The notes beneath the pieces are model-generated. The model did no database searches. It had not been told where the DNA came from and was given only the letters and a program-made list of their open reading frames with translations. This document shows positions 1 to 64,000 of a DNA stretch of 64,000 nt, one piece after another (within the stretch, counting starts at the first letter, position 1; the number at the start of each line of letters is the position of its first letter). The stretch is from assembly GCA_965533275.1 (NCBI GenBank), contig CBESWG010000006.1:5634-69633 (forward strand). Direction: 5' to 3'. The DNA comes from an uncultured bacterium (GTDB lineage: Bacteria; Acidobacteriota; Aminicenantia; Aminicenantales; Aminicenantaceae). The translations under genes were made by a program, and so were the position numbers.

Positions 1-1846
1 TCTCTCCTGCCAGCACTTCCGATTCCGTCAGGGCGGTCCCCACCGGGCCGATGCGGGAGAAGACCGACTGGATGGATTCCCCGTGGTTTTCCTCCAGCAG
101 AGATTCCAGGCTGCGGACCGTTGATTCCGTCCGCTCCAGGTTCGAGCCTTCCGGGAGGAGCAGGGAGATCTCCAGCTCGTTCCGGTCGGTCTGGGGCAGG
201 AATTCGCTTCCCATGCGGGTGGCCAGGAAAGCTGCAGAACCGACCAGGAGAAGAGCCAGGAAGACCACCAGCCACCTTTTTTTCAGCACGCCGGCGAGGA
301 AACGGGCATAGAAGGGAAACTGCAGGGACGGCCGCGCCCGCTTTCCCGTGGGAGCCTTCAGGATCTTGGAGCTGAGCATGGGGATCACGGAGAGGGCCAC
401 AAAGAGGGAGGATAGGAGAGCGAAGGCCACCGTCCAGGCCTGCTCCCTGAACAGTGCGCCGGCGATTCCTTCAAGGTAGACGATAGGGAGAAAGACGATG
501 ATGGTGGTCAGGGTGGAGCTGGTGATGGCCCCACTCACCTCGCCCGCTCCGCGCACCGCCGCCTCCTTGAGCCCCAGGCCCTCCTCCAGGTGGCGGAAGA
601 TGTTCTCCACCACCACGATGGCATTGTCCACCAGCATACCCGCCCCCAGGGCCAGTCCTCCAAGGGTCATGATGTTCAAGGTCAGCTTGTTGAAGTACAT
701 CAGATTGAAGGTGGCGATGATGGAGACGGGGATGGCGATACTGATGACGGCGGTTACCCCGATCCTGCGGAGGAAGATGAACAGGATCAGGACGGCCAGG
801 CAGATGCCGATCAAACCGGTCTGTTCCACCTCCCGGACCGCGGACTGGATGAAGCCGGCCTGGTCCTGGATGATACGCAGCTCGTACCCGGGAAGCGCCC
901 TCTGGAGGTCGTCGATCTGGGCACGGATGGTTTCGGAGGCCTGAATGGTGTTGAACCGGGCTTCCTTGAAGATCTCGAGGGCAAGGCACCGGCGCCCGTT
1001 GTAGCGGACGATATTCTCGGGCTCGCTGAGCACATATCCCACTTCCGCGATATCCCTCAGAGTGATCGGGATCTTATCGGTGGTCTCCTCCGTCTCCTCG
1101 GCGGCATAGGCGACGATCAGGTTCCTCAGGTCTTCCAGAGATTCCAGTTCACCTACGCCGCGGATGATGTAGCTCAGGCCCATCTCGACGATGGATCCCC
1201 CGGAGATCGTCTGGTTGCTCTGCTGGATGGCGGAGGCCACCTGGTCCGAGGTCAGGCCGAAGGCTTCCAGTGTGTAGGAATCCGTCCGGATCTCGATCTC
1301 TCTCTTCTGTTCTCCCACGAGCTCCACGGCCGCCACGCCGGGAAGCCGTACCAGGTCGTTGCGGATGTTGTTCTCCGCGGTCTGCCGCAGCCTGTCCAGG
1401 TCCTCCAGGTCCTCATGCCAGAAGACGGCGGTGACGATGGGCTGGGAATTGGGATCGAGCTGGCTGACATTGATGTCATCCAGTTCCTGCCCCTGGTTGA
1501 AGTCTGCGACAACCTCCTGGAGCCCGAGATAGGCCTCGTCCATGTCTGCGTTCCACTCATACTCCACTGTGATCAATGCCCGGCCTACGCGGGATATGGA
1601 CGAGACCCCGGTGACCTGGCTCCCCCGGGCCGCCTGCGCTTCCAGTGGTGAGACGAACTGCACCTCCATCTCCTCAGGTGGGCGTTCCTCGGCCTCCAGG
1701 GACACGTAGAGCCGGGGGCTGTTGAGATTCGGGAGAAGGTCCATCCCCAGCCTCTGGAAGGAAATGTAGCCGAGCAGGCAGATGGCCAGGATGACCATGA
1801 CGACGGTCGTGGGATACCTGACTGAAAACTGTGCGAGCTTCCTCAT
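1..1846 (-). CDS. RND efflux permease (AcrB/HAE1-like), N-terminal ~615 aa; the gene runs past the window start
   Basis: Absent from the ORF track because it is open-ended. Manual translation of the minus strand from the ATG (plus 1844-1846) gives MRKLAQFSVRYPTTVVMVILAICLLGYISFQRLGMDLLPNL... Further on it gives ...TLGGLALGAGMLVDNAIVVVENIFRHLEEG, a conserved RND motif. The start lies 1 nt after the MFP stop. Confidence 0.85.
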   Translation of the reverse strand, partial: MRKLAQFSVRYPTTVVMVILAICLLGYISFQRLGMDLLPNLNSPRLYVSLEAEERPPEEMEVQFVSPLEAQAARGSQVTGVSSISRVGRALITVEYEWNADMDEAYLGLQEVVADFNQGQELDDINVSQLDPNSQPIVTAVFWHEDLEDLDRLRQTAENNIRNDLVRLPGVAAVELVGEQKREIEIRTDSYTLEAFGLTSDQVASAIQQSNQTISGGSIVEMGLSYIIRGVGELESLEDLRNLIVAYAAEETEETTDKIPITLRDIAEVGYVLSEPENIVRYNGRRCLALEIFKEARFNTIQASETIRAQIDDLQRALPGYELRIIQDQAGFIQSAVREVEQTGLIGICLAVLILFIFLRRIGVTAVISIAIPVSIIATFNLMYFNKLTLNIMTLGGLALGAGMLVDNAIVVVENIFRHLEEGLGLKEAAVRGAGEVSGAITSSTLTTIIVFLPIVYLEGIAGALFREQAWTVAFALLSSLFVALSVIPMLSSKILKAPTGKRARPSLQFPFYARFLAGVLKKRWLVVFLALLLVGSAAFLATRMGSEFLPQTDRNELEISLLLPEGSNLERTESTVRSLESLLEENHGESIQSVFSRIGPVGTALTESEVLAGE

Positions 1847-1847
1847 C

Positions 1848-2915
1848 TCACTCGATGACCTTCACGCGGGAGCGGTTTCTCAGGGTTTCGAAACCCTCCG
1901 TGACCAGGCTGTCTTCCAGGGTCAGCCCCTCGAGCACCTCGACACTGTCGCTGGTTTCGATGCCCAGCTCGATGCGCCGTTCGAGTGCGATCCCCCTCTG
2001 GACGACATAGACGATCTTGCGTCCGCGCCGGTCCAGGATGATGTCCTTGGGGATGACGATCACATCCTTCTTTTCCTGAACGACGATGTCGGCGCGTACG
2101 AACATCCCGGGCTTGAGCAGGAGGTCCGGGTTGGAGGCCTCGATCCTGATCTTGAACATGCGGCTGGTGGGATCCAGCGCCGGCGAGATCTGTGTGACCT
2201 TTCCGGCGAGATTCTGCTTTTCCTGGCTGTAGTTGCCGATTGTGACACCCTGGTTCTGCTGGATGCGAGCCATCTCCTTTCCGGGCAGGGTCAGCTCGGC
2301 ATAGAGACGGGAGTAATCCATCAAGACGGCCACCGTCTCGCCGGCTGCCACCCATTCACCGGCGGTGATGTGAGGGATGTCCACCAGGATCCCCTTGAAG
2401 GGGGCGCGAACCTCCAGCTTGGCCAGGGATATTTGGGCGTTGTCCAGGCTGTAACGGGCGTCGATCATGGCTTTTTCCGCAGTCTTCACCTCGCTGAGTG
2501 TGATGCCGCCCTTTTCATAGATGCTCTGCTGCTTGGTGTGCTCCCTCTCCGCAGACTCGAGGCTCAGCTTCTTCGAATCCATGGCGATCCCGTTGACATA
2601 TTCGGGATTGTCCAGGGAGGCGATCAGGGTGTTGGCGGCCACGGAATCCCCCATGACAAAGGGCCTTCCCGTTCTGGGATTCTTTTGAAGCGCATACCGG
2701 CCGGCCTGTTCCGTCAGGAGGATGCTGTCCTTGACGGCATAGACCGTGCCCGTCGCGGTCACGAGCTCCTGGATGGAGGATTGTTCCACCGCGGTCACGC
2801 GGACGGGGATGGTGGTATCGGCCTGCTCCGGCGCTCCCCCCTGCTGGCAGCCGGAGAGGAACAGCAGTGACATCGTGAGTATGAAGACAATGTATCCAGA
2901 TGTGGTTTTTTTCAT
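1848..2915 (-). CDS. RND efflux membrane fusion protein (periplasmic adaptor, HlyD/AcrA family), lipoprotein
   Basis: 355-aa ORF with a lipobox LSGC. It has the biotin-lipoyl-like and beta-barrel adaptor pattern and is tightly linked between the OMF and RND genes. Confidence 0.9.
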   Translation of the reverse strand: MKKTTSGYIVFILTMSLLFLSGCQQGGAPEQADTTIPVRVTAVEQSSIQELVTATGTVYAVKDSILLTEQAGRYALQKNPRTGRPFVMGDSVAANTLIASLDNPEYVNGIAMDSKKLSLESAEREHTKQQSIYEKGGITLSEVKTAEKAMIDARYSLDNAQISLAKLEVRAPFKGILVDIPHITAGEWVAAGETVAVLMDYSRLYAELTLPGKEMARIQQNQGVTIGNYSQEKQNLAGKVTQISPALDPTSRMFKIRIEASNPDLLLKPGMFVRADIVVQEKKDVIVIPKDIILDRRGRKIVYVVQRGIALERRIELGIETSDSVEVLEGLTLEDSLVTEGFETLRNRSRVKVIE

Positions 2916-2918
2916 CCC

Positions 2919-4469
2919 TTAATCCTCCAGTTCCTTTAATTCATCGAGTTCATCCAAGATGGACCGGTTGGTCTCGAAATCCCAGAGCGTTCTGATCTTC
3001 AGGTCGAGCAGCGCCAGCCTGTTGTTGATCAGAGCCTGGACCAGGCTGAGCCTCTGCTGGGACAGCTGGAGCTGATAGAACTGCAGATCCTTGGAAGAGA
3101 GGTCGCCGTTGCGGTAGCGCTCCAGGTTGATGTCGTAGGTGAGTTCCGCGTTTTTTATGCTTTTTTCCGCGATCTCTATCTGACGTTTCTGGTTCATCAG
3201 GCTCCGGTAGGCTTCGCGGATCTCGGCTTTTATGCTCTTCATCTCTTCTTCTGCCGAGAGATTGGCCGTGTCGATCTGAGCCTGGACAGCGGCCAGGTGA
3301 TGTTTTTTCTGTCCCCAGTCATACAGGGGGATGTCCAGGGTGAGGGCGATCAGGTAGTCGGAGTTGGGCGAGTCGAAAATGTTGCTGAAATCTTGGTTTG
3401 TACCAGTCAGCCCGAAACCGGCTTGCAGGTTGGCCTTGAACTCATTCTCGGCTCCTGCCACGATGAGGTTATTCAGGGCATACTGGATCTCGATGTCCCT
3501 CTGCCGCAGTTCCATGCGGTTTTCCAGTCCGTGGTCTATGGCTCTTTCAAGATCCACATCCACGAGGGTTTTCTGAATGTCGGCGGAGACATCGATCAGG
3601 GCCTCCAGCTCCAGCCCCAGCAGTCTTTTAAAGCTATCCAGGCTGTTGGCGTGCTGCATGCGCAGATTTTCCAGCGAAGCCAGGCTGTTGTCCTTGGTTA
3701 TGTCCGCCTGATAGAACTCCTCACGCGCGGACAGGCCTGCGTCTACCTTGCTCTGGATGATGTTGAGGCTCTCCGTGGCGTTATCCAATTCCTCCTGGGC
3801 GATCTGGATACTCATCCTGGAATAATAGAGATTGAGAAACTGCGACGTAACCTGTCTCTCGATCGAAAGCTTCTGGATGGCATAGTTCATCTGTGTGTTC
3901 TCCAGGGCAAGCTCCAGCTCCTGGATCTGCATCATGGTGCGGTTATAGGTGAAGAGCGGCTGCTGGAGGTTTATGGACAGGGTGTTGGAGAATCCGGATG
4001 ACTTTTCCGCACCTGCGGCGGAACTCGAGGCTTCTGTCCAGTTGAATGTATTGGTGACGAACAGCATCCCGTCCGTCCATTTGACCGGCTGGCGGATGGT
4101 CAAGCCCGCCTGCGATCTGGTTTGGGTCTGGGTGTTGTAGTCGGCGATGAGATCGTTGAAGACCCTGCTGCTGGATGTGCGGTAGGGTGTCACGGCCAGG
4201 CTGAACTGTGACTTGAGCCCTGCCTGCTGGGCCATCAAGTTTCGCTCGCTGGTCACGAGCGAATATCCTGCCTGGCGTATGGTCGGGCTGTTCTGGAACG
4301 CGATGTTGAGGGCCCTTTCCAGGGTCAGTTCTTCTCCACGGGCAAGAGATCCCGGAACCAAAATGAAGGCAGCACACAAGCAAGCGGCTATCCTCCTCCT
4401 CTTCCTGAGCCCCAAATTCCATGCCTTGTGTAGATATTTCCGGACTGATGTATTCATGGACAACTCCAT
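2919..4469 (-). CDS. TolC-like outer membrane efflux protein (OMF)
   Basis: 516-aa ORF with a signal peptide. It shows the LTLERALNIAFQNSPTIRQA OEP-repeat signature and long coiled-coil repeats. It sits 3 nt upstream of the MFP gene. Confidence 0.85.
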   Translation of the reverse strand: MELSMNTSVRKYLHKAWNLGLRKRRRIAACLCAAFILVPGSLARGEELTLERALNIAFQNSPTIRQAGYSLVTSERNLMAQQAGLKSQFSLAVTPYRTSSSRVFNDLIADYNTQTQTRSQAGLTIRQPVKWTDGMLFVTNTFNWTEASSSAAGAEKSSGFSNTLSINLQQPLFTYNRTMMQIQELELALENTQMNYAIQKLSIERQVTSQFLNLYYSRMSIQIAQEELDNATESLNIIQSKVDAGLSAREEFYQADITKDNSLASLENLRMQHANSLDSFKRLLGLELEALIDVSADIQKTLVDVDLERAIDHGLENRMELRQRDIEIQYALNNLIVAGAENEFKANLQAGFGLTGTNQDFSNIFDSPNSDYLIALTLDIPLYDWGQKKHHLAAVQAQIDTANLSAEEEMKSIKAEIREAYRSLMNQKRQIEIAEKSIKNAELTYDINLERYRNGDLSSKDLQFYQLQLSQQRLSLVQALINNRLALLDLKIRTLWDFETNRSILDELDELKELED

Positions 4470-4478
4470 TTCCAGGTG

Positions 4479-7400
4479 TTAATCCTGGTCTGTTCTAACC
4501 CATTTCACTGCATCGGCCGTGAGGAAGGCTCCCTTGCCCTTATCCGTTTGCTCGACCGTGTTCGGTCCAGCGGACAGGCGGAATGTCCCCAGCAGGACCC
4601 AACCCTGGGCTGACTCCTGGATGTCGAAGGGGATCTCCTCGGTGCCGTCCTGGTGGCGTACGATGAAGTGTTTTTCCTCCTGGGTGGGGCGCCGCCGGCG
4701 TCCCTGGTTCCCGCCCCGCTGGCCTTGTCCGCCCCGGCCACCGCCGAAGTTCATGGTTTCGTTGTAGAAATAGATGTCGTAGCTGCCGCTTTCAGGGAGG
4801 TCAACCGTCCAGGAAACGGTGTTGCTGCCCTCCCCGACCTTGATCATGTGGCCGGTACGGAGGATGGTGCCGTAGAAATCCTGTTGAATGACCGGGCTCC
4901 ACCGGCCGGGAGGGTTGGTGGGATTGTAATCCAGATACTCCGTTTCTGTGCCCGAGCGGTCAAAGAGCCGGAGGATGGCCGTCCGGAGCCGGCTATCCCC
5001 CCCGCCCCCGGACACAGCGAATCCCGGATCCTCGTTGTCAACGATGTATTCCCCCTCATCGGTCTGTCTGTCTGCATCATAGGGGAAGGTCCGCTCCCCT
5101 TCGAAGAACGTCTCCGCATCCTCCGCGTTCTGCCTCATCATCATGAGGTTCATGGTGGCGGGAATGTTTTGGGAGATGGTTGTGTCCACCGTGAGCAGCA
5201 TGGGCCGGCTGTCCAGAAGAACGCCGATCTCTGTGGTGGTGTTCGGTGGGATGAGGACGGTGCGCTCGATCCCGGATGGAGCTCCTCCTCCCATTCTATC
5301 CCGTCCTCCTCGTCCCTCTATAATGTTGAGCTTGACGATCCCCTCGGCATCGGAAATGTTGGAGACGGGCAGGAGGATATGCGTGCGCTGCTGCTCTCCA
5401 TCCTGGACATTGTACATGCCCACCGCACCCAGGGTGAACGCCGGCACCTGTTTATCCGCATACCAGGCGGCCATCACAGGTTCCAGGTCGAATTCCTTGT
5501 AGGCGAAGAGGAATTGGAGAAAATCTTCTTCCGAGATGGTGCTGAATTTTTTCTCTTTGATGAAGGAGAGGAGCTTTTCGTCGAAGTTGTCTTCCTGAAT
5601 GCGGGATTCGATGGCGGTCATCAGATATTTACCCTTGGCCAGGATGACATCGTAGAGCTGGTCAGGATCCAGGCTTTCATCTTCCAGGAGCTCGGTCATG
5701 GAGTTTCCGTCCAGCAGGCGGTTGATCCTTTCCTGTTCGGTCATGCCGCCGCTCCGGTTGAAGCGGAAGCTGGTGGCGGAGATCCGGTCCTGTAGCCAGG
5801 ACTCGAGGGCCGAGTGGAGGATGGGCCAGCGGTCCGAAGCCAGGGTCGCAGTGAATGCAAAATAGTTCGGTAAAAGGTTGTATTTCGCATCTATATCGGA
5901 TTCCGTCACGCTGGAAAGGGCGTTGTCGCGAAAGCCTCCCTGGCCAGGCTGGGAACCGAGGAGGTTGCTGCGGACAAAGCGCGTGAAATAACTGTTTTGG
6001 ATCTGGGCGGATGTGATCTCCATCCCTGCGCGCGCACTGCGTCCCATTCTTCTCTGCATCATCCGCGACATGGATGCGAAGTCCGCTCCTTGGCACAGAG
6101 TCCCCATCTCCGGCAGAAAAACCGCCTGGGGCTGTACGGTTTCATCGGCCGCACTCCAGAGACGCTTGTGGCTGTAGAAATGGATGGGGACCTCCACCAG
6201 CGCCAGCTTTGTGAAGGGATAATCCAATCCGAGGATGACCTCGAATTCGTCCTTCAACTGGGTGATGGTCTTGGGCAGGTCTTCGGTGATGGCATCGAAA
6301 TACTGGGTGAAGTAATCATGCCCCGGAAGCGTGTAAAGCGTATACTCGACATCTTCGACCTTGAGAGACCTCTCCTCAAAGGGCCCGACTGTCAAGGAGA
6401 TCTGAGGCAGAGGTGTCCCGGGGCGGAAGGCGTAGACTTTGCCGCCGTCAGATGTTGTGATCTCAGACGGGCCCTGGGATACGGCGGTGCGGCCCTCGGG
6501 CACACGTACACTGAGCGTATACTGCGAGAAATCATGGGCCACCGCTCCGGGGAAGCGGTGACTGAGGGGGATCCCCGCCCGGGGATACCACCCGCATTCC
6601 GGGGTCAGATGGACAAACTTCTCGGATAGGAAGAGATATTTCTTCGGGACATTGTAGAGCCCCAGCTTGGAGGGCTTGCGGAGGCTTTCACTCTCGATAT
6701 CCGGGTAACAGTAGGCCTCCAGCGGAGTCCCGGCATAGTCGATCTGGATGGTGATTCCGGTACCCGGAGCCAGGGGATCCGGCGGCTGGATGAGGAGAAC
6801 GTGTTCCCCCCTGACAAAATCAAGGGGCGAACCGCCGGCAGAGACACGTCTGACCTGGAGCCCCGGATTCAGGGTCAGGAGCAGGGATTCAGCGGGCTCC
6901 TCGAGGTCGTTTTTGAGAACGATCTCCGCAGCAGCCGACAGGGTTTTGCCGGAATACTCCACATTCAGGAAACAGGATTCCATGTTCAGTGCGGGAAGCT
7001 CGGCATATTCCCGGCTCTCTGCCAGAAGGTCGCGGCGAAGGGAATCGACGCTCCGGTTGGACTGGATATGGACAAATATGAGGCCAAGAGCCGAGAGGAT
7101 GAGCAGAGCAGACAGGACCCCGGACAGGGCCGTGGTGAAAGCCGATTGCCGGAGCCGCTTGGCCAGGAGCACCGTGCCGAAGACGAATCCCAAACCCAGG
7201 AGGAGGATTGGAAGCCGCAGCAGCAGAAGCTGTGCGCTGTTGCCCAGTCCCATAAAATCGGAATACATCAGCGGCGTGTGGAAACCGAATATGTCGAGGA
7301 TGAAGTCGGCCTTGTTCCCAATGGCGATCAGGCTGAGGGCGGACACGGCCAGGCCCATCAGTATGACGGCTGCCTGGCTACGGATGACCACCCCCAGGAC

Positions 7401-7898
7401 AAAGGCCATGCCGATGAGGAACACCAATGTGGGGAGGATGAGTGCCAGGAAATAGAGGAAGTAGGCCTGGATGTTCAGGGGAGTCTCTGATAGAAACAGG
7501 TGGATGAGAATGGTGATGATGCCGACAAGGATGTTCATCAGGACAAAGAGACCGAGCACTCCCAGGAACTTGCCGAGGAGATAGCTGGTGTTTGAAAAGG
7601 ACCGGGCGAAGATGACCTGGGTGGAATCCGTCCTCCTGTCCCGTTTGAAGAACTCCGTGGCCATGAAGACAACGATGATGCCCTGGTAGACATTGAAGAG
7701 CTTGAAGCTGAACAGCGGGATCGAACCCGAAAGGGACCGGAAGTAGTAGGGGAAAGCAAAGGAGGGGGCCGCGGCGCCGGCCGTAAACAGGCCCAGAAGA
7801 ATGAAACCCAGCAGCGCGAATATCCGGAATCCCCAGGACCTCAGCAAAAGCCTGGCCTCATAGACGGCGATTTTCAGGCAGATCATTACAGGTGTCAT
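4479..7898 (-). CDS. ABC-2 type transporter permease (N-terminal ~290 aa, multi-TM) fused to an ~850-aa extracytoplasmic domain of unknown function; C-terminal beta-sandwich-like module
   Basis: 1139-aa ORF. The N-terminus holds about 7 hydrophobic helices typical of ABC-2 permeases. The large hydrophilic remainder has no HExxH or GxMEN, so it is not a catalytic M1 peptidase. A Gly/Arg-rich linker GGGRGGQGQRGGNQGRRRRP is followed by a terminal domain ending ...FLTADAVKWV. The start overlaps the ATPase stop (ATGA). Confidence 0.8.
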   Translation of the reverse strand: MTPVMICLKIAVYEARLLLRSWGFRIFALLGFILLGLFTAGAAAPSFAFPYYFRSLSGSIPLFSFKLFNVYQGIIVVFMATEFFKRDRRTDSTQVIFARSFSNTSYLLGKFLGVLGLFVLMNILVGIITILIHLFLSETPLNIQAYFLYFLALILPTLVFLIGMAFVLGVVIRSQAAVILMGLAVSALSLIAIGNKADFILDIFGFHTPLMYSDFMGLGNSAQLLLLRLPILLLGLGFVFGTVLLAKRLRQSAFTTALSGVLSALLILSALGLIFVHIQSNRSVDSLRRDLLAESREYAELPALNMESCFLNVEYSGKTLSAAAEIVLKNDLEEPAESLLLTLNPGLQVRRVSAGGSPLDFVRGEHVLLIQPPDPLAPGTGITIQIDYAGTPLEAYCYPDIESESLRKPSKLGLYNVPKKYLFLSEKFVHLTPECGWYPRAGIPLSHRFPGAVAHDFSQYTLSVRVPEGRTAVSQGPSEITTSDGGKVYAFRPGTPLPQISLTVGPFEERSLKVEDVEYTLYTLPGHDYFTQYFDAITEDLPKTITQLKDEFEVILGLDYPFTKLALVEVPIHFYSHKRLWSAADETVQPQAVFLPEMGTLCQGADFASMSRMMQRRMGRSARAGMEITSAQIQNSYFTRFVRSNLLGSQPGQGGFRDNALSSVTESDIDAKYNLLPNYFAFTATLASDRWPILHSALESWLQDRISATSFRFNRSGGMTEQERINRLLDGNSMTELLEDESLDPDQLYDVILAKGKYLMTAIESRIQEDNFDEKLLSFIKEKKFSTISEEDFLQFLFAYKEFDLEPVMAAWYADKQVPAFTLGAVGMYNVQDGEQQRTHILLPVSNISDAEGIVKLNIIEGRGGRDRMGGGAPSGIERTVLIPPNTTTEIGVLLDSRPMLLTVDTTISQNIPATMNLMMMRQNAEDAETFFEGERTFPYDADRQTDEGEYIVDNEDPGFAVSGGGGDSRLRTAILRLFDRSGTETEYLDYNPTNPPGRWSPVIQQDFYGTILRTGHMIKVGEGSNTVSWTVDLPESGSYDIYFYNETMNFGGGRGGQGQRGGNQGRRRRPTQEEKHFIVRHQDGTEEIPFDIQESAQGWVLLGTFRLSAGPNTVEQTDKGKGAFLTADAVKWVRTDQD

Positions 7899-8818
7899 GG
7901 CTTTCCCCCATTCCCTCTATCAAACGCACCGGACAGGCGCCCCGAGGCCGCCTTCTGCATGTAATGTATATAGGCGTCTTCCAGATTGGGTTCAACCGGA
8001 ACAGCCTCGGGCGTATCCGGATCCTCCGCAACGATCCTCAGCTCGTATCCGCCCTCGGAGGGGACCGTGGAGATCACCGGGAAACGTTCTTTCCAGCTGT
8101 CCAGATCTTCATAACCCGTGGAGATGGACCAGACTTTTCCCCGGGCGCTGTCCACCAGGTCGGACGGGGCACCATGAAAAATGACGCGTCCCAGGTCCAT
8201 GAGAGCGATGGTCTCACAGGTCGAGGAGATGTCGCCCACGATGTGGGTGGAAAGGAGGATGATCCGGTCCTGGGTGGACAGGTCGGACATGAGGTTGCGG
8301 AACCGGATCCGCTCCTCGGGATCCAGGCCGACCGTGGGTTCGTCCACGACCAGTAGCGGGGGGTCTCCGATCAGGGTCTGGGCGATCCCCAGCCTCCGCT
8401 TCATGCCGCCGGAAAGCTTCCCGGTCAGGCGGTCCCGCGCCTCGAACAAGCCCACGGCTTCCAGCAGTGTATCGATCCTGTCCCGCCTCTGATTCTTGGA
8501 CAGGATGCCATTGAGGCAGGCGCTGTAGTCCATGAACTCCCAGACTGTCAGCCTGGAGAACACGGAAAAGGCCTGAGGAAGATATCCGATCTGCTTGCGG
8601 ATTTCCTTGCGGTTCTTGCGGATGTCCAGATTATCGATCTTGACCTGGCCGGAGCTGGGCTTCAGCAGCGTGACCAGGATGCGCATCAGGGTGGTCTTTC
8701 CGGCGCCATTGGGCCCCAGCAGACCGAACAATCCTTTGGGGATGTCTAGGTCTATATCTTTGAGAGCCAGTTTACCGCCGCGATAACGTTTGGAAAGTTG
8801 AGATACAGAGATTTGCAT
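7895..8818 (-). CDS. ABC transporter ATP-binding protein
   Basis: Walker A GPNGAGKTT, ABC signature LSGGMKRR, Walker B LLVVDEPT. It is translationally coupled to the downstream permease-fusion gene. Confidence 0.92.
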   Translation of the reverse strand: MQISVSQLSKRYRGGKLALKDIDLDIPKGLFGLLGPNGAGKTTLMRILVTLLKPSSGQVKIDNLDIRKNRKEIRKQIGYLPQAFSVFSRLTVWEFMDYSACLNGILSKNQRRDRIDTLLEAVGLFEARDRLTGKLSGGMKRRLGIAQTLIGDPPLLVVDEPTVGLDPEERIRFRNLMSDLSTQDRIILLSTHIVGDISSTCETIALMDLGRVIFHGAPSDLVDSARGKVWSISTGYEDLDSWKERFPVISTVPSEGGYELRIVAEDPDTPEAVPVEPNLEDAYIHYMQKAASGRLSGAFDRGNGGKP

Positions 8819-9044
8819 GTTCTTTTCCTAAGGATTCATTGTGTTAGACTGAATAAGGAAGCGGATTCTTCCTGTCTGATTAAAATTACACCAGTATCTT
8901 TTATCTTTTCACCCATTTTACGACATCGGCCAACACCGGGCCGGCATTCGGCCATCATATCTTTAATTATGGTATACTATCAACTGCACAAAGCGGCGAC
9001 AGCCGACCTGGTCGATTCCCTCCGAAACGAATGATGAGAGACCA

Positions 9045-10052
9045 ATGACCGTACTCCTGATCCTATGCCTTCTATTGGCTCCCGTCTCGAGCGCTGCCGG
9101 TCACAGCCCTCCCGAGTCCGATCGCCTGAAAACGGTCCAAAGCCTCAAGAAGCTGGACGATTTCCCCTTGTATTCGATGCGTTTCTATGGCGATTACGAT
9201 CTCCCGGATATCGCTTCCAAGGCTTCGCTTCCCCTGAAGATACGGCAGGGGTATCAGCCGGTCAATTCAACATTGTGGGGCTGCACCTGCTTTTCCACGA
9301 AGACCAGGCAGGGAAGCCGGCTTCTCGGCAGAAACTTCGACTGGGAGGACCATCCTGCCCTTCTTTTATTTACGGACCCTCCCAGCAGGTACGCATCCGT
9401 GTCCATGGTGGATATCTCGTATTTGGGCTATTCGAAGATTGACTCTCCGGAAAAGAATCCTGGGGGACTGCTGCAGTCGCCCCTGCTCCCCTTCGACGGG
9501 ATGAACGAACGGGGATTGGCCGTCGGTATGATGGCCCTGCCTGCCGCACATCCGGCAGACGATCCAGAAAAACAAACCGTGGGCAGCCTTATGGTGATCC
9601 GGCTGGTGCTGGATCATGCAAAAGATGTAGATGAGGCCATTGCCCTTTTCGGGGCCGTCAACATCGATTTTCGGGGGGGGCCTCCCCTCCACTATTTCAT
9701 CGTGGATAGATCGGGGAGATCGGTCGTGGTTGAATTTGTGAACCGGAAACTGTCTGTGCTCCCCAATACCCTATCCTGGCAGGTGGCTACCAACTTTACT
9801 CTGACAGGTCTATCCCCGGAGAACGCACGGGCATCCTGCTGGAGATACAAGACGGTCTGGGATGCGATCGCAGATCAGGGGGCTGTCCCCTCTCCTGCCG
9901 CGGCACTCTCGCTCCTGGAAAGCATCTCCCAGCGAAACACCATCTGGTCGGTTGTATACGACACGTCCTCTTTGAACTTCCAGGTGGTCATGGGGAAAAA
10001 CTACGGCCGGGTGCACGAATTCAACCTGAAAACGGGCCCTGACCAGGAATAG
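9045..10052 (+). CDS. Secreted Ntn-hydrolase, choloylglycine hydrolase / C45 acyltransferase-like family (linear amide C-N hydrolase)
   Basis: Signal peptide present. A candidate autoproteolytic Gly-Cys site is WGCTCFS. The RNFDW and GMNERGLAVG motifs resemble the bile-salt hydrolase / penicillin V acylase family. Confidence 0.7.
   Translation: MTVLLILCLLLAPVSSAAGHSPPESDRLKTVQSLKKLDDFPLYSMRFYGDYDLPDIASKASLPLKIRQGYQPVNSTLWGCTCFSTKTRQGSRLLGRNFDWEDHPALLLFTDPPSRYASVSMVDISYLGYSKIDSPEKNPGGLLQSPLLPFDGMNERGLAVGMMALPAAHPADDPEKQTVGSLMVIRLVLDHAKDVDEAIALFGAVNIDFRGGPPLHYFIVDRSGRSVVVEFVNRKLSVLPNTLSWQVATNFTLTGLSPENARASCWRYKTVWDAIADQGAVPSPAAALSLLESISQRNTIWSVVYDTSSLNFQVVMGKNYGRVHEFNLKTGPDQE
9673..9680 (+). 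repeat. G8 homopolymer inside the Ntn-hydrolase coding sequence (encodes FRGGPP)
   Basis: tcgggggggg cc, read directly from the sequence. Confidence 0.9.
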
Positions 10053-10202
10053 AGCTTCCGGCTCTAATGGAGCCTGCTTCTTTTTCCGAGCTGTCGACTG
10101 AAAGAAAAATCCTCTGTAAAATATCCGGCCAATGTCATATCCTATATTCTCGAGAAAAGCCATATTTATAACCCTAAGAGGATTTATCAGGAGGCAGCCC
10201 AC

Positions 10203-11732
10203 ATGAAAACAAAATATCCGAGCAAGATATCGTGTTGTGCGGCTTTATCCCTATTGATGTTCGTAGCAGCTTTGTTTACAGGCTGTGAACGCGGTTCTCT
10301 CTCCTCCGATCTTCCTGAGAAGATCACGGTCATGCAGTCCTCCGTATCACTCGGAGATCCTCATATCTGCAGCGACTCGGGAAACCGGCTGAGTCTCATA
10401 TTCACCGTATATGAAGCCCTCGTCAGACTGGACAACGAAGGAAACTACCGAGCCTCCCTGGCGAAAAGCTGGGATGTTGCGGAAGACAGGCGCACCTGGA
10501 CATTCAGCCTCCGCAGCGGAGTGAAATTCCACAACGGCGATGTTTTGGATGCTGAAGACGTGGTGGCCACTCTGGGGCGGGTATTGGACCCGGCGATCGG
10601 TGGGGCCTTTGGTACCCAAGGCGTCTACCTAAGCTATCTCGAAACCGCCGAGATCTCTGCACCCGATAACATGAGCGTGCTGATAAAGACCGAAGAGCCC
10701 ATGGCCGATCTCCTGGATCTCCTGGTCGCCATGCCCATCAGCCCCGAGAGCGAGCTGGACAAGCTGCCCCATGAGTATGTGGGGAGTGGGCCCTATCAGA
10801 TCGCGGAACAGAACGAAAAGGAGACGATCCTCAAGGCACATGATGAATATTGGGGAAAGCCGCCAGCCTATAGAGAGATACGCTGGATAGCGGAGAGCAC
10901 CGCAGAGAAACGTGTGCAAAGTTTGCTGAACGGACAGGCGGACATCATCTCAGGGATCAGCGTTAAGGATGCTGAAAAGATAAAGCAACGTGAGGGGGCT
11001 GCGGTCCATGATCTTGAGAGCGGCTTGTGCATCATCTTCATGTGCAACTCCCAGAAGGGGCCTTTAATGGACCGGCGTGTCCGGCAGGCATTGAACTATG
11101 CTCTGGACATAGACAAGATCATCAAGGAAATCAAGCAGGGAGCCGCAACACCCCTGAACGGGTACCTTACAGCCCATCACTTTGGTTACAATCCGGAGAC
11201 ACAGCCCTATCCTTATGACCCGGAGAAGGCCCGCAGCCTCCTTTCCGAGGCTGGATACAGCGAAGGATTGGAGCTCGTCTTCGATATCCCAGCGGCCATG
11301 CCCGACGAAGCGCCGCAGCTGGCACAAAAAATGAGGGAACAATTCAGCCAGGTGGGGATCACCCTGGACATCGTCGAGCATCAGGACAGGGCTGCTTACT
11401 CGGAGATGGTCAGAGAGAAGAACATCAACGACGCATGCTGTTTTGACTCGAGTCCACGAAGTACCTATCGAGTGCTGCGCGAGAAACTCCAGTCGACCCT
11501 GGAGGGCCCCTGGTGGCAGGGATACGAAAACGCAGAGGTGAATGCCCTGATCAAACAGGCCGAGGCGACTTTCGATAACACGGAGAGACAGAAGATCTAT
11601 CGGCAGATCTACACGATCGTCCGGGACGATGCGCCTTGGATATTTCTTTACCGGCCAACACGCTACTACGGTGTCAATTCGACCATGAAGGATTGGGCAC
11701 TCAGAACGGACGGCCTGCTTATTTTTGACTAG
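10203..11732 (+). CDS. ABC transporter substrate-binding protein, family 5 (peptide/nickel/opine type), lipoprotein; orphan, with no permease or ATPase adjacent
   Basis: 509 aa with a lipobox FTGC. It carries the SBP_bac_5-type signature region ...LAKSWDVAEDRRTWTFSLRSGVKFHNGDVLDAEDVV. Confidence 0.85.
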   Translation: MKTKYPSKISCCAALSLLMFVAALFTGCERGSLSSDLPEKITVMQSSVSLGDPHICSDSGNRLSLIFTVYEALVRLDNEGNYRASLAKSWDVAEDRRTWTFSLRSGVKFHNGDVLDAEDVVATLGRVLDPAIGGAFGTQGVYLSYLETAEISAPDNMSVLIKTEEPMADLLDLLVAMPISPESELDKLPHEYVGSGPYQIAEQNEKETILKAHDEYWGKPPAYREIRWIAESTAEKRVQSLLNGQADIISGISVKDAEKIKQREGAAVHDLESGLCIIFMCNSQKGPLMDRRVRQALNYALDIDKIIKEIKQGAATPLNGYLTAHHFGYNPETQPYPYDPEKARSLLSEAGYSEGLELVFDIPAAMPDEAPQLAQKMREQFSQVGITLDIVEHQDRAAYSEMVREKNINDACCFDSSPRSTYRVLREKLQSTLEGPWWQGYENAEVNALIKQAEATFDNTERQKIYRQIYTIVRDDAPWIFLYRPTRYYGVNSTMKDWALRTDGLLIFD

Positions 11733-11735
11733 CGA

Positions 11736-14666
11736 TTATTTGTCCCTAGAAATATCAATCGAGGGAAGGAAATTCCCCATGGCCCAAACCTCGTGCCGAT
11801 ACTCAAAACAATCGAAGGCGATGCGTTTTCCGTCGGGGTGGACATCCAGGGAGCTCCACAGCACGCCATACATCATCGGCTGGGGGCGACACAGCTCGCT
11901 CGCCTCCCCTCCTCCTGCAGGAATACGCCACACAGCACTTGGGCGTCCTTGTATATGAGAGTTGCTAAAGAGCAAGAACTGTCCATCCGGAGTCCAATCG
12001 ATCAGGGGATACTGTTTAAGATCTTCGTTCCTGAGCAGTTCCTTGAGCTCCCCCCCCTGTACTGGCATGGTCAAGATATGGTGGACCATACGCATCGGGG
12101 AGTCCCACCGCTCAAAAGTGGCCAGGGCCAGCTGTTGCCCATCTGGCGAAAGGGCAAAGTTCAGGCCTTGGGCGCCCATGGCATTTTCCATGCTGAACAA
12201 GTTCTTTTCCTGATTAGTTTCCATATTCCTGGCCAATAGGCTAGCCTTCCGTGTGCCAGGTTGGAACGCAACATATAACAAAGTTCCGCCATCCTGAGAC
12301 AGCTGCGCAGCACCCAACATAGTAGAATCACTCTGCACAAGGGCCACGCACGCACCTGAATCCACATCCAGGCTGAAAACGGCCTGGGATTTCCTGGCTT
12401 GTAGAGTCGAAATGAGAATAGATTTCCCATCGGATGACCACCGCAGCGAGAAAAAATATGGCAGTTCGGGATCGATTTCGCGCTCCTGGCCCGTTTCCGT
12501 GTCTCGGATATGGATTGTCTGAGAATCATCAGGCCTCTGAATGCCATACGCCAGGTATCGGCCATCAGGCGACCAGGCAGGAGTTACATCCGTTCCTGTT
12601 TGGCCAATGATCTGAGGTTTCGACAACAGCTCGCCTGCCTTCATGTCCACTTCGGCCACAACGGTCTCTATGGTGCTGAATTCAACCGCATAGTAAAAAG
12701 TGCCGTCCCGTGTGATTCCTTTCGGCCGGATCTTGGCGGGGATGTCGCGTTTGATGAGTTCCGGTGCCCCCGACCGCTTACCGTCGGCCACGGGCAGAAG
12801 GTAGGCATCAGAAGTATCCGAAGTGGAGAACGCTCCTGAATAACCCCGTTTGCGGTCACTGGAAAAAAGGAGGTATTTGTTGTCTGGCGTCCAGCCAAAC
12901 AATCTGTCATTAGCGCCATGCCGAACCACATGTTCCGTCTTTTGATTATTTAGATCGAGAATATAAATGTCTCTGTTTTCAGGTTTTCCCTCCTGATGCA
13001 GGTCATATGCGAAGTAGCGTCCATCCGGTGATATCGCCCTCCCCCTTGACCTGCCATTCCAGATAAAATCGAAAACATGGATCACCTGCATGGAGCCGTC
13101 TTCGATAGAGAAGGAAACCAGCTGATCTTGTTCGCCATCCCAAAACCCGCACAGGATCTGTTTCCCATCCGATATCCATGCATGTATCTTGACCTGTTCA
13201 CCTTGTTCAAAGCGATGAAGAGTCCGGTGTCCCGTTCCATCCAGGTTGATCAATTGGAGCTCTGTCTCTGGGGAAGGATAGAACTGGTTCATGTAGGCGA
13301 CAAGCTGGCTGTCGGGAGATATAACAAGGCCCCACATGCCGGCCCTGGAAACTTTGGTCAGCGGTCGGAACTCACCTGTCTCCAGGTCACAAACGACCAT
13401 CTCCGCGATGGTTAATTCGGGCGTCGGCCGGATGTCGCACATGTAGCGCCCGTCCAGAGAAGGCGGCCCCGAGAAGTCGGACATGGGGCCTGTTTTCGCC
13501 CTTCTCAACGAGATGCTGGGTTCAGACTCTGGCAAATAAGAGCTTTGCCTCCCTTCCCCGATGGCAAAAGAAAAAGACACGAAACTCACGGCCAGAATCA
13601 GGAAAACGGCCAGAGGTGACCACTGATAAGAGCTCGTTTTAAATTGGGAGATCATGGTGATCCTCCTTTTTAGCTGTGATTTATTCTCCAATATTCCCGC
13701 CATGGCCGGCAACGGTCGCGACTGGGAGAAGCGGCGCAAGAGCCCGACTATGACTTGTCCATACTCCTGTGATTTTTCTTTTCCCGTCCGTGAAAGGACC
13801 AAAGCATCACAGGAAAGCTCCCGGTCGGCCCGCATTCGGTAGAATGCAAACCAGACCAGGGGGTTGAACCAGTGTAGAATTTGCAGCAGGCTGATCATCC
13901 ATCCCACGTAAATGTCATGGCGTTTGAGGTGGGCCAGCTCATGGAGAAAGACATACTGCAACTCTTCTTGGCTGGCGACCTCGAGCATATCCATCGGCAG
14001 GAGAAGCCGGGGACGGATGAAGCCAAACAGAGCCGGGCTCTTGATCTGGGTGCTGGGTACAAGGCCAACGATCGTCTTGACTCCCATCCGCTCCTTGCAC
14101 TCCTCAAAAAGCTCCAGGGTCTTCTGGGTGAGTAACAGGCGCTCGCGCCTTACGATCCGCCAGAGGAAGAAGTTACTCAGGAGTATATACACACCGATCG
14201 CCAAGGCTCCGGCCAACCAAACAAAAGGCAGTATGCGGCGGAGAGAAGACACCCATGGTTTGGATTTGTTACCAACCTTGGAAAGAATCCCTGGTTTCGA
14301 AACTGATTGCTCCTGCGGTCCGGCAGTCTGCTCCGATCTTGGAAGGCGTTTAGATTCTGCCCTATCGGTTACCTGAGAAGCGAGGAGGGCTTCCTGCCCG
14401 TCAGCACCAACAGAAGCTTGCTGCTCCTGGAACGGCCGATCCAATGAGGGGACAAGGCTGAGAAGATTTACCTGGTTCGGAAAAACGCCGGGCATGACCA
14501 ATCGCAGAACTAGCACAAGCCACAGGGCATGACACCAGCGGGGGCCCAGCTTGCTGCCCAGAATTTTCTGTGCCACAAGAATTAGGCATATGACCAAGCT
14601 TGCGCTCAGGGTCGCCTGCAGGAGCCAGCCAAAAAATGGCTGAAAAGACGTGATTGAAGCTTCCAT
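11736..14666 (-). CDS. BlaR1/MecR1-like M56 peptidase signal transducer fused to a TolB-like (PD40) beta-propeller sensor domain
   Basis: 976 aa. The N-terminal TM helices and the HELAHLKRHD zinc motif match the M56 family. The C-terminal ~600 aa contain at least 8 repeats of the [WS]xPDGxx[LI]A[FY] type: ISPDSQLVAY, ISPDGRYFAY, WTPDNKYLLF, WSPDGRYLAY, WSSDGKSILI, LSPDGQQLAL, WTPDGQFLLF, VHPDGKRIAF. Confidence 0.85.
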   Translation of the reverse strand: MEASITSFQPFFGWLLQATLSASLVICLILVAQKILGSKLGPRWCHALWLVLVLRLVMPGVFPNQVNLLSLVPSLDRPFQEQQASVGADGQEALLASQVTDRAESKRLPRSEQTAGPQEQSVSKPGILSKVGNKSKPWVSSLRRILPFVWLAGALAIGVYILLSNFFLWRIVRRERLLLTQKTLELFEECKERMGVKTIVGLVPSTQIKSPALFGFIRPRLLLPMDMLEVASQEELQYVFLHELAHLKRHDIYVGWMISLLQILHWFNPLVWFAFYRMRADRELSCDALVLSRTGKEKSQEYGQVIVGLLRRFSQSRPLPAMAGILENKSQLKRRITMISQFKTSSYQWSPLAVFLILAVSFVSFSFAIGEGRQSSYLPESEPSISLRRAKTGPMSDFSGPPSLDGRYMCDIRPTPELTIAEMVVCDLETGEFRPLTKVSRAGMWGLVISPDSQLVAYMNQFYPSPETELQLINLDGTGHRTLHRFEQGEQVKIHAWISDGKQILCGFWDGEQDQLVSFSIEDGSMQVIHVFDFIWNGRSRGRAISPDGRYFAYDLHQEGKPENRDIYILDLNNQKTEHVVRHGANDRLFGWTPDNKYLLFSSDRKRGYSGAFSTSDTSDAYLLPVADGKRSGAPELIKRDIPAKIRPKGITRDGTFYYAVEFSTIETVVAEVDMKAGELLSKPQIIGQTGTDVTPAWSPDGRYLAYGIQRPDDSQTIHIRDTETGQEREIDPELPYFFSLRWSSDGKSILISTLQARKSQAVFSLDVDSGACVALVQSDSTMLGAAQLSQDGGTLLYVAFQPGTRKASLLARNMETNQEKNLFSMENAMGAQGLNFALSPDGQQLALATFERWDSPMRMVHHILTMPVQGGELKELLRNEDLKQYPLIDWTPDGQFLLFSNSHIQGRPSAVWRIPAGGGEASELCRPQPMMYGVLWSSLDVHPDGKRIAFDCFEYRHEVWAMGNFLPSIDISRDK

Positions 14667-14668
14667 AT

Positions 14669-15049
14669 TTATTCCCCCTTTTTCTTATCCAGGATCTCCT
14701 GCAGATCTTCTATTTCCTGGGCTGAGAGGTCCGCGTCCTCGAGGAAGGCAGCGAGGGCAGGCGTCTTCGCTCCCTGGTAAACTCGGCGAACAAAAGATTT
14801 TGTCTCGGACTGTATACATTCAGACTCATTGACCGCCGCAGAATAGCGATACCTGTAGCCCTCCTCCGTGATTTGGACGGCGCCTTTTTTCACGAGTCTG
14901 CTGATCAGAGTCTTGATCGTTCTGGGATTCCACTCCACCTCGTCAGAAAGAGCCTCAACAACATCATTTGCTAGCTGAGGGCCGTGTTCCCAAAGCACCT
15001 GCATCACCCTCCACTCTGAATCGCTTATCTTTGGAAGCTTCTTTTTCAT
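14669..15049 (-). CDS. BlaI/MecI/CopY-family transcriptional repressor (penicillinase repressor fold)
   Basis: 126 aa with a winged-helix N-terminus, SDSEWRVMQVLWEHGPQLANDVVEAL. It ends 2 nt before the BlaR1-like gene starts. Confidence 0.85.
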   Translation of the reverse strand: MKKKLPKISDSEWRVMQVLWEHGPQLANDVVEALSDEVEWNPRTIKTLISRLVKKGAVQITEEGYRYRYSAAVNESECIQSETKSFVRRVYQGAKTPALAAFLEDADLSAQEIEDLQEILDKKKGE

Positions 15050-15064
15050 GCTCTCTCCCTCTTG

Positions 15065-15108
15065 ATTACATTTGTAGTCGCGTTAACAAAATATTACGCT
15101 TGTAGTCG
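15065..15108 (-). promoter_or_regulatory. Two 16-bp direct copies of a TACA-N-TGTA-like box upstream of the blaI-like gene; putative autoregulatory operator
   Basis: ATTACATTTGTAGTCG at 15065-15080 and ATTACGCTTGTAGTCG at 15093-15108. The first contains TACA..TGTA, as in BlaI/MecI operators. Confidence 0.4.
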
Positions 15109-15300
15109 TTTGTCAAGGAAAATTCTGAAATTATTTTAAATAAGTGTGAAACATTCATCCCAAATGATTGATTTTGATGGCTTTATGCCATAGACCCATG
15201 CGATCTATGGGGGCTTTGGGCATGGGATATCCCCGGCTGAGCTTCAAAAAATGGCCCGAGCGGAATCCGGCCAAAGTGACCTGGATCTGAGCCGACAGGT

Positions 15301-15738
15301 TCAATACAGGATGTTCTTGAAGTCGAAGGGTGTAGTTCTGTACGTATCCCAGATCTTCCGGGCTTCTTCGTCCGCCCATTTTTCAAACCCCAGCTTCTTC
15401 ATCATGCAGAGCTGATACATCTTGGTGTTGTGCGGATAATGGGCTTTATCTGCGTAGGGCTGGAACCGCTCGCAGGGGAATTCGTCACATTCATGGCAGA
15501 ATTCCACGTTTTTCCCGGCCGCGCAAGTGAAGATCCTGCATTGCACATCCGGATTCAACACTTTGATCCTGCCCTCCTGGGCTCTGCATCCTTCACAGGC
15601 CGCCTTATCCTCAGGGACATTGAGAGCTTCGGACACCCGTTTCCTGATCTCCGGGTTCGACGATGCCATGTATGCCGGACAGTGAAAACAGGGCAGCCCG
15701 CAGGGCGAGGTTAATTGTTTTGCGGTGTTTGTATCCAT
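15301..15738 (-). CDS. Cys-rich small protein, DUF3795-like (putative metal/Fe-S binding)
   Basis: 145 aa with more than 10 Cys in CxxC-type spacing (CGLPCFHCPAY, CEGC, CHECDEFPC). Confidence 0.55.
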   Translation of the reverse strand: MDTNTAKQLTSPCGLPCFHCPAYMASSNPEIRKRVSEALNVPEDKAACEGCRAQEGRIKVLNPDVQCRIFTCAAGKNVEFCHECDEFPCERFQPYADKAHYPHNTKMYQLCMMKKLGFEKWADEEARKIWDTYRTTPFDFKNILY

Positions 15739-15815
15739 CTTTGCTCCGATCGTGAATCAAAGGGTAGAGTCATAGTAGCATATGCAGCACCAGAGTCAAT
15801 TCAGGTTTCTGGACC

Positions 15816-16802
15816 TTATAGCGTTCTCACCAATCGGAATCCTTTATCGATATAGCCGTCGATGCCGTGACCACGTGCTGCCGAGCGGACCCATTTCGCG
15901 CCGGCACTCGTCCAGCCGCCGCTTTTTAGGGTACGGTCATCTATCCTGAGCGAAGAGACTTCGGGTCCCTCGTAATCCGTCACCGTTCCTTTAGGATAGT
16001 CGTCATACCGATCCCAGACCCACTCCCACACGTTCCCGTGCACGTCATAGAGTTTCCAGGGATTGGGCTTCAGGCTGCGCACAGGCCAAGATCGTCCCTT
16101 TTCCATGGGGTTAAACACGGCCACCCTGGCGAGCTTGGGAAGGTCCGAGGCATCGCCTTCGTAGTGGGTTTTCTCTTTGTAGTTTGGCTCACGTATTGAG
16201 AAGGGCCCCGTGGTCCCGGCCCGGGCAAAGTGCTCCCATTCTCCCTCTGTCGGGAGGCGGTAACCATCGGCCGAAAAATCGCAGAAAACAGGACCGGCTT
16301 CGGTAGAGGTTATCGGTGAAGAGAAGGATTCATCCACGTAGTAGCAGCGAGTCAGCCCGTTCTGCAGGGATAAAATGTTAGCAAACAGGATCGCGTCGTA
16401 CCAGCCCACATTCTGGGCCGGATGATCCATTCCTCCGCCGCGCTGGGTGTCCGAGGGATCCGAAGGCAGGCCCGGCTGTTGAGCCTTCAGATCCGCCCAC
16501 ATCTGCCTGGTTAACTCCGTCTCCATGACTGCGAGCGTTCTTGTCAGGATATGAGTGAATGGCACCTCCCTCCAGCTGCCGGGCTCCGTCTCCGGCGATC
16601 CCTGGACAAATCCTTCCGGACCGGTCGCCGGCACGAAGCGCATGTTCCCGACGATCCCGTCTTCGCTGTAGAGCGCCCCAGGCTTGGGAGATTTCGCTGT
16701 GACAGCCCCATGAGGGATCGGTTTCTCCACTGCAAATACGTTGGGCATCACAACCAAAGCTGAGGCAATGAGTACCAAGCCTAGAGATTTCGCTGTGACC
16801 AT
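15816..16802 (-). CDS. Secreted formylglycine-generating-enzyme (FGE-sulfatase/SUMF1) domain protein
   Basis: GYRLPTEGEWEHFARAG and HGNVWEWVWDRY are FGE-domain signatures. The preferred start is the internal ATG at 16802, MVTAKSLGL..., which is preceded by AGGAGG and followed by a signal peptide. The ORF-track start is 16856. Confidence 0.8.
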   Translation of the reverse strand: MVTAKSLGLVLIASALVVMPNVFAVEKPIPHGAVTAKSPKPGALYSEDGIVGNMRFVPATGPEGFVQGSPETEPGSWREVPFTHILTRTLAVMETELTRQMWADLKAQQPGLPSDPSDTQRGGGMDHPAQNVGWYDAILFANILSLQNGLTRCYYVDESFSSPITSTEAGPVFCDFSADGYRLPTEGEWEHFARAGTTGPFSIREPNYKEKTHYEGDASDLPKLARVAVFNPMEKGRSWPVRSLKPNPWKLYDVHGNVWEWVWDRYDDYPKGTVTDYEGPEVSSLRIDDRTLKSGGWTSAGAKWVRSAARGHGIDGYIDKGFRLVRTL

Positions 16803-16822
16803 CCGACCTCCTCTATTGACGA

Positions 16823-16849
16823 CATCTGTCGTATATGATACGACAGATG
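16823..16849. promoter_or_regulatory. Perfect inverted repeat (12-bp arms, 3-bp spacer) directly upstream of the FGE-domain gene RBS, at the boundary of the low-GC island
   Basis: CATCTGTCGTAT-ATG-ATACGACAGATG on the plus strand. It is a candidate operator or transcription stop. Confidence 0.5.
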
Positions 16850-16894
16850 AGGTCAAAAGTCAAGCCCGGGCGCGAGTAAAGGAGGTGATGATGG

Positions 16895-17347
16895 CTATCT
16901 TTTCTTTGTAATATAGACCTCACCCAGTCCTACATATTCATCTCCATTATCCATCGAAACGACAACTTTGACATCATTGGCGGCATTTGGTTTTAACCAG
17001 TTCTCCAAAACCATCAGCTCCTCTAAACTGAATTTTAAGATCAAATTCCCCAGGCTATCTCTTGTCGCACGGATATTCTCTACTGAATCACTTCCGTTAA
17101 AATAGATGAATATGCTGTGGCCATTCGCAGCGTAGGAGGAATATCTCACATCCGTGAGAATCCGTATATCACCCCAGCGTTCGCTCTCGATATTGATGAT
17201 GTTCGGGGAAACATCGATGCCAATGTTGAATTGGGCATCCGTTACTTCGGCACCAACGCTCGTCATGGGGAGAAAGAGAACAAATGCGGACATTCCAATT
17301 AGATATACAGACAGCACCAAGAATTTTTTGAGTCCAACATGATTCAT
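16895..17347 (-). CDS. Hypothetical secreted protein (ORFan, low-GC island)
   Basis: 150 aa with a signal peptide and a beta-rich composition. Local GC is clearly lower than in the flanks. Confidence 0.5.
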   Translation of the reverse strand: MNHVGLKKFLVLSVYLIGMSAFVLFLPMTSVGAEVTDAQFNIGIDVSPNIINIESERWGDIRILTDVRYSSYAANGHSIFIYFNGSDSVENIRATRDSLGNLILKFSLEELMVLENWLKPNAANDVKVVVSMDNGDEYVGLGEVYITKKR

Positions 17348-17507
17348 TTACCGACCTCCGTTAAATTGATTTTTCAATCGGCTAAATGCATCTTATGTGC
17401 CATATTGTATCTAATTGATTGTAATTAAGATAAGATATTTCCAGGCCGTTTTCAGCCATCATAATTGTCTGGAAAACCACAAAAATGTAAGGCGGGAGAT
17501 GGATTTT

Positions 17508-18314
17508 TCAGTTCCAGGCAGTGCCGGACAGGAGATGCCACACATAATATCCTGTCTGCAGGATAAATGTGACAATGCCGGCAGCACCCGGTCTTTTCAG
17601 CAAGAACAGCATCCGGGGTGCGGCGAAAAAAAGCATGAAAAAGATGTAGGTCAGCGCAAAGATCAGGATCTTCCCGCCCATGGCCAATCCGACATAAGGC
17701 TCTGTGTCGGAAAAATAGGCGCTCCAGAATCCGACTGTCGTCAGGATCATGGTATTGACCCCCAGCAGGGCAAAAAGTTCGATCATCCAGGTTGAAAACG
17801 TCCTTTTATTCCGGCTTGGTTTGATCTTTATGATGAGGATGATCAGATATAGAAATGCCAGGATCAACCACAGGATCATTCCTCCCAGCACGGCAGCGGA
17901 GGTTTTGCCTTCTATCGTACCTGACATTCGGCCCAGCAGCTCAAAGAATCCGGCCGCGTCTGCCATCATGTATGTTACGAATATCCCAAAGAATACGCCG
18001 AAAAAGCCCATCCAGCCTTTGCTGTAGCCTGATTTCTGTTCGGCCGGGTCTGGCAGTTTGCGAATGATCACGACCGAAACACAAAAGATCAGATAGATCA
18101 CCCCAACCAGGATCCCGCTGAGCATTGATTTATGAGTGAAGAACTCAGTGAGGCGGGGGAGAAATAGGAGATACAGGATGACGGTCACGACATCCGCTAT
18201 AGCCGGTGCCCCTTTTTCGAGCACAAAACTTTTTATCACTACAGCACAAACATACTTCATCCGATTTGAGCGGTCAAATCGGTTCCTCAGCACAACAATC
18301 CTCTTCGTCTCCAT
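17508..18314 (-). CDS. Hypothetical polytopic membrane protein (ORFan, low-GC island)
   Basis: 268 aa with about 7 hydrophobic helices. The start is uncertain and could be the internal MKYVCAVV. Confidence 0.5.
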   Translation of the reverse strand: METKRIVVLRNRFDRSNRMKYVCAVVIKSFVLEKGAPAIADVVTVILYLLFLPRLTEFFTHKSMLSGILVGVIYLIFCVSVVIIRKLPDPAEQKSGYSKGWMGFFGVFFGIFVTYMMADAAGFFELLGRMSGTIEGKTSAAVLGGMILWLILAFLYLIILIIKIKPSRNKRTFSTWMIELFALLGVNTMILTTVGFWSAYFSDTEPYVGLAMGGKILIFALTYIFFMLFFAAPRMLFLLKRPGAAGIVTFILQTGYYVWHLLSGTAWN

Positions 18315-18363
18315 TCCCCCAAAAGTTGGCGAAGCTTGACGGGATCAGGTCAGAATCATATAG

Positions 18364-18942
18364 TTGCAGCAAAAAATGGGAGGAGGGGAAATGAAAAATC
18401 TCTGGACATCAATAATTATGACAGCGCTTGTATTCTTTGTGTTTTCTGCAGCCCTCACATTAGCATTCGACCAGGAACCTGCTCAGTGTGCCATAGCCGG
18501 GGGCAAGGTTGTGGTGAAAAGCCTTCCCGATAATTGGGAGTTCAACAAGTATGCCGGAGAGAATTCCTGCGCTGTGGAGAAGACAGATTCTCCTGAAAAT
18601 GTCTGCTATCTGAGCGCACAGATGGAGGTTGTGGTTCACCCTCGTCAAAACATCGGGAAAACCGTCAGAGAATGGGCCAATGACGGTGCGATGTACACGA
18701 TCGATGCTAAAAATCCTGAAGTGACGGATGCTGAACTGAGCGGAAAATCAGGGAACAAGCTGACCTACATGATAACCAGTTTCAACTTTGACAAGACAAA
18801 ATCCATCGAGGTCATCAATGAGGAGTATTTTTTTCTTACACCGGATTACGCCTTGAAAATCAATATTCGATACCACGAAGACGAAGCATCCATCGCAGGA
18901 AAAGAAGTGGAAGCGATCCTTTCACAGATCGAAATAAAATAG
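18364..18942 (+). CDS. Hypothetical secreted protein (ORFan, low-GC island)
   Basis: 192 aa. A signal-peptide-like region follows MKNLWTSIIMTALVFFVFSAA. Transcription is divergent from the membrane-protein gene. Confidence 0.5.
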   Translation: MQQKMGGGEMKNLWTSIIMTALVFFVFSAALTLAFDQEPAQCAIAGGKVVVKSLPDNWEFNKYAGENSCAVEKTDSPENVCYLSAQMEVVVHPRQNIGKTVREWANDGAMYTIDAKNPEVTDAELSGKSGNKLTYMITSFNFDKTKSIEVINEEYFFLTPDYALKINIRYHEDEASIAGKEVEAILSQIEIK

Positions 18943-18992
18943 TATAAGGGAATCTGCAGCATCGATTTTTCCTGACAGAAGAGAGAGAGAGA

Positions 18993-19529
18993 ATGCCGAA
19001 ATTGAGATTATTCACAATTGTCTGTCTAGGTTTTTTATTGGTATTTGCCTACGGCTGCAACAAGGCCTCAGAGGAAACTGAAGCGGTAGGAATGAGTGCA
19101 CACGAGCCAGAACAGGCTGAACAAGCGAAAGAGGGGGAAGAAGCCGGTACGCAGGAAGGCGAACGGGGCGAACACGAAGGAGAGGGCCGAGGCGAGCATG
19201 CTGGCGAAGGTGAACACGGAGAAGAGGGCGAAGAAACCGGCCCGCGGCTGGCCAAGGGCGGGACCCACGATGAAGTGCGCAAGGGAGTCCGGCTGATCCT
19301 GGCCTATGACAGCGAATCTTCCTCTTTCGTCGGGACCGTAGAGAACGTCTCTGAAAAGACGGTCTCCAAAGTGCGCATAGAGGTCCACCTCTCCAACGGC
19401 ACAGAACTGGGTCCTACGAATCCGATCGACCTTGCTCCCGGGAAAAAAATCAGCGTAGGACTATCCGCAGAGGGACAGTCGTTTGAATGGTGGAAGGCTC
19501 ACGCAGAAGCGGGTGACTCCGAACATTGA
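18993..19529 (+). CDS. Lipoprotein with a Glu/His/Gly-rich repeat region (putative metal-binding)
   Basis: Lipobox AYGC. The low-complexity stretch is EGEEAGTQEGERGEHEGEGRGEHAGEGEHGEEGEE. A globular C-terminal domain follows. Confidence 0.55.
   Translation: MPKLRLFTIVCLGFLLVFAYGCNKASEETEAVGMSAHEPEQAEQAKEGEEAGTQEGERGEHEGEGRGEHAGEGEHGEEGEETGPRLAKGGTHDEVRKGVRLILAYDSESSSFVGTVENVSEKTVSKVRIEVHLSNGTELGPTNPIDLAPGKKISVGLSAEGQSFEWWKAHAEAGDSEH
19155..19240 (+). repeat. Imperfect tandem coding repeats (GAAGG/GAGGG units) encoding the EGEH-rich region
   Basis: Read directly: gaacacgaaggagagggccgaggcgagcatgctggcgaaggtgaacacggagaagagggcgaagaa. Confidence 0.6.
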
Positions 19530-19708
19530 TTCAGAGGCTCAACGGCAAGACTCGAAAAACATATTAACGAATCCCATCTTCCCGGCAAGCGAGACAAAAT
19601 ACGCTATGGTGTTCTTGTCCAAATTGTAATATACATTCTAGCATAGAGGGAAGAAGCCGCTCCAAATGCGGCGCTGCCACCCAAAATATGATTTTGAGGA
19701 GGCTCTGT

Positions 19709-22246
19709 ATGCAAAAATCGCCAAGGATATTCGTCTATTCATTCTTGATTTTTATGCTGTTGGCACCCATCTTCGTAAGCTGCACAGCCCCGGTGACCAA
19801 AATCCCAGTCCGCGCCTACAACGGGTCCTACCCGGATGCCTTCAATGCCAGAGTGGCGTGGCCCATAGGCGGCATCGGCGCCGGCATGATCTGTCTCGAA
19901 GGTCGGGGGGCTATCTCCCATGTGTCTGTCCGAAACAAAATGGAGTTGTTCAACGAGCCCTGCTCCTTTGCCGCGGTCTGCATTTTAGGTGAGGACGGCA
20001 ATACCGCCCGTGTACTGGAGGGCCAGGTCCCCGATTGGAAGATCTTTGGCGGCCCAAGAACAGGAAACGGTGCAGCCGGCACAAGCTACGGGCTGCCGCG
20101 GTTCCAGGAATCTAAGTTCCTGGCCCGCTTCCCCTTCGGCACTGTCGCACTCCATGATCCCGATGTCCCACTGAAAGCCACGATCACGGGATGGAGCCCC
20201 TTCATTCCCGGAGACGCGGACAACGCCAGCCTCCCGGTGGGTACGCTGGAATACACCTTCGAGAATCCGACCGGCCGGGCCATGGATGTGGTTTTCTCCT
20301 ACAACTCTAAAAATTTCATGGCGGTCGGCCGCGAAGGCAACACCGTGAAGCCCATCAGGAACGGATTCGTCCTCTGGCAGGATGGCACGGAGAACAATCC
20401 GGAGCACCAGGGGGGGTACGCTGTCTTTGTCGAAGACGACAACGCCGTTGTCGACCACTGCTGGTTCAAGGGGGGATGGTGGGATGCGCTGACACTCACA
20501 TGGGAAAACATCGAATCCGGTGTGCCAATGGACAATCCGCCTGTGGAGGGAGCATGCCCAGGGGCGTCACTTTTTGTCCCCTTCACATTAGAGGCCGGCG
20601 AAGAAAAAACCGTAAAGCTCATGATCGCCTGGTATGTTCCGGAAACAAATCTGAGGCTCGGAACCGACCTTGACCCTTCACTCCTGACCGTGGACCCGAC
20701 CTGCTGTGAATCCGGCAACTTCGTCCCCTGGTATGCGGGCCGGTTCTCAGACATCTGCGATGTCGCGGAATACTGGCGTTTCCGCTGCGACGACCTGCGC
20801 CAGAAAACCAAGCTGTTCACGGACACCTTCTACGATACCGACCTCCCGGCGGAGGTCATCGAGGCCGCGGCAGCCAACCTGACCATCCTGAAGACCCCCA
20901 CGGTGCTCAGGCAGAAAGACGGGAGATACTGGTGTTTCGAGGGATGTTCCGACGACAGGGGCTGCTGCCATGGATCCTGTACCCATGTGTGGAACTACGC
21001 CCAGGCGGTCGCCCATCTCTTCCCCAGCCTGGAGAGGAGCCTGCGGGAAACGGAGTTTCTAAACAGCCAGGACGAGCGGGGCCACCAGACCTTCCGCACT
21101 CCCCTCCCCATCCGCCCCCCGGCCCATGATTTCCACGCGGCCTCCGACGGGCAGCTGGGCGGCATCATGAAGGTCTACCGGGAGTGGCGCATCTCAGGGG
21201 ACACGGAATGGCTGCAGTCCCTCTGGCCAAAAGTCCGGCAGAGCCTAGACTACTGCATCCGAACCTGGGATCCCAAGGGAAAAGGAGTGCTGGAGGAACC
21301 CCACCACAACACCTATGACATCGAATACTGGGGCCCTGATGGGCACTGTTCAAGTTTCTATCTGGGCGCCCTGGAAGCGGCGGTCAGGATGGGAGAGGTA
21401 CTGGAGGACGACGTTCAAAGCTATGCGAAGCTCCTGGAAAAAGGGAAGGCATTCTATGAGGCAGAACTCTACAACGGCGAATACTTCATCCAGAAGATCC
21501 AGACCGATGGCCTGGTGGCCACGTATCCGGGGATCGATTATTCAGGGAACGGCGGCGGCTACCAGAAGATCATCGACAAGCTCAACCAGGACGGCCCCAA
21601 GTACCAGTATGGCACAGGCTGCCTCTCGGATGGGGTCCTCGGCTTCTGGATCGGCCTGGCGTGCGGGCTGGATGAGATCGTCGATGCGGACAAGGTCACG
21701 AGCCACCTCCTCGCCGTGCACAAATACAACCTGAAGCGGGACCTCAGGGACTTCGCGAATCCCCAGCGCCCGTCATTTGCCATGGGAAACGAGGGCGGAC
21801 TGCTGCTGTGCACATGGCCGCGGGGCGGTGAGCTTTCCATCCCCTTTGTCTACAGCAACGAGGTCTGGACGGGGATCGAGTATCAGGTCGCCTCCCACCT
21901 GATGTTCGAAGGCAGAGTCGAAGAGGGGCTGGACATCGTGCGCGAATGCAGGGACCGCTACGACGGCCGGATCCGGAATCCCTTCAACGAGTACGAATGC
22001 GGCCACTGGTACGGCCGGGCTCTCTCCAGCTACGGGCTGATCCAGGGTTTGACCGGGGTCCGCTACGACGCCGTTGAAAAGACCCTCTACATCGACTCTC
22101 GTTTAGGAGATTCCTTCCGGAGTTTCCTGTCCACGGACGGAGGCTTCGGCACGGCCGGATTGAAGGCAGGCCGGCCCTTCCTGGACGTCAAAATGGGTAC
22201 GATAGAGATCGAACGTATCGTAGTCTCGGGTGAGGAACATAATTGA
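19709..22246 (+). CDS. Glycoside hydrolase family 116-like (glucosylceramidase / bile-acid beta-glucosidase GBA2-type), lipoprotein
   Basis: An N-terminal region (WPIGGIGAGMICLEGRG) matches the GBA2_N type. A catalytic-region pattern (YREWRISGDTEWL...EPHHNTYDIEYWGPDGHCSSFYL) is present. GAGGAGG precedes the ATG at 19709. Confidence 0.8.
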   Translation: MQKSPRIFVYSFLIFMLLAPIFVSCTAPVTKIPVRAYNGSYPDAFNARVAWPIGGIGAGMICLEGRGAISHVSVRNKMELFNEPCSFAAVCILGEDGNTARVLEGQVPDWKIFGGPRTGNGAAGTSYGLPRFQESKFLARFPFGTVALHDPDVPLKATITGWSPFIPGDADNASLPVGTLEYTFENPTGRAMDVVFSYNSKNFMAVGREGNTVKPIRNGFVLWQDGTENNPEHQGGYAVFVEDDNAVVDHCWFKGGWWDALTLTWENIESGVPMDNPPVEGACPGASLFVPFTLEAGEEKTVKLMIAWYVPETNLRLGTDLDPSLLTVDPTCCESGNFVPWYAGRFSDICDVAEYWRFRCDDLRQKTKLFTDTFYDTDLPAEVIEAAAANLTILKTPTVLRQKDGRYWCFEGCSDDRGCCHGSCTHVWNYAQAVAHLFPSLERSLRETEFLNSQDERGHQTFRTPLPIRPPAHDFHAASDGQLGGIMKVYREWRISGDTEWLQSLWPKVRQSLDYCIRTWDPKGKGVLEEPHHNTYDIEYWGPDGHCSSFYLGALEAAVRMGEVLEDDVQSYAKLLEKGKAFYEAELYNGEYFIQKIQTDGLVATYPGIDYSGNGGGYQKIIDKLNQDGPKYQYGTGCLSDGVLGFWIGLACGLDEIVDADKVTSHLLAVHKYNLKRDLRDFANPQRPSFAMGNEGGLLLCTWPRGGELSIPFVYSNEVWTGIEYQVASHLMFEGRVEEGLDIVRECRDRYDGRIRNPFNEYECGHWYGRALSSYGLIQGLTGVRYDAVEKTLYIDSRLGDSFRSFLSTDGGFGTAGLKAGRPFLDVKMGTIEIERIVVSGEEHN

Positions 22247-22342
22247 ACTATAATGCCATTGTCATCGGATCGGGTCTGGGCGGCCTCGCGCCGTGCTCGG
22301 CAGCGGCTATATGGTCGCCAGAGAGATACTTAAGAAGGACGA

Positions 22343-24616
22343 TTAATCAACAGCCGGCTTGAGGTTGGACAGTTCGATGTCCATGTTCAGGCGGGGGCCG
22401 CCCTCAAACTGGACGATCACCCGTTCCTTCTCCTGCTCGGTAAACAATTTTTCCACACGGCCCGGGCCGAGCGTCGGATGATCGACGCGTTTTCCTTTGC
22501 CGAAAGGATGGCTGGACTCCTTTTGTTTTTCTGTGGGACGTGGCTGGAAAACAGTGCGAACGGATTCAGATGGAGGGGGAGGAGGAGTTGGAGTGGCAGG
22601 CCTCTTGCCAGAGGGATAACGCCCTGAGGCTTTCATCCCTCTTTTTGGTCTCCAGAAAGCGGGATCGGGACGAACGACCTCCAGCCCCTCCAGGTCGGCC
22701 AGGAAAATAGACCGCCTGTGCTCCCTGGCTAAGCCGTTCACAGTCCGGCTTCTGGAAAGGCTCAGGGACAGGAATTTTTCCGCCCGTGTGATGCCCACAA
22801 AAAGCAGCCGCCGCTCCTCTTCCATGCCCGCATCCGATGCCCGGCTCCGCTCATGGGGAATGATACCATCTTCCACTCCGATGATCCGAACTGCAGGAAA
22901 TTCCAACCCCTTGGCGGCATGGAGGGTCATCAGGGATACGGCGCCTGCCTCCCTGTCAAAACAGTCCGGGTCACTGAGCAGAGACAGCTGCCTCAGGTAC
23001 TCCTCGGGCCCGGAAGATTCCTCTTCATCGAACCGTGCCGCTGAACCCAAAAGCTCACCGACATTATCGAGGGCATCCTCGTTCTTTTCCTTCTCAAGCA
23101 CTTCCTTCAAGCCGGACTTAGTGAAAATCGCGGTCACAATGTCGGCAACGGGCCGGCTTTTCAGGACTCGCAGTTCCTCGATCAGCTCGACAAAAGCCTT
23201 GATCTTCTTTAGGGACGCTGTCCCGACACCCGGGATCTGTTCGTCACACGCCAACACGGTCCACATATCCACTCCGGCGGATTCCGCTTGCTGGGCGACG
23301 GCCTGAACGGTGGCCGCACCAATGCCTCTTGCCGGGCGGTTAATGATTCGGAGCAGGGCGACACGATCCAGCGGATTGACCAGGAGGCGCAGGTAAGCCA
23401 GGACATCCTTGATCTCCTTGCGCCTGTAGAATTCCACACCCCGGACGATCTGGTAGGGGATATCGGTGGCATACAGGCCCTCTTCGAGAGAGCGGCTCAT
23501 CGCGTTGGTGCGGTAAAAAAGGGCGATGTCCCGGTAGTCCAATCCACTTTTTGCTCTCAGATCCAGGATCCAGTCGGCCGCTCCCCTCGCTTCGTCGGTC
23601 TCATCCGGATACTCATACAGCCTGGGGTTCTCCCCCCCCTCGTTTTGGGCGATCAGACGTTTGGCCTTGCGCTGAGTGTTGCCCTTGATCAAGCTGTCGG
23701 CCAGATCGAGCACCTGAGGTGTAGACCGGAAATTGTACTCCAGGCGGACCACCTTCGCCTGCGGCCAATCCTTTTCAAAAGCAAGGATATTGGAGATGTC
23801 GGCCCCTCTCCAACCATAGATGGACTGGTCGGGATCTCCCGTAACAAAAAAATTCCCGTGTTTTTCCGCCAACTTCCGGGAGATTCGGTACTGGCTGGCA
23901 TTGGTGTCCTGATACTCATCCACAAGAATATAGAGATAGCGGCGGCTCAATTTGGCGGCAAGATCGGGATCTTGCTCCAGGACCAGCGCCACACGCATGA
24001 GCAGATCATCGAAATCCAGGGCTGCGCTGCGATCCAGCTGTTTCTGATAGGCCTGGTAATAGTCTTTGATCACTTTCGACAGCAGATCAAAACCCGGGTC
24101 AGAGATGTTGTCGGGTGTCAGAAGCTGGTTCTTGAAGCGGCTGATCCGCCGCAGCACTCTGGCAGGAGGGAAAAGCTGGAAATCCAGGCCGGACTCCCGG
24201 CAGGCTTCCCTGAGGGCGGCCTTGCGATCCGCTTCGTCATAGATGGTGAAGGAGGCCTGCAAGCCCGCCTGGCCGGCAAATTCCCTGAGGAGGCGGGCGC
24301 AGAGGCTGTGAAAAGTGGACAGGGTGGCGCCAGCTGCAACGCCCATTTCATTCAGCCGGGTGCGCATCTCCTCTGCGGCTTTGTTGGTGAAGGTCAATCC
24401 CAGAATGGATCTGGGGGGAACGCCCCGGCTGACCAGCCAGGCCACCCTGCGTGTGATCACTCGTGTTTTTCCGGATCCCGGGCCGGCCACTACCAGCATG
24501 GGGCCATCCAGATGGGTGACAGCCTCCTTCTGGGCATCGGTCAGGTCCGCTAGTATTTCTTCAGCTCTCAATATTTCCTCTTTTCCTTTCTGTGCCGGAC
24601 AGGAGATGCCAGACAT
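22343..24616 (-). CDS. UvrD/PcrA/Rep-family ATP-dependent DNA helicase (housekeeping type)
   Basis: Walker A AGPGSGKTRV, the TFTNKAAEEM motif, and the helicase motifs are in canonical order. A PcrA/UvrD-type C-terminal tail is present. Confidence 0.9.
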   Translation of the reverse strand: MSGISCPAQKGKEEILRAEEILADLTDAQKEAVTHLDGPMLVVAGPGSGKTRVITRRVAWLVSRGVPPRSILGLTFTNKAAEEMRTRLNEMGVAAGATLSTFHSLCARLLREFAGQAGLQASFTIYDEADRKAALREACRESGLDFQLFPPARVLRRISRFKNQLLTPDNISDPGFDLLSKVIKDYYQAYQKQLDRSAALDFDDLLMRVALVLEQDPDLAAKLSRRYLYILVDEYQDTNASQYRISRKLAEKHGNFFVTGDPDQSIYGWRGADISNILAFEKDWPQAKVVRLEYNFRSTPQVLDLADSLIKGNTQRKAKRLIAQNEGGENPRLYEYPDETDEARGAADWILDLRAKSGLDYRDIALFYRTNAMSRSLEEGLYATDIPYQIVRGVEFYRRKEIKDVLAYLRLLVNPLDRVALLRIINRPARGIGAATVQAVAQQAESAGVDMWTVLACDEQIPGVGTASLKKIKAFVELIEELRVLKSRPVADIVTAIFTKSGLKEVLEKEKNEDALDNVGELLGSAARFDEEESSGPEEYLRQLSLLSDPDCFDREAGAVSLMTLHAAKGLEFPAVRIIGVEDGIIPHERSRASDAGMEEERRLLFVGITRAEKFLSLSLSRSRTVNGLAREHRRSIFLADLEGLEVVRPDPAFWRPKRGMKASGRYPSGKRPATPTPPPPPSESVRTVFQPRPTEKQKESSHPFGKGKRVDHPTLGPGRVEKLFTEQEKERVIVQFEGGPRLNMDIELSNLKPAVD

Positions 24617-24771
24617 GTAATTCCATTCGCAGGATTAAAACAACTATGGCTGGTGCACAAACATACTCCATCCAATCTTGGTGGTCAAATCAGCTTTGCA
24701 TGTTTCCACATAAAGAGTTGTCATGGAACAGGGAAGGCAGTAATATGCACATCAGCAGCAAGGAGTAAACC

Positions 24772-25449
24772 ATGACCTACAATCATCCTATTCGTGTTTG
24801 CATCTGCATCTTAGTCCTTGGCCTCTTCACTGGTATGAATCTAGCCGGCACCATGCGAGATCCTGGGACAAAAGAGTTTGATCTCGGCCCAGCCGTACAA
24901 ACCTCGGGCGGGCTGCAGGTAAAACTCGAGGATTTCCCCGCGGAGGGACATATTCTGGATATCGGTGGTGGAGGGGAAGGGATCATCGGACAGCTGAAAG
25001 GAAGCCAGGTCATCGCCATCGACATCAGCAAGCGTGAGCTTGAAGATGCCCCGCCAGGCCCACTCAAGATCGAGATGGACGCGAGGGACCTCAAGTTTCT
25101 CGATGGGGCTTTCAAGACTGTGACTGTCTTTTTCACTTTCATGTACATCGACGACAGCGACCACGGGAAGGTCTTCCAGGAGATCCATCGCGTGCTAGAG
25201 ACCGGGGGCCGGCTCCTGATCTGGGACGTCACCCTGGCCGAACGCCCCGATCCCCAGAGGAAAATGGCGCTTTTTATGCTCACCATCACGCTCCCTCAAA
25301 TAGAGGTAAAAACCGGATACGGAGTGCGCTGGCCCGAGGGGGGAAGGCCCCTGTCCCACTACCTGAACCTGGCAGAGGATGTCGGATTCGAGGTGAGCGT
25401 AAAAAACGTCGACGGCAAATTGTTTTTCATGGAGATGATCAAGAAATAG
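24772..25449 (+). CDS. Class I SAM-dependent methyltransferase (Methyltransf_11-like)
   Basis: Motif I ILDIGGGGEG, plus downstream motifs (LLIWDV). The start is uncertain and could be the internal MRDPG. Confidence 0.75.
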   Translation: MTYNHPIRVCICILVLGLFTGMNLAGTMRDPGTKEFDLGPAVQTSGGLQVKLEDFPAEGHILDIGGGGEGIIGQLKGSQVIAIDISKRELEDAPPGPLKIEMDARDLKFLDGAFKTVTVFFTFMYIDDSDHGKVFQEIHRVLETGGRLLIWDVTLAERPDPQRKMALFMLTITLPQIEVKTGYGVRWPEGGRPLSHYLNLAEDVGFEVSVKNVDGKLFFMEMIKK

Positions 25450-25538
25450 CATGTCCCGCATCGGTCGGGTTCGGTCCCAGTGATTTTTTTTACCCGCAAT
25501 TCACGTATACTTGTCTCACAAGGAATTCAAAATATCCC

Positions 25539-26099
25539 ATGAAGGAGGGATCGAGGATGGATGACATTAAGGACAAGCTCCCGGAGCAGGACCGGGATAA
25601 GATGATGGATACACAAATGAAGATGATGGCGGTCAACAAAAACCATGCATTCCTCAAGAACCTGGTCGGAGAATGGGACGTAAAGACCAAGGCCTGGATG
25701 GAGCCAGGCGGAGAGCCCACTGAGTCCCACAGTTTTTCTTCAGCAGAGATGATCATGGGAGGCCGCTTCCTCAGGGCAAATTTCAAGGGAATGATGTTCG
25801 GACAGCCCTTTGAAGGCCTGCAGATCGTTGGATTCGACAATCACAAGGAAAAGATCATTTCCCTCTGGATCGACAGCTCCAGCACGACATTTTTCCTGAC
25901 CGAGGGTACCCTCGACCTGGATAATAGCACTATCACTGAGGAAGGGACTTGGCCCGATCCCATGACCGGTGGGGTCATTGAGGTCAAGGCGATCACGACA
26001 CTGATCGGACAGGATGAATACACATATCAGATGTATATGACCGGACCGGATGGAAACGAATTCAAATCCATGGAAAATCAATACCTCAGAAAGGAATAA
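25539..26099 (+). CDS. Hypothetical protein (possibly DUF1579-like)
   Basis: 186-aa hydrophilic protein with no catalytic motif recognised. The DUF assignment is from memory and tentative. Confidence 0.45.
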   Translation: MKEGSRMDDIKDKLPEQDRDKMMDTQMKMMAVNKNHAFLKNLVGEWDVKTKAWMEPGGEPTESHSFSSAEMIMGGRFLRANFKGMMFGQPFEGLQIVGFDNHKEKIISLWIDSSSTTFFLTEGTLDLDNSTITEEGTWPDPMTGGVIEVKAITTLIGQDEYTYQMYMTGPDGNEFKSMENQYLRKE

Positions 26100-26110
26100 A
26101 GGAGAGAAGG

Positions 26111-26911
26111 ATGGAAGAGATAAAAAAACACGAACCGCGCACCTTCAGCTGGATCGACCTGGCTACGACCGACCTGGAAGCCGCCAAGACATTCTATACG
26201 AAGCTGTTCGCGCTGACGGCCGTGGACACTCCTGCAGGGCCCGGCACGGCCTATACCATGCTCAACCTCAACGACAAGCCCGTGGCTGCCATTTTCGCGA
26301 TCACGAAGGAGCAGCTGGAAGATGACATGCGGCCTCACTGGGACTCCTATGTGACCGTGGACGACGTGGAAGAGACCGTGAACAAAGTAAAATTCCTGGG
26401 AGGATCGGCCCCGCAGCTGCCCTTCGAAGTCTCTGATGCGGGACGGTTGGGCATCGTCCGAGATCCAACAGGCGCGATCCTGGCGCTGTGGCAGCCCAAC
26501 CAGGAGATCGGGGCTCGTTTCAAAAACATCCCCGGCTCCCTGTGCTGGAACGAGCTGGTCACCACCGACGCTGAGCGATCGAAATATTTCTTTACGCACC
26601 TTCTGGGCTGGAAGTCCCACACCACAGAGATGCCCAACATCACCTACACAACCTTTCTGGTGGATGAGAAGCCCGTGGCGGGCATGTACCAGATGCCGGA
26701 TACTATTGAGGATGTCCCTTCCCACTGGCTGCCGTACTTTGCGGTCGAAGACTGCGACCAGAGCTGCGCCAAGGCCCAGGAACTCGGTGCTGTGGTTCTA
26801 AAGGCCCCCACCGACATCCCCGAAACCGGCAGGTACGCGGTCCTGCAGGATCCCCAGGGAGCGGCCTTCGCCATCCTCAAGATGGAGCCCATGGAGGAAC
26901 AGCCGAAATAG
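26111..26911 (+). CDS. VOC-family protein (glyoxalase/bleomycin-resistance/dioxygenase fold), two tandem VOC modules
   Basis: 266 aa with two similar halves (FSWIDLATTDLEAAKTFY... / LCWNELVTTDAERSKYFF...). Confidence 0.8.
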   Translation: MEEIKKHEPRTFSWIDLATTDLEAAKTFYTKLFALTAVDTPAGPGTAYTMLNLNDKPVAAIFAITKEQLEDDMRPHWDSYVTVDDVEETVNKVKFLGGSAPQLPFEVSDAGRLGIVRDPTGAILALWQPNQEIGARFKNIPGSLCWNELVTTDAERSKYFFTHLLGWKSHTTEMPNITYTTFLVDEKPVAGMYQMPDTIEDVPSHWLPYFAVEDCDQSCAKAQELGAVVLKAPTDIPETGRYAVLQDPQGAAFAILKMEPMEEQPK

Positions 26912-27047
26912 TTTCGAAGGGCCTCTCATCGCCCGGGGTGAGATGTGACACACTATATTCACCCCTGATACCCCCACTTTAGACGATTGTCCTTCTTCAG
27001 GCCCTCTGAGACAATAGGCTCTATTTACAAGGGACAGATGGGATCCC

Positions 27048-27539
27048 ATGCGAAAAATAGAGCTAAAGAACAAGATCGACCGCGGCAGCCAGAGCGGCCT
27101 CACTTTGATTGAGCTGCTGATCATTGTCGCGATCATCGGCACACTGATGATGATCGCCATCCCCACCTCTATAAACATGCTCGAAAAAGCGTATATCAAG
27201 CGTGCGTGTGCCGACATTTTGCATCTGAGCCAAAAGCTCACGAACCACCTATACGACCATGGGTCGCTTCCCGAGCAGCTGGACAGTATTCCCGCTGTCG
27301 ACCTGATAGATCCCTGGGGGAATCCCTATCAGTATCTGATCATCCTCGGCAAAAAAAAGAACGAGATCAAAGGCAAGTGGAGGAAAGACCGCTTCCTGGT
27401 GCCCATCAACGCAGATTTCGATCTGTACAGCATGGGAAAGGATGGAAAAACCACTGCTCCCCTGACCGCCAAGGCCAGCCATGATGACATCATACGAGCC
27501 AATAACGGGCGCTACGTGGGCCTGGCCTCGAAATACTGA
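27048..27539 (+). CDS. Type II secretion / type IV pilin-like pseudopilin (GspG-like)
   Basis: Prepilin cleavage/methylation motif G-LTLIELLIIVAIIG. DPWGNPYQY motif characteristic of GspG. Confidence 0.8.
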   Translation: MRKIELKNKIDRGSQSGLTLIELLIIVAIIGTLMMIAIPTSINMLEKAYIKRACADILHLSQKLTNHLYDHGSLPEQLDSIPAVDLIDPWGNPYQYLIILGKKKNEIKGKWRKDRFLVPINADFDLYSMGKDGKTTAPLTAKASHDDIIRANNGRYVGLASKY

Positions 27540-27552
27540 CCGGAAAAGTTAA

Positions 27553-29742
27553 ATGAAATTTGAGAGGGCAATATTCCGCAGCCTGGTAGCTCGGAGGATC
27601 ACTCTGTTGTTTGGCCTCTGTGCGATAGTTCCCATCTTAGTACTGGGCCTTTTCTCCTACCTGCATGTGAACACCCAACTTCTTGATCAATCCCGGCAAC
27701 GTCTCCTGCATAGCACCAAGTCCTTGGGCATGAGCGTTTACGAGAGGCTGATATCGCTGCAGGCCGAGATGAACATGGTCGTCTCAGTATGGAGGACCGA
27801 CGGCAGCGCTGCGACTTTAGGTGATATTTCTGAAGAGTATCGCTCCCAGCTCGACCAGCACTATTTGGGAATCCAGGTTCTCTATCAAGATGGGGAAACG
27901 GCAGGCGTTTTCGGGCAGAATTTTCGACTACCCGAACTGAGTCTCGCAGAAGAACAGCATGGCTTCGCAGGCGAGGACCTGGTGCTGACGCGGAGCTCAA
28001 GCTCAACGCTTTCCAGGATTTTCCTGGCCCTGCCCTTTTCTGCCGAAAACGGGAGAAAAGCTCTGCTCATATCCGAGATCCAAGGCCTGTATCTCTGGTA
28101 TGCCGGCACTGAAAGCACCCTACCAGGTCAGACAGAGCTGCATGTCCTGGACCATGAAAAGAACCTCATCTTCACTTCGGCTATGGGAGCCTATCGTTTC
28201 CCGGATGATACATTCAAACAAATTCAGCCCAAAAATTCAGGCTGGTTTTCCTGGAACATGGGCGATAATGAGTATTTTGCATGCTACCGGGATCTTTTCA
28301 TGGAAAGCCGGTTCTTCTCTCCCACCTGGACCATGGTGGTCAGCGAGCTAAAATCCTATATGAATGCCCCGGCTGTCTACTTCAAACAAATTTATCCGCC
28401 GGTACTGATTTTTTCTTTGCTGGCCGTCATCCTTCTAAGTATCACTCAGATCCGGAAAAACCTCGTGCCCCTGGAAAAACTCAAGGCGGGGGCAGATGAG
28501 ATGGCAACGAAGAACTTTGAGACACGCGTCGAGGTATCCTCCAATGATGAGTTTGGGCAGGTGGCACGGTCATTTAACGATATGGCCGTAGAACTGGGAC
28601 GTCAGTTCAAATCATTGAGCATCCGTGCCGAGATCGACCGGGCTATCCTGGCGACCATGGAACCATCGGAGATCGCCAGGACCCTGGTACAAGATGTGAG
28701 AAACATCCATCCCTGTAAGGGCATCTGCGTAACAATCGTGGAGGATGACGACTCAGAGTCTGTAGAAAGCTATTTTTCTCTGGATACCGCCCATCAGGGG
28801 ATGGAGCAAGAGTCCTCCATCCTGAGCCAGATAGAAGTAGAGCGCATGCGTGCGACTCCGAATGCCCCCGAGTTGGCATCGTCCTGGGACGCACCCCGCT
28901 TCCTCAAGCCGTTGGTGCGGCAGGGGATGACCGCTTTCCACCTATTCCCCATATTTCTCAGCAAGAAATTGGCTGGCATAATCAGCCTCGGCTATGAAGG
29001 AAGATCATCCGCCCTCGAAGAAATCGAGCTCCTGCAGGTCAGGCAGCTGGTCGACCAGGTAGGAGTGGCCCTCTCGAATGCCCGCCTCATCAAAGAACTC
29101 CGAGTTTTTCATTGGGGGACTCTCACCGCGCTGGCCAGGGCGATCGATGCCAAGTCCCACTGGACCGCAGGACATTCTGAGAAAGTGACCAGGCTGGCAG
29201 TAAAGATCGGAAAAGCCATGAGACTGAAACCAGAGGAACTCGACATCTTGAGACGGGGTGGGCTCCTGCATGACATCGGCAAATTGGGTATCCCCAACAG
29301 CATCCTCGACAAAAAAGGCTCTCTTACACCAGAAGAAAGAGAGGTCATCCAAACACATCCGTTCCTGGGAGCACAGATATTGGAGCCGATCTCCTCTTTT
29401 GCAGACGTTGTGGACATCGTGTTCCAGCACCATGAAAACTATGACGGGTCCGGCTATCCCAACCAAATCTCTCGCGAAGACATTAGCCTGTACGGAAGGA
29501 TCGTAGCCGTCGCAGACAGGTTCGATGCGATGACCGCAGAACGGCCCTATAGAGAGGCCATGAAACAAGAAACGGCCGTCAACAAGATCATCCAACAGTC
29601 CGGGCACTGGTTCGATCCCAAGATCGTCAGGGCGTTCTTAGAGGTTATCGATCAGGAAGAGAACATAAACGACACAAGAAGAATAGAGTCGGGTTTTTTC
29701 ATCGACAGAGGTTCACAAAAAAACGGACTCCGTAGGATGTGA
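27553..29742 (+). CDS. Membrane sensor HD-GYP phosphodiesterase (periplasmic sensor - HAMP - GAF-like - HD-GYP)
   Basis: Two TM segments bracket a ~250-aa periplasmic region. A HAMP-like segment follows TM2. The HD motif LHDIGK and HHENYDGSGYP (the GYP motif) are present. Confidence 0.85.
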   Translation: MKFERAIFRSLVARRITLLFGLCAIVPILVLGLFSYLHVNTQLLDQSRQRLLHSTKSLGMSVYERLISLQAEMNMVVSVWRTDGSAATLGDISEEYRSQLDQHYLGIQVLYQDGETAGVFGQNFRLPELSLAEEQHGFAGEDLVLTRSSSSTLSRIFLALPFSAENGRKALLISEIQGLYLWYAGTESTLPGQTELHVLDHEKNLIFTSAMGAYRFPDDTFKQIQPKNSGWFSWNMGDNEYFACYRDLFMESRFFSPTWTMVVSELKSYMNAPAVYFKQIYPPVLIFSLLAVILLSITQIRKNLVPLEKLKAGADEMATKNFETRVEVSSNDEFGQVARSFNDMAVELGRQFKSLSIRAEIDRAILATMEPSEIARTLVQDVRNIHPCKGICVTIVEDDDSESVESYFSLDTAHQGMEQESSILSQIEVERMRATPNAPELASSWDAPRFLKPLVRQGMTAFHLFPIFLSKKLAGIISLGYEGRSSALEEIELLQVRQLVDQVGVALSNARLIKELRVFHWGTLTALARAIDAKSHWTAGHSEKVTRLAVKIGKAMRLKPEELDILRRGGLLHDIGKLGIPNSILDKKGSLTPEEREVIQTHPFLGAQILEPISSFADVVDIVFQHHENYDGSGYPNQISREDISLYGRIVAVADRFDAMTAERPYREAMKQETAVNKIIQQSGHWFDPKIVRAFLEVIDQEENINDTRRIESGFFIDRGSQKNGLRRM

Positions 29743-29748
29743 GCTGCC

Positions 29749-30216
29749 ATGAAAAACAGAACTTTAACCATAGGGATATTTGGAGTGCTATCTGTTGTCT
29801 GGCTGTGTTTTTGTACGGGGCGAGAAGTAGAACCCCTGTTGTATGGGAAATGGCGATGCCCCCATGATGATTACAAAAACACATATTTTGAGATACGCCC
29901 GGAAACGATCATATTCGGAAATAACCAGGACGAAACGGAAATTGGGACCATCAGGAACATCAAGTATCAGAGGCTGCCCGACAAAAAATGGGTCCAGTGC
30001 ACCGTGAAATATCACAATATGGAGTCGCTGGAATACGAGTTTCAGTTTTTATTCGATTCAGAAGCGGCCGACACCATTGTCTTTAAAAACCAAGAGGACC
30101 TTATCTGGACAAAGGAAAATACAGAGAAGGGAACGATCTCCCAATCCGATCCTGTTGAGCCTGCCTCTGTACCAGGCATCAGACCCAAAAAATTCCGGGA
30201 CGGGGCAGGCTCTTAA
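29749..30216 (+). CDS. Hypothetical secreted protein / lipoprotein
   Basis: 155 aa. Signal peptide with Cys (LCFCTG). No recognisable domain. Confidence 0.5.
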   Translation: MKNRTLTIGIFGVLSVVWLCFCTGREVEPLLYGKWRCPHDDYKNTYFEIRPETIIFGNNQDETEIGTIRNIKYQRLPDKKWVQCTVKYHNMESLEYEFQFLFDSEAADTIVFKNQEDLIWTKENTEKGTISQSDPVEPASVPGIRPKKFRDGAGS

Positions 30217-30235
30217 TAACGGAAGTAAACAGGTC

Positions 30236-32005
30236 CTATTCTCTCTCGAACACGATCCGGCCGTCGACGATCGTCATCTGGACCTGCATGTTTCGCACAT
30301 CCGCGGGATCGTTTTCCACGATATTGCGGTCGATGACGACGATGTCGGCCAGTTTGCCGGCCTTCAGTGATCCCCGCACCGCATCCTCACGCATGCAGGC
30401 GTAGGCCCCGTTCACGGTGAAGCACCGGATGGCCTCTTCCATGCGGATCCTGTGCTGGGGCAGCCAGCCGCCCTCGGGCTTCCCCTCTGTGTTGGTCCGG
30501 TTGACAGCCGCGTTCAGCACATATCGGGGATCGTTGAAAAATATCGCACCCGCATTCCCCGGAATGTCGGAGCCGAAATTCATGACGATGCCCCTGTCCA
30601 GGAAGGTACGGAAGGGGAAGGCCAGCTTTTCCCTCTCAGGCCCCAGCCTGTCGATGAGCCAGCGCATGTCGTCGGGGAGTTGGCTCGGATTGGTCTCCAC
30701 GATGAGATTCAGGGCCCTGAGCCGCTCGAACTCGCGCGGCTGGATGATCTCCGCGTGGATGATGCGGAACATGCTCATGTCGGCACTCAAATCCTTCTGG
30801 ATCCGCTCCAGGACATCGATGACCTCCGAGACTCCCCTGTCCCCGATGGCGTGAGAGTCCACGCAATAGCCGTGCTCCACGGCATCCCGGCAGTGTTCAT
30901 AGAAGACCTCCGGATTTCCCTCCAGGCTGCCGAACGTATCCGAGTCGCTGTTGTATTCCTGGTAGTGCCCCTTGTAGGAGGGCCGGTCGGTATAGGGCTC
31001 GAAGAGCATGGCGCCGCGGTCTCCCAGGAAGCCATCATTGGCGCTCTTGAATCCCCCGAAGCGCAGAAAATAGTCCCGTTCCCGGGTCGCGGGGTGCATC
31101 CCCATGGTGAAGTCCTGGGAAAACATCTCCTCCTTGAGGTCCAGCCAGGGCCTGAGCCAGACACGGCAGCTCAACTCTCCCTCCTCCTGGAGCTTGAGAT
31201 AGCGCTCCACCTCTTTGAAGGAGCGAAACATGTCGTGAAACTCTACGAAACCCATCTCGGCCATCAGCCTCAGACCGGTGCGGTATTCATTCAGGATCCG
31301 TTCCTCTGATTTTGGCTTCACATGTTTGCGTATCTCAGCGATGGCCGGCGATCCCTGAAAGAGCAGCCCGGTTGGCTGGCCGTTCTCATCGAGCTGCATC
31401 CCCTCCAGGCGGGCGTCTTCGAGTCCGGCCGCGCGCAGCGCTGCGGTATTGGCCAGGTACAGGTCTCTTTCATAGCTGTTCAGCAGGCAGGGATTATCCT
31501 TTGTGTGGGGATCGATCGTCTTCCTGTGCGGTTCCCAACGCTTCTCGGACCCGGGCCCATCCAGCTCGCCCCTCCCCTGCATCCACTGGATCGCCCCGCT
31601 CCAATCCCCTCCGGTTATCCACTCGTTCGGGCCGACATTCTCCACGACACGCCGGATCTCCTGCACGAGGCCATCATCATTGGCCACATGCATGAGCTGG
31701 ATGTCGTGCTGTTGGGCGGAATATCCCGCAAAATGCACGTGCGCATCGATGAAGCCCGGCATGACGAATTGACCTCCCAGGTCGATGACCCGGGTTGAAG
31801 GGCCGATGTATCTCTCGCTCTCCATGTCATCTTCCAGGACCGCTACAATCTCATTTCCCCTGATGACCACGGCCGAGGCCCAGGGCTGACTATCCTCCAC
31901 GGTATAGACCTGCGCATTCCTGAGTATCAGATCGGCGGGGGGCGGACTCGAGCAGGCGCTCGCAAGTGCGGCCAAGACCATCAGAGCAATGAGTCCATTT
32001 TTCAT
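30236..32005 (-). CDS. Amidohydrolase-3 family metal-dependent hydrolase (YtcJ-like), lipoprotein
   Basis: PGFIDAHVHF is an HxH metal ligand. The preferred start is MKNGLIALMVLAALASACSS at 32005, which is preceded by AGGAGGA. The ORF-track start is 32122. Confidence 0.85.
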   Translation of the reverse strand: MKNGLIALMVLAALASACSSPPPADLILRNAQVYTVEDSQPWASAVVIRGNEIVAVLEDDMESERYIGPSTRVIDLGGQFVMPGFIDAHVHFAGYSAQQHDIQLMHVANDDGLVQEIRRVVENVGPNEWITGGDWSGAIQWMQGRGELDGPGSEKRWEPHRKTIDPHTKDNPCLLNSYERDLYLANTAALRAAGLEDARLEGMQLDENGQPTGLLFQGSPAIAEIRKHVKPKSEERILNEYRTGLRLMAEMGFVEFHDMFRSFKEVERYLKLQEEGELSCRVWLRPWLDLKEEMFSQDFTMGMHPATRERDYFLRFGGFKSANDGFLGDRGAMLFEPYTDRPSYKGHYQEYNSDSDTFGSLEGNPEVFYEHCRDAVEHGYCVDSHAIGDRGVSEVIDVLERIQKDLSADMSMFRIIHAEIIQPREFERLRALNLIVETNPSQLPDDMRWLIDRLGPEREKLAFPFRTFLDRGIVMNFGSDIPGNAGAIFFNDPRYVLNAAVNRTNTEGKPEGGWLPQHRIRMEEAIRCFTVNGAYACMREDAVRGSLKAGKLADIVVIDRNIVENDPADVRNMQVQMTIVDGRIVFERE

Positions 32006-32174
32006 GTCCGTCTCCTCCTGACAGCCAAAGCCTATCACTCCGAAAACTTGGCCGTCAACCACAAAGGATTTGACAAGAGATTTAGCACTACATATTCTAG
32101 GGTGCGGTGTCCCAAGAACCAATGCAGTACGGGCAATTCAAGCAGGGCACATGAAAGAAATCTAGGAGGATGGA

Positions 32175-32567
32175 ATGAAAAAGATTGTGGCAACGGTTGT
32201 TATCTTCGCTTTGGTCATGCTGTCGAGTTTCTCCAACGCAGCACTTACAGTCCAGTCAGAAGGCCAGAAGGCTCTGCTGGGGACCTGGGATGTCGAGCTG
32301 ATTTCCCAAGGAATGCAGATGGAGTTTATCTTCAAGATGGAGGAGGATCAGCTCAAGGGAGAGATGGTTTTCGATATGGGCGCCGCCGAGATGGAGGACA
32401 TTGCTTTAGAGGAAGGAACACTGACTTTTTCGGCTGCAATTGACGCCGGAGGGCAGACCATCAGCATCGATGCGGAAGCTGTGATCGAGGGGGAGTCCCT
32501 GACCGGCACTATGTTTACCGACATGGGCGATGCCGAATTTTCCGGAACCAAGAGAACAGATCAATAA
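32175..32567 (+). CDS. Hypothetical small secreted acidic protein
   Basis: 130 aa with a signal peptide. Acidic, with internally repeated Gx[ST][ML] segments. Confidence 0.5.
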   Translation: MKKIVATVVIFALVMLSSFSNAALTVQSEGQKALLGTWDVELISQGMQMEFIFKMEEDQLKGEMVFDMGAAEMEDIALEEGTLTFSAAIDAGGQTISIDAEAVIEGESLTGTMFTDMGDAEFSGTKRTDQ

Positions 32568-32582
32568 GTAATCAAGATCGAC

Positions 32583-34100
32583 ATGGGCAGAAACACGGGA
32601 TTCGACAACGAGAAATACCTGGCCGAGCAGTCTGCCTCCATCCTAGAGAGGCTCGACAAGGCTGACAACCGGCTGTATCTCGAGTTCGGGGGAAAGCTCC
32701 TCTTCGACTACCACGCGGCCCGTGTGCTGCCGGGATACGACCCTAATGTCAAGATGCGGCTCCTGCAGAAGCTCAAAGACAAGGCAGATATCATACTCTG
32801 CATCTATGCCGGGGCGATCGAGAAGAAGAAACTGCGGGCTGATTTCGGGATCACCTATGATGTGGACGCCCTCAAACTCCTTGATGAGCTCAGGCAGTGG
32901 GGCCTCGACATCCTGGGCGTGGTCATCACGCGTTTCGACAACCAGGCTTCTGCGGTCGTTTTCAAGAACAAACTGGAGCGCAGGGGCATCAAGGTCATCA
33001 CGCACCGCTACACACCCGGATACCCCACGGATGTCGACCTCATCGTCAGCAAGGACGGATACGGGGCCAACGACTACCTCAAGTCCGAAAAACCCCTGAT
33101 CGTGGTCACAGGGCCCGGCCCGGGGAGCGGCAAGCTCTCCACCTGCCTATCCCAGATGTACCACGACCACCTGCAGGGGATAAGCCCGGGATACTCCAAG
33201 TTCGAGACCTTCCCCATCTGGAATCTGCCCCTCAAGCATCCTGTCAACGTGGCCTATGAGGCGGCCACGGCAGACATCGCGGACTTCAACCTCATCGACC
33301 CCTTCCATCTGGAGAAGTATGGGAAGGCGTCCGTCAATTACAACCGCGATGTCGAGATCTTTCCCATCCTCAAGCGCATCCTGGAGAGGATCACCGGGGC
33401 CGAATCAATCTACCAATCCCCTACGGACATGGGAGTAAACTGCGCGAGTGCCGGCATCCTGAGTGATGAGGCCGTGCAGGAAGCGGCCAGGCAGGAAGTG
33501 ATCCGGCGTTTCTTCCGGTACAGCTGTGAATACGTGATGGGATATGCCGACAAGGATACTGTACAGCGCGTTGAACTCATCATGGAAGACATGGGCATAC
33601 GTCCGGAAAACAGACGGGTCGTCCGTTCTGCTAAAGAAGCCGCCAAGGACGCCGAGCTCAAGGAAAAGGGCAACAAGGGCATCTTCTGCGGTGCGGCCAT
33701 CGAACTGGAAGACGGCACCATCCTCACGGGCAGCAACTCTCCTCTCATGCATGCCGCCTCCAGCGTCGTGATGAAGTCCATGAAACACCTGGCCGGGATC
33801 CCGGAGGAGATCCATCTGCTGTCTCCGATCATCATCGATTCGATCGGCGCCCTGAAGAGGGACATCCTGCAGTCCAAGACTGTCAGCCTGGATCTCGAAG
33901 AGACCATGATCGCCCTCGCCATCGCGGCGGCCACCAATCCTTCGGTGCAACAGGCCATCTCCAAACTCAAGGAACTGGAGGGATGCGAGGTCCACCTCAG
34001 CCATATTCCGACACCCGGAGATGAGGCCGGCCTGAAGAGGTTGGGCGTCAACCTGACGAGCGAGCCGAACTTCTCGACCAAGGACCTGTTCACGGCCTGA
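32583..34100 (+). CDS. UPF0371 / DUF1846 family protein
   Basis: 505 aa. The N-terminus GFDNEKYLAEQSASILERL and the length match the DUF1846 family as I recall it. This is recall, not a computed hit. Confidence 0.6.
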   Translation: MGRNTGFDNEKYLAEQSASILERLDKADNRLYLEFGGKLLFDYHAARVLPGYDPNVKMRLLQKLKDKADIILCIYAGAIEKKKLRADFGITYDVDALKLLDELRQWGLDILGVVITRFDNQASAVVFKNKLERRGIKVITHRYTPGYPTDVDLIVSKDGYGANDYLKSEKPLIVVTGPGPGSGKLSTCLSQMYHDHLQGISPGYSKFETFPIWNLPLKHPVNVAYEAATADIADFNLIDPFHLEKYGKASVNYNRDVEIFPILKRILERITGAESIYQSPTDMGVNCASAGILSDEAVQEAARQEVIRRFFRYSCEYVMGYADKDTVQRVELIMEDMGIRPENRRVVRSAKEAAKDAELKEKGNKGIFCGAAIELEDGTILTGSNSPLMHAASSVVMKSMKHLAGIPEEIHLLSPIIIDSIGALKRDILQSKTVSLDLEETMIALAIAAATNPSVQQAISKLKELEGCEVHLSHIPTPGDEAGLKRLGVNLTSEPNFSTKDLFTA

Positions 34101-34131
34101 GCACAGCATTAGGTCGGCAAGGAGCCTTCTC

Positions 34132-35544
34132 ATGCGGCGCTATACGACCATCCTGTGGATCGCGGTCCTAGCGATCCACTGCGCTCCCGGCGATCCTCCC
34201 CTCCCCTTCGGCGCCGTGCCGAGCGAACGCCAGCTGCTCTGGCACGGAATGAAGTACCACGCCTTCATCCATTTCGGCCCCAACACCTTCACCGACATCG
34301 AGTGGGGACACGGAGACGAAAATCCAGATATCTTCAATCCCACCGAACTGGACTGCCGCCAGTGGGCCCGGGTCATAAAAGAGGCAGGCATGGAGGGGGC
34401 CGTCATCACCGCCAAACATCACGACGGATTCTGCCTGTGGCCGTCGGAACAGTCCACACACACGGTGCGGGAAAGCCGATGGAAGGACGGGAAAGGCGAT
34501 GTGCTCAGAGAGCTCTCCGACGCCTGCCGGGAGCTCGGCATCAAGTTCGGAATCTATGTTTCTCCCTGGGACCGAAATCATCCCACCTACTTCACCGATG
34601 AGTACAATACCGTGTTCATGAAGATGCTGGAAGAGGTCCTGACCGAGTACGGTGACGTGTACTACGTGTTCTTCGACGGAGCCTTCAGCGTGGGCCCGGA
34701 CGGGAAGAGGCAGGAATACGATTGGGAGGGCTTCACGGACGTGGTGCGGCGGTGCCAGCCCCAGGCAGTGATCTTCAGCGACGCCGGCCCGGACGTCCGC
34801 TGGATCGGGAACGAGAGGGGTTATGCAGCCGAGACCAACTGGTGCACGATCGATGCGGGCGCATTCTACCCCGGCATAGGGGGAGTGAACGACCAGCTGC
34901 AGACCGGCCATGAGGATGGCGAGCTGTGGATCCCCGCCGAGGTCAACACCTCGATCCGGCCGGGCTGGTTCTACCACAAGGAAGAGGACGACAAGGTCAA
35001 GCCGCTGAGCCGGCTCATCGACAACTGGTACCACTCCGTGGGGATGAACGGCTGTTTCCTCCTGAACCTGCCGCCCGACACACGGGGCCTGATCCATAAC
35101 AACGACATCCAGAGGCTGACCGAGTTGAAGCTCTATCTGGACGAGGCCTTCTCCGTCAACCTCGCCGCGGCAGCACACGCGAGCACCACAAGTTCTCGGG
35201 GAGGGGCCTTTCGAGCAGCGAATAGTATCGATGAGGATCCCGAGACCTACTGGGCCGCGGAAGATGAGGACCCGGAGGCCGCTCTCGAGCTGGACTTTGG
35301 GGAGCCGGTCGAGCTGAACACGGTGCTCCTCCAGGAGCATATCCCGCTTGGCCAGCGTGTGAAGGCATTCTCCATCGATGCATTTCAGGATGGTGAATTT
35401 GTCGAAATCGCCGGCGGTACCACGATCGGGAACCGCAGGATCGTCCGGTTCGAGCCTATCACGACAACGAGGATCAGGATCAACCTGAAGGCCAAGGCCT
35501 GCCCGCTCATCTCCAACCTCAAGGTCTTTCGTGTGCCGGATTAA
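34132..35544 (+). CDS. Alpha-L-fucosidase (GH29) with a C-terminal F5/8 type C (discoidin)-like domain
   Basis: HAFIHFGPNTF, HHDGFCLWPS and YVSPWDRNH are GH29 core motifs. Signal peptide present. Confidence 0.85.
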   Translation: MRRYTTILWIAVLAIHCAPGDPPLPFGAVPSERQLLWHGMKYHAFIHFGPNTFTDIEWGHGDENPDIFNPTELDCRQWARVIKEAGMEGAVITAKHHDGFCLWPSEQSTHTVRESRWKDGKGDVLRELSDACRELGIKFGIYVSPWDRNHPTYFTDEYNTVFMKMLEEVLTEYGDVYYVFFDGAFSVGPDGKRQEYDWEGFTDVVRRCQPQAVIFSDAGPDVRWIGNERGYAAETNWCTIDAGAFYPGIGGVNDQLQTGHEDGELWIPAEVNTSIRPGWFYHKEEDDKVKPLSRLIDNWYHSVGMNGCFLLNLPPDTRGLIHNNDIQRLTELKLYLDEAFSVNLAAAAHASTTSSRGGAFRAANSIDEDPETYWAAEDEDPEAALELDFGEPVELNTVLLQEHIPLGQRVKAFSIDAFQDGEFVEIAGGTTIGNRRIVRFEPITTTRIRINLKAKACPLISNLKVFRVPD

Positions 35545-37631
35545 TCCCTGAGGTGTCTCCCGAAAAAATCGACCATCTTCCTGAATGCGAAGAGTGTCTG
35601 GTGTGTGGGGCCCAAGTCCCAGGCGTGCGCGGCATCCGGGAGGACCACGAACTCGAAGTCTTTGCCCTCCTCGATCATCTTGCTGGCCAGGCTCACCGAG
35701 TCCATGAAGAGCACGGTCGTGTCCCGAACCCCGTGGATGATCATGGCCGGATCTTCCAGGCCCTGCGACCAGAAATATGCTGAGGATCCCTCATAGGCCT
35801 CACTATCCTCGGCAGACTTCATGACCTCCATCTGGCCGGGGAAGGCGTGATAGACATTGGTGGCCGGGGCCCCGGCTATCCCGCAGGCAAAGAGGCCCGG
35901 ATTCTTGAACAGAGACATCAGGGTCAGGAGGCCGCCGTAGCTCGATCCCCAGATCCCGATCCTATCTCCCCTGATGTACGGCAGCGACTGGAGATAGCGG
36001 GCCGCCGCCGCGATGTCCTGAATGTCGACAACACCGTAGCCCCGGAGCATGTCTGCCCGGAACTTGCGCCCATACCCGAGGCTGCCCCTGAGGTCCAGGT
36101 TCAGCAGGACATACTTCTCCACCTGGACCAGATACTGATCCAGCCCCCAGGTGGGATGGGCATCGCGCCCTCCCCACTGGTTCAAGACAGCATTGGAGTA
36201 GACAGAGCCGATGATGGCCGGATATTTCTTCCCGGGATCGAAATCTGGGGGAAGCATCATCCGGATCCGGATCTCGACGCTGCTTCCTCCTCCCGGGATC
36301 GTCAGGTACTGTGGTTTCGCCCACTGGAATTCCTCGAAACCAGGCAGCAGAGACTCCGTCACCCTCTCCAGCTTGCCCTGCCGGATGAAATAGAGGTCAA
36401 AGGGAGTCATGTCATCGGAAAAAAGGACACACACATTCTTTCCAGATGCGGAGATTGAGGGACGGTACACCCCATCCCTGTCGGAGGCCCTCTGGATATC
36501 CCCACTGCCAAGATCCACACTGTACAGTTCACGATTTTCGGGCCGGGATCGATTGGCGATAAAATAGAGTGATCCTCCCCTGACCGGAAAGGTCTCCAGC
36601 ACCTCCCATTCCCCGGAAGTGAGCTGTCGGGTCTGCGAGGTTTCCAGATCCAGGGCATAGAGATGGCAGAATCCGGACCCATCCGATGTCAGGGCGATGC
36701 GGTCGTCATCGATCCACTGCGAGCTCCAGATCCAGGAGAATGTGAAGGAGGGGCTTTCTTCCCTGTAGGCAGTGTGCAGCTTCAGGTCGTCCGCCTCGCA
36801 CACATAGATGGACCGCTTGCTGGCATATTCCGCTGATTCCTCCATGAGTAGTCTTCCCCCTGAAGGAGACCACGAAAAGGAGTGCAACGTGGCGAACTCC
36901 CTGTCCACCCAGCTGATCTCCCCCTGCGGGAGGTCCAATATCCCAATCTTCCTCACACTGTCCGGATCCCCGGGAAAGGCGCGCGGCACCTTCCTCAGCC
37001 TGACCGCCTCCCGGCCAAAAAGCGGGACATCCACCTGACGGGTACCGTCTGAATCCTGGAAAAGAAATGCGATCCGCTGCGAATCCGGGGACCAGGCATA
37101 CCGAACGATGCCTCCACCCCTGGCCTCGAATCCGGTAACCTGGGAACAGCTCTTGGCCTCGAGGTCATACACACAGAGATTCCCTCCTTTGAGAAAGCAG
37201 AGTGATGACCGATCTGGAGACAGGGTCAGCGACCGCATCCGCAGCTTGCTCCTGTAGACCTCGGTTGTGGATAGGCTTGGGAGATCCAATCTGAAGAGCG
37301 CTGTTCCCAGAAGAAAGAATAGTTCGTTTTCGCTGCGTCCCCAACAGAAGCCCGCAATCCTCTGATCTTCGAATGATGTCAGCCGCAGCGGCACGGCCCC
37401 GGGATCCGGAGCGAAGAGGTAGAGATTCTGGATCCTGCCCGAGTCCTCATTCCAGAGGAAGGCACACCGGCTCTCATCAGGCGACCATGTAACCGCGCGT
37501 GGAGGAATGCCGATCAGGGGTGTATCGGTGTAGAGCTTTTCCAGGGTGAGCTCCTCCCCCATCAGGGAGCCTAGAACCAGAAACAGCAGGAGCAGCGAGG
37601 GGAAGAGTTTTTTCATCACTGAATCCGACAT
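35541..37631 (-). CDS. S9-family serine peptidase (prolyl oligopeptidase / dipeptidyl-peptidase type) with an N-terminal beta-propeller
   Basis: Signal peptide present. Propeller repeats (WSPDES, WSPDSQ). The catalytic GIWGSSYGG nucleophile elbow is followed by Asp/His regions. Confidence 0.85.
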   Translation of the reverse strand: MSDSVMKKLFPSLLLLFLVLGSLMGEELTLEKLYTDTPLIGIPPRAVTWSPDESRCAFLWNEDSGRIQNLYLFAPDPGAVPLRLTSFEDQRIAGFCWGRSENELFFLLGTALFRLDLPSLSTTEVYRSKLRMRSLTLSPDRSSLCFLKGGNLCVYDLEAKSCSQVTGFEARGGGIVRYAWSPDSQRIAFLFQDSDGTRQVDVPLFGREAVRLRKVPRAFPGDPDSVRKIGILDLPQGEISWVDREFATLHSFSWSPSGGRLLMEESAEYASKRSIYVCEADDLKLHTAYREESPSFTFSWIWSSQWIDDDRIALTSDGSGFCHLYALDLETSQTRQLTSGEWEVLETFPVRGGSLYFIANRSRPENRELYSVDLGSGDIQRASDRDGVYRPSISASGKNVCVLFSDDMTPFDLYFIRQGKLERVTESLLPGFEEFQWAKPQYLTIPGGGSSVEIRIRMMLPPDFDPGKKYPAIIGSVYSNAVLNQWGGRDAHPTWGLDQYLVQVEKYVLLNLDLRGSLGYGRKFRADMLRGYGVVDIQDIAAAARYLQSLPYIRGDRIGIWGSSYGGLLTLMSLFKNPGLFACGIAGAPATNVYHAFPGQMEVMKSAEDSEAYEGSSAYFWSQGLEDPAMIIHGVRDTTVLFMDSVSLASKMIEEGKDFEFVVLPDAAHAWDLGPTHQTLFAFRKMVDFFGRHLRD

Positions 37632-37726
37632 GTTTCCTCCTGCAGGGCCGGCAACACGGACTTGATCACCAGATCATGCAGCCGGGACTATCGGTATCTT
37701 ATATAGAATCCTACGGCCTGACAAGC

Positions 37727-38631
37727 TCACAGGGGATAGGTGACCCCTGTGAGCTTCTCTGAGACTTCCCAGAGTTTCTTCGCTTTTTCCGTGTCTTTTG
37801 CCAGGTCATTGATTTCGACCTTTTTCGGGTACCCCCGCATCTCTCGCCAACCCCGGGGCCGTAGTAATCGCAGGCCTGAACATCCTCGGCGACCGCGGCA
37901 TACAGGGTCGGCAGGGCGCCCATGGTGATGTCCTGGGCCACGAATCGGTTCAGGAATTTGAACACACCGGCATGCCTCTGCAGCTCGGTTGCGGTCCAAC
38001 CGGGATGCGCGGCAGTGACCAGCGTGTTCACGCCCGCCTCGTCCAGGCGCCGCTGCAGCTCGTTGGCGAAGTAGATGTTGGCGATCTTGGAATCGGAGTA
38101 TGCCTTCATCTTCTTGTAGGGGCGCTTCTCCCAGTTCAGGTCCTCGAAATCCAGGTTCCCATAGTGGTGTGCCCCGCTCGACACGTTGACGATCCGGGAA
38201 TCGGGTGTGTTCTTGATCAGGTCGATGAGCAGCCCTGTGAGGGCAAAATGTCCCAGGTGGTTCGTGCCGAACTGGAGCTCGAAGCCGTCTTTGGTCTTGG
38301 AGAGGGGCGGCATCATGACGCCGGCGTTGTTGATGAGCAGATCCAGCCGCGAGTAACTGTCCTTGAACTTCTCGGCAAAGTCGCGCACGGAATCCAAGTT
38401 GGCCAGGTCGAGTTCCATGACGGTCAGATCCGCATTCGGGTGGCCCGATCTGATCTTCTCCGCCGCGACATTTCCTTTATCGAGGTTGCGCGGGGCGATG
38501 ATCACCGTGGCGTTCTTCTCAGCCAGGACACGTGCTGTCTCAAAACCGATCCCGCTGCTGGCCCCGGTCACGATGGCCACCCTTCCTTTCTGGTCGGGGA
38601 TATCGCTGCTGTCCCATTTCTTTTTCGGCAT
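37727..38631 (-). CDS. SDR-family oxidoreductase (retinol-dehydrogenase-like) with an apparent +2 frameshift near the 3' end
   Basis: TGASSGIG cofactor motif. The conserved C-terminal tail KKLWEVSEKLTGV is encoded in a different frame (ORF 37727..37999) from the body (ORF 37711..38631). The junction is at a GAGAGA/TCTCTC dinucleotide run near 37830-37835. Confidence 0.75.
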
Positions 38632-38665
38632 CTATCACTCCTTTTAGTAATGGATGTCTAATGTT

Positions 38666-39250
38666 TCAATCTGTGTAGAGTCCGTTTTCCAGCAGATCCA
38701 TGGCCGCTTCGAAGCGCTGCTGGACGAGCTCCTCGAAGCTATAATCGGGGTTGAGCGTCATCCCAGGCCGCATAAGGTGCAGGAGCAGGATCAGGGAATC
38801 CAGCAGCACCATCAGTTCGAGGATGTTCCGGCAGCGGAACTTCCCCTCCTCCATAAACTGGTTCAGACGGTCGAAAAGCTCGGAGGGCATGAGATAGCGT
38901 TGAAACGTCTTCCCAAGGACCTCTGATTCGTCCAGTGAACACTGCATATAGAGCTTGATGACCTTCGGATTCATCAAGAGCCATCGATCCAGGTGTCCCA
39001 TGGATTTCCGGATCAACTCCTTGGGATCCTCTATCTCCTGCACAGCCAACGATATGGCGGAGACCATCGGTTCCGTCTTCTCCTTGTAAAGCTCCTCGAG
39101 CAGTGTCTCCTTGTCCACAAACAAAGCCCGCACAACTCCAGGCGCTAAACCGGCCCTGGACGCGATCGAATCCAGAGTTGTATCCGGGATGCCGCATTCT
39201 GCAAATTCATCAAGGGCGGCTTCGATGATCTTTCTTTGTTCTTCGCTCAT
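38666..39250 (-). CDS. TetR/AcrR-family transcriptional regulator
   Basis: N-terminal HTH IIEAALDEFAECGIPDTTLDSIASRAG. Confidence 0.85.
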   Translation of the reverse strand: MSEEQRKIIEAALDEFAECGIPDTTLDSIASRAGLAPGVVRALFVDKETLLEELYKEKTEPMVSAISLAVQEIEDPKELIRKSMGHLDRWLLMNPKVIKLYMQCSLDESEVLGKTFQRYLMPSELFDRLNQFMEEGKFRCRNILELMVLLDSLILLLHLMRPGMTLNPDYSFEELVQQRFEAAMDLLENGLYTD

Positions 39251-39276
39251 TTCTGGTTCCTTGTTTCGATCAGGTT

Positions 39277-40215
39277 CTATTCGATAGGTAGAAGCTGGTA
39301 CGTGTAGCTGCCTTCGATCCGGTCAGGTGAATTCTTATAGTGCATGATGTGTTGGCCGCAGTTGCTCCCGATCCTGTTTTCCTCGAGTTCGCCCAAGCTG
39401 TAAAGCACATCATACCCTGTTTCCCTCAGGTCGGACGCGATCGGCGGCTCCATCTCAACACCTGTCCGATCACTGCTCAGCCTGTTCCGCACCGCCTGCC
39501 CCGTCGGGTTAACGGGAGTCAGTTTGATGAAGAATTTCTCGGCCGGGAAATGCCTCAGCAGGGCGGCCGGATCCAGGATCAGATCATCCGAGATGGCAAA
39601 ATTCAGTGTGATCTTCCGGTCTCCCGGCTCAAAAAACTCTTTCCCCAGCGCCGCGATCCTGTCCAACTGCATCTTGCGGGCGGGGATCAGCCAGTCCCTC
39701 CGGGCCTCGTCCGTGGAGTGGACGGAGAACTGGAGCTGGAAGCGGCCAGGGTAGAGGTCGTCCTTGATCTCCTTGAGCCTGCGAAAGAATCCGTCGCTGC
39801 CGAGAGGGGCCATGGTCGAGACGGTGGGCAGCAGGCCAGGCGCCTGATAGCGGCCGGAAAGGGCAGCTAGCACATCGAGCACTGCGGGATTCAGCGCCGG
39901 TTCGCCCATCCGGGCGAACTGGATCTTGAATTTTGATACGGGTACAACCCGGTCCGGATACCGCAGTTCCACCATGTAGTCGATCTGCCGCATGATATCT
40001 TCGGCGGAGAGTATTCCCTGATAGAACTGCCCTGCATCGCAGAACCGGCATCCGATGGGGCAGCCGTACAGGGACGACACGATGAGCACCCACTTCTCCT
40101 GCCTGGAAAGTGGCGGCTGGGATGACTCTACAAACTCGATGTATCTGTTCGGGCTGGTCTCCGCAATAAACACGGTCGCGATATCCGAATGGGCGGTCCG
40201 GGCTACGACGTTCAT
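39277..40215 (-). CDS. Radical SAM protein, RlmN/Cfr-like core, lacking the N-terminal extension and the methyl-carrier cysteine
   Basis: CPIGCRFC is a CxxxCxxC motif. The flanks ...IEFVESSQ...WVLIVSSLYGC..., ARMGEPALN, TVSTMAPLG and C-terminal NCGQ align to RlmN motifs. The position corresponding to RlmN Cys118, 7 residues before the cluster, is Ile. Confidence 0.75.
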   Translation of the reverse strand: MNVVARTAHSDIATVFIAETSPNRYIEFVESSQPPLSRQEKWVLIVSSLYGCPIGCRFCDAGQFYQGILSAEDIMRQIDYMVELRYPDRVVPVSKFKIQFARMGEPALNPAVLDVLAALSGRYQAPGLLPTVSTMAPLGSDGFFRRLKEIKDDLYPGRFQLQFSVHSTDEARRDWLIPARKMQLDRIAALGKEFFEPGDRKITLNFAISDDLILDPAALLRHFPAEKFFIKLTPVNPTGQAVRNRLSSDRTGVEMEPPIASDLRETGYDVLYSLGELEENRIGSNCGQHIMHYKNSPDRIEGSYTYQLLPIE

Positions 40216-41108
40216 GGCCTTGCCTGCCTCAGCATCTCACATATCTGCATTGCGGCCCTGATCCCGTCTCCAACACAGATCCCGGCCTGGCGGTAGAGGT
40301 GGTTCTCGACGTCTCCAATCAGAAACAGGCGGCCATCCCGGCGCACCTCGTCTCTGGCCTTCTCAAGACCGGGCCCCAGGAAACCCAGCGCTGGCTCCCG
40401 GCCCACAGCCGCCAAGAGATAGTCTGCCTCCAGCATCCTCCCCTGCGGTTCTTCCTCTCCCGCTAGGTTGAGGAGAAGGCCTTCCCCGGCCGCGTCCACG
40501 GCCAGGAGCTGCGTGCCCTTCAACACGTCCAGGCCGTCGACCGCCTCTGCTCTCTCCGCGAGGAGTGGAAGGCAGCAGGGACCGGAATCTCTGCAGATGA
40601 TCGTCACCCTGTTGTGCTCCGCGAGCTGCAGGCCGTAGTCGAAGGCCGCATCCCCGGCGCCTACGATCCCCAGGTGCCGGCCGCGGATATCGCGGAGGGG
40701 GAATACCTCATAGAAGATCCGGTCTTCCGCGCCTTCCCGGATGATGGCAGCCGGAAGCCTGAGGGCGACCGTACCTGATGCGATCATGAGGAACCGGCAT
40801 GTGATCTCTCCACTGCCTGCAGCGAGACGGAAGGCCTCATCCTTGTACTCCACCAACCTCACGCAGTCACGAACGACCGGGATCTCCCAGCGTTCGAGCT
40901 GCTGCCTGAATCTCTGGACCAGGTCCGTGCCAGAGATACCCTTCGGAAATCCCGGATAGTTTTCCACGAGGTGAGCGTTGAGCAGGAGCCCCCCGATTTC
41001 CGCTTGCTCGAAGAGGGCAAATTCTACACCGGATCTTCTCAACTGGATAGCCGCAGCGATCCCCGAAGGGCCGGCGCCGACAATGGCGGCATCCAAACGA
41101 TCATCCAT
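40212..41108 (-). CDS. FAD/NAD(P)-binding oxidoreductase (thioredoxin-reductase-like fold, no CxxC redox centre)
   Basis: GAGPSG is the FAD GxGxxG motif. GIVGAGDAAFD is the NAD(P) motif. The preferred start is MDDRLDAAIVGAG at 41108, overlapping the isochorismatase stop. Confidence 0.75.
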   Translation of the reverse strand: MDDRLDAAIVGAGPSGIAAAIQLRRSGVEFALFEQAEIGGLLLNAHLVENYPGFPKGISGTDLVQRFRQQLERWEIPVVRDCVRLVEYKDEAFRLAAGSGEITCRFLMIASGTVALRLPAAIIREGAEDRIFYEVFPLRDIRGRHLGIVGAGDAAFDYGLQLAEHNRVTIICRDSGPCCLPLLAERAEAVDGLDVLKGTQLLAVDAAGEGLLLNLAGEEEPQGRMLEADYLLAAVGREPALGFLGPGLEKARDEVRRDGRLFLIGDVENHLYRQAGICVGDGIRAAMQICEMLRQARP

Positions 41109-41763
41109 CCGCAGACTCCACGATCTTCCGGATGTCGCCCACCAGTACCGGCACCGCGAAACCATGGCAGAGATTCAGGAGCGTAGCCCTGTGAAAGTCC
41201 TCCTGATAGGTGGCCGTCCCGTCCACGGCAAAAAAGACCTTAAAACCCCGCACAAAGGCCGAGCGGGCCGTGGTCTCGCAGCAGAGGTGGGTCAGGACAC
41301 CCCCGATCACGACCTGAGTGACACCCAGGTCCTTCAGGAGTTCATCCAGGCCGGTCTGATGGAAGGCGTCGTACTGGGATTTTTCGATCCAGATGGCCTG
41401 GGGGTCATCCAGCTCCGGGACGACCTCACTGGCGGGATCGTCCTCCCGGATCAGATCCGCCCACCACTCGGCCATAGCGCCGGCGTTTTCCTGCGTGTTG
41501 AGGTGCCTGGTCAGGACCACGGGCCGGTTCGCATCGTGGAACGCATCGACAAGCCCCCGGATCCCCGGGAGGATCGCGGCGGCGCTGGGCACAAAGGCAT
41601 GCGAGCTCGGATCCAGGAAATATTTCTGCATATCCAAGACGATCAGGGCCGCCCGGTCCGGCTCGAATCCGGAGCGCTCCAGGCTGCGCTTAACCGGAAG
41701 GATCTCGATCAGCTCCCTGGATTTCGCGGAGAGCGATGCCGGAAGGAAATAGGAGGCTTTCAT
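41101..41763 (-). CDS. Isochorismatase-family cysteine hydrolase
   Basis: ALIVLDMQKYF and the VVIGGVLTHLCCETTARSA catalytic Cys region. Confidence 0.85.
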   Translation of the reverse strand: MKASYFLPASLSAKSRELIEILPVKRSLERSGFEPDRAALIVLDMQKYFLDPSSHAFVPSAAAILPGIRGLVDAFHDANRPVVLTRHLNTQENAGAMAEWWADLIREDDPASEVVPELDDPQAIWIEKSQYDAFHQTGLDELLKDLGVTQVVIGGVLTHLCCETTARSAFVRGFKVFFAVDGTATYQEDFHRATLLNLCHGFAVPVLVGDIRKIVESADG

Positions 41764-41808
41764 AGGGCATAAAGATAAATCTCCTGCCCTATATAATCAA
41801 GTGATATT

Positions 41809-44352
41809 TTATTCGTGGCGTAGGCTCTCGACAGGATTAACACGGGCGGCTCTGGCGATCTTGAAACACACGGTCAGCAGGGCGAGAAATGCCACCGCAA
41901 TGCCCGAGACGGCGAACACCCACAGAGCGATACCGGTCCGGTAGGCATAGTTGCCGAGCGTGCGCTCCATCAGGTAATACGCAACAGGCCAGGCGATGAG
42001 GTTGGACACGGCCAGTAGGAGCAGGAAGTCCTTGGAGATCAGGACCATGACATTGGCGATGGAGGCCCCCAGGACCTTGCGGATGCCGATCTCCTTGGTG
42101 CGCTGTTCTGCAGTGAACGAGGCCATGCCGAAGAGCCCGAGGCAGGAGATGAAGATGGCCAGGAACGTGAAGGAGGAATAGATCGAGCCGCGCCTCTGGT
42201 CGCTGCGGTACTGGCCGTCGAATACATCATCCAGGAACTGGTACTCGAAGACGCTGTTAGGAACGAATTCGCCCGCCTTCTCCTCCAGGAATTCGAGGGT
42301 CCCGGAGATGCTGTCCGACCGGATCTTGACGAACACGTATTGGTGAGATCCGTGCCGCTGGGACAAGGTGAAGACGACCGGGCCGATCTCGGAATGGAGC
42401 GACTGCGAATGGAAATCCCGCACGATGCCGATGATCTGCCCTTCATCCTCCCACACCGAGAACTGCTTCCCAACCGGAGATTCCAACTCTGTGATCCTGG
42501 CTGCGGTCTCGTTCAGGACGTAGTTCTGCTGATCGGTGGCATACTCTTCCGAGAAACTCCGGCCCCGGACGATCTCCATGCCGAGTGTCTCGAAATAGTC
42601 GAAGTCCACGGAAGCATCCGTCATCGTGATGTACTGATCCGGGCCCCGGCCTTCCCAGTACACCGGATTCATGTGGGAGATATTGGTCGGAAACCTCCGC
42701 GCCGCCGTAGCATTGATAACGCCCGGATGTTGCTTGATCGCCTCCTTGAAAGACCTATAGTTCTGCCTCAGTTCGCTGCCCAGCGTAACGGCCACCACAT
42801 GCTCCCTGTCCAGCCCGAGGTCTCTGTTCCGTATGTATTCGAGCTGCCGGTAGATCAGGATCGTCCCGATGATCAGGACGATGGTGGCGGTGAACTGGCT
42901 GACGACCAGGATCTTCCTCAGGACATAACCCCTTGAGCTCGATCGGTACTCCCCTTTCAGCGTCCGGATCGGCCGGAATGTAGAGAGCAGGAAGGCCGGA
43001 TAGCTGCCGGACACCAGGCCAGTGAACAGGATGATCCCCGCCAGCACAAGGAGGAGGGTCAGATTGCCGGTGACATCCAATGTCAGCTGCTTATCGGCAA
43101 GACGATTGAAAGCCGGGAGGAGCAGCCGGATCAGACCCAACGCGAGCACCAGTGCTACTGCCGCAAACAGCAGCGACTCCCCGAGAAACTGCCGCACAAT
43201 GTGGCTCTTTTCCGCCCCCACCACCTTGCGCAGCCCGATCTCCTTAGCCCGCGTATTGGAGCGGGCCGTGGAGAGGTTGATGAAATTGATGCAGGCGATT
43301 ATCAATATGGCCAGCGCGATGATCAGGAAGATGTAGATGTATACGATCGGGTCCGTGCCCCTCAGGGCATACAGGTGGATCCGGGACAGTGGCCTCATGT
43401 GCAGCAGGACCTCCTGATCCGTCCTTTTGTCGTGTTCATTGACAAACCCGAAGATCCTACCGGCGAAATCCTGCCAGTCCGCGTTTTCCTGCAGGAGCAG
43501 ATAGGTCCTGGCCTCCCAGGACCAGCTCGTGAACTCTCTATCCCCCATGAGCTTGATGGGAGACAGGAAATCGAACTGCAGGTGGGAGTTGGCGGGAACA
43601 TCCTCGAGGATGCCGGTGACGACCAGCTCGGTCCGGCCGTTGATCAACATCGATTTGCCCATGGGATCTTCGCTGCCGAAAAACTTCGCGGCCATGCGCT
43701 CCGAGATCACGATGGATTCGCGGGCGGCAAAAACCGTGTTCGGGCTGCCCTCGAGGAGCGGGAATGTGAACATCTTCAGGAAATCCTCGTCCACCAGCCC
43801 CCCGCTCTCGTTGAAGAGCCTGTCTCCGTATTTAGCCAGCCAGGTCCTATCCGTGAAGCGTGCGATGCTGACGATCTCGGGATAATTCTCTCTCAGGGTG
43901 GGGGCCAATGCCAGCGGGTTGGAGTTATATCTGGTTCCTTCCAGCTCGGGGTTGGTGGTGTAGAGATTGTCGAAATTCTCATGGAACCGATCGTAGCTGA
44001 GTTCGTCCTGTACCCAGAGCAGGATGAGGATGCAGCACGCCATCCCCACCGCCAGCCCCATGATGTTGATGAACGAATAGAGCTTGTGGTTCCGGATGTT
44101 CCTCCAGGTGATCTTGAGGTAATTCTTAAGCATGGCAGCTCCTATTAAGAACGAAAGCTTTGTGTAGGCCCCGAGCGCATGCAGGACCTGTGACCAGTAC
44201 CACAGCAGCGCCCGGAGGCGTCCACCGGCCCGCACGCGTTCCACAAACTCCTCGCCGCAGTCGCCGGAAGCGGCGTGCTCCTCCTCGTAGCTCGTCAGGA
44301 AGAGAAGGAGCCTCCTGCCTATGCGGGGTGCACGCCCTACGGTCCGGGTCAT
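41809..44352 (-). CDS. MacB-like duplicated FtsX-domain ABC permease (ADOP-type orphan permease) with an N-terminal permease-prefix domain
   Basis: 847 aa. It has two MacB-PCD-like periplasmic domains, each followed by an FtsX 4-TM module. A prefix domain LRALLWYWSQVL is present. No cognate ATPase is adjacent. Confidence 0.85.
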   Translation of the reverse strand: MTRTVGRAPRIGRRLLLFLTSYEEEHAASGDCGEEFVERVRAGGRLRALLWYWSQVLHALGAYTKLSFLIGAAMLKNYLKITWRNIRNHKLYSFINIMGLAVGMACCILILLWVQDELSYDRFHENFDNLYTTNPELEGTRYNSNPLALAPTLRENYPEIVSIARFTDRTWLAKYGDRLFNESGGLVDEDFLKMFTFPLLEGSPNTVFAARESIVISERMAAKFFGSEDPMGKSMLINGRTELVVTGILEDVPANSHLQFDFLSPIKLMGDREFTSWSWEARTYLLLQENADWQDFAGRIFGFVNEHDKRTDQEVLLHMRPLSRIHLYALRGTDPIVYIYIFLIIALAILIIACINFINLSTARSNTRAKEIGLRKVVGAEKSHIVRQFLGESLLFAAVALVLALGLIRLLLPAFNRLADKQLTLDVTGNLTLLLVLAGIILFTGLVSGSYPAFLLSTFRPIRTLKGEYRSSSRGYVLRKILVVSQFTATIVLIIGTILIYRQLEYIRNRDLGLDREHVVAVTLGSELRQNYRSFKEAIKQHPGVINATAARRFPTNISHMNPVYWEGRGPDQYITMTDASVDFDYFETLGMEIVRGRSFSEEYATDQQNYVLNETAARITELESPVGKQFSVWEDEGQIIGIVRDFHSQSLHSEIGPVVFTLSQRHGSHQYVFVKIRSDSISGTLEFLEEKAGEFVPNSVFEYQFLDDVFDGQYRSDQRRGSIYSSFTFLAIFISCLGLFGMASFTAEQRTKEIGIRKVLGASIANVMVLISKDFLLLLAVSNLIAWPVAYYLMERTLGNYAYRTGIALWVFAVSGIAVAFLALLTVCFKIARAARVNPVESLRHE

Positions 44353-44357
44353 GGGCC

Positions 44358-44678
44358 TCAGTCGCTCAAGAATTCGGGGATGCTTTCCCAGATCGAATTC
44401 TGCAGGCTGTGGGAAGCCCGCAGGGCCTCCTCCCCATCAGCGGTCAGGGTGTAGTAGATGCGCGGCCGCCCTCCTCTGGCGGATGATGTATTCCCCTTGG
44501 TCTGGGTCACGCAGCCCTTGCGCAGCAGCTGGTCGAGGGCGTTGTAGAGTGTCCCATACATCAACCGCCTGCCGGTCATGGCTTCCGCCCTCTTGCGGAT
44601 GGTCACGCCGAAGGCGTCGTCCTTGAGGGCTACGATCGCGGCCAGGATGATCTGCTCCAATACGGTCAAGCCTTTCAT
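44358..44678 (-). CDS. PadR-family transcriptional regulator
   Basis: Winged-HTH LEQIILAAIVALKDDAFGVTIRKRAE...YGTLYNALDQLLRKG. The preferred start is the ATG at 44678, which is preceded by AAGGA. The ORF-track start is 44732. Confidence 0.8.
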   Translation of the reverse strand: MKGLTVLEQIILAAIVALKDDAFGVTIRKRAEAMTGRRLMYGTLYNALDQLLRKGCVTQTKGNTSSARGGRPRIYYTLTADGEEALRASHSLQNSIWESIPEFLSD

Positions 44679-44878
44679 TTCACGCGGTCCTTTAAGGGGT
44701 TTTTCGTAACATACACATAGAGTAATACGCAAAGCACGTAAAAAAGGTTGCTGATTACCTAGTGATCAATGCTACGGTTGAAAATCGACCGAAACAGCGA
44801 CCAGAAAAGGTTCACCCTGACAGCCCAATTCTCCAAACTTCGTGTATAATATCAAGTCAGCCATCACCGCGGCTGCGG

Positions 44879-47278
44879 ATGAAGCCCATGAGAGAAGGAA
44901 AGACATTGCAGAGGATCCTCGCAGCATTCACGCTCCTGGTCTGGCTGACGATCCCATTTTTGCTGGCACAGGAGAGCGAAGAACCCTACCGTCTGCGGAT
45001 CGGGGCGGTGGATCTGGTCCCCCAGGACGGATTGGGCGCTCCACTGGCGCAGAGCAACAAAGTTCGAGTCATCCAGTTCTACCAGATCCCCGACTCTGCG
45101 CAGCGGCAGGCGTACAATACGCAGGGACTGGAACTGCTGCGCTACCTCGGCGGTAGCGCGTATCTGGCCAGGCTCGACAGCTCGAATCCCGGTCTCGGAA
45201 AGGCCCGGGGGATCCGTGCGGCCCTGGATTATGGGCCCGATATGAAGCGGTCGCGCCTCTTCGATGAGGTCGAATTTTACAGGGAGGCGCTGCAGTCCGG
45301 AAGACGAGTCGACGTCCAGGTTCGGTTTCATGGGGATGTGGCCCACGAGCGAGCCGCAGCCGCGCTGCACAGTGCTTGGGCCGGGTTCGAACCTGGCATT
45401 CCATTCGATCCCGCTTCGGCCCCAGCGACTGTAGACTGGCGCTCTCTCCGCTTGCTGCTCGAATCCGACGATGTCGACTGGGTGGATGTCGGGCTGCCCT
45501 CTCGTTCACTTGATAACCAGGACAGCGCCGCCCTCACCCATGCTGATGTGGTCCGGCAAAACCCAGTGTTCAAAAACATTTCCGGCAGGGGAGTCCGAGT
45601 CGGCATCTGGGACGGGGGACCGGTCGGGAGCCATGTGGACCTCGAAGGCAGGATCACGATCGTCGAGAGCGGAGACGTCTCCGATCACGCCACCCATGTC
45701 AGCGGCACCATCGGCGGGAAGGGGCTGCTCGATCCCCGCGGAGCGGGCATGGCGCCCCAGAGCCTGATCTTCAGCTATGACCTGTGGGGCAACATCCCCT
45801 CCGAGATGCGCAGGGCGTACTCCAACAACGGGGTACGCATCACCAACCATTCCTGGGGCTACAGCACGGGCTGGGACGGCCCTGAAGGTACGGGCTGGCA
45901 CTGGTATGGAGGGGTTCCCTTCGGATACTACCACGCCGAGACGGCGGCCCTGGATGACTTCATCCGGGGATTCGACCTTCCGGCGGTCAAGAGCGCGGGG
46001 AACAACCGTGACGGGAGTTTCCTGGGGCCCCACAGGCACGAGGGGGACACTACCGATTTCGAACACGACCTGCACCCGCCAAATCCCGATTTCGGCTGCC
46101 TCTCCATCCTTTCGGTGGCAAAGAACGCACTCGTAGTAGGGGCGGTGATGAAGGACAAGGTGATCACCGCGTTTTCCAGCACCGGCCCTACCGGCGACGG
46201 ACGTGTGAAACCGGATGTCGTGGCTCCCGGTTTCAAGATCCGCTCCACACTGCCCGGCGACAAGTACCGGGGATGGAGCGGCACCTCCATGTCTGCGCCG
46301 GCCGTCACAGGGATCTCAGCGCTGCTGATCGACTATTACGAACGCCTGACCAAGCAGGTCATGGGGGCCGCCCTGCTCAAGGCGCTGTTGATCCACTCCG
46401 CCGAGGACCTGGGGAATCCCGGCCCGGATTATGTTTACGGCCACGGCCTGGCAGACGCGGAGCTGGCTTCCCGGGTGCTGCGGGCCGCATCCGGCAGCCA
46501 GGCCAAATATGCGGACGACCTGGAGGCCGCAATTCGGGAAGACTCTGTGGACCACAAGGAAAAGCTGACCTATAGATTCACCGCCCCTGCCGGAGCTACG
46601 GAGCTGCGGGTGACGCTGGTGTGGAATGATCCGGGTGGAAACAAACTCGTCAACAACCTGGATCTGTGGATCCGGTCAAGCGGAGGGAAGAAGTTCAAGC
46701 CCTATACCCTCAAACCCCAGGATCCCAGCGCCCCGGCGGTCCGGAAGAGGAACAGGCGCGACAACGTGGAGCACATCCGGGTGGAATCCCCCTCTGCCGG
46801 CACATGGACGGTCCGCGTAAGCGGTGCGAAGGTCCCCCAGGGGCCGCAGGGATTCGTTCTGATCATGACCGCCGGCAGCGGCAACCGGCCGTTCAAGGCC
46901 ATGTCCGAGGGCGCTGTGAAGCTCTCATCGATCCACACGTATACTACGGATTCTGTCGGCAAGAAGAAAAAGACAGGGAGCTTCAGCAAAGGCGATGCGC
47001 TGCTGTTCAATTACTCGGGGCGGGTCCTCGACAATGCCCAGTACCAGGGATTTTTCGGGACCGTGTCCATCGATATCTATGTCTATGACGCCGCCGGGAA
47101 GCTGGTCCTGAAATTCAAGTCCGCCAGGCAGGACTTCCGCCCGGGTAATTTTTCCCTGTGGTCAGAGGAATACAAGATCCCTGACGGCATGCCCTCGGGA
47201 ACCTACAGAGTGGAGACGGCCATCACCATGCACAATGGGGCTGCCGACGGGGCCGTCTCCTTCTTCACCGTGCAGTAG
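44879..47278 (+). CDS. Secreted subtilisin-like serine peptidase (S8) with C-terminal beta-sandwich domains
   Basis: Catalytic Asp GIWDGG, His HATHVSGT and Ser GTSMSAPAVTG. A signal peptide follows the internal start MKPMREGKTLQRILAAFTLL. Confidence 0.85.
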   Translation: MKPMREGKTLQRILAAFTLLVWLTIPFLLAQESEEPYRLRIGAVDLVPQDGLGAPLAQSNKVRVIQFYQIPDSAQRQAYNTQGLELLRYLGGSAYLARLDSSNPGLGKARGIRAALDYGPDMKRSRLFDEVEFYREALQSGRRVDVQVRFHGDVAHERAAAALHSAWAGFEPGIPFDPASAPATVDWRSLRLLLESDDVDWVDVGLPSRSLDNQDSAALTHADVVRQNPVFKNISGRGVRVGIWDGGPVGSHVDLEGRITIVESGDVSDHATHVSGTIGGKGLLDPRGAGMAPQSLIFSYDLWGNIPSEMRRAYSNNGVRITNHSWGYSTGWDGPEGTGWHWYGGVPFGYYHAETAALDDFIRGFDLPAVKSAGNNRDGSFLGPHRHEGDTTDFEHDLHPPNPDFGCLSILSVAKNALVVGAVMKDKVITAFSSTGPTGDGRVKPDVVAPGFKIRSTLPGDKYRGWSGTSMSAPAVTGISALLIDYYERLTKQVMGAALLKALLIHSAEDLGNPGPDYVYGHGLADAELASRVLRAASGSQAKYADDLEAAIREDSVDHKEKLTYRFTAPAGATELRVTLVWNDPGGNKLVNNLDLWIRSSGGKKFKPYTLKPQDPSAPAVRKRNRRDNVEHIRVESPSAGTWTVRVSGAKVPQGPQGFVLIMTAGSGNRPFKAMSEGAVKLSSIHTYTTDSVGKKKKTGSFSKGDALLFNYSGRVLDNAQYQGFFGTVSIDIYVYDAAGKLVLKFKSARQDFRPGNFSLWSEEYKIPDGMPSGTYRVETAITMHNGAADGAVSFFTVQ

Positions 47279-47289
47279 CGCACCGGGCC

Positions 47290-49656
47290 CTATTCATACC
47301 GTATGGAATCCACCGGGTCGGAAACCGCCGCACGTATCGCCTGGAAGCTCACGGTCAGCAGGGCGATCAACAGAGCCGAGAGGGCCGCTCCCAAAAATAC
47401 CAGCGGATTGAGCGGCGGGTGGTATGCATAGTCCTGCAGCCAGCGGCTCATGAAATACCAGGCAGAGGGCCAGGCAACCAGGTTCGCTACGGTGACCAGG
47501 ATCACGAACTCCCGGGAAAGGAGAAGTACGATGCTGGAGGCCGTGGCGCCGAGAACCTTGCGGATGCCGATCTCTCGTGTGCGCCTTTCGGTCATGAACG
47601 AAGCCAACCCCAGGAGTCCCAGGCAGGCGATGACGATCGCCAGGGCGGTGAAAGCACCAAAGAGCGTCCCCATCCTTTGCTCGGCGCGGTAGAGCCGGTC
47701 GAATTCCTCGTCCAGGAAGGCCATATCCATAGGGAACTGGGGGGAAACCCTTTCCCAGGCCTGCCCCAAGCGCTGCAGCGCTTCCGTCCCCCCTCCGTCA
47801 CTCAAGCGGATCAGGAGATAGGAATAGGGCTCAACGGGGCGCAGCCGGATGAACAGGGGTTCGATACGCGTGTTGATGGACTTGAAGTGAAAGTCCTTGA
47901 CCATTCCGATCACGGTCCCTGCCTCGTCCCAGATGTTCAGGTTCTTCCCCACGGGGGATCCCTCCCCCAGGATCCGGGCCGCCGCCTCATTGAGGATGTA
48001 GGCCTGTTTCTCGTCCGTGGGAAACTCCCGTGAAAAGGCCCGCCCGTCTTTGATCTCCATATTCATGGTGGCAAAATAATCGTGTGTGACCGTGGTGTTA
48101 TGGAACAGGACCTCGTCATTGGGATCCTTGCCCGGCCAGGAGACATCGGAAGTGGAATTCAGGATATAGGTGGGCAGCTGGCCGGCTGAGGTCACTCCCA
48201 GGACGGAAGGATCGGTCAGGGCCTCCAGCTTGAATGCCTCATAGAATCCCGCGGTCTGGACTCCGAACTGCATGTACACCACATGCTCCCGGTCGAAGCC
48301 GAGCTCCTTGTCGCGGATGAAATCCAGCTGGCCTTTCACGACGACGCTGGCGATAATGAGGCCGATGGAGAGGGCGAACTGGATGACCACCAGCACACGG
48401 CGGAAGGTGCGCCCCCTGGGCCCGGAAGTGGTCGAGGACCGGAGCACACGGACTGGATCGAATCCGGAAAGAAAGAGCGCCGGGTAGATGCCGGCACCCA
48501 AGCCGGTCAGTACCGCCATGCCGATCAATCCCAGGAAGAAGGCCCAGCTGCCGCTGACCGACACCTCCATGGACTTGGCCGACAGGTTGTTGAACGCAGG
48601 GAGCAGCAGGGCCACCAGCCCCAAAGCCAGGACAAAGGAGATCAGGGCATAAAACACCGACTCACCCAGGAACTGCCAGAGAATATCTGCGCGGCGGGCT
48701 CCCGTGACCTTGCGCATCCCCACCTCGCGGGCACGGTTGCCCGACCGGGCCGTGGCCAGGTTCACGAAGTTGATGCATGCGATGATCAGGACAAAGAACG
48801 CCACCAGGGAGAAGATGAAGACATAGCGAATGTCCCCGTGGCCGGGCACATCGGCTACAAAGTCGGAGTGGAGATGGATGCGCCGCAGGGGCTGCAGGTG
48901 GAGGGTGGTGGTGGATTCCTCGTGGTGTTTGATGATGAAATCCCGGATCTTCTGGTCGGCCGCAACGGGGTCCGCCGCCTCGCTCAGCTCGACGTACGTG
49001 TAGTAGGAGTTGTTGCCCCATTGATCCAGCCGCTGGCCCCCGAACTCGAGGAGCTTGAAGGGCATCACAAAGTCGAACTGCAGGTGAGTATTTTTGGGGT
49101 TGTCCTCCATGATCCCGGCCACCACCAGGTCGAACATATTCTCCAGGCGGATGACCTTCCCCATCGGGTCTTCTTCGCCGAAATACTTCTCGGCGGTTGA
49201 CTCCGAGATCACGAGCGCGTTGAGCTGTTTGAACACCGTTTCCGGATCCCCCACGACCAGCCGGTAGCTGAACATGGTGAAGAACGAGGGATCGGCCATG
49301 CCCAGCCCGCTCTCATAGAACCTTTTTTCCCTATAGCGGACCAGGAAGCGCGGGGCATTCGTGAAGCGGCAGGTGTCGGCGATCTCGGGGATCTCGTCCT
49401 TGAGGGCCGGCCCCAGGGGTGCCGGCGTCACCGCCACCGGGAACAGCTCCCCTCCCCGGTAGGTCTGCTCCTCCACTGCCCGGAATAGTCGGTCTGCCTT
49501 GACATGGAAGTCGTCATAACTCATCTCGTCCCGGACCCACATCAGGATCAGGATGCAGCAGGCGATCCCGACCGCTAGGCCGGTGATGTTGATGAAGGAA
49601 TAGCCCCGGTACTTTCTGAGGTTGCGGAACGCGGTCTTGATGTAGCTGAAGAACAT
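47290..49656 (-). CDS. MacB-like duplicated FtsX-domain ABC permease (ADOP-type), without prefix domain or PadR partner
   Basis: 788 aa. The architecture matches 41809..44352 and 60343..62901, but it starts directly at the first TM helix (MFFSYIKTAFRNLRKYRGYSFINITGLAVG). Confidence 0.85.
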   Translation of the reverse strand: MFFSYIKTAFRNLRKYRGYSFINITGLAVGIACCILILMWVRDEMSYDDFHVKADRLFRAVEEQTYRGGELFPVAVTPAPLGPALKDEIPEIADTCRFTNAPRFLVRYREKRFYESGLGMADPSFFTMFSYRLVVGDPETVFKQLNALVISESTAEKYFGEEDPMGKVIRLENMFDLVVAGIMEDNPKNTHLQFDFVMPFKLLEFGGQRLDQWGNNSYYTYVELSEAADPVAADQKIRDFIIKHHEESTTTLHLQPLRRIHLHSDFVADVPGHGDIRYVFIFSLVAFFVLIIACINFVNLATARSGNRAREVGMRKVTGARRADILWQFLGESVFYALISFVLALGLVALLLPAFNNLSAKSMEVSVSGSWAFFLGLIGMAVLTGLGAGIYPALFLSGFDPVRVLRSSTTSGPRGRTFRRVLVVIQFALSIGLIIASVVVKGQLDFIRDKELGFDREHVVYMQFGVQTAGFYEAFKLEALTDPSVLGVTSAGQLPTYILNSTSDVSWPGKDPNDEVLFHNTTVTHDYFATMNMEIKDGRAFSREFPTDEKQAYILNEAAARILGEGSPVGKNLNIWDEAGTVIGMVKDFHFKSINTRIEPLFIRLRPVEPYSYLLIRLSDGGGTEALQRLGQAWERVSPQFPMDMAFLDEEFDRLYRAEQRMGTLFGAFTALAIVIACLGLLGLASFMTERRTREIGIRKVLGATASSIVLLLSREFVILVTVANLVAWPSAWYFMSRWLQDYAYHPPLNPLVFLGAALSALLIALLTVSFQAIRAAVSDPVDSIRYE

Positions 49657-49758
49657 TTTTCCCTCTCCCGATTCGAGAACTCAGGTGATAGGGTACCTCA
49701 TCCTTCACGGATTATCAAAACATCCCACAGAGGGGATATTCCTTCCTCTGGACAGACA

Positions 49759-49767
49759 GGGGGGGGG
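49759..49767. repeat. G9 homopolymer in the divergent intergenic region between the ADOP permease and the sulfatase-like gene
   Basis: gacagacagggggggggccatcgg, read directly. Confidence 0.9.
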
Positions 49768-49820
49768 CCATCGGCAACTGCTCGGTTCGAAATCGAGCTC
49801 TCGGGTGCTATAATAGAGGC

Positions 49821-51887
49821 ATGAGATCGCTGCCCGCAAGGCTGTTGTTCGTGATATTTCTCTCGGCGCTGGGATGCAGGCAGCAATCCCTCGATGTTTC
49901 CGAACTCCCCCCCCGTGCCGTGGATGGCGTCCTGCACCTGCGCATGAATCACATCGCCCACGACGACCTTCTCACGGGCGAATGGTCGGCACCCCGCCTG
50001 GGCGGGGACAGGCAGTTTTTCCGATCCCCCACGACTCCGATGTCAGGGATCACATTTCAGGCCTTGAAGCGGGAGGTCTACATCGTCGAGGTGGACCTCG
50101 CCGCGGAGGTCCCGTCCCTGAGGATCGAGATCAATGCCAAGGCCTACCCCGTTGCGGGGAGCCGCTTTCGGCAGGCGATCTCCGCGGATGACATCAGGCT
50201 GGGCGACAATCCAGTCAGGTTCCTATTCCTGGATTCGGAAAAGATCGAGGTCAAACAGGTCAGGATACATCCCCGAAGATTCAGGAAGCTCGCCGACAGG
50301 TATACACCCGGCAGTGACTTCCTGACTCCCGTCCAGTTTCACTACTACTGCAATCCTCTGCAGGGATCGAACCTTGACCTCTCCTATATATTCCAGGGAC
50401 CGCCCATAGAGGGGCACATCACCCTCCGATCCGAGAAAAATACCAAGGAATACACACAGGCTATCCAGAGCCGCAGATCCTTCCGTGTTCCCATGCTGGA
50501 TGACAGCCTCCATCACATCCGCATCACAATTCCGGAAATCGACTCACCCTACATCCGCCTTGTCAAGAGCCGGCTGGCGGCCCCGTTTGAACGGATCCCG
50601 CCTTCCCCGAGCTTCGAGAGTCCGGCCGCCGACACGAATATCCTCATCGTGCTGCTCGATGCGGCCAGAGCGGACCATATGAGCTGTTACGGCTATCACC
50701 GTCGGACGACCCCCCATATCGATCGGCTGGCCGCCGGCGGCATCCGATTCGACGATGTGCTCGTCGAGGCGGCCTACACACTGGCTTCCACGGGGACGCT
50801 GCTGACCGGACTGCCTCCGGATGTTCACGGCGTAGTCTCTTCCTTCTACAGCAGCCTGAGCTCAGACATCACGACACTGCCGGAGCTCCTGCAGGAGAGA
50901 GGATACGCGACCGCAGCCCTGACCGCCAATCCGTTCTTCGGCCGCGCCTACAACTATCACAGAGGATTCGACCACTTTGTCGAGCTGTTCGAGGACAAAC
51001 AGGTCGTCACCGGAGACGACTTCGTGGCCCCGTTCGAAGAGCTGGTGGAAGGTGCGGGGGGCAAGCCATTTTTCATGTACCTCCACCTGAGAGAGCCACA
51101 CACACCCTATTCCATGCCTGAACCCTACTTCGGGATGTTCCAGGATGTCTATGGCAGCCCCTCGGAATCCTTTCACAAAGAAATCAACCGGCTGCTCGAC
51201 GCCGAACACAGGAATCCGTCAGAGCTCCGATTCATGACCGATGTCTATGACGAAAACCTCGCCTATGCCGATCACATCGTCGGGAAGCTCATGGAGGTGT
51301 TGCAGCACCACCAGGAGTTCGACAACACGCTGACGGTCATCATCTCGGATCATGGGGAGGGATTGGGGGAGCACGGGCTCCTGGGACACAACGTGGTCCT
51401 GAACAGGGAGGGCATCCAGGTCCCCCTGATCCTCCATCTCCCGGGGATGGTCCCCGAACCGACGGTGATCGCAAACCCCGCCATCACCTCCGATCTGGTG
51501 GTGACCCTGTGTGAGCTGCTGAAGATCGATTATCCCTATCCGAAACTGAGCCGGGGCCGGCATCTTTTTTCTCTGCCCTCTAAACGAATCCGCTTCTGCC
51601 GCTCCACGGTCCTGTCTTCCCGGTATTCAGGCTATGCCGTCGACTCATTCCCCTACCAGGGCATATTTTTCCCCGAGATGGGTCGATGGGACACGCGGGT
51701 CTTCGATATCCGGCAGGATCCCGAAGCCCGGAATCCTCTGCCCGCTGGCGGGATCCAAGAGGAGGCCCTCAGTTCGTTCCTCTTTCGTTTCATCGAGAGC
51801 AGCGCCACTGGTTTCCGACCAGGTGACCAGCCCAAGTTGGGAGAGAAAGAGAGGGACCGATTGAGGGCTCTGGGCTACATCAAGTAG
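49821..51887 (+). CDS. Sulfatase-like (alkaline-phosphatase superfamily) lipoprotein with a degenerate active-site motif and an N-terminal ~270-aa domain of unknown function
   Basis: ILIVLLDAARADHMSCYGY is the metal-binding N-terminal sulfatase motif. Where the C/S-x-P-x-R motif is expected, the sequence reads AYTLASTGTLLTG instead of CTPSRAALLTG. Lipobox LSALGC. Confidence 0.75.
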   Translation: MRSLPARLLFVIFLSALGCRQQSLDVSELPPRAVDGVLHLRMNHIAHDDLLTGEWSAPRLGGDRQFFRSPTTPMSGITFQALKREVYIVEVDLAAEVPSLRIEINAKAYPVAGSRFRQAISADDIRLGDNPVRFLFLDSEKIEVKQVRIHPRRFRKLADRYTPGSDFLTPVQFHYYCNPLQGSNLDLSYIFQGPPIEGHITLRSEKNTKEYTQAIQSRRSFRVPMLDDSLHHIRITIPEIDSPYIRLVKSRLAAPFERIPPSPSFESPAADTNILIVLLDAARADHMSCYGYHRRTTPHIDRLAAGGIRFDDVLVEAAYTLASTGTLLTGLPPDVHGVVSSFYSSLSSDITTLPELLQERGYATAALTANPFFGRAYNYHRGFDHFVELFEDKQVVTGDDFVAPFEELVEGAGGKPFFMYLHLREPHTPYSMPEPYFGMFQDVYGSPSESFHKEINRLLDAEHRNPSELRFMTDVYDENLAYADHIVGKLMEVLQHHQEFDNTLTVIISDHGEGLGEHGLLGHNVVLNREGIQVPLILHLPGMVPEPTVIANPAITSDLVVTLCELLKIDYPYPKLSRGRHLFSLPSKRIRFCRSTVLSSRYSGYAVDSFPYQGIFFPEMGRWDTRVFDIRQDPEARNPLPAGGIQEEALSSFLFRFIESSATGFRPGDQPKLGEKERDRLRALGYIK

Positions 51888-51979
51888 GCCCTCGATCCCG
51901 GAAGGATCCCCAAAAAATCCCTTTGACAGCCATCCCCGGCCTGAATAAGATAGCACTATCTCAATCTCAGGGAGGAGAC

Positions 51980-53503
51980 ATGAGGACAAAAAACCTGTAT
52001 AAGATCTTGATCATTTCATTCCTGCTGGTTTTTCTTTTCAACGTGAGCCTGCCGGCTCAGAATCGAGCCGCTCCAACTGATGAGGACAAGTTCCTGCTCG
52101 CTTTCCATGGGATCGAAAGCCGGACGCTGTTCGGGTATGTGGAGGAACTGTGTACCGAAAAATACGGCGGACGGCTGTGCGGCACCGAGGAATACAAGCT
52201 GGCGGCCGAATGGGTGATCTCCGTACTGAAAGAATTCGGTGTAGGCCCCGGAGGCGACAACGGAACCTATTATCAGGAATTCCCCAATCCCTATACCACG
52301 GTGTTACCGGGATGTGAGGTCAGCCTCAACATGCCGGTCAAGGACGGGATCGTCAGGAAATTCTACAAATTCGAAGACGAATTCATCCCCGGAGCCACCT
52401 CCGGTTCGGGCGAGGTGACGGCCGAGGTGATCTATGTCGGCTACGGCATCAGCGCTCCCGAGCTCGGGTATGATGAATACGCCGGACTTGATGTAAGCGG
52501 CAAGATCGTCATGATGGAGCGGGAATCTCCCGTGGGGCCCAACAAGCCCGATGAGTTCAAGAAGTGGAGGCCCTATTCCTTCCACCAGTATAAACTGAAG
52601 AATGCGCACGCCCACGGCGCCAGGGGGATGCTCTACAACTACGGCCCCATCGCCAATCCCAACAACGCCTACAAGGAAGATTTTATCTACTCGCACGTTG
52701 GTGCCGTAATGGTCGCAGATGTTTTCGCGGGAACCGGACGGAAACATGCCGATGTGGTCAAGGCGCTCCGTGCAGAGCTCAAGCCGCAGTCCTTCGTGAC
52801 CGGGAAGGTCGCGACCATCAAGAACATCACCAAGCACTATCCTGACGGTGTCGGATTCAACGTCATCGGGACCATCCCCGGCGGCGATCCCGTGCTCAAG
52901 GATGAGGTGATCACTGTCGGCGGCCACCTCGACTTCATGGGCAAGTGCCCCGAGTTCATGGCAGGCGCCAACGACAACGCCGGGGCGTGTGCGGTCATGC
53001 TGGGTGTGGCCGAAGCCATGATGACCTCACCCTATAAGCCCAAGCGGTCGGTGCAGTTCATCTTTTTTGGGGCGGAGGAGCAGGGAGTGGCGGGATCGGA
53101 CTTCTATGTCGAACACCCCCTCTTCCCTCTCGATAAAACCATGGCCATGCTCAACATGGACGGCGTGGGAACCGGAAACATGCTGCGTGCCGGCTCGGGT
53201 GAGAACTATCCCAAGCTGTATGGGTTCATCGAGCGCGCCAATCAGAAGTACGTCCACAGGAACGTTCGGCCTTCCTTCAACTCGAACCTGGCCCGGCCGC
53301 GGCAGGATGCCGCCCATTTCCTGTGGAAGGGTGTGCCCACGCTCTCCTTCGGCGCCGGTGGGATCCGTATCCCCTATCCCACCTATCACAACACGCGTGA
53401 TGTCCCGGCCCTGATCACGCCAGAGATCATGGAAGATCTCGCTCAGATCCTGTTTGTGGCGATCACGGACATGGCGGACGAGGAGACCCTGGACCTCAGA
53501 TAA
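51980..53503 (+). CDS. M28-family metallopeptidase with a PA domain (secreted aminopeptidase-like)
   Basis: GANDNAGACAV is the DNASG-type zinc-ligand motif. The GAEEQG and NMDGVG regions are present. The start MRTKNLYKIL... at 51980 is preceded by GGAGGAG. Confidence 0.85.
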   Translation: MRTKNLYKILIISFLLVFLFNVSLPAQNRAAPTDEDKFLLAFHGIESRTLFGYVEELCTEKYGGRLCGTEEYKLAAEWVISVLKEFGVGPGGDNGTYYQEFPNPYTTVLPGCEVSLNMPVKDGIVRKFYKFEDEFIPGATSGSGEVTAEVIYVGYGISAPELGYDEYAGLDVSGKIVMMERESPVGPNKPDEFKKWRPYSFHQYKLKNAHAHGARGMLYNYGPIANPNNAYKEDFIYSHVGAVMVADVFAGTGRKHADVVKALRAELKPQSFVTGKVATIKNITKHYPDGVGFNVIGTIPGGDPVLKDEVITVGGHLDFMGKCPEFMAGANDNAGACAVMLGVAEAMMTSPYKPKRSVQFIFFGAEEQGVAGSDFYVEHPLFPLDKTMAMLNMDGVGTGNMLRAGSGENYPKLYGFIERANQKYVHRNVRPSFNSNLARPRQDAAHFLWKGVPTLSFGAGGIRIPYPTYHNTRDVPALITPEIMEDLAQILFVAITDMADEETLDLR

Positions 53504-53511
53504 AGCCGGAA

Positions 53512-54048
53512 TCATACTTTGGGCGTGAAGTAGGTCTTGAACAGGCCCTCACCTTCTTCTTTGGCCCAGGCCAGGAGGCCTATGGCCGCGGCCTTCTCGA
53601 TCAGAGGAGCCGGGAGGAACGGTGTGATCAGCTCGTAGATGTCGCCGGGCTTGAGGTCGCGGCAATCAGCGAGCACGCGCTGTACGGGGTGCTCCCCTGC
53701 CTCGAGCATGCTGCGCGCATCCAGCGTCTTGACGATCCGGTCTTCGAAGAACCAGGCCGGCGTTTCGGCCGCGACGGCATCGGCGGCCATATCGGACGCA
53801 AATTCCTCCTGGATGCCGGCCTCTGTCCTCAAATGATTGATCAGCTCGGTCAAGGAGACCTTGCCGATGGCGGCAACCTGAGATAGGGAAGCCACCTTGG
53901 CGATGGTCTTACGGAGTATGGGGCTGCGGAGCTGTTTGAACTGGGGCGCCATCTCCATCAGGACCGTTTCGAGCTGCGGGAAGCGGTCCAGCAGCGCCCC
54001 TATCTTGGTCTCGGGCGAAATATCGAAGCTATTGCTTGTGTTATCCAT
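53512..54048 (-). CDS. DUF1858 + DUF2249 two-domain protein (hybrid-cluster-protein-associated redox family)
   Basis: 178 aa. The N-terminal ISPETKIGALLDRFPQLETVL is ScdA_N/DUF1858-like. The C-terminal ...DARSMLEAGEHPVQRVLADCRDLKPGDIYELITPF is DUF2249-like. Both assignments are from memory. Confidence 0.55.
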   Translation of the reverse strand: MDNTSNSFDISPETKIGALLDRFPQLETVLMEMAPQFKQLRSPILRKTIAKVASLSQVAAIGKVSLTELINHLRTEAGIQEEFASDMAADAVAAETPAWFFEDRIVKTLDARSMLEAGEHPVQRVLADCRDLKPGDIYELITPFLPAPLIEKAAAIGLLAWAKEEGEGLFKTYFTPKV

Positions 54049-54049
54049 T

Positions 54050-55291
54050 TCAGCTGTCCTTCCCGCCGTATTGGAGCAGCCGCCGCTCGCCCTCGAGTTT
54101 CCGCTTCTCGGTCAGGTCTTGGCTGACCTCCAGCGTTCCCAGATACTCACCGGCCTCGCCGTGGAGGGCGAAATACTCGATGTGGATGAATCTGTCATTC
54201 ATCTGGATCCAGAACGCGGCATGGTCTTCCCTGCCGGATTTGAAATCGTCGAGGATCTTCTCGACCACATGTGCGCTCGAGGGGGGATGACACTGCTGCA
54301 CCTTGCGGCCCAGGATGGCCCGGCTGCGGGCGAAGATCCGTTCCTTGCCCTGTGTGAAATACCGCACCCTGTCATCCTTGTCCACAAAGGTCATGTCAAA
54401 GGGGATGGAGTTCAGCACAGCCATGAGCTCGGGGACCTGGAAGCTCCCGCTGGGGAGCTGGATCCTGCCGGACTCAGATGTGGCGGCCTCTTCAATCTCG
54501 ACACCTTCGGGCTTCCAGGAAACCTTGGGATCGTAAAGGCAGAAGCCGTATTCAATGCTCTGCATTTCGATTTGATACCACTCCCTGTCCTCCAGAGAGT
54601 CCAGGCACATGGGGAGGAGGATCTCTTCCTCCTTGTCGATCATGTCACCCACGGCCTTGGAGGCCGGATTGAGGACGAGATCGATGACCGTCGTGGCCTC
54701 TTCGGCTGAGATCCCCTCAACGGCATTGAGGGCCTCCAGGGCGCCTTTCAAGAACTCGCGGGTCTCGTCGTGTTTCCCCCACATCACTGTGGGCGGGCCT
54801 GTGATGCCGTGTTTTTCCAGGAAGGGGAACAGGAGGTTCTCCTTACGCAGGTAGTGTTTCTCGACATCCATCAGGGCGTTGAAGTGCCGATGGATATCCT
54901 GGAAATTGGCCTTCAATCCGTCATCGCTCTCGGCCTTTTTCACTTCCGAATACAACAGCTCAAGGTCTTGGATCTCCTTTCTCAGAGCCCGGTTCTCCTC
55001 CTTGAACGTGTGGACCGGATGCCCGGGAGGAGCTGTCTTAGCCTCGCTGTGGTCCAGGATTCCATCCAAGGCTTGCGTGTGGATATCGCAGAGCCGCAAG
55101 ACCTCTTCCTGAGGCAGGCCCTCGGAGATCAGTTCCTGCTCGACCGCCACCACATCGTTGTACGGCACCTTGCCCATTAGGCTCACCAGCTGCTTCTTGA
55201 CGGCCTCGGGGGCGGTGCCTTCATGCAGCTGCAGGATCATGTGTTTCAGAAGCTCCCTGCGCTTCTGGGCGTTGTCTATCAGTTCACTCAT
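54050..55291 (-). CDS. DUF438 / hemerythrin-like / PAS-like domain protein (putative O2/NO sensor)
   Basis: 413 aa. A hemerythrin-like His/Glu region (HRHFNALMDVEKHYLRKENLLFPFLEKHG) lies in the middle. It is translationally coupled to the DUF1858 gene. Confidence 0.55.
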   Translation of the reverse strand: MSELIDNAQKRRELLKHMILQLHEGTAPEAVKKQLVSLMGKVPYNDVVAVEQELISEGLPQEEVLRLCDIHTQALDGILDHSEAKTAPPGHPVHTFKEENRALRKEIQDLELLYSEVKKAESDDGLKANFQDIHRHFNALMDVEKHYLRKENLLFPFLEKHGITGPPTVMWGKHDETREFLKGALEALNAVEGISAEEATTVIDLVLNPASKAVGDMIDKEEEILLPMCLDSLEDREWYQIEMQSIEYGFCLYDPKVSWKPEGVEIEEAATSESGRIQLPSGSFQVPELMAVLNSIPFDMTFVDKDDRVRYFTQGKERIFARSRAILGRKVQQCHPPSSAHVVEKILDDFKSGREDHAAFWIQMNDRFIHIEYFALHGEAGEYLGTLEVSQDLTEKRKLEGERRLLQYGGKDS

Positions 55292-55446
55292 TGTTTTCTC
55301 CTTTTCGAAGTCTATGTTGTCATTGTACTGTCCATCTGACCCGGATACATTGACTTAGGTCAAAACCAGGGCAGAAAGGGCCAGAGGCAGTCCTTACCTA
55401 ACCCGCGGCAGTGTGATAATATGTTCGGGACCGAAGGAGACTGCCA

Positions 55447-56195
55447 TGAAATTCCAGGACAACGTCGTGATGATCACAGGGGCGGCTTCGGGTATGGGTG
55501 CCGCCACTGCCCGGGAGTTCACCGCTGCCGGAGCGACGGTCGCTATTGTGGACCGCAACCGGGAGCTGGCGGAGGAAGTGGCCGCCGGGATCGGTTCACC
55601 CGCACCGATCATCGGGGATGTCGGTGACTCGTCTTTCTGCGACCGGGCCGTGAAACGTGTCGTCGAAGTCTACGGCCGACTGGATGTCCTGGTCAACTGC
55701 GCAGGGATCATCGTGCGGGCCGATGCGATGGGCACCTCGGATGAGGATTGGCGCCGCATCATGGGAGCCAACGTGGACGGGGTGTTCTTCATGAGCCGCG
55801 CCGCGGTCCCGCACATGCGGAGGCAGGGCAAGGGCGCCATCGTCAACTTCGGCTCCATCTGGGGCAGCGTCGGTGCGGCTGGGGTCACGGCCTACTGCGC
55901 CACCAAGGGGGCCGTGCATCAGATAACGAAGGCCATGGCACTGGACCACGTTCAGGACGGAATCCGCATCAACGCAGTCTGCCCCGGCGAGGTCAACACG
56001 CCGATGCTGGCCTCGGAACGGACCGAACCACCTACTCCGGAAGACCTGCAGAAGCTGGCCGAGGAGACCATCCCGATGGCCCGCCTTGCAGAACCTGAGG
56101 AGGTCGCGCGCGTTGTGGTCTTCCTGGCTTCGGATGCGGCCTCCTACATGACCGGATCCCTGGTCACCGTGGACGCCGGATACACAGCGCGCTAA
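55447..56195 (+). CDS. SDR-family oxidoreductase (classical, NAD(P)-dependent)
   Basis: TGAASGMGAATA cofactor motif. Catalytic YxxxK (YCATK). The start MKFQDNVVMITG is preceded by AAGGAG. Confidence 0.85.
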
Positions 56196-56207
56196 GGAGA
56201 TTTTCGC

Positions 56208-57206
56208 ATGGAACACCGGTTTCTGGGAAACTCGGGAGTCAAGGTTTCACCCCTCTGTCTGGGTGCGGATAATTTTGCCAATCCAACACCGGAGGAAGAA
56301 TCGGTCCGCATGATCGACCGGGCAATGGATGCGGGCATCAACCTCATCGACACCAGCAATTCCTATATGAAGGGGGAGAGCGAGCGCATCATCGGGCGCG
56401 CGCTGGCGCAGAGTGGGCGCAGGGATGAGATGATCATTGCCACCAAGGTCCACTATCCGGTGGGCCCCGGACCCAATGACCGCGGCAACACGCGCCTGCA
56501 CATCCTCAAGGCCTGCGAGGATTCCCTCAGGAGGCTGCAGACCGATCACATCGACCTCTACCAGACCCACCGTCCCGACTTCGATGTGCCGCTCGAGGAG
56601 ACTCTGGGGGCCATGACCACCCTGGTGCGCCAGGGCAAGATCCGGTACATCGGGAGTTCCACGGCGCCCGCCTGGAAGGTGATGGAGGGGCTCCTGGTCA
56701 GCGAGCTCAGGGGCTTCAGCCGCTATGTCTCGGAACAGCCTCCCTACAACCTCCTGGACCGCCGCATTGAAAACGAGCTCGTTCCCCTCTGCCAAAGCCA
56801 TGGCCTGGGCATTATCCCCTGGTCCCCCCTGGCAATGGGCATGCTGGCCGGCCGCTACCTGGACGGAGAGGGCTTCCCGGACGAGTCCCGGGCAACGCTG
56901 AGAGGCGGCATCTATGCGGACCGCGTGACACCCAAGGCCGTAGCCGCTGGTAGCCGGTTCGTGACGCTGGCCAAGGAGATCGGCCTCCCGCCCGCCCAGC
57001 TGGCGATCCTATGGAACAAGGATCAGCCGGGCATCACCGCCCCCATCATCGGCCCCCGCTCAATAGACCAGCTGGAACACCTGCTGCCCGTATTGGAGAT
57101 GACACTGGAAGACCCGGTCCGCAAGGCCTGCGACGAATTCGTTCCGCCTGGCAGCGCCGTGGCGGATTTCCACAATTCGGCTCCCTGGATGAAGATGAAG
57201 CTCTGA
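56208..57206 (+). CDS. Aldo/keto reductase
   Basis: N-terminal [29 protein letters not shown], plus a C-terminal AKR signature. Confidence 0.88.
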
Positions 57207-57301
57207 GGTGCCCTGCTCTTTGTATGACCTTTGGATTTTTCTTAAAAGTGTATTATATTAGGCTGTTATTTTTTAGGTGAACATAATATGGAGGAAAACG
57301 G

Positions 57302-57718
57302 ATGAGCGATATAGCATGGGATGATAGCCTCTCTGTGGGTGTGGATTTGATCGACGAACAGCACAAGATGTTGATCGACAAACTCAAAGACCTCTCCGAT
57401 GATTTCAAGCAGGGGCACGAGCAGAACAAGATCCTGAAGACGCTCGGCTTCATGATCGATTACACGGACTTCCACTTCACCGCAGAAGAAAAGGTGATGG
57501 CCGAAAACGACTACCCCGAGCTGGAAGATCAGCAGCAGCAGCACGCCGAGTTCAAGACGACGCTGGACAACATCCTTTTAGATCTCAAAGAGGATGGCCC
57601 CACGGACGAGCTGGCCAAGTCCATCAACGTCTTCCTGCTCAACTGGCTCGTCGGCCACATACAGGGCTCCGACCAGAAGCTCGGGGCCTATTTGAATGAG
57701 AAGGGGCAAGCGAAATAG
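57302..57718 (+). CDS. Bacteriohemerythrin (hemerythrin-like metal-binding domain)
   Basis: W-x-(D/S)-SLSVGV-x-LIDEQHK N-terminus. Conserved His/Glu ligands HFTAEE and HIQGSDQKL. Confidence 0.8.
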   Translation: MSDIAWDDSLSVGVDLIDEQHKMLIDKLKDLSDDFKQGHEQNKILKTLGFMIDYTDFHFTAEEKVMAENDYPELEDQQQQHAEFKTTLDNILLDLKEDGPTDELAKSINVFLLNWLVGHIQGSDQKLGAYLNEKGQAK

Positions 57719-57926
57719 GGATACCGCCCTCATCCTGGAAGTCGATGATCCTATATGTCCCGACTCTCAACACATATTCCCTCCCCCAGCTTGTTTTTTT
57801 GCCTCTTTGAACTTTGCCGAACTTGGACTATGATAAGTATGAGGGAGGTCCAAGATTCCCACTGCCTCTGACAAGGATCTGATCCAAGGGATCGCGCAAA
57901 AGGATCCTGCGGCATTCAAAGAGTTT

Positions 57927-58445
57927 GTGGAACGCCATCAGGGGCTCGTGTATTCGGCCTGTTTCAACCTCCTGCACGACCATTCGCAGGCCCAGGATGT
58001 TTCCCAGGAAGTGTTCCTGCAGGTTTTTAGATCGGCCGCAAAGTTCCGGTTCGAGAGCAGGGCCTCGACCTGGCTTTATCGGATAGCTGTCAACCGGTCG
58101 CTGAACCTCATCCGGCGCAACCGAAGATCCCGCTGGATTCAGAGCCTGAGCTCATTTACAGCCGATGAGACACCGGCTGACAGTCTAGCTCCGGCTCCCC
58201 AGGTCGTGCCTCCGGATCAGGCCTATGAGGACAAAGAGCGCGACGAGATGGTGCGCAGAGCCGTCGCGGCACTCCCGGACAAACAGAGGGTACCACTCGT
58301 CCTCCATAAATATGACGGATTCACGGCGAGCGAGATCGCGGAGATCCTGAGTATCCCCCTCACAGCCGTTGAGGCGCGCCTCCGTAGGGCCAAGTCCGTG
58401 CTCAAGCGGAAGCTCCTCGCGCACCTCAAGAGCGGGCTTGGATAA
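57927..58445 (+). CDS. ECF-type RNA polymerase sigma-70 factor; the true start is probably upstream with a non-ATG codon
   Basis: Region 2 YRIAVNRSLNLIRR. Region 4 FTASEIAEILSIPLTAVEARLRRAK. The frame is open back to 57843, and upstream it encodes a conserved ECF N-terminus (...DKDLIQGIAQKDPAAFKEFVERHQGLVY) without an in-frame ATG. Confidence 0.8.
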   Translation: MERHQGLVYSACFNLLHDHSQAQDVSQEVFLQVFRSAAKFRFESRASTWLYRIAVNRSLNLIRRNRRSRWIQSLSSFTADETPADSLAPAPQVVPPDQAYEDKERDEMVRRAVAALPDKQRVPLVLHKYDGFTASEIAEILSIPLTAVEARLRRAKSVLKRKLLAHLKSGLG

Positions 58446-58567
58446 TTCTACCCTGTATACTTCAATTCCGATGATGTTCAGGTTCTCTCCCTCTGCAGGA
58501 ATAATCTCGGGACGAGGGGTATGTTTCCTGGGCCGATGTGTGTCATACCACATGGAGAGTGTCGAGA

Positions 58568-59080
58568 ATGAAATATCCGAGCTGCAGCAAGCTGGAGGAT
58601 CACCTGGTGGAACTGGCGGAAGGATCACTGCCTCCGGAACTGGGGAGGGAGATGCAGGAACATCTGGCTGGCTGCCCCCATTGCGAGAGGCTTCTCCATG
58701 ACTTCACCGAGCTGTGGGGAGGGCTGAATCCGGCGGCTAGAAGGGAGCCCCCTGTATCCCTCTGGCCAGCTCTGGAAAAGGCTCTCGAAACCCGAGAGCG
58801 ACATCCCTTCCGGACCAGCGCACCGTTGATGAGATTCCTCGGCCTCCTGCGCCCTGCGGCCGTTGGACTCGCCGTGCTGGTCACAGCGCTGGCCGGATTC
58901 CATCTGGGGAATCCCCAGGGGGAATACGGAGCACTCCCCCAGCTCTCCGAGCTCTCGCCCGAACTGAGGGAGGAGGCCTATACCGCCCATCTACTCGAGC
59001 CTTTCAGGGATATTCCCGAAGGCTCACTGGCCGAATTCTACCTTGGGATCGAGTCGCCAGACGAGGAAAAAAAGCCATGA
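58568..59080 (+). CDS. Putative zinc-finger (ZAS-like) transmembrane anti-sigma factor
   Basis: H-x3-C-x2-C motif (EHLAGCPHCERLL) near the N-terminus. One TM (LAVLVTALAGF). Immediately downstream of the ECF sigma gene. Confidence 0.6.
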   Translation: MKYPSCSKLEDHLVELAEGSLPPELGREMQEHLAGCPHCERLLHDFTELWGGLNPAARREPPVSLWPALEKALETRERHPFRTSAPLMRFLGLLRPAAVGLAVLVTALAGFHLGNPQGEYGALPQLSELSPELREEAYTAHLLEPFRDIPEGSLAEFYLGIESPDEEKKP

Positions 59081-59577
59081 AACGAAGAATCCTGCCCATC
59101 ATCCTGGCGTTCCTGTTCATCATCAACCTGTCCGCCCTGGCGGCCCTGGCCTACAACCGGTGGTTCAAATCCGCGGAAATCCATCCTGGAGAACCGCTCG
59201 CGAGCCTAGAGGCGCTGCAGCAGCCCATAGGGCTCGATCAGGGGCAGCTGCAGCAGATGAGGGGCCTGAGGGGAGCCCTGGAGGATGAGGTCTTCTCTAT
59301 CCAGGAACAGATCCAGCAGAGACGGCAGGCGCTCATCCTGGAGATGCGGAACGCAGAACCCGACCTCTCTCAGGTGGACGACATGATCGATGAGATCGCC
59401 CGGTTCCAATCCCAGATCCAGAAAAAGACAGTCCGCAGCCTCATGCGAGACAAGGAACTCATGACCCCTTCCCAACAGACCCGATATCTCTCCCTGTTCG
59501 AAGAGCACGTCCAGGGTATGGGACGGGGACGGGGAAGGCGTGTCCGGGGGAGACAGGGACGGGGTATGAAACGCTAA
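59077..59577 (+). CDS. Periplasmic Spy/CpxP-like (LTXXQ-motif) protein
   Basis: Signal/anchor helix. A degenerate LTXXQ-like motif (MTPSQQTRY). Coiled-coil composition. Arg/Gly-rich C-terminus. The start overlaps the anti-sigma stop. Confidence 0.55.
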   Translation: MKRRILPIILAFLFIINLSALAALAYNRWFKSAEIHPGEPLASLEALQQPIGLDQGQLQQMRGLRGALEDEVFSIQEQIQQRRQALILEMRNAEPDLSQVDDMIDEIARFQSQIQKKTVRSLMRDKELMTPSQQTRYLSLFEEHVQGMGRGRGRRVRGRQGRGMKR

Positions 59578-59594
59578 TAATTACGGAGGTTCTT

Positions 59595-60338
59595 ATGATA
59601 AATAACAAATTCTTTTTCGTCTTCTTAACCTTTTTTACTTTCGCGCTGGCAGTGCCGGCAGCGGCACAGGTCCAGCCCTGGCCGGACGAGGCCTACAACG
59701 TCCTCGACCTGTCAGAGGAACAGCTGGCCATCATCCAGGAGCATCGGCTGGCCTTCCAGAAGGAGATCCTGTCCCTTCGTACCACGCTGATGACCGAGTA
59801 CATGGAGCTGGACAACCTGTACCTGCAGAACGAGGAGCAGTCGAATATCGAGACCAAGATCGCCGAGCTGGAGCAAATGGAGCTGGAGCTGGACGATCGG
59901 TTCGATGCCCATCAGCAGCAGATCCGCGGACTGTTGACAGACGAACAGAAGGTGCTTTTCGACCGCTTCGGGGGACTGGGCATGGGCCCGGAATACGGCA
60001 TGGGATACGGTATGGGCTACGGTGCCGGCCCCGGCAGAGGTTACAGTGTGGGCTACGGCCGTGGATACGGTGCGGGCTACGGCCGCGGAGCCTGGGGACG
60101 CGGCGCGGCGCGGAATCCAGACATGAGATATCGCGACGGATATGCCCTCAGGGGCTACGGCAGAGCACCGGCCCGCGGCTACAGCCGGGACACGGGCTAC
60201 ACTCGTGCGCCTGCCAGAGGGCTGAGTAGGGGAACGGCTCGCGCTGGAACAGCATACCGCGTCCGGACTCCCAGGGACACCAGGGATGTGGGGCGCTATG
60301 TCAGAGGCTGGTTCCCCCGGTGCCGGAGATGGCGCTGA
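59595..60338 (+). CDS. Periplasmic Spy/CpxP-like protein with a C-terminal Gly-Tyr-Arg-rich low-complexity tail
   Basis: Signal peptide. LSEEQLAIIQ and LTDEQKVLF are LTXXQ motifs. C-terminal GMGYGMGYGAGPGRGYSVGYGRGYGAGYGRG repeats. Confidence 0.6.
   Translation: MINNKFFFVFLTFFTFALAVPAAAQVQPWPDEAYNVLDLSEEQLAIIQEHRLAFQKEILSLRTTLMTEYMELDNLYLQNEEQSNIETKIAELEQMELELDDRFDAHQQQIRGLLTDEQKVLFDRFGGLGMGPEYGMGYGMGYGAGPGRGYSVGYGRGYGAGYGRGAWGRGAARNPDMRYRDGYALRGYGRAPARGYSRDTGYTRAPARGLSRGTARAGTAYRVRTPRDTRDVGRYVRGWFPRCRRWR
59985..60090 (+). repeat. Tandem GGNTAYGGN-type coding repeats (GYG units)
   Basis: ggcatgggatacggtatgggctacggtgccggc ... ggctacggccgtggatacggtgcgggctacggccgcgg. Confidence 0.7.
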
Positions 60339-60342
60339 GCCG

Positions 60343-62901
60343 TCATTCGCAGCGGAGGGAGTCCACGGGATCGGCGCCGGCGGCCCTGAGGGCCTGCAGG
60401 CTGACCACGGAAAGGGCGATGAGCAGGGCCAGCCCACCGGACAGGACGAAGAGGTGCAGCCCGATCCCGGTGCGGTAGGCGAAGTTTTCCAGCCACTTCC
60501 TTAAAACATAATAGGCAGCCGGCCAGGCGATCACATTCGCCAGCAGGACCAGGATCACAGACTCCTTGACCAGGAGCCTCAGGATGCTCGGCACGGATGC
60601 GCCCATCACCTTCCGGATCCCCACCTCCTTGGTCCGCTGTTGAGATACGAAGGAGATGAGCCCCAGCAGGCCGATGCAGGAAATGAAAACGGCAAGGAAG
60701 GCGAAATACTTGAGGAGCGTTCCCGTAGCTTGCTCGGCCCTGTACCTGAGATCCAGGTTTTCATCCATGAACCAGTATTCGAAGCTGAAGCCGGAATTGA
60801 GCTCCTTCCATTTGGCCTCCAGGAATCCCAGGGTACCTGGGATATCCTCCGGCCCTATCCGGATGCTGACGACATCGAACATTCGCGAATTGTAGGCCAG
60901 AATGACCGGCTGGATCCGGGAGTGGAGGGACTGTGTGTGGAAGTCCCTGATCACGCCGATGATGGTCCCGCGGTAACTGCCCCAGAATGAAAGGCTCTTT
61001 CCTATCGAAGATGCGTCTCCGAACTCCATCGCCCTGACGGCCGCCTCGTTGAGTACGAAGCTCTCGCCCTGATCGCTCTGTATCTCGTCGGAAAAGAAAC
61101 GGCCCTGCACGAGCTCCATCCTGTGGGTTTCCAAGAAATCGGGATCACAGAAAATGACCTCGAAGGTCAGTTTAGGATCACCGCTCTTGCCCTCCCAGAG
61201 CACATCCTCCCGGGCGCCGCTCTCCCAATCCCCCATCCTCTGGCTCGAGAAGGTCATGCTCTGGATGTTGGGGTGCTGGAGCAGCTCGCTCTTGAGGACC
61301 TGATACCCCGGTTCTCCCCAGCGGGAATCCGAACTGATGACCAGGTTCTTGTCGAATCCCAGGTCCTTGTTCCTGACATAATCGAGCTGTCGATAGGTGA
61401 CGAATGTCCCGATCATGAGGAAGATGGCGATGGCGTACTGAAAGACGACCAGGATCCTCCTCAGGAAGGGAGAGCGCCCGTTTCCTGGGAAGTCGTTCGA
61501 AACGCGCAGCACCTTGACGGGCTGAAAGGAGGAGAGCAGCAGCGCGGGGTAGCCGCCGGACAGGAGGCCTGTCACGACTATGATCCCCAGCAGGCCGAGG
61601 AGCAGGTCCCGATTGCCGAACAGGTCGCGGCCCAGGGCAAACTCCTTATCTGAGAGATGGTTGAAGACCGGGAGAAAGAGGCCCACCAGGATAACGGCGG
61701 CCAGGACCGCAACCAGGGTAAACAGGAGGGTCTCCCCGAAAAACTGCCGGATGAGGTTTGCCCGGCGGGCTCCCACCACCTTTCTCAAGCCGATCTCCCT
61801 GGCTCTGAGGGTGGACCTGGCCGTGGTCAGATTGATGAAATTGATGCAGGCGATCAGGAGGACAAAGATCGCCATGGCGGAGAAGATGTAGACATACAGG
61901 ATCGGCCCGCCCCGTCCCTGGGGATTGAGGTGGATCCTGGTGAGGGGCAGGAACTGCAGCCGCGCCTTGTTCTGCGGATCCCGGTCGCTCACCAGGCCGG
62001 CAATCCTGCTCTCCACATCCTGGCCTGAGGCACCATCGCGGAGCTGTACATAGGTCCAGGTCGAATTGCTGGTCCAGTTGTTGTCGGTCTGGCCCTCTGA
62101 GAGCAGTGTATAGGGAAGGACACAGCTGAATTGGAGGCTGGAATTGCGTGGGATGTCTTCGAGGACGCCGGACACCTCAAGAGAAGAGCCGCTGTTCACG
62201 ACCAGGCTCTTGCCGATGGGATCCTCCTGGCCGAACAGCTTGAGTGCCAACTCCTTTGTGAGAACGATGGAGCGGGGATTTTCCAGGGCGGTCAGGGCAT
62301 CTCCCTGGAGAAAGGGAAAGGAGAATACTTCGAAGTAGGAAGGATCCGCCACGAGCGGCCCCTCTGCGAAGCTGCTATCACCGTACTGCAGCTGGATCTT
62401 GTTGACAAACCTGTAGCGGGTGGCGTTCTCAACCTCGGGATACTCGGCCCTTAGATGTGGGGCCAGGGCATCGGGGGTTACCGGTGTCAGGTGGCCGTCA
62501 CGCTGCTGCTGCACGACCAGGAAGACAGCGTCGGAATGCTCGTGAAACCGGTCCCAGCTGAGCTCATCCTGGATCCACATCAGGATCAGGATGCAGCAGC
62601 CGATACCCAGCGCCAGCCCCGAGATGTTGATCAGGGAAAACGCCTTGTTCTTCCTGACATATCGGAGCGCGGTCTTGATGCTGTTGGCGAACATGACGGC
62701 TCCCCAATAGAGGGAGAACAGGACCGCCTGCAGGGCCTGCTTCCAATACCAGGCGGTGGCGCGCAGGCTCCCCTCCCGCTCTACCAGGAGAAAGAACATC
62801 TCCTCATGGTCGCCCAGCACTGTTTCCCCCAGGTGCGGAGGGGAAAATCTCCTCAGGATCGCTCCGGCCAGAGCCGGCGGTTTTCGTGTGGCCTTTGTCA
62901 T
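60343..62901 (-). CDS. MacB-like duplicated FtsX-domain ABC permease (ADOP-type) with an N-terminal permease-prefix domain
   Basis: 852 aa. Paralog of 41809..44352, with prefix LRATAWYWKQAL and a duplicated PCD + FtsX architecture. Its start is 7 nt after the PadR stop. Confidence 0.85.
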   Translation of the reverse strand: MTKATRKPPALAGAILRRFSPPHLGETVLGDHEEMFFLLVEREGSLRATAWYWKQALQAVLFSLYWGAVMFANSIKTALRYVRKNKAFSLINISGLALGIGCCILILMWIQDELSWDRFHEHSDAVFLVVQQQRDGHLTPVTPDALAPHLRAEYPEVENATRYRFVNKIQLQYGDSSFAEGPLVADPSYFEVFSFPFLQGDALTALENPRSIVLTKELALKLFGQEDPIGKSLVVNSGSSLEVSGVLEDIPRNSSLQFSCVLPYTLLSEGQTDNNWTSNSTWTYVQLRDGASGQDVESRIAGLVSDRDPQNKARLQFLPLTRIHLNPQGRGGPILYVYIFSAMAIFVLLIACINFINLTTARSTLRAREIGLRKVVGARRANLIRQFFGETLLFTLVAVLAAVILVGLFLPVFNHLSDKEFALGRDLFGNRDLLLGLLGIIVVTGLLSGGYPALLLSSFQPVKVLRVSNDFPGNGRSPFLRRILVVFQYAIAIFLMIGTFVTYRQLDYVRNKDLGFDKNLVISSDSRWGEPGYQVLKSELLQHPNIQSMTFSSQRMGDWESGAREDVLWEGKSGDPKLTFEVIFCDPDFLETHRMELVQGRFFSDEIQSDQGESFVLNEAAVRAMEFGDASSIGKSLSFWGSYRGTIIGVIRDFHTQSLHSRIQPVILAYNSRMFDVVSIRIGPEDIPGTLGFLEAKWKELNSGFSFEYWFMDENLDLRYRAEQATGTLLKYFAFLAVFISCIGLLGLISFVSQQRTKEVGIRKVMGASVPSILRLLVKESVILVLLANVIAWPAAYYVLRKWLENFAYRTGIGLHLFVLSGGLALLIALSVVSLQALRAAGADPVDSLRCE

Positions 62902-62907
62902 CTCGAG

Positions 62908-63228
62908 TCACTCCAGTGAGGCTTTGCCCACGGCGGCCCACATGGCCGACTGGATCTCCCTGTGTTCTTTCAGGACATCCTTGCCCTTCCGTGTGATCCG
63001 GTAGTAGCGCTTTCGCTTCCCTCCCCTCTCCCGAGTGGGGCTGCCCAGGTCGGATTCAAGGTAGCCCTTCTCCTCCAGCCGATAGAGGGGGATGTAGATC
63101 CCGCCCAGGGTCCACTTCTTCTGCGTAGCATGTTCGATGTGCTCCAGGATGGGGAGGCTGTAGGCCGCCTCTCCCAGCTTCAACACGGCCAACAGCACGT
63201 ATTCTTCAGCCCGGGTCAGCAGCCTCAT
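62908..63228 (-). CDS. PadR-family transcriptional regulator
   Basis: 106 aa. YVLLAVLKLGEAAYSLPILEHIEHATQKKW...IYIPLYRLEEKGYL winged HTH. Confidence 0.85.
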   Translation of the reverse strand: MRLLTRAEEYVLLAVLKLGEAAYSLPILEHIEHATQKKWTLGGIYIPLYRLEEKGYLESDLGSPTRERGGKRKRYYRITRKGKDVLKEHREIQSAMWAAVGKASLE

Positions 63229-63363
63229 GTCGTCCTCCTCTTATAATACTTTAAAGTTAAGGATTATTGACCCGGCTGTCAAGCATTTTATATTAATTTA
63301 AAGGATTATGCCCGGACATGCGCCGACGCGGATCAGGGAGGCCCTGGGAAAGCTGGGGACGGC

Positions 63364-64000
63364 CTAGGCCGATTCGAGTTCGGCGAGGAGCCCCGCGATG
63401 AGCTCTTTCACGGTGACGATCTTGTCGATCCGGTAGGCATTCTGCCCGCAGAAGATGAGCCCGTGGTCCGTGTCCCCGATGTAAGAATTCACGAGGGCCA
63501 AGGCGATACAGTACCGGGCCGATTCCACCTTGCAGGCTGTCAGGCACCGGTAGGGACACTTGATCTTCAATCTCCCCTTTATCTCCAGGTCATCCAGGAA
63601 CTTGTTCTTCAACGCCCGTCCCGGCATGCCCACGGGGCTCTTGATGATGACGATATCCTCTTTTTTGGCATCCAGGTAGTGCTGCTTGAATTCCGGGGAG
63701 ACGCCGCACTCTTCCGTGCAGACGAAACGGGTGGCCATCTGGACGCCCGAGGCCCCCAGGCGCAGCAGGCGGGCGATGTCCCCCCCGGTGAAGATCCCTC
63801 CCGCCGCGATCACGGGGATCTTTTTCCCGTAGCGATCCTCGTAGGGTTTGATGGTCTCCAGTATCTCTGGCAGCAGTATGTCCAGGGAATATTTTTCGGG
63901 CTGTTGGAGCTGTTCTTCAGAAAAGCCGAGATGCCCCCCTGCCAGCGGCCCCTCCAGGATCAAGGCATCGGGGATCATAGTATAGCGCTTGTCCCAGGCA
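63364..64000 (-). CDS. NAD(P)H-dependent flavin oxidoreductase (nitronate monooxygenase / FabK-like), C-terminal part; the gene continues past the window end
   Basis: PVIAAGGIFTGGDIARLLRLGASGVQMATRF is the typical NMO/FabK FMN-binding C-terminal region. The listed Met at 63978 is internal. Confidence 0.7.
   Translation of the reverse strand, partial: AWDKRYTMIPDALILEGPLAGGHLGFSEEQLQQPEKYSLDILLPEILETIKPYEDRYGKKIPVIAAGGIFTGGDIARLLRLGASGVQMATRFVCTEECGVSPEFKQHYLDAKKEDIVIIKSPVGMPGRALKNKFLDDLEIKGRLKIKCPYRCLTACKVESARYCIALALVNSYIGDTDHGLIFCGQNAYRIDKIVTVKELIAGLLAELESA

Follow-up and report, generated by a model that had tools for sequence, protein, structure and literature searches.

We propose that the two genes described here probably form a BlaI/BlaR-family (M56) signalling operon under its own repression, in which a double propeller is the sensor and repression is relieved by proteolysis. 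In BlaIR-type switches, one proteolytic step converts an extracellular event into gene expression, and such switches have long been seen as antibiotic-resistance devices. The operon lies within the 64-kb stretch of DNA that was analysed as a whole (hereafter, the window), and its two open reading frames are as follows.

14669-15049, minus strand: blaI-like repressor gene, 126 aa
11736-14666, minus strand: M56-propeller membrane protein gene, 976 aa

The repressor gene is upstream, and only 2 nt separate the frames (TAA-AT-ATG). The same order, with blaI directly 5' of the M56 gene, recurs in essentially all of the 80 genome loci, in agreement with a published survey in which 96% of ~15,000 M56 proteins have a BlaI no more than five genes away (PMC13492132).

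The region before the repressor gene carries a promoter-like arrangement with two operator boxes.

15111-15116, minus strand: -35-like hexamer TTGACA, from the promoter scan
15093-15108, minus strand: distal operator box CGACTACAAGCGTAAT, filling the -35/-10 spacer
15088-15093, minus strand: -10-like hexamer TATTTT, a consensus match only, sharing the final base of the distal box
15065-15080, minus strand: proximal operator box CGACTACAAATGTAAT, between the -10 hexamer and the ribosome-binding site
15052-15061, minus strand: purine-rich Shine-Dalgarno-like stretch AGGGAGAGAG before the blaI-like ATG, read from the sequence

The promoter scan returned TTGACA-17-TATTTT, with 10/12 consensus matches. 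The first-pass annotation of this DNA had described two 16-bp boxes 28 bp apart at 15065-15108, the first with a TACA/TGTA dyad, and both descriptions hold: the starts of CGACTACAAATGTAAT and CGACTACAAGCGTAAT are 28 nt apart, the proximal box holds a perfect dyad (TACAAATGTA, 15067-15076) and the distal box an imperfect one (TACAAGCGTA, 15095-15104). At up to three mismatches, the 64-kb window contains no match besides these two boxes (0.10 expected; at least two in 0/100 shuffles). Likewise, the exact TACANNTGTA dyad occurs in the window at 15067-15076 only and its relaxed form at 15095-15104 only. Read on the plus strand, the proximal box has TACATTTGTAGT in common with the Staphylococcus aureus mecA operator (PMC1935004).

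Related loci place these boxes in a wider context. A tandem TACA-NN-TGTA layout stands 5' of blaI in 61/79 related protein-seeded loci from several phyla, compared with about 1% of random 130-nt windows, and a TTGAC motif precedes the distal dyad by 6-10 nt in 45 of the 61 related promoters having at least two dyads. In related loci, too, the place of the distal box is taken by a dyad. Across 1.57 Mb of related DNA, 199/205 exact dyads fall within blaI promoters, and in a metagenome scan all interpretable tandem boxes stand before blaI. Because of these positions, we regard the boxes as putative family-wide autoregulatory operators and as the standard promoter arrangement for BlaI-M56 operons in different phyla; they are special neither to the present locus nor to the propeller subtype.

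The 126-aa protein matches PF03965 Penicillinase_R (E=9e-36, residues 8-121; cut-off 22.6 bits), aligns over residues 3-123 with MecI (1okr, E=5e-24) and aligns end to end with BlaI (1sd4). It comprises a winged-helix N-terminal domain and C-terminal dimerisation helices, as in the S. aureus repressors, and so is the BlaI/CopY-fold repressor that had been annotated. Alignment also yields a candidate site for its proteolysis.

14744-14749, minus strand: codons of the predicted protease cleavage site Ala101/Phe102, aligned with S. aureus BlaI Asn101/Phe102

The P1' residue, Phe102, is shared with the S. aureus repressors and is Phe in 77/90 aligned repressor sequences and Leu in 10/90. P1 is Ala or His among the aligned sequences, and Ala here, as opposed to Asn in staphylococcal BlaI. 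An extremely unlikely alternative is that the protein is a metal-responsive repressor of the CopY/TcrY type, released by copper with no involvement of the M56 protein. It does match TIGR02698 CopY_TcrY (E=2e-31), and the boxes fit the CopY/BlaI-family operator consensus RNYKACANNYGTMRNY (PMC7253601) at 16/16 positions (proximal) and 15/16 (distal). However, the score of 109 falls below the equivalog cut-off of 121.95, and the C-terminal CxC...CxC metal-binding motif of CopY/TcrY copper repressors (PMC7253601) is absent: the repressor has no C-terminal CxC and a single Cys, at residue 77. Moreover, the operon contains no copper ATPase or chaperone gene, and in the ~80 loci the repressor gene stays closely linked to an M56 gene.

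The N-terminal part of the 976-aa protein is the predicted transducer.

13551-14666, minus strand: membrane and M56 zinc-protease module, residues 1-372 (PF05569, BlaR1 alignment, hydropathy, AlphaFold2)
13929-13943, minus strand: HELAH zinc-binding/catalytic motif, residues 242-246 (His242, Glu243, His246), invariant in 68 homologues
13683-13712, minus strand: LPAMAGILEN loop, residues 319-328, equivalent of the BlaR1 autocleavage loop by phmmer alignment to 8exp

The match to PF05569 Peptidase_M56 is strong (E=2e-64; 218 bits, cut-off 31; residues 15-339), and residues 141-356 align with BlaR1 (8exp/8exs) at E of about 5e-10. Hydropathy and the AlphaFold2 secondary structure and pLDDT place hydrophobic helices at residues 10-42, 44-63, 144-172 and 347-372. 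This arrangement follows the BlaR1 pattern, and we infer four inner-membrane spans, with the gluzincin domain (residues 173-346) predicted to be cytoplasmic. Helices 2 and 3 are joined by a disordered loop that is predicted to be periplasmic (residues 58-143; about 80-85 residues), a point of difference from BlaR1. HELAH aligns with BlaR1 His201-Glu202-x-x-His205, and alignment to S. aureus BlaR1 equates the zinc ligands His242/His246/Glu283 with His201/His205/Glu242, the pair Asp287 and Arg335 with the Asp246-Arg294 salt bridge, and Tyr302 and Ile306 with Tyr261 and Ile265. In the putative autocleavage loop, Gly324/Ile325 aligns with the BlaR1 scissile bond Ser283/Phe284, leaving Ile325 as a hydrophobic P1' residue, and a conserved KRR motif (333-335) that includes Arg335 follows; this equivalence is a single pairwise alignment through a low-confidence region of poorly conserved length. 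The BlaR1 residues used for comparison (scissile bond, zinc ligands, salt bridge) are those reported in PMC9834060. The loop has low pLDDT in the monomer model, as expected for a mobile loop.

Conservation argues that this module is a working protease. Its aligned catalytic and structural positions are invariant or nearly so in the 68 homologues, and Pro320, Ala323, Ile325, Lys333, Arg334 and Arg335 are invariant, bearing out the annotation of an M56 HELAH zinc-protease transducer of the BlaR1/MecR1 kind. Some M56 proteins, such as the TonB_C fusions, are without demonstrated proteolysis, and the domain here might be a degenerate pseudo-protease, with the protein serving as an anti-repressor or a membrane anchor without catalytic activity. 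We consider this very unlikely, as HEXXH, Glu283, Asp287, Arg335 and Tyr302 are all invariant across homologues of just 44-70% overall identity.

Homology to BlaR1 stops short of the sensor. The alignment ends at BlaR1 residue 313; the NCBIfam blaR1_generic profile (NF000326) scores 203 against a cut-off of 400, with the match limited to profile positions 4-323 of 585; and no PF00905 or class-D-like sensor domain was found in the 976-aa protein. Instead, profile searches gave PD40, Peptidase_S9_N and TolB-type matches C-terminal to the M56 domain.

12609-13511, minus strand: propeller 1, residues ~386-686, six PD40 blades, predicted periplasmic
11763-12608, minus strand: propeller 2, residues ~687-968, six PD40 blades, predicted periplasmic

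The first-pass annotation had placed at least eight PD40/TolB-type repeats where a penicillin-binding sensor would be and had suggested modelling them. The replacement and the repeat type stand, and the number was too low: 12 blades can be counted from the AlphaFold2 model together with the motif positions, at residues 403, 450, 497, 546, 592, 650, 698, 743, 790, 840, 891 and 943. We read these as two six-bladed TolB-like propellers (2 x 6, ~600 aa in all) after the fourth helix, which we infer to face the periplasm where canonical BlaR1 carries its penicillin-binding sensor. Propeller 2 ends in the signature W961-x-M-x-N-F-L-P968, invariant or nearly so in the 68 homologues.

This domain content contradicts a canonical beta-lactam sensor-transducer (BlaR1/MecR1; NF000326, NF033108, NF033109) for antibiotic resistance, which we judge the least probable of all the readings considered here. 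Its attractions are automatic names that include "beta-lactamase regulating signal transducer", PF00144 beta-lactamase-family genes that flank the operon in two related loci, and a C45/penicillin-acylase-family Ntn hydrolase gene near the operon in the window. Against it, in addition to the failed sensor and full-length profile matches and the propellers at the C-terminus, the PF00144 neighbour in related locus L085 has no dyad near its start, the window has no PF00144 neighbours, and no operator-controlled beta-lactamase or PBP2a gene is linked to the operon within the 64 kb. The S. aureus BlaR1/BlaI and MecR1/MecI systems (8EXP-8EXT, 1SD4, 1OKR) do share the winged-helix and dimerisation repressor, the four-helix M56 gluzincin with HEXXH...E, Asp-Arg salt bridge and a putative autocleavage loop, the paired TACA-NN-TGTA candidate operators over the promoter, and the adjacent genes with predicted autoregulation. 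They differ in having an acylatable class-D-beta-lactamase-like domain rather than two six-bladed PD40 propellers, and in their divergent beta-lactamase or PBP2a target; here, the repressor gene comes first and there is no such target.

Parallels in domain logic are Clostridioides difficile CenIR, Mycobacterium tuberculosis and M. abscessus BlaIR, and Pseudomonas aeruginosa PvmSR, which pair an M56 protein lacking a transpeptidase/beta-lactam domain with a BlaI-type repressor. These non-canonical BlaIR systems have a role other than beta-lactam resistance, and their signal is unknown (PMC13492132; bioRxiv 10.64898/2026.08.03.742534). The extracytoplasmic parts of their sensors are short, unstructured or absent, whereas the large folded double propeller here offers an obvious ligand- or partner-binding surface.

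The propellers have structural relatives of several kinds. Precomputed Pfam matches include Tricorn_N and Tricorn_2nd, and Foldseek matches the propellers to tricorn (1K32), a fold-level likeness at ~14% identity. Tricorn beta6/beta7 and the prolyl oligopeptidase/DPP-IV propellers resemble ours as tandem PD40-type propellers, and because they gate peptides, a peptide cue is plausible here. Unlike them, the present protein has 6+6 rather than 6+7 blades in the model and lacks a PDZ/S41 or S9 catalytic domain (no PDZ_Tricorn or Peptidase_S41 matches). In a comparison with TolB of Tol-Pal and the putative TolB Atu1656 (2OJH), the TolA-binding N-terminal alpha/beta domain of TolB is missing here; the protein reaches 111 with TIGR02800 (cut-off 343), and the propeller alone aligns. 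In contrast to TolB, with its one six-bladed propeller, two tandem propellers are fused to a membrane protease, and no tol-pal genes lie near the operon in the window. The extracellular sensor of M. tuberculosis PknD (1RWI) is built from NHL-type rather than PD40 repeats and feeds a Ser/Thr kinase rather than a protease-repressor pair. Propellers elsewhere can be scaffolds instead of sensors.

Proteolytic derepression by a non-beta-lactam periplasmic cue appears to be the most economical reading; conservation extends to every position tested for catalysis, autocleavage and repressor cleavage. In the model that we propose, in which DNA binding, proteolysis, topology and signal dependence are all predicted, repressor dimers would at rest occupy both TACA-NN-TGTA operators, the distal one between the two promoter hexamers and the proximal one downstream of the -10 hexamer but ahead of the ribosome-binding site, and would jointly keep transcription of their own operon low. 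The thermolysin-like zinc protease of the 976-aa protein would lie in the cytoplasm and its two propellers in the periplasm. A periplasmic ligand, probably a peptide, protein or envelope fragment rather than a beta-lactam, would bind the propellers, and the last membrane helix would pass the signal on; the disordered periplasmic loop of 80 residues may contribute too. The signal would release the autocleavage loop (LPAMAG/ILEN) from the active site, and the freed protease would cut the repressor at Ala101/Phe102, so that its DNA-binding and dimerisation halves come apart and the promoter is derepressed.

The targets of such a device are less apparent. A search for further copies of the box, suggested at first pass, found none in the window besides the pair, and no other operators were found within 6-10 kb of M56-propeller operons in ~190 related loci; a regulon is thus assumed, not shown. 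The immediate neighbours in the window are a DUF3795 gene (upstream, same strand) and an SBP_bac_5 gene. The latter and the Ntn hydrolase gene are both convergent to the operon and without an operator, consistent with the annotators' view that neither is obviously controlled by it, and no conserved neighbour genes were found around related loci.

These results leave some room for a self-limiting expression circuit, which we consider unlikely, in which the operon's working product is the M56-propeller protein and no separate regulon exists. The double propeller would tether an envelope partner, as TolB does, or handle peptides, as in tricorn/DPP, while the protease-repressor pair tunes its amount. 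Such a circuit would suit operators that stand essentially only at blaI promoters (in the 1.57 Mb of related loci and the metagenome scan) and the lack of any conserved neighbour or second target; a free periplasmic TPR fusion with the same double-propeller module also suggests an independent function for the module. On the other hand, the characterised BlaIR, MecIR and CenIR systems control other genes (about 12 for CenI), and an intact cytoplasmic protease with a cleavable repressor is hard to explain without signal relay. The target search covered the 64-kb window and related loci; single degenerate operators may lie elsewhere in the genome.

Returning to proteolytic derepression, a more specific form can be put forward tentatively. 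The double PD40 propeller ending in W-x-M-E-N-F-L-P could be a dedicated periplasmic receptor module for a peptide, protein or cell-envelope fragment, reused across proteins; the operon would then control unlinked genes carrying single degenerate operators, or nothing but itself. The same ~600-aa module with an EVWVMENFLP tail occurs in free TPR-double-propeller paralogues, and the next-best relatives, ~700 aa long, share the propeller Pfam families and often carry TPR_6. M56 fusions occur with two or four propellers, and free TPR-propeller proteins are found beside two-component systems.

Finally, uncultured sediment lineages (Aminicenantes, Phycisphaerae and Sedimentisphaerales) are rich in the propeller-type switch, and hundreds of automatically annotated homologues exist in Aminicenantes and Planctomycetota. 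A 2026 paper reports that most BlaR-like proteins lack a beta-lactam domain (PMC13492132); its named architectures with at least 100 entries are Ton, TP, M23, Plug, Dac, DUF4825 and Amidase, and PD40 is not among them. Since metagenomes hold many examples of the architecture and the general idea has already appeared in print (PMC13492132), the finding is less new than the first-pass annotation implied, and the propeller type of BlaR-like protein is itself without previous study. Its large, confidently folded sensor, whose structural relatives bind proteins or peptides, is a better start towards a non-antibiotic signal than short or disordered sensors, and the small, strongly conserved unit of promoter and operators might be turned into a portable reporter. 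If the propellers do prove to be a reused receptor module, the operon would be the first case in Acidobacteriota and Planctomycetota of a pathway that senses the envelope or peptides through one proteolytic step. Most likely the gain is modest: a known signalling family would grow by an increment, without a new principle.

The repressor and protease genes described here encode members of the BlaI (PF03965) and M56 (PF05569) families, and we regard the BlaIR paradigm with a different input as the best-supported and probable mechanism. A repressor dimer on two operators would silence its own operon; an event on the periplasmic side, at the propellers, would switch on the cytoplasmic zinc protease; and the protease would cleave the repressor at Ala101|Phe102, leading to derepression of the operon. 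All components for such a mechanism are present and conserved, and from these we infer the steps themselves. The two genes and their convergent neighbors are as follows:

14669-15049, minus strand: blaI-like repressor gene, 126 aa (ORF)
11736-14666, minus strand: M56-propeller gene, 976 aa (ORF)
10203-11732, plus strand: nickel/peptide-type SBP_bac_5 lipoprotein
9045-10052, plus strand: Ntn hydrolase of the C45/choloylglycine-hydrolase family

Because only 2 nt (TAA-AT-ATG) separate the repressor and M56 genes, co-transcription is almost certain and translational coupling is possible. NCBI assembly GCA_003704855.1 and ENA metagenome contigs also encode a protein identical to the 976-aa one, and neither gene has a paralogue in the 64-kb window. 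An Rfam search of 11500-15900 returned no match. A gene for a DUF3795 cysteine-rich protein (15301-15738, minus strand) lies 251 nt upstream on the same strand; a consensus scan detected nothing terminator-like between this gene and the blaI promoter, and transcription may therefore read through into the operon.

The 976-aa protein has the HELAH-type M56 protease transducer reported in the first-pass annotation. Residues 15-339 match Peptidase_M56 (E=2e-64), and in a pairwise alignment to S. aureus BlaR1 (8exp/8exs; E ~5e-10; residues 141-356 versus 101-313) His242/His246/Glu283 fall on the BlaR1 zinc ligands His201/His205/Glu242, Asp287-Arg335 on the salt bridge Asp246-Arg294', Tyr302 and Ile306 on Tyr261 and Ile265, and Gly324|Ile325 on the cis-autocleavage bond Ser283|Phe284, with its hydrophobic P1' (BlaR1 features from PMC9834060). 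These residues and the LPAMAGILEN...KRR motif are invariant or nearly so across 68 homologues that are only 44-70% identical overall. Hydropathy indicates four membrane segments (10-42, 44-63, 144-172, and 347-372) in a BlaR1-like pattern; by homology, the HEXXH domain would be cytoplasmic, while the loop at 58-143 and all residues beyond 372 would be periplasmic. The loop is poorly conserved and modeled at pLDDT <35.

Matches to PD40, Peptidase_S9_N, and TolB-type families extend from approximately residue 450 to 800, and, for the identical protein, precomputed annotation also lists Tricorn_N and Tricorn_2nd. An AlphaFold2 model from the 68-sequence alignment is confident at residues ~386-968 (block pLDDT mostly 85-95) and only moderate for the membrane part. 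Strand counting and a recurring [W/S]-x-P-D-G motif yield twelve four-stranded blades, which we read as two groups of six, a predicted double six-bladed PD40 propeller; the earlier estimate of at least 8 PD40 repeats was therefore correct but too low. Domain searches detected no penicillin-binding domain in the protein, which together with the model agrees with the proposal that a PD40-type propeller has replaced this sensor, and the generic NCBIfam BlaR1 model matched over only the first 323 of its 585 positions (score 203 versus a cut-off of 400). Beta-lactam sensing is rejected on domain and motif grounds.

The 126-aa protein, likewise recognized from the start as a BlaI-type repressor, matches Penicillinase_R (PF03965) at E=9e-36 and aligns over its entire length with the solved MecI (1okr, E=5e-24) and BlaI (1sd4) structures. 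Its Ala101|Phe102 aligns with the S. aureus cleavage site Asn101|Phe102, where the P1' Phe is almost invariant in BlaI (PMC9834060). Among 90 aligned repressors from related loci, P1' is Phe in 77 and Leu in 10, and P1 is mostly Ala or His. The C-terminal CxC motif is absent and the score falls under the CopY equivalog cut-off. By these sequence features, the repressor is predicted to be of the protease-controlled rather than the copper-controlled type, and CopY-type metal sensing is rejected on domain and motif grounds.

Upstream of the repressor, the coding strand reads TTGACA-aa-CGACTACAAGCGTAAT-attttgttaacg-CGACTACAAATGTAAT-caagagggagagagc-ATG. A promoter-like TTGACA-17-TATTTT (10/12 matches to consensus) would situate the distal box within the -35/-10 spacer, with the proximal box falling after the -10 element and before the Shine-Dalgarno sequence. 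The 16-mer boxes are the sole two matches in the 64-kb window at up to 3 mismatches (0.10 expected; none of 100 shuffles gave two), and a repeat finder returned them as the only direct repeat of the intergenic region. Across the window, the TACANNTGTA dyad occurs once without mismatch, in the proximal box, and once with a single mismatch, in the distal box. Relative to the experimentally refined CopY/BlaI-family operator consensus, RNYKACANNYGTMRNY (PMC7253601), the proximal box fits at 16/16 positions and the distal box at 15; on the plus strand, the proximal box has TACATTTGTAGT in common with the S. aureus mecA operator (PMC1935004). The clade-specific operator sequence is GACTACNNNYGTAAT.

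To place these boxes in a phylogenetic context, we used 80 loci from species-representative genomes. The collection is unbiased as to the operator because loci were gathered by conserved M56 peptide motifs and not by DNA. In essentially every locus, the gene immediately upstream of M56 is blaI-like. Upstream sequence of 130 nt or more was available for 79 blaI genes, and 61 of these carry at least two TACN-NN-NGTA dyads in that stretch, compared with ~1% of 130-nt windows drawn at random from these loci. The dyad starts are mostly 22-26 nt apart (28 nt in the window and in two of the related loci), the end of the proximal dyad is mostly 13-16 nt from the start codon, and TTGAC occurs 6-10 nt upstream of the distal dyad in 45/61 promoters. 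The 1.57 Mb of related DNA that was fetched contains 205 exact dyads, of which 199 lie in blaI promoters and three more at contig ends that truncate blaI. For the clade-specific tandem box, a metagenome-wide scan yielded 81 matches in the 80 loci analyzed; 74 are followed by blaI within 120 nt, a contig end, an opposite-strand position, a 90-nt insertion, or a satellite array accounts for each of the rest, and every interpretable match precedes a blaI gene.

From this footprint in related loci, the 1.57 Mb of DNA, and the metagenome scan, we conclude that the two tandem TACA/TGTA-type boxes, as first described, are real and conserved, and that they are predicted autoregulatory operators. They are peculiar neither to this locus nor to the propeller subtype: BlaI-M56 operons in Acidobacteriota, Planctomycetota, Verrucomicrobiota, and some Firmicutes have them as their standard promoter cassette.

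Several variations on the cassette were observed. One metagenomic relative (L151:19-230) carries a GC-rich insertion of ~90 nt between the conserved tandem operators and the blaI start codon. In another fetched locus (L106:4540-4700), a satellite-like array with a 26-nt unit, TTGACTACATACGTAATATATCAAAA, includes an operator-like box, and blaI is absent nearby; this was a chance or unrelated match of the scan. Across L001-L080, the half-site flanks upstream of blaI form the classes gACTACA, gATTACA, and tGTTACA, which co-vary with repressor residues 41-46 (WKPRTIKTL versus WKRETIRTL), and several Planctomycetota/Verrucomicrobiota loci (L011, L012, L029, and L075) harbor two or three blaI genes. 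Together, these observations hint at insulation between paralogous systems.

Further copies of the box had been suggested as a route to a regulon. With a 20-site position weight matrix from close relatives, supplemented by exact and relaxed dyad searches, the 64-kb window contains no further operator (known boxes score 23.5-28.8; next best, 10.9). Copies in related DNA are essentially at blaI promoters, no operator beyond the autoregulatory pair was found within 6-10 kb of related M56-propeller operons, and the metagenome scan added no new targets among the 80 loci analyzed. The Ntn hydrolase and SBP genes, originally judged not to be obviously controlled by the pair, are both convergent with the operon and have no operator. 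Such a pattern is what would be expected of a self-limiting circuit in which the operon's only transcriptional output is itself and the propeller protein is the effector, but we consider this unlikely; under the BlaIR-type mechanism that we favor, targets of the repressor may be unlinked, with single or degenerate sites. The only true non-blaI exception in the 1.57 Mb, and hence a candidate regulon member, belongs to a different M56 subtype. In L073, a Desulfobacteraceae MAG contig (CAZFMX010000012.1), a tandem operator, GATTACAAATGTAATT and GATTACAAGCGTAATC at 28-nt spacing (1688-1731), lies upstream of a 230-aa TonB_C-like ORF (1767-2459). This ORF is immediately downstream of the M56 gene (32-1570), and the M56 protein has a similar C-terminus, judged by eye.

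A full-length search, in which 8000 candidates were scored, recovered 2669 proteins at E<=0.001; for many of these, the match may be confined to one domain. Candidatus Aminicenantes and other Acidobacteriota supply the best homologues, followed by Planctomycetota, and nearly all of the best 120 of the 2669 matches combine M56 with PD40 or Tricorn-type propellers. Automatically assigned names for some of them include "M56 family metallopeptidase" and [quoted passage not shown]. Longer members of the family (1500-1630 aa; e.g., homologues P0023 and P0061), most from Planctomycetota, have the same M56 module with about twice as many PD40 blades and probably carry four propellers. Apparent free propeller paralogues in three related loci proved to be such fusions:

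L099:4048-9084: long M56 fusion
L154:6255-10874: long M56 fusion
L161:3202-7821: long M56 fusion

Free double-PD40-propeller proteins (716-719 aa) do occur in two loci:

L084:12964-15123, minus strand: free double-PD40-propeller protein
L085:15804-17954, plus strand: free double-PD40-propeller protein

With a signal peptide and TPR region, they are predicted to be periplasmic; they are 29% identical to the M56 fusion over the whole 600-aa module and share its C-terminal EVWVMENFLPK tail. The next-best relatives are ~700 aa, with the same propeller families and often a TPR_6 match. In both loci, the free propeller gene adjoins a HisKA kinase/response regulator pair beside the M56 operon. Genes of the PF00144 "Beta-lactamase" family also flank the M56-propeller operon in two related organisms:

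L085:7946-9382, minus strand: PF00144 gene
L086:5817-7235, minus strand: PF00144 gene
L087:12932-14314, minus strand: PF00144 gene

In L085 and L086, this gene is divergent over a 280-nt spacer with no dyad near its start; although reminiscent of the blaZ arrangement, the flanking is probably coincidental. The free propeller gene, kinase/regulator pair, and PF00144 genes each recur in two loci and are absent from the window, and no neighbor of the M56-propeller operon is common to the five loci with 10-kb flanks.

The nature of the input is a guess. TolB has Pal and TolA as binding partners, and the propellers of tricorn and DPP act as gates for peptides. Because these structural relatives bind proteins or peptides, and because the window is rich in peptide-handling genes (an S9/DPP-IV peptidase, the orphan peptide-type SBP, and the C45 Ntn hydrolase), our guess, reasonable but no more than that, is a peptide or a ligand derived from the envelope. 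The Ntn hydrolase and SBP_bac_5 genes (9045-11732) have no adjacent permease genes, and the stop codons of this plus-strand pair and the M56 gene are 3 nt apart. Nearby, a gene apparently co-transcribed with that of an ABC ATPase (7895-8818) encodes a 1139-aa protein (4479-7898, minus strand) that has Golvesin_C at its C-terminus and matches Peptidase_M1 weakly, an unusual combination. In BlaR1, an extracellular loop fills the sensor active site until beta-lactam expels it (PMC9834060); by analogy, and speculatively, ligand binding might push the long, disordered periplasmic loop off a propeller face.

Canonical BlaR1/MecR1 systems require a penicillin-binding sensor and a linked resistance gene; the window pair has neither and is thus not canonical BlaR1/MecR1, nor is it TolB, tricorn, or CopY. 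Kurtz et al. 2026 (PMC13492132) describe ~15,000 M56 proteins in 254 architectures, with a beta-lactam-binding domain in only ~6% and BlaI within five genes of ~96%, and conclude that the stimuli sensed by BlaIR systems are probably varied; the architectures named there, from a list of nine with at least 100 entries, do not include PD40. Work on sensor-less relatives covers C. difficile (CenIR), mycobacteria, and P. aeruginosa (PvmSR; bioRxiv 10.64898/2026.08.03.742534), and our literature searches for M56 with PD40, TolB, or propeller found no study of the M56-propeller architecture. Overall, the original observation is confirmed, and its interpretation is supported as far as sequence and structure prediction reach. 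The M56-propeller type is a new, uncharacterized form of a known kind of system whose general principle has been published, with its proteins in databases under automatic names. While it will not surprise specialists, this non-antibiotic BlaIR subtype is abundant, clearly defined, and tractable to experiment, and its sensor is large and folded.

Follow-up and report, generated by a model that had tools for sequence, protein, structure and literature searches.

Within the 64,000-nucleotide stretch of DNA analysed here (the window), four small genes, A to D, occupy a conspicuously AT-rich segment (16895-19560), and a perfect palindrome lies at one edge of it. The locus raises the question of whether this segment was acquired as a single four-gene module bounded by the palindrome, as the initial annotation proposed, or whether the composition of the segment and the presence of the palindrome have separate explanations. 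With moderate confidence, we favour a reading in which the AT-rich stretch brings together four unrelated single-gene envelope families and is not one import, and the palindrome is a BlaI-type operator in the promoter of the adjacent FGE-sulfatase-domain gene (Table 1).

Table 1. Positions, strands and main properties of the features discussed (coordinates of the window)
Feature	Position	Strand	Properties
BlaR1-like M56 peptidase fused to PD40/TolB-like beta-propeller	11736..14666	-	976 aa; Peptidase_M56 E 2e-64, PD40 E 1e-20
BlaI/MecI-family repressor	14669..15049	-	126 aa; Pfam Penicillinase_R, E 9e-36; candidate palindrome binder, two genes downstream of the palindrome
blaI-like promoter with two dyads	15064..15116	-	TTGACA (15116-15111), GACTACAAGCGTAATA (15107-15092), -10 TATTTT (15093-15088), GACTACAAATGTAATC (15079-15064)
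FGE-sulfatase-domain protein	15816..16802	-	secreted, 328 aa; Pfam PF03781, E 3e-29; gene served by the palindrome-bearing promoter
Proximal BlaI/MecI/CopY-type dyad	16818..16833	-	TACGACAGATGTCGTC, directly downstream of -10; one mismatch to RNYKACANNTGTMRNY
Palindrome	16823..16849		12-bp arms, 3-bp centre; perfect; imperfect extension to 16813-16859
Sigma-70-like FGE promoter	16835..16863	-	TTGACT (16863-16858), 17 nt, TATCAT (16840-16835)
Distal, weaker dyad	16839..16854	-	GACCTCATCTGTCGTA; three mismatches to the 16-mer
Gene A	16895..17347	-	secreted, 150 aa; signal peptide and conserved domain of ~115 aa
Gene B	17508..18239	-	integral membrane, 243 aa; seven long helices; 49 homologues
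Divergent promoter-like sites between B and C	18249..18364	both	consensus matches only
Gene C	18391..18942	+	secreted, 183 aa; conserved cysteines
Gene D	18993..19529	+	lipoprotein, 178 aa; signal peptide, lipobox Cys22, acidic linker, C-terminal FxLYD-type Ig-like beta-sandwich
D linker, residues 23-82	19059..19238	+	EGEH/GEG-type Glu/Gly/His-rich repeat; disordered, AF2 pLDDT <50
D folded domain, residues 85-172	19245..19508	+	AF2 pLDDT >95

Composition of the AT-rich stretch

The compositional shift is genuine: the GC content of 16895-19560 is 47.6%, against 57.5% in the remaining window, the low point of the window for a stretch of this length (within the lowest 0.7% of 2,666-bp stretches, about 3 sd under the mean). 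The flanks, described initially as exceeding 60% GC, measured 58-60%. The two intergenic stretches offered as visible examples are indeed low in GC (35% and 45-47%), but not unusual for this genome, the 22 spacers of which have a mean of 47%. The four genes have an observed GC of 0.43-0.56, compared with 0.52-0.61 expected after correction for amino-acid composition, and their GC3 lies 0.12 to 0.25 under expectation, with similar deviations in other genes of the window. Clearly atypical codon usage was found in A and C (GC3 0.25 and 0.21 below expectation, the sd of the other genes being 0.067). Only A (0.48, the window minimum) and C (0.51) have extreme GC3 values, and their codon usage is the most deviant in the window (3-4 sd), while B (0.63) and D (0.56) fall within the range of other low-GC3 genes, such as the BlaR1-like gene (0.61).

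Low GC3 also accompanies two of the families elsewhere: members of the A family have lower GC3 than their neighbour genes in 13 of 15 loci (by -0.076 on average), and those of the D family in 23 of 33. Homologues of C and B have the GC3 of their hosts in L010, L007, L009 and L012. The host is a high-GC (57%) member of Aminicenantes, in which three effects probably add up to the low GC of the segment: intergenic DNA of ordinary composition, of which there is unusually much, the genes being short; an abundance of AT-coded amino acids in the encoded proteins; and low GC3, a trait that families A and D also show in other hosts. Understood in this way, a conspicuous AT-rich "island" can form without a mobile element, from short accessory genes, ordinary AT-rich spacers and family-specific low GC3.

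Genomic context and signs of mobility

The idea of a single, horizontally acquired four-gene module is not supported by comparison with related loci, in which A-D never recur together. B occurs in syntenic position in a relative (L006) whose gene order is UvrD-B-glyoxalase and whose identity to the window reaches 85% for GH116, 76% for UvrD and 68-72% for B; the region is rearranged, and A, C and D are absent within 8 kb. B also occurs without A, C and D in L007, L009 and L012, C occurs alone in L010, and none of A, B and C was found in any of the 41 D loci. The only pairs that do recur are D-C/B, in L011, and B-A, in L054 and L055, these nearest relatives being represented by short contigs of 1.1-3.8 kb. 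Signs of mobility are absent as well. Between 16800 and 19700, every ORF of at least 60 aa belongs to A-D, none of them an integrase or transposase, and the Pfam, PHROG and PADLOC searches returned no mobility, phage or defence matches. There is no tRNA gene in the 64 kb, no direct repeats flank the AT-rich stretch, no relatives of A or D occur in IMG/VR viral contigs, and Rfam has no match in 15000-21000.

The segment does share with known low-GC islands of horizontal origin a local minimum of GC and GC3 and a content of small, uncharacterised genes that are patchy among relatives. One recent and still unameliorated import from a lower-GC Aminicenantes donor would fit this minimum and the GC3 deficit common to all four genes, as well as the GC content of the relatives with the closest homologues (43-50%, like the AT-rich stretch) and the 80-82% DNA identity of L011 and L054 to parts of it. 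Unlike such islands, however, the stretch lacks an integrase, a tRNA, att repeats and a recurrent unit; B resides beside UvrD, GH116 and glyoxalase in L006; and the GC3 of B and D is not below that of the BlaR1-like gene, the blaI-like gene and two genes at 27553-30216. Because the A and D families show low GC3 throughout in other hosts as well, and intergenic GC is normal, acquisition as one island is unsupported, and we regard it as improbable. In the patchwork that we favour, the segment would sit in a rearrangement-prone neighbourhood, of which B would be a long-standing resident, and A, C and D would be lineage-restricted accessory genes adjoining B in the closest relatives only. Piecemeal exchange among Aminicenantes is possible; individual genes may have been transferred from lower-GC members, since the codon usage of A and C is deviant and homologues of C and B are host-like.

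Products of genes A-D

All four ORFs exist on the strands originally reported. They are not ORFans, as they had been labelled, since homologues were found for each of them (29 cluster representatives for A, 49 for B, 10 for C and more than 1,600 for D). The predicted association with the envelope is supported by signal peptides in A and C, seven predicted TM helices in B and a lipobox Cys in D, so that all four products look envelope-located; throughout, the protein functions given are those that we infer. The statement that none has a recognisable domain holds for Pfam, which has no match in A-D, but not for the D family, which matches the NCBIfam model FxLYD_dom. Across Pfam, NCBIfam, PADLOC and PHROGs, a near-threshold FxLYD match of D was the sole hit among the four products.

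Gene A belongs to a small family, whose 29 representatives (E<=1e-3) were recovered among 1.84 billion; the query for the metagenome search was a closer alignment subset of the family. Comparison with Pfam, NCBIfam and PDB sequence profiles gave nothing meaningful. Its product would be a secreted beta-rich domain protein, encoded elsewhere after a NarL-type two-component system. The ORF of gene B runs to 18314, but GTG 18239 is the most likely start, giving a protein of the same length as in the homologues instead of the 268 aa first assigned. Similarly, gene C starts at ATG 18391 and does not encode 192 aa. Its family is very narrow, with 10 homologues (56-99% identity) among 5.8 billion proteins, 70 invariant columns in the alignment and no Pfam match, and no activity could be assigned to either B or C. 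The spacer between these two genes harbours TTGACC-17-TATGTT on the minus strand (18277-18249), TTGACG-17-TATAGT on the plus strand (18336-18364) and a perfect 9-bp palindrome (18261-18282). Together with D, gene B represents sizeable uncharacterised envelope families of uncultured Aminicenantes.

The 41 loci of gene D in GTDB species representatives are spread over several phyla. Its signal peptide ends in LVFAYG-C22, and this Cys, predicted to be lipidated, is kept in members without a tandem-domain N-terminus. D itself scores 22.1 bits against FxLYD_dom (NF038353), just under the cut-off of 23, whereas E values of 0.01 or lower were obtained for 37 of its 38 aligned relatives, the best being 1.8e-10. 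Like FxLYD proteins and the Ig-like lipoproteins YjhA of B. subtilis (3cfu) and YajI of E. coli (2jwy), D has a C-terminal beta-sandwich of ~90 aa; its subfamily differs by the addition of a tether rich in Glu, Gly and His and by conservation of WWKAHAE...SEH at the C-terminus. In the alignment of the folded domain, E117, E138 and E172 are invariant, and H132 and H170, placed within the WWKAHAE motif, show conservation of 90% or more. The model has generic Ig-like fold matches only, none of them to a known metal site, and the search of PDB sequence profiles returned nothing meaningful.

The variable Glu/Gly/His-rich linker is a family trait: in 38 members it ranges from 29 to 102 aa, with 33% E, 20% G, 8% H and 0-13 His residues. 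Metal binding by this repeat, suggested initially, is plausible from its sequence. As in His-rich periplasmic metal-binding proteins and the disordered tethers of Gram-negative lipoproteins, an acidic His-containing low-complexity segment directly follows the predicted lipidated Cys, and a small folded domain comes next. In contrast to His-rich metal-binding proteins, the His content of the linker is only 8%, falling to zero in one close homologue, and the neighbourhoods of the D family contain no metal transporters or regulators. D would be an FxLYD-type Ig-like domain on a flexible, acidic, His-containing tether, the role of which is most likely periplasmic ligand binding, the ligand possibly being a divalent metal.

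The four genes might also constitute one functional envelope module, for example in metal handling, driven from the divergent B/C promoter region. The envelope location of all four products, the conservation of the divergent D-C/B arrangement in L011 and of B-A in L054, and the His/Glu-rich linker and conserved His residues of D would be in keeping with this. It is nevertheless very unlikely: past ~80% identity, the neighbours differ for each gene, the recurrent ones being SDR, M16 peptidase and MacB-type permease for D, not metal transporters or A, B and C, and histidine kinase and NarL-type regulator for A.

The palindrome and the FGE promoter

The palindrome, CATCTGTCGTAT-ATG-ATACGACAGATG, is a perfect and unique inverted repeat, and in its extended form has 22-nt arms with 86% complementarity. 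Perfect inverted repeats with arms of at least 12 and loops of at most 10 occur twice in the window, compared with 0.05 expected. The core, GTCGTAT-N3-ATACGAC, was found in two contigs of the same strain only, among 88 loci, and the window shows no enrichment of the half-site. As originally described, the palindrome is situated immediately 5' of the ribosome-binding site of the FGE gene (GGAGG at 16811-16807, ATG at 16802). Its interpretation as an island boundary, in contrast, gives way to a different one, given that it sits on the promoter of this gene and has the form of operator expected for the nearby blaI-like repressor. The promoter in question matches the consensus at 10 of 12 positions, is joint best in 14600-19800 and overlaps the palindrome. 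In L054 (82% DNA identity), the -35 element, the 17-nt spacing, an AT-rich -10 and the downstream (proximal) half-site are kept; the distal box is not.

Two other identities were tried for the palindrome. An intrinsic terminator was rejected because no U-tract follows the hairpin, for which the terminator scan lists nothing, and a LexA-type box was rejected because of its spacing, CTGT and ACAG being present but 13 nt apart. The palindrome might alternatively act as RNA, either through its hairpin and outer helix, which in a read-through transcript of A would hide the SD and AUG of the FGE gene (coupling or repression), or through a hairpin that ends or stabilises the A transcript. Minus-strand RNA 16900-16795 does fold at -46.6 kcal/mol (z = -6.3), with an anti-SD/SD duplex of -23.4 kcal/mol, which ranks first among 48 genes, a value that 0.95% of shuffles attain. 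We nevertheless find an RNA role distinctly doubtful, in view of the missing U-tract and empty terminator scan, the lack of an Rfam match, the loss of the anti-SD segment in L054 and the position of the strong promoter match, which would start the RNA inside the hairpin and leave out the 5' partner.

Operators of the BlaI/MecI/CopY type are TACA/TGTA dyads, to which MecI binds, with the 16-mer consensus RNYKACANNTGTMRNY (PMC7253601), and BlaI targets as a rule carry dyads in pairs (PMC8457756). By sequence, the palindrome looks like two adjacent dyads of this type at the -10 of the FGE promoter, and hence like a candidate operator. In the FGE and blaI-like promoters alike, the distal box begins 3 nt past the -35 and shares 2 nt with the -10. 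Because this layout matches that of the blaI-like promoter, 1.8 kb away, the palindrome probably belongs to a BlaI/BlaR1 regulon in the left flank, not to the island. The motif KACANNTGTM has three sites in the 64 kb, two of them in the FGE and blaI-like promoters, the box definition having been read partly from these same promoter sequences. Matches to the 16-mer with at most one mismatch are not enriched in the whole window (4 vs 3.0 expected), and the only exact one is at 15064-15079.

Alternatively, the palindrome could be bound by an unrelated regulator, also dimeric, whose gene lies elsewhere; its resemblance to BlaI boxes would then be accidental. The 12-bp arms, whose symmetry exceeds that of one 16-bp BlaI dyad, the poor consensus fit of the distal box and the chance-level motif counts across the window agree with such a regulator. 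This explanation is unlikely, however, when two of the three KACANNTGTM sites of the 64 kb fall in two promoters of one gene cluster, in identical register to the -35 and -10, and a cognate repressor gene is found on the same strand at a distance of 1.8 kb.

A proposed BlaI/BlaR1-like system

Assignment to a BlaI-type operator, the reading preferred here, would link the palindrome to a nearby gene pair for a winged-helix Penicillinase_R repressor and an M56 BlaR1-like protein, the latter presumably acting as its sensor-protease partner. The BlaI-like repressor would bind both the palindrome in the FGE promoter and its own promoter, and the BlaR1-like M56 protease, which carries a beta-propeller sensor, would, by analogy with BlaR1/BlaI, cleave the repressor and thereby release it. 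In addition to this gene pair, likenesses to known BlaI/MecI/CopY systems include a pair of dyads in each promoter, the first covering the -35/-10 spacer and the second immediately downstream, and an exact-consensus, putatively autoregulatory site in the blaI-like promoter. The differences concern the sensor, a PD40/TolB-like beta-propeller and not a penicillin-binding domain; the putative target, a secreted FGE-sulfatase-domain protein and not beta-lactamase or PBP2a; and the half-site, ACGACA and not TTACA.

The palindrome can thereby be reassigned to a testable circuit, a BlaI/BlaR1-type switch with sensor and target unrelated to beta-lactams. To our knowledge, little has been characterised among BlaR1-like M56 proteins whose sensor domain is not of the penicillin-binding kind. 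As a tentative and more speculative extension, Aminicenantes may possess a non-beta-lactam BlaR1/BlaI regulon, in which an M56 protease with a TolB-like beta-propeller sensor controls a secreted FGE-domain enzyme, and perhaps the DUF3795 protein, via MecI-type dyads. Separately, the D family (>1,600 members, without a Pfam entry) may consist of widespread lipoproteins that buffer metal in the periplasm and bear a tunable His/Glu tether. Among solved structures, the closest relative of the blaI-like repressor is MecI of S. aureus, matched over the full length (E 5e-24).

Gene families encoded in the AT-rich stretch

The four open reading frames that the initial annotation placed in the AT-rich stretch are all present, with the starts of B and C revised. 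Homologues of B (237-250 aa) align from GTG 18239, so that this codon is probably its start and its product measures 243 aa; C begins at ATG 18391, preceded by GGGAGGAGGGG. Their description as ORFans did not survive database searches: A has 29 representatives (E <= 1e-3) among 1.84 billion cluster representatives searched, B has 49 homologues, including Anaerolineales, with identities down to 42%, C has only 10, each at least 56% identical, and D has more than 1,600. GTDB species representatives yielded 41 D loci, from hosts including Aminicenantes, Pirellulales, Rhodothermaceae, Dehalococcoidia, Poribacteria and Latescibacterota. Among homologues of B and D, the best-named ones come from Candidatus Aminicenantes or Acidobacteriota MAGs. 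The D protein recurs residue for residue, in the same gene order, on metagenome contigs including ERZ23877832 NODE_41 (88 kb) and GCA_003704755.1, and these contigs are 100% identical to the window across 14600-20000. A Pfam search of all four proteins returned zero domains. The family alignment of A contains a conserved domain of some 115 aa besides a signal peptide, and the NCBIfam model FxLYD_dom is matched by 37 of 38 D-family members, the window copy falling 0.9 bit below the cut-off.

Coordinates of the features in and around the AT-rich stretch
Feature	Position	Strand	Remarks
BlaR1-like gene	11736-14666	-	M56 peptidase
blaI-like gene	14669-15049	-	BlaI/MecI-family repressor
blaI-like promoter	15064-15116	-	TTGACA-aac-GACTACAAGCGTAATA(TTTT)gttaacgc-GACTACAAATGTAATC-...-ATG
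FGE gene	15816-16802	-	secreted FGE-sulfatase-domain protein
FGE promoter region		-	TTGACT-ttt-GACCTCATCTGTCGTA(TCAT)a-TACGACAGATGTCGTC-aataga-GGAGG-tcgg-ATG
Direct repeat, 16 nt	16688-16703 and 16784-16799		GAGATTTCGCTGTGAC, perfect
Palindrome	16823-16849		5' of FGE gene
Mini-ORF, 7 codons	16889-16912	+	preceded by AAAGGAGGTGATGATGG
AT-rich stretch	16895-19560		genes A-D
A	16895-17347	-	
B	17508-18239	-	
C	18391-18942	+	
D	18993-19529	+	
Palindrome, 9-bp arms	18261-18282		CCGATTTGA gcgg TCAAATCGG, perfect
Inverted repeat, arms >=12 bp	37723-37756		AAGCTCACAGGGG...CCCCTGTGAGCTT, perfect

A Glu/Gly/His-rich segment of 29-102 aa (E 33%, G 20%, H 8%) is found throughout the Aminicenantes-type D family and is almost absent from the closest distinct relative (locus L011). 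E117, E138 and E172 of the folded domain show no variation, and at least 90% of members conserve H132 and H170. Metal binding, proposed initially for the His/Glu repeat, is a reasonable hypothesis; the null reading takes the linker as a plain flexible lipoprotein tether. Some D-family proteins of about 262 aa (P0099, P0126, P0139 and P0140) carry two tandem FxLYD-type domains with the His/Glu linker between them, and a TM anchor replaces the lipobox.

Gene neighbourhoods

Most of the initial observation holds. The view of the four genes as a single island was not upheld by the recurrence check, as A-D do not recur as a unit in related loci. In L006, where GH116, UvrD and glyoxalase are 85%, 76% and about 65% identical to those of the window, B directly follows UvrD, and A, C and D are absent within 8 kb; in L007, L009 and L012 the neighbours of B are unrelated. 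L011 (80% DNA identity) retains D-C divergent from B, with a different gene after B, and in L010 C stands alone, adjoining a Ser/Thr kinase gene. None of the 41 D loci has A, B or C near D, and the neighbours of D differ among them (SDR, M16 peptidase, MacB-type permease, MFS). L054 (82% DNA identity, same order) and L055 are the only loci where A adjoins B. A NarL-type response regulator directly precedes A in at least six more distant loci, four of which also have a PAS-HisKA_3 kinase on the contig; in L060, L062, L069 and L080, and also in L083 and L085, the A-family gene is immediately 3' of a PAS-HisKA_3 histidine kinase and NarL/LuxR-type regulator. This arrangement suggests that A-family proteins serve such two-component systems as a target or accessory. 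The window holds no tRNA, no direct repeats were found flanking the AT-rich stretch, no viral relatives of A or D were found, and defence, phage and RNA-family searches gave zero matches. What emerges is a mosaic, with B as the resident gene and A, C and D as accessory genes reshuffled between close relatives; the locus is an ordinary accessory-gene patch holding uncharacterised families.

Nucleotide composition

A GC scan of the window confirmed the reported drop, the stretch having 47.6% GC against 57.5% elsewhere and ranking within the lowest 0.7% of equal-length windows, with immediate flanks at 58-60%. The window as a whole has 57% GC, and most related loci have 38-50%. Spacers in the stretch (35-47% GC) are normal when set against the mean of 47% over the 22 spacers of the window, and their density is high because the genes are short. 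Under the codon usage of the window the A-D proteins would be encoded at 52-61% GC; on this reference, amino-acid make-up takes A, B and C down by 3-5 GC points, and synonymous choice adds a further drop of 4-10 points in A-D. GC3 falls below expectation by 0.25 in A, 0.21 in C, 0.15 in D and 0.12 in B (sd of other genes, 0.067), and shortfalls also occur in the BlaR1-like gene (0.14), the blaI-like gene (0.13), 27553-29742 (0.115) and 29749-30216 (0.18); every gene from 9045 to 19529 lies under the window mean. In loci from other organisms GC3 is below that of the neighbours in 13 of 15 for the A family and 23 of 33 for the D family, so that low GC3 is a trait of these two families, while homologues of B and C mostly equal their hosts. 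Since GC3 is family-linked, the spacers are normal and other genes deviate, composition alone is no proof of recent import into this genome; import of A and C individually is compatible with it. Low GC3 in the window tracks small uncharacterised genes generally; two more such genes without a Pfam match are 29749-30216 (GC3 0.53) and 32175-32567 (GC3 0.63).

The palindrome and the FGE promoter

The palindrome, initially taken as the island edge, is perfect, as reported, and also unique, and is one of two inverted repeats in the window with perfect arms of at least 12 bp and a loop of at most 10 (0.05 expected). It widens to 22-nt arms with 86% complementarity and sits in the 92-bp gap between the A stop and the FGE gene start, where the promoter match TTGACT-17-TATCAT (10/12) is joint best within 5 kb. 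On the same strand 1.8 kb downstream, the blaI-like gene has a matching layout: in both promoters a first 16-mer begins 3 nt past the -35, overlapping the -10 by 2 nt, and a second follows the -10. The blaI-like promoter itself has a textbook autoregulatory form, its TACA-NN-TGTA-type dyads GACTACAAGCGTAATA and GACTACAAATGTAATC flanking the -10. Against the CopY/BlaI-type consensus 16-mer RNYKACANNTGTMRNY (PMC7253601), GACTACAAATGTAATC is the sole exact match in the window and TACGACAGATGTCGTC has one mismatch; of three sites with the core KACANNTGTM in the 64 kb, two are in these promoters. The nearest solved relative of the blaI-like repressor is S. aureus MecI (E 5e-24), a protein that recognises TACA/TGTA dyads (PMC7253601), and in C. 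thermocellum inverted repeats occur in two pairs at BlaI targets (PMC8457756). Given this dyad layout, consensus fit and MecI-like repressor, the 27-bp palindrome would be made up of the distal dyad's right half, the remainder of the -10 and the proximal dyad's left half. It is read as a predicted double BlaI-type operator and is most probably part of the neighbouring regulon. The distal box of the FGE promoter is weak, consensus-type 16-mers with at most one mismatch are not enriched across all 64 kb (4 found, 3.0 expected), and in L054 the promoter and proximal half-site are kept and the distal box is not.

The palindrome may alternatively act as RNA. The predicted fold of the minus-strand RNA 16900-16795 has -46.6 kcal/mol (z = -6.3); its outer helix pairs GCCAUC...ACCUCCUUUA, just past the A stop, with the FGE gene's SD and AUG around the palindromic hairpin, and the anti-SD/SD duplex (-23.4 kcal/mol) is the strongest of 48 genes, a value reached by 0.95% of shuffles. 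Such a structure would be relevant to read-through transcripts only, and the 5' half of the outer helix is not conserved in L054. A terminator reading was rejected, as a U-tract is absent. The plus strand of the anti-SD bases reads as a strong SD followed by a mini-ORF.

In the operator reading, the BlaI/BlaR1-like pair would control the FGE gene through the double operator. The BlaR1-like sensor has its M56 peptidase fused to a long PD40/TolB/tricorn-like beta-propeller, which replaces the penicillin-binding domain. The locus is of modest interest, for the inferred BlaI-type operator of a non-beta-lactam BlaR1-like system and for the large unannotated D family.

In L054, the segment 940-1095, 3' of the A homologue, shares with the window a -35 (GGGCTTGACTTT), the spacing of 17 nt, an AT-rich -10 and TACGACAGA. 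It is crossed by an ORF (MTDHILELSQGLTFDV...) that is in frame with the upstream extension of the FGE ORF of the window apart from a 1-nt indel, and the contig ends there.

Among other repeats, the second of the two inverted repeats with long perfect arms (>=12 bp) is contained in the final codons of gene 37711-38631 (minus strand). In the divergent spacer between B and C, the 9-bp-arm palindrome overlies the -35 of a promoter-like site for B; chance alone would give about one such palindrome per 5 kb. The direct repeat towards the 5' end of the FGE gene encodes VTAKS twice, so that the FGE protein has one copy in its signal-peptide region and another early in its mature part.

Follow-up and report, generated by a model that had tools for sequence, protein, structure and literature searches.

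A cross-phylum gene cassette that pairs a short RlmN/Cfr-like radical SAM protein with a CxxC-less flavoprotein and, in most loci, a cysteine hydrolase

The window (the whole 64,000-nucleotide stretch of DNA analysed here, from an uncultured bacterium of the Aminicenantaceae) contains four consecutive genes on its minus strand (Table 1), and the same four genes were called independently on identical public contigs. The stop of the hydrolase gene and the start of the flavoprotein gene share 8 nt (ATGGATGA, 41108-41101), and the stop of the flavoprotein gene and the start of the radical SAM gene share 4 nt (ATGA, 40215-40212); the coordinates and the overlap sequences thus agree with the overlaps of 4-8 nt described for these three genes in the initial annotation. 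A gap of 26 nt on the same strand separates the radical SAM gene from the TetR gene. The inverted repeat ahead of the hydrolase gene has GGAG in its loop and, at this locus, its proximal arm lies directly against the hydrolase ATG, and it could be a candidate operator or translational hairpin.

Table 1. Features of the cassette locus, with positions counted from the first letter of the window
Feature	Position	Strand	Details
Isochorismatase-family cysteine hydrolase gene, first in the cassette	41101..41763	-	220 aa; PF00857
TrxR-fold FAD/NAD(P)H flavoprotein gene without CxxC redox disulfide	40212..41108	-	298 aa; Pyr_redox_2
RlmN/Cfr-like (class A-like) radical SAM gene	39277..40215	-	312 aa; PF04055
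TetR-family regulator gene	38666..39250	-	194 aa; PF00440
8-bp inverted repeat ATAGGGCA-N15-TGCCCTAT	41762..41792	-	in the 45-nt gap ahead of the hydrolase gene

The arrangement recurs well beyond this genome. Of 67 genome loci, 66 have the flavoprotein gene immediately upstream of the radical SAM gene, both on one strand, and 55 have the full trio, in which the hydrolase gene precedes the flavoprotein gene. A failure of the genes to co-occur in other genomes, which the initial annotation had named as grounds for refutation, was thus not observed. The hydrolase gene is absent from 12/67 loci, so the core chemistry does not depend on it. The invariant core of the module is the CxxC-less flavoprotein together with the short RlmN/Cfr-like enzyme, and the hydrolase usually stands ahead of them. 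The same gene order occurs in Acidobacteriota/Aminicenantes, Cloacimonadota, Zixibacteria, Latescibacterota, Krumholzibacteriota, WOR-3, Eisenbacteria, Chloroflexota, Bacteroidales, Thermoplasmatota and Methanomicrobia, so the hosts, anaerobic and in many cases uncultured, belong to numerous bacterial phyla and to several lineages of archaea. Such conservation across phyla places the arrangement far beyond chance. The flanking genes are otherwise unrelated between lineages, and no consistent pathway could be found among them in the cassette loci. For the radical SAM family itself, at least 557 matches were confirmed among GTDB species representatives; representative clusters at E<=1e-10 number 303, and related clusters at 90% identity exceed 5,000.

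In some lineages the components are joined in a single chain. Fusions of the flavoprotein with the radical SAM protein were identified in three cases (P0247, P0273 and P0281), the first of which is a 7-member cluster from independent assemblies, and in Elusimicrobiota the hydrolase is fused to the radical SAM C-terminus (P0276, P0282, P0286 and P0300). These single-chain proteins indicate that the three proteins work together, and the shared gene order in different phyla, the coupled translation and the fused domains show that they belong together.

The fourth gene does not share this conservation. The TetR protein (PF00440, TetR_N, E 7.3e-9) lies 26 nt downstream as initially annotated, but its status as a conserved component did not hold: a homologue follows the cassette only in an 81%-identical Aminicenantes relative (L011) and in none of the other loci, and two relatives at 68-69% identity (L005 and L012) carry an unrelated TetR gene two genes off. 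The TetR gene is a local addition outside the conserved cassette. The spacing and shared strand of this gene are what would favour a window-specific TetR-regulated operon whose genes are adjacent by chance and have no wider meaning. That explanation is refuted by the trio or pair being kept in many phyla despite differing flanks, by the fused domains and by the absence of the regulator from all but the closest relative, and the probability left to it is negligible.

The initial annotation did not recognise the combination as a described system, and the searches agree: no entry describing this gene set was found in Pfam, NCBIfam, PADLOC, Rfam or the literature, and none of the four proteins matched the PADLOC anti-phage defence models.

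The flavoprotein matches Pyr_redox_2 (E 1.8e-16; PF07992, 60.9 bits vs a threshold of 26.1) and aligns end to end with solved thioredoxin reductases (E 1e-26). Both the FAD-binding GxGxxG motif (GAGPSG, 11-16) and the second dinucleotide-binding GxGxxA motif (GAGDAAFD, 150-157) are present, and the invariant positions comprise GxGPxG 11-16, E34, GGL, ENY, GxGDxAFDY 150-158, GD 265-266 and RQ 273-274. The two-Rossmann-domain FAD/NAD(P)H architecture is thus shared with TrxB and with TrxR-type ferredoxin-NADP+ reductases. In contrast to TrxB, no CxxC redox centre is present: the segment GAEDR-IFYEV stands opposite GVSACAICDG of the thioredoxin reductases, with the CAxC missing, and no conserved Cys pair was found among 57 flavoprotein homologues, as the earlier description of a CxxC-less TrxR fold had it. 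From the alignment, the typical C-terminal extension of TrxR-type ferredoxin-NADP+ reductases also appears to be missing. A role as thioredoxin-disulfide reductase was rejected on the lack of CxxC and on the score against TIGR01292 (120.3 bits vs a cutoff of 343.45).

The hydrolase is assigned by its sequence to the PF00857 superfamily (Isochorismatase, E 7.5e-38, 130.8 bits vs a gathering threshold of 27), in the cysteine amidohydrolase branch. Its Asp-Lys-Cys triad (D44, K128 and C161) is at least 95% conserved among 50 cassette hydrolase homologues, as are SHA54-56, H87, N89, WW100-101, Y131, D132, E163, R167 and H191. The fold and the triad are common to PncA, RutB, CSHase, BiuH and YcaC, and the nearest solved relatives are the cysteine hydrolase 3irv (6.6e-22) and EntB (7.3e-21), both of which have an N-terminal segment similar to that of the cassette enzyme. 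Unlike these enzymes and EntB/PhzD, the cassette hydrolase has its own SHA, WW and H191 motifs, and all NCBIfam equivalogs stay below their cutoffs; PRK11440 scores highest (52 bits vs 195), and the RutB, BiuH, YcaC and PncA models give 20-50 bits vs cutoffs of 174-378 (BiuH, 50 vs 370).

The radical SAM protein (PF04055, 30.5 bits) bears a clear but distant resemblance to RlmN and Cfr, the class A radical SAM methylases that methylate C2/C8 of 23S rRNA A2503 and tRNA A37. The motif-by-motif match recognised initially was recovered (VLIVSSLYGC-x3-C-x2-C, RMGEPALN, VSTMAP and SNCGQ), and residues 37-297 aligned with residues 109-365 of E. coli RlmN in hhalign with 94% probability. The shared features include a partial TIM-barrel radical SAM core with a CX3CX2C cluster (C52/C56/C59 pairing with RlmN C125/C129/C132), the GEP, STxG, SxH and NP SAM-binding motifs, which pair in the same profile alignment, the beta-strands before the cluster loop, and, towards the C-terminus, the CGQ cysteine C286 (IGSNCGQ), which pairs with RlmN Cys355 and corresponds to Cfr Cys338 (ACGQL). 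An AF2 model (pLDDT 87) found 6fz6, RlmN and Cfr as its nearest solved folds in a Foldseek search of the PDB (E 2e-10 to 5e-8), followed by SuiB (E 3e-5). On the other hand, identity to RlmN/Cfr is only about 20%, and the cassette enzyme, unlike those proteins, has a flavoprotein as its obligate partner and frequently a hydrolase as well. The N-terminal helical RNA-binding domain was not found in the alignment of this protein (312 aa vs 384 aa for RlmN), in line with the initial annotation; the match begins at RlmN residue 109, and in the cassette protein no more than about 35 residues, in beta-strands, come before it.

The two catalytic cysteines of RlmN have been given distinct roles, Cys355 as the methyl carrier and Cys118 as the general base (PMC12871812). 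In the profile alignment the isoleucine I45 falls on RlmN C118 (Cfr Cys105), the general base or resolving residue, as had been noted before; the accompanying statement that the methyl-carrier cysteine is lacking named the wrong residue, for the carrier equivalent, C286, is present in 84/84 sequences. Only C52, C56, C59 and C286 are conserved cysteines in the family, each in all 84 sequences, and the Cys118-equivalent position holds I, M, L, V or T, with cysteine in 1/84. The protein therefore keeps the predicted methyl-carrier position and has Ile45 in place of the Cys118-equivalent base. A bona fide RlmN or Cfr was rejected on scores far under the family cutoffs: 39.2 bits vs 290 for TIGR00048 (RlmN), and 34-38 bits vs 468-550 for the Cfr models (among them NF000424, 38.3 vs 530, and TIGR04432, 33.8 vs 550).

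The best profile match of the radical SAM protein was phrog_24834 (110 bits, E 2.5e-31), a phage radical SAM family without assigned function that takes in QueT-fused proteins of Bacilli and occurs in at least 485 IMG/VR loci. Like the cassette enzyme, to which it is about 30% identical, it is short, has no Cys at the RlmN-118 position and keeps the C-terminal Cys (TCG[KN]); unlike the cassette, it has no flavoprotein or isochorismatase partner. In one sister subfamily the protein is joined to a QueT-like ECF substrate-binding component and also to an MTA/SAH nucleosidase, an enzyme that disposes of SAH and 5'-deoxyadenosine. The phage-borne members lie in DNA-replication modules, some of them near RtcB or Tpt1, and this occasional proximity to RNA-repair genes makes a nucleic-acid substrate possible for short RlmN-like enzymes.

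The cassette enzyme could be a diverged RlmN paralogue that modifies bases in RNA (tRNA/rRNA) or DNA, its partners carrying out further hypermodification steps. The nearest solved folds, the retained carrier-equivalent Cys, the naming of family members as 23S rRNA (adenine2503-C2)-methyltransferase by JGI pipelines and the phage context of phrog_24834 are consistent with such a role. However, the RlmN and Cfr model scores, the loss of the RNA-contacting N-terminal domain and the loss of Cys118 all argue that the enzyme is not ribosomal; furthermore, most proteins of the family are acidic (median pI 6.0), in places a small-molecule-type amidohydrolase is fused to the radical SAM domain, and RNA-binding or RNA-processing genes do not recur in the cellular neighbourhoods. 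We consider modification of nucleic acids unlikely. With the N-terminal domain missing, the enzyme partners obligate and a transporter component fused in the sister family, the substrate may be a small molecule and not RNA, as the initial annotation proposed.

Our preferred reading, which is tentative and has somewhat less than an even chance, is that of a self-contained module that moves between lineages and carries out a class-A-type radical methyl(ene) transfer to a non-ribosomal, probably heteroaromatic substrate. Cys286 would first be methylated by SAM; the [4Fe-4S] cluster would cleave a second SAM, giving a 5'-deoxyadenosyl radical that would take a hydrogen from the S-methyl group. The resulting methylene radical would add to an sp2 carbon of the substrate, for which a nucleobase, a pyridine, a cofactor or a similar small heteroaromatic molecule is the likeliest candidate. 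For want of an internal Cys base, NAD(P)H-derived electrons would then come from the flavoprotein, to reduce the cluster or else to resolve the Cys-CH2-substrate adduct reductively, and the hydrolase would act on a carboxamide or carbamoyl group of the same substrate or product. The QueT-like and MTA/SAH nucleosidase fusions of the sister family, together with the hydrolase triad, faintly hint at this substrate class.

A more specific version assigns the dedicated TrxR-fold flavoprotein the reductive release of the Cys-CH2-substrate adduct, in place of the lost resolving Cys, with a free heteroaromatic metabolite or cofactor as the target; examples would be the C2 of a purine (2-methyladenine, a lower ligand of cobamides, is a case in point) or a carboxamide of a pyridine or deazapurine, which the hydrolase would then deamidate. 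Comparable logic may be seen in ThyX/TrmFO and in BfaB/BfaA (tuberculostearic acid), in which C-methylation proceeds through a methylene followed by flavoprotein reduction, so that the one-carbon unit would enter as a methylene and the reducing equivalents would come from a flavin. These enzymes are unrelated in sequence, and they rely on methylene-tetrahydrofolate or polar SAM chemistry, not on a radical SAM S-methyl-cysteine. A flavoprotein that is merely a cluster reductase would account for the pairing equally well, and adduct release by the flavoprotein is quite unlikely to be the correct version.

The loss, family-wide, of the general base for RlmN-type product release is also compatible with a non-methylase radical reaction of the lyase, isomerase or reductase type, in which C286 would serve as an H-atom donor and the flavoprotein would re-reduce the thiyl radical or the cluster; a net-reductive reaction of this kind fits an obligate reductase partner. 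A possible parallel is QueL (C. difficile CD1684, Q186P0). This radical SAM queuine lyase is reported to act beside the ECF transporters QueT/QrtT (PMC11130926; PMC12632869), a setting that recalls the QueT-like fusion of the sister subfamily. No QueK or TGT genes were seen in the neighbourhoods of the cassette loci. Against a non-methylase reaction, the CGQ loop and the entire SAM-binding core align with RlmN and Cfr, and the MTA/SAH nucleosidase fusion of the sister family fits an output of SAH plus 5'-deoxyadenosine. On balance such a reaction is improbable.

Corrinoid or cobamide metabolism was considered as a further possibility, either as C2-methylation of the adenine lower ligand (giving a 2-methyladeninyl cobamide) or as reductive reactivation or remodelling of corrinoids. 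Adenine C2 is the target of RlmN chemistry, the hosts are anaerobes with many corrinoid enzymes, and the only recurrent neighbours of the cassette are genes for corrinoid methyl transfer: MTTB stands immediately upstream in 8 loci, S-methyl_trans and DUF3786 occur in 3 loci each and Pterin_bind in 2, and Chloroflexota have CooC-like ATPases downstream. Yet only a minority of loci have these neighbours, most showing no such link, and the occurrences do not represent independent observations because they are largely confined to two clades. Moreover, the hydrolase and the flavoprotein have no tie to cobamides, and none of the genes seen adjacent to the cassette belongs to cobamide biosynthesis. 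A role in cobamide metabolism is therefore very unlikely.

To our knowledge, RlmN and Cfr are the only class A radical SAM methylases, both acting on RNA and both needing two cysteines. The family described here keeps one of these two cysteines, has no RNA-binding domain and is tied to a flavoprotein and usually to a hydrolase, and its phage-borne sister family constitutes a second uncharacterised branch. If the flavoprotein does release the adduct reductively and the target is a free metabolite or cofactor, the cassette would represent an undescribed route of radical C-methylation and the first known case of a class A radical SAM methylase acting outside RNA. Identification of the substrate would either bring small molecules within the range of this unusual methyl-transfer chemistry or uncover a new modification of nucleic acids, and it would give a function to a widespread gene set whose members annotation pipelines now mislabel as 23S rRNA methyltransferase, thioredoxin reductase and isochorismatase.

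The four ORFs are co-directional on the minus strand (see the table) and lie in a gene run on that strand, established from ORF calls and Pfam matches in the window, that comprises PadR, a MacB/FtsX permease, the cassette of hydrolase, flavoprotein and radical SAM genes, TetR, a short-chain dehydrogenase (SDR) and an S9 peptidase. With the flavoprotein start placed at an internal ATG, the one that independent gene callers also use, 8 nt (ATGGATGA) are common to the hydrolase stop and the flavoprotein start, and 4 nt (ATGA) to the flavoprotein stop and the radical SAM start; the radical SAM stop is followed after 26 nt by the ATG of TetR. Scanning for promoters gave one promoter-like site, where 1.3 were expected; a convincing terminator was not seen on the minus strand within the cassette, and no riboswitch or other RNA family of Rfam was detected in the window or in nine cassette loci.

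Genes of the cassette and the adjacent TetR gene in the window
Feature	Position	Strand	Basis
Isochorismatase-family protein, 220 aa	41101-41763	minus	ORF call; Pfam Isochorismatase, E 7.5e-38
Flavoprotein, 298 aa	40212-41108	minus	ORF call; Pfam Pyr_redox_2/Pyr_redox_3
Radical SAM protein, 312 aa	39277-40215	minus	ORF call; Pfam Radical_SAM
TetR-family protein, 194 aa	38666-39250	minus	ORF call; Pfam TetR_N

Two further features were observed around these genes. An 8-bp perfect inverted repeat (ATAGGGCA-N15-TGCCCTAT, 41762-41792), located in the 45-nt gap between the MacB/FtsX and hydrolase genes, holds a GGAG ribosome-binding site inside its loop and abuts the start codon with one arm; it may act as an operator or form a translational hairpin. 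On the other side, the last approximately 50 residues encoded by the SDR gene (37711-38631, minus) are basic and of low complexity, and the frame of an overlapping ORF (37727-37999) ends in ...KKLWEVSEKLTGVTYPL, which presumably resembles the normal C-terminus of this enzyme class. A frameshift near the 3' end of the SDR gene, either real or a sequencing error, seems likely.

Judged by its sequence, the radical SAM protein does not qualify as a genuine RlmN or Cfr, as it scored 39 bits with TIGR00048 (cutoff 290) and 34-38 bits with the Cfr models (cutoffs 468-550). Its sole solved sequence relatives are Cfr (9p0p, E 1e-5) and RlmN (2e-4 to 2e-3). In the structure comparison that the initial annotation had suggested, based on an AlphaFold model built with 37 homologues (pLDDT 87), RlmN-type folds came first (6fz6, 4pl1 and 3rfa, E 2e-10 to 3e-9), followed by Cfr (E 5e-8), with SuiB as the next radical SAM enzyme (E 3e-5). 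By profile alignment with E. coli MG1655 RlmN (94% probability, residues 37-297 on 109-365), the cluster cysteines C52, C56 and C59 superpose on C125, C129 and C132, the motifs RMGEP, QFSVHS and TPVNP pair with GMGEP, AISLHA and IPWNP, and IGSNCGQ aligns with IDAACGQ, placing C286 on C355; I45 falls on C118. The N-terminal helical domain of RlmN/Cfr is missing, and only the beta-strands ahead of the cluster loop remain. The architecture is like that of class A radical SAM methylases. The protein departs from that class on three defining tests: it has neither the Cys118 equivalent nor the N-terminal domain, and its scores fall short of the curated cutoffs.

It has been reported that SAM methylates Cys355 of RlmN and that Cys118 is the general base completing the reaction (PMC12871812), and C338 (in ACGQL) and C105 of Cfr are counterparts in behaviour (PMC2836569). 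The initial annotation had described the radical SAM protein as lacking the methyl-carrier Cys. Its residue-by-residue reading of I45 against Cys118 was correct, but the label was misplaced, because in RlmN the SAM-methylated residue is Cys355, whose counterpart C286 is kept, and Cys118 is the base. The protein is therefore best described, on this predicted correspondence, as one in which the methyl-carrier Cys is kept and the base/resolving Cys is gone. Among 84 family members, the only conserved cysteines are C52, C56, C59 and C286 (each 84/84), and position 45 is occupied by I, M, L, V or T, with Cys in a single member. Non-methylating radical chemistry, in which C286 would serve as a hydrogen-atom donor, is regarded as unlikely.

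Over its whole length, the flavoprotein can be aligned with low-molecular-weight thioredoxin reductases (E 1e-26), but it falls outside that family, having no CxxC and scoring 120 bits with TIGR01292 against a cutoff of 343. The CAxC disulfide is replaced by GAEDR-IFYEV. The 57 cassette homologues compared all carry the dinucleotide motifs for FAD and NAD(P)H without variation and have no conserved pair of cysteines. The hydrolase is nearest to the structural-genomics cysteine hydrolase 3irv and also to EntB; it reached no NCBIfam equivalog cutoff, which sets it apart from all named isochorismatase-family equivalogs. Because D44, K128 and C161 are kept, alongside SHA, WW and His motifs specific to the family, an active cysteine amidohydrolase is predicted.

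The radical SAM family is large, with more than 5,000 90%-identity clusters in a word-indexed search; among 50%-identity representatives, which were scanned completely, 1,023 matched at E ≤ 1e-3, of which 303 reached E ≤ 1e-10 and 93 reached E ≤ 1e-30. At least 557 confirmed matches were found in GTDB contigs (one genome per species), with hosts including Aminicenantes/Acidobacteriota (among them the nearest relative of the window, 81%), Cloacimonadota, Zixibacteria, Latescibacterota, Krumholzibacteriota, Eisenbacteria, WOR-3, KSB1, Chloroflexota, Bacteroidales, Ignavibacteria and Planctomycetota, as well as archaeal Thermoplasmatota and Methanomicrobia, the last with a cultured host (Methanogenium sp. 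MK-MG). Between phyla, the sequences are 50-58% identical. In a 68%-identical relative (L005), the second gene upstream of the cassette (3886-4566) encodes an IS200-like Y1 transposase, which fits a patchy, mobile distribution.

Co-occurrence of the genes in other genomes was borne out in 67 non-redundant loci, each with 2 kb or more of upstream sequence: 66 have the flavoprotein gene immediately ahead of the radical SAM gene on the same strand, and in 55 the hydrolase gene comes before the flavoprotein gene. Starting from the flavoprotein, the radical SAM gene was found in two of three loci; at the third, L092, the downstream match covered no more than the initial 29 residues of the radical SAM gene, and the adjacent 1.7 kb holds 100 N's. 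Among the 67 loci, the sole one with a lone radical SAM gene, lacking flavoprotein and hydrolase genes upstream, is on a 4.2-Mb chromosome (L022, OW818676.1, 5995-6942), where the neighbours, from ORF translations read by eye, resemble rpsT and ispF; this genome may encode the partners at another site or may not need them. Moreover, the representative scan revealed flavoprotein-radical SAM single chains (P0247, P0273 and P0281), of which P0247 (625 aa) has seven members of identical length from independent ENA and JGI assemblies, and Elusimicrobiota proteins that join radical SAM and isochorismatase in a single chain (P0276, P0282, P0286 and P0300), whose order differs from that of the operon, so that a read-through artefact is impossible. 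The combined evidence of synteny, translational coupling and fusions shows the three proteins to act as a unit, the invariant core of which is the flavoprotein and the radical SAM protein.

The TetR gene, initially grouped with the trio, was rejected as part of the system, its homologue being confined to the 81% relative. No other common gene emerged from clustering of all flanking ORFs or from a Pfam census of 240 neighbours, in which no family exceeded eight loci. The top family was MTTB, an MttB-family methyltransferase encoded directly upstream of the cassette in eight loci of one Krumholzibacteriota/Latescibacterota-like clade (L020, L026, L031, L032, L048, L056, L059 and L063); by reading, L020 also carries a corrinoid-protein-like ORF. 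S-methyl_trans, Pterin_bind and NadA occurred in 2-3 loci each in the census, and a homocysteine-S-methyltransferase-like gene in five loci overall. CooC-like ATPases and DUF3786 were found in a few Chloroflexota, and in several Chloroflexota the cassette sits between a DUF3786 gene and CooC-like ATPase genes; L046, L057, L084 and L061 are further loci with such neighbours. The MTTB, DUF3786 and CooC neighbours point to a corrinoid-related role, which is nevertheless considered very unlikely: they may reflect a link to corrinoid methyl transfer or only within-clade synteny, and constitute a weak, clade-limited lead. A RiPP precursor-peptide reading was dropped, with no conserved small ORF or RiPP-type partner recurring beside the cassette.

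The best profile match of the radical SAM protein is not RlmN but phrog_24834 (110 bits, E 2.5e-31), a phage protein family annotated as "unknown function". Members of this sister family are about 332 aa long, about 30% identical to the window protein, and likewise lack Cys at the RlmN-118 position while retaining a C-terminal TCG[KN] cysteine; unlike in the cassette family, neither a flavoprotein nor a hydrolase accompanies them. The sister family was found at 485 or more IMG/VR loci (L097-L099, L100 and L103-L182 are loci of this family), and Bacteroides phage Versailles (ON453897.1, 15696-16691) is a cultured carrier. They occur in phage replication/nucleotide-metabolism modules with SSB, dUTPase, DNA methylase and GIY-YIG genes; six of 80 loci include RtcB, and Tpt1 lies on a 394-kb contig. 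Scanning viral contigs with the cassette family's own motifs gave no match, only the sister family being viral, and the best matches in a viral structure library were short COG0820-like phage proteins (TM 0.74-0.80).

In some Bacilli, the same domain is flanked by a QueT-like ECF substrate-binding component on one side and a bona fide MTA/SAH nucleosidase on the other (224 bits against 169). Three single polypeptides from Bacilli MAGs (P0346, P0365 and P0337; locus L095, 6001-8445) all have the QueT-like membrane domain and the short RlmN-like radical SAM domain, and P0346 and P0365 have the nucleosidase domain; no Rfam riboswitch was detected upstream of the fusion gene. QueL is a radical SAM queuine lyase that works with QueT/QrtT transporters (PMC11130926; PMC12632869), and a relationship of the QueT-fused proteins to it is possible.

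A tentative reading, plausible though short of probable, is that SAM would methylate Cys286, a 5'-deoxyadenosyl radical would then activate S-methyl-Cys286, and the resulting methylene radical would add to an sp2 carbon of a non-ribosomal substrate. Electrons from the flavoprotein would go to the cluster or to freeing the Cys-CH2-substrate adduct, for which RlmN uses Cys118, and the hydrolase would deamidate the same molecule. This reading is based on the class-A-like fold and SAM site, the conserved C-terminal Cys loop, the loss of the internal base and RNA-binding domain, and the obligate CxxC-less NAD(P)H flavoprotein. A system that modifies RNA or DNA is judged unlikely. For the methyl-transfer reading, the sister-branch nucleosidase fusion fits an enzyme producing SAH and 5'-deoxyadenosine, and the transporter fusion gives a hint that the substrate may be small, heteroaromatic and imported.

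No match to PADLOC models was found among the four window proteins, and nothing relevant emerged from the literature searched on the gene combination, on RlmN-like enzymes with an isochorismatase or on class A methylases acting on small molecules. The initial view that no described system matches stands, the combination being absent from Pfam, NCBIfam, PADLOC, Rfam and the searchable literature, and the family is classed here as a third branch of RlmN/Cfr-like enzymes, widespread and so far undescribed, that has dedicated partners.
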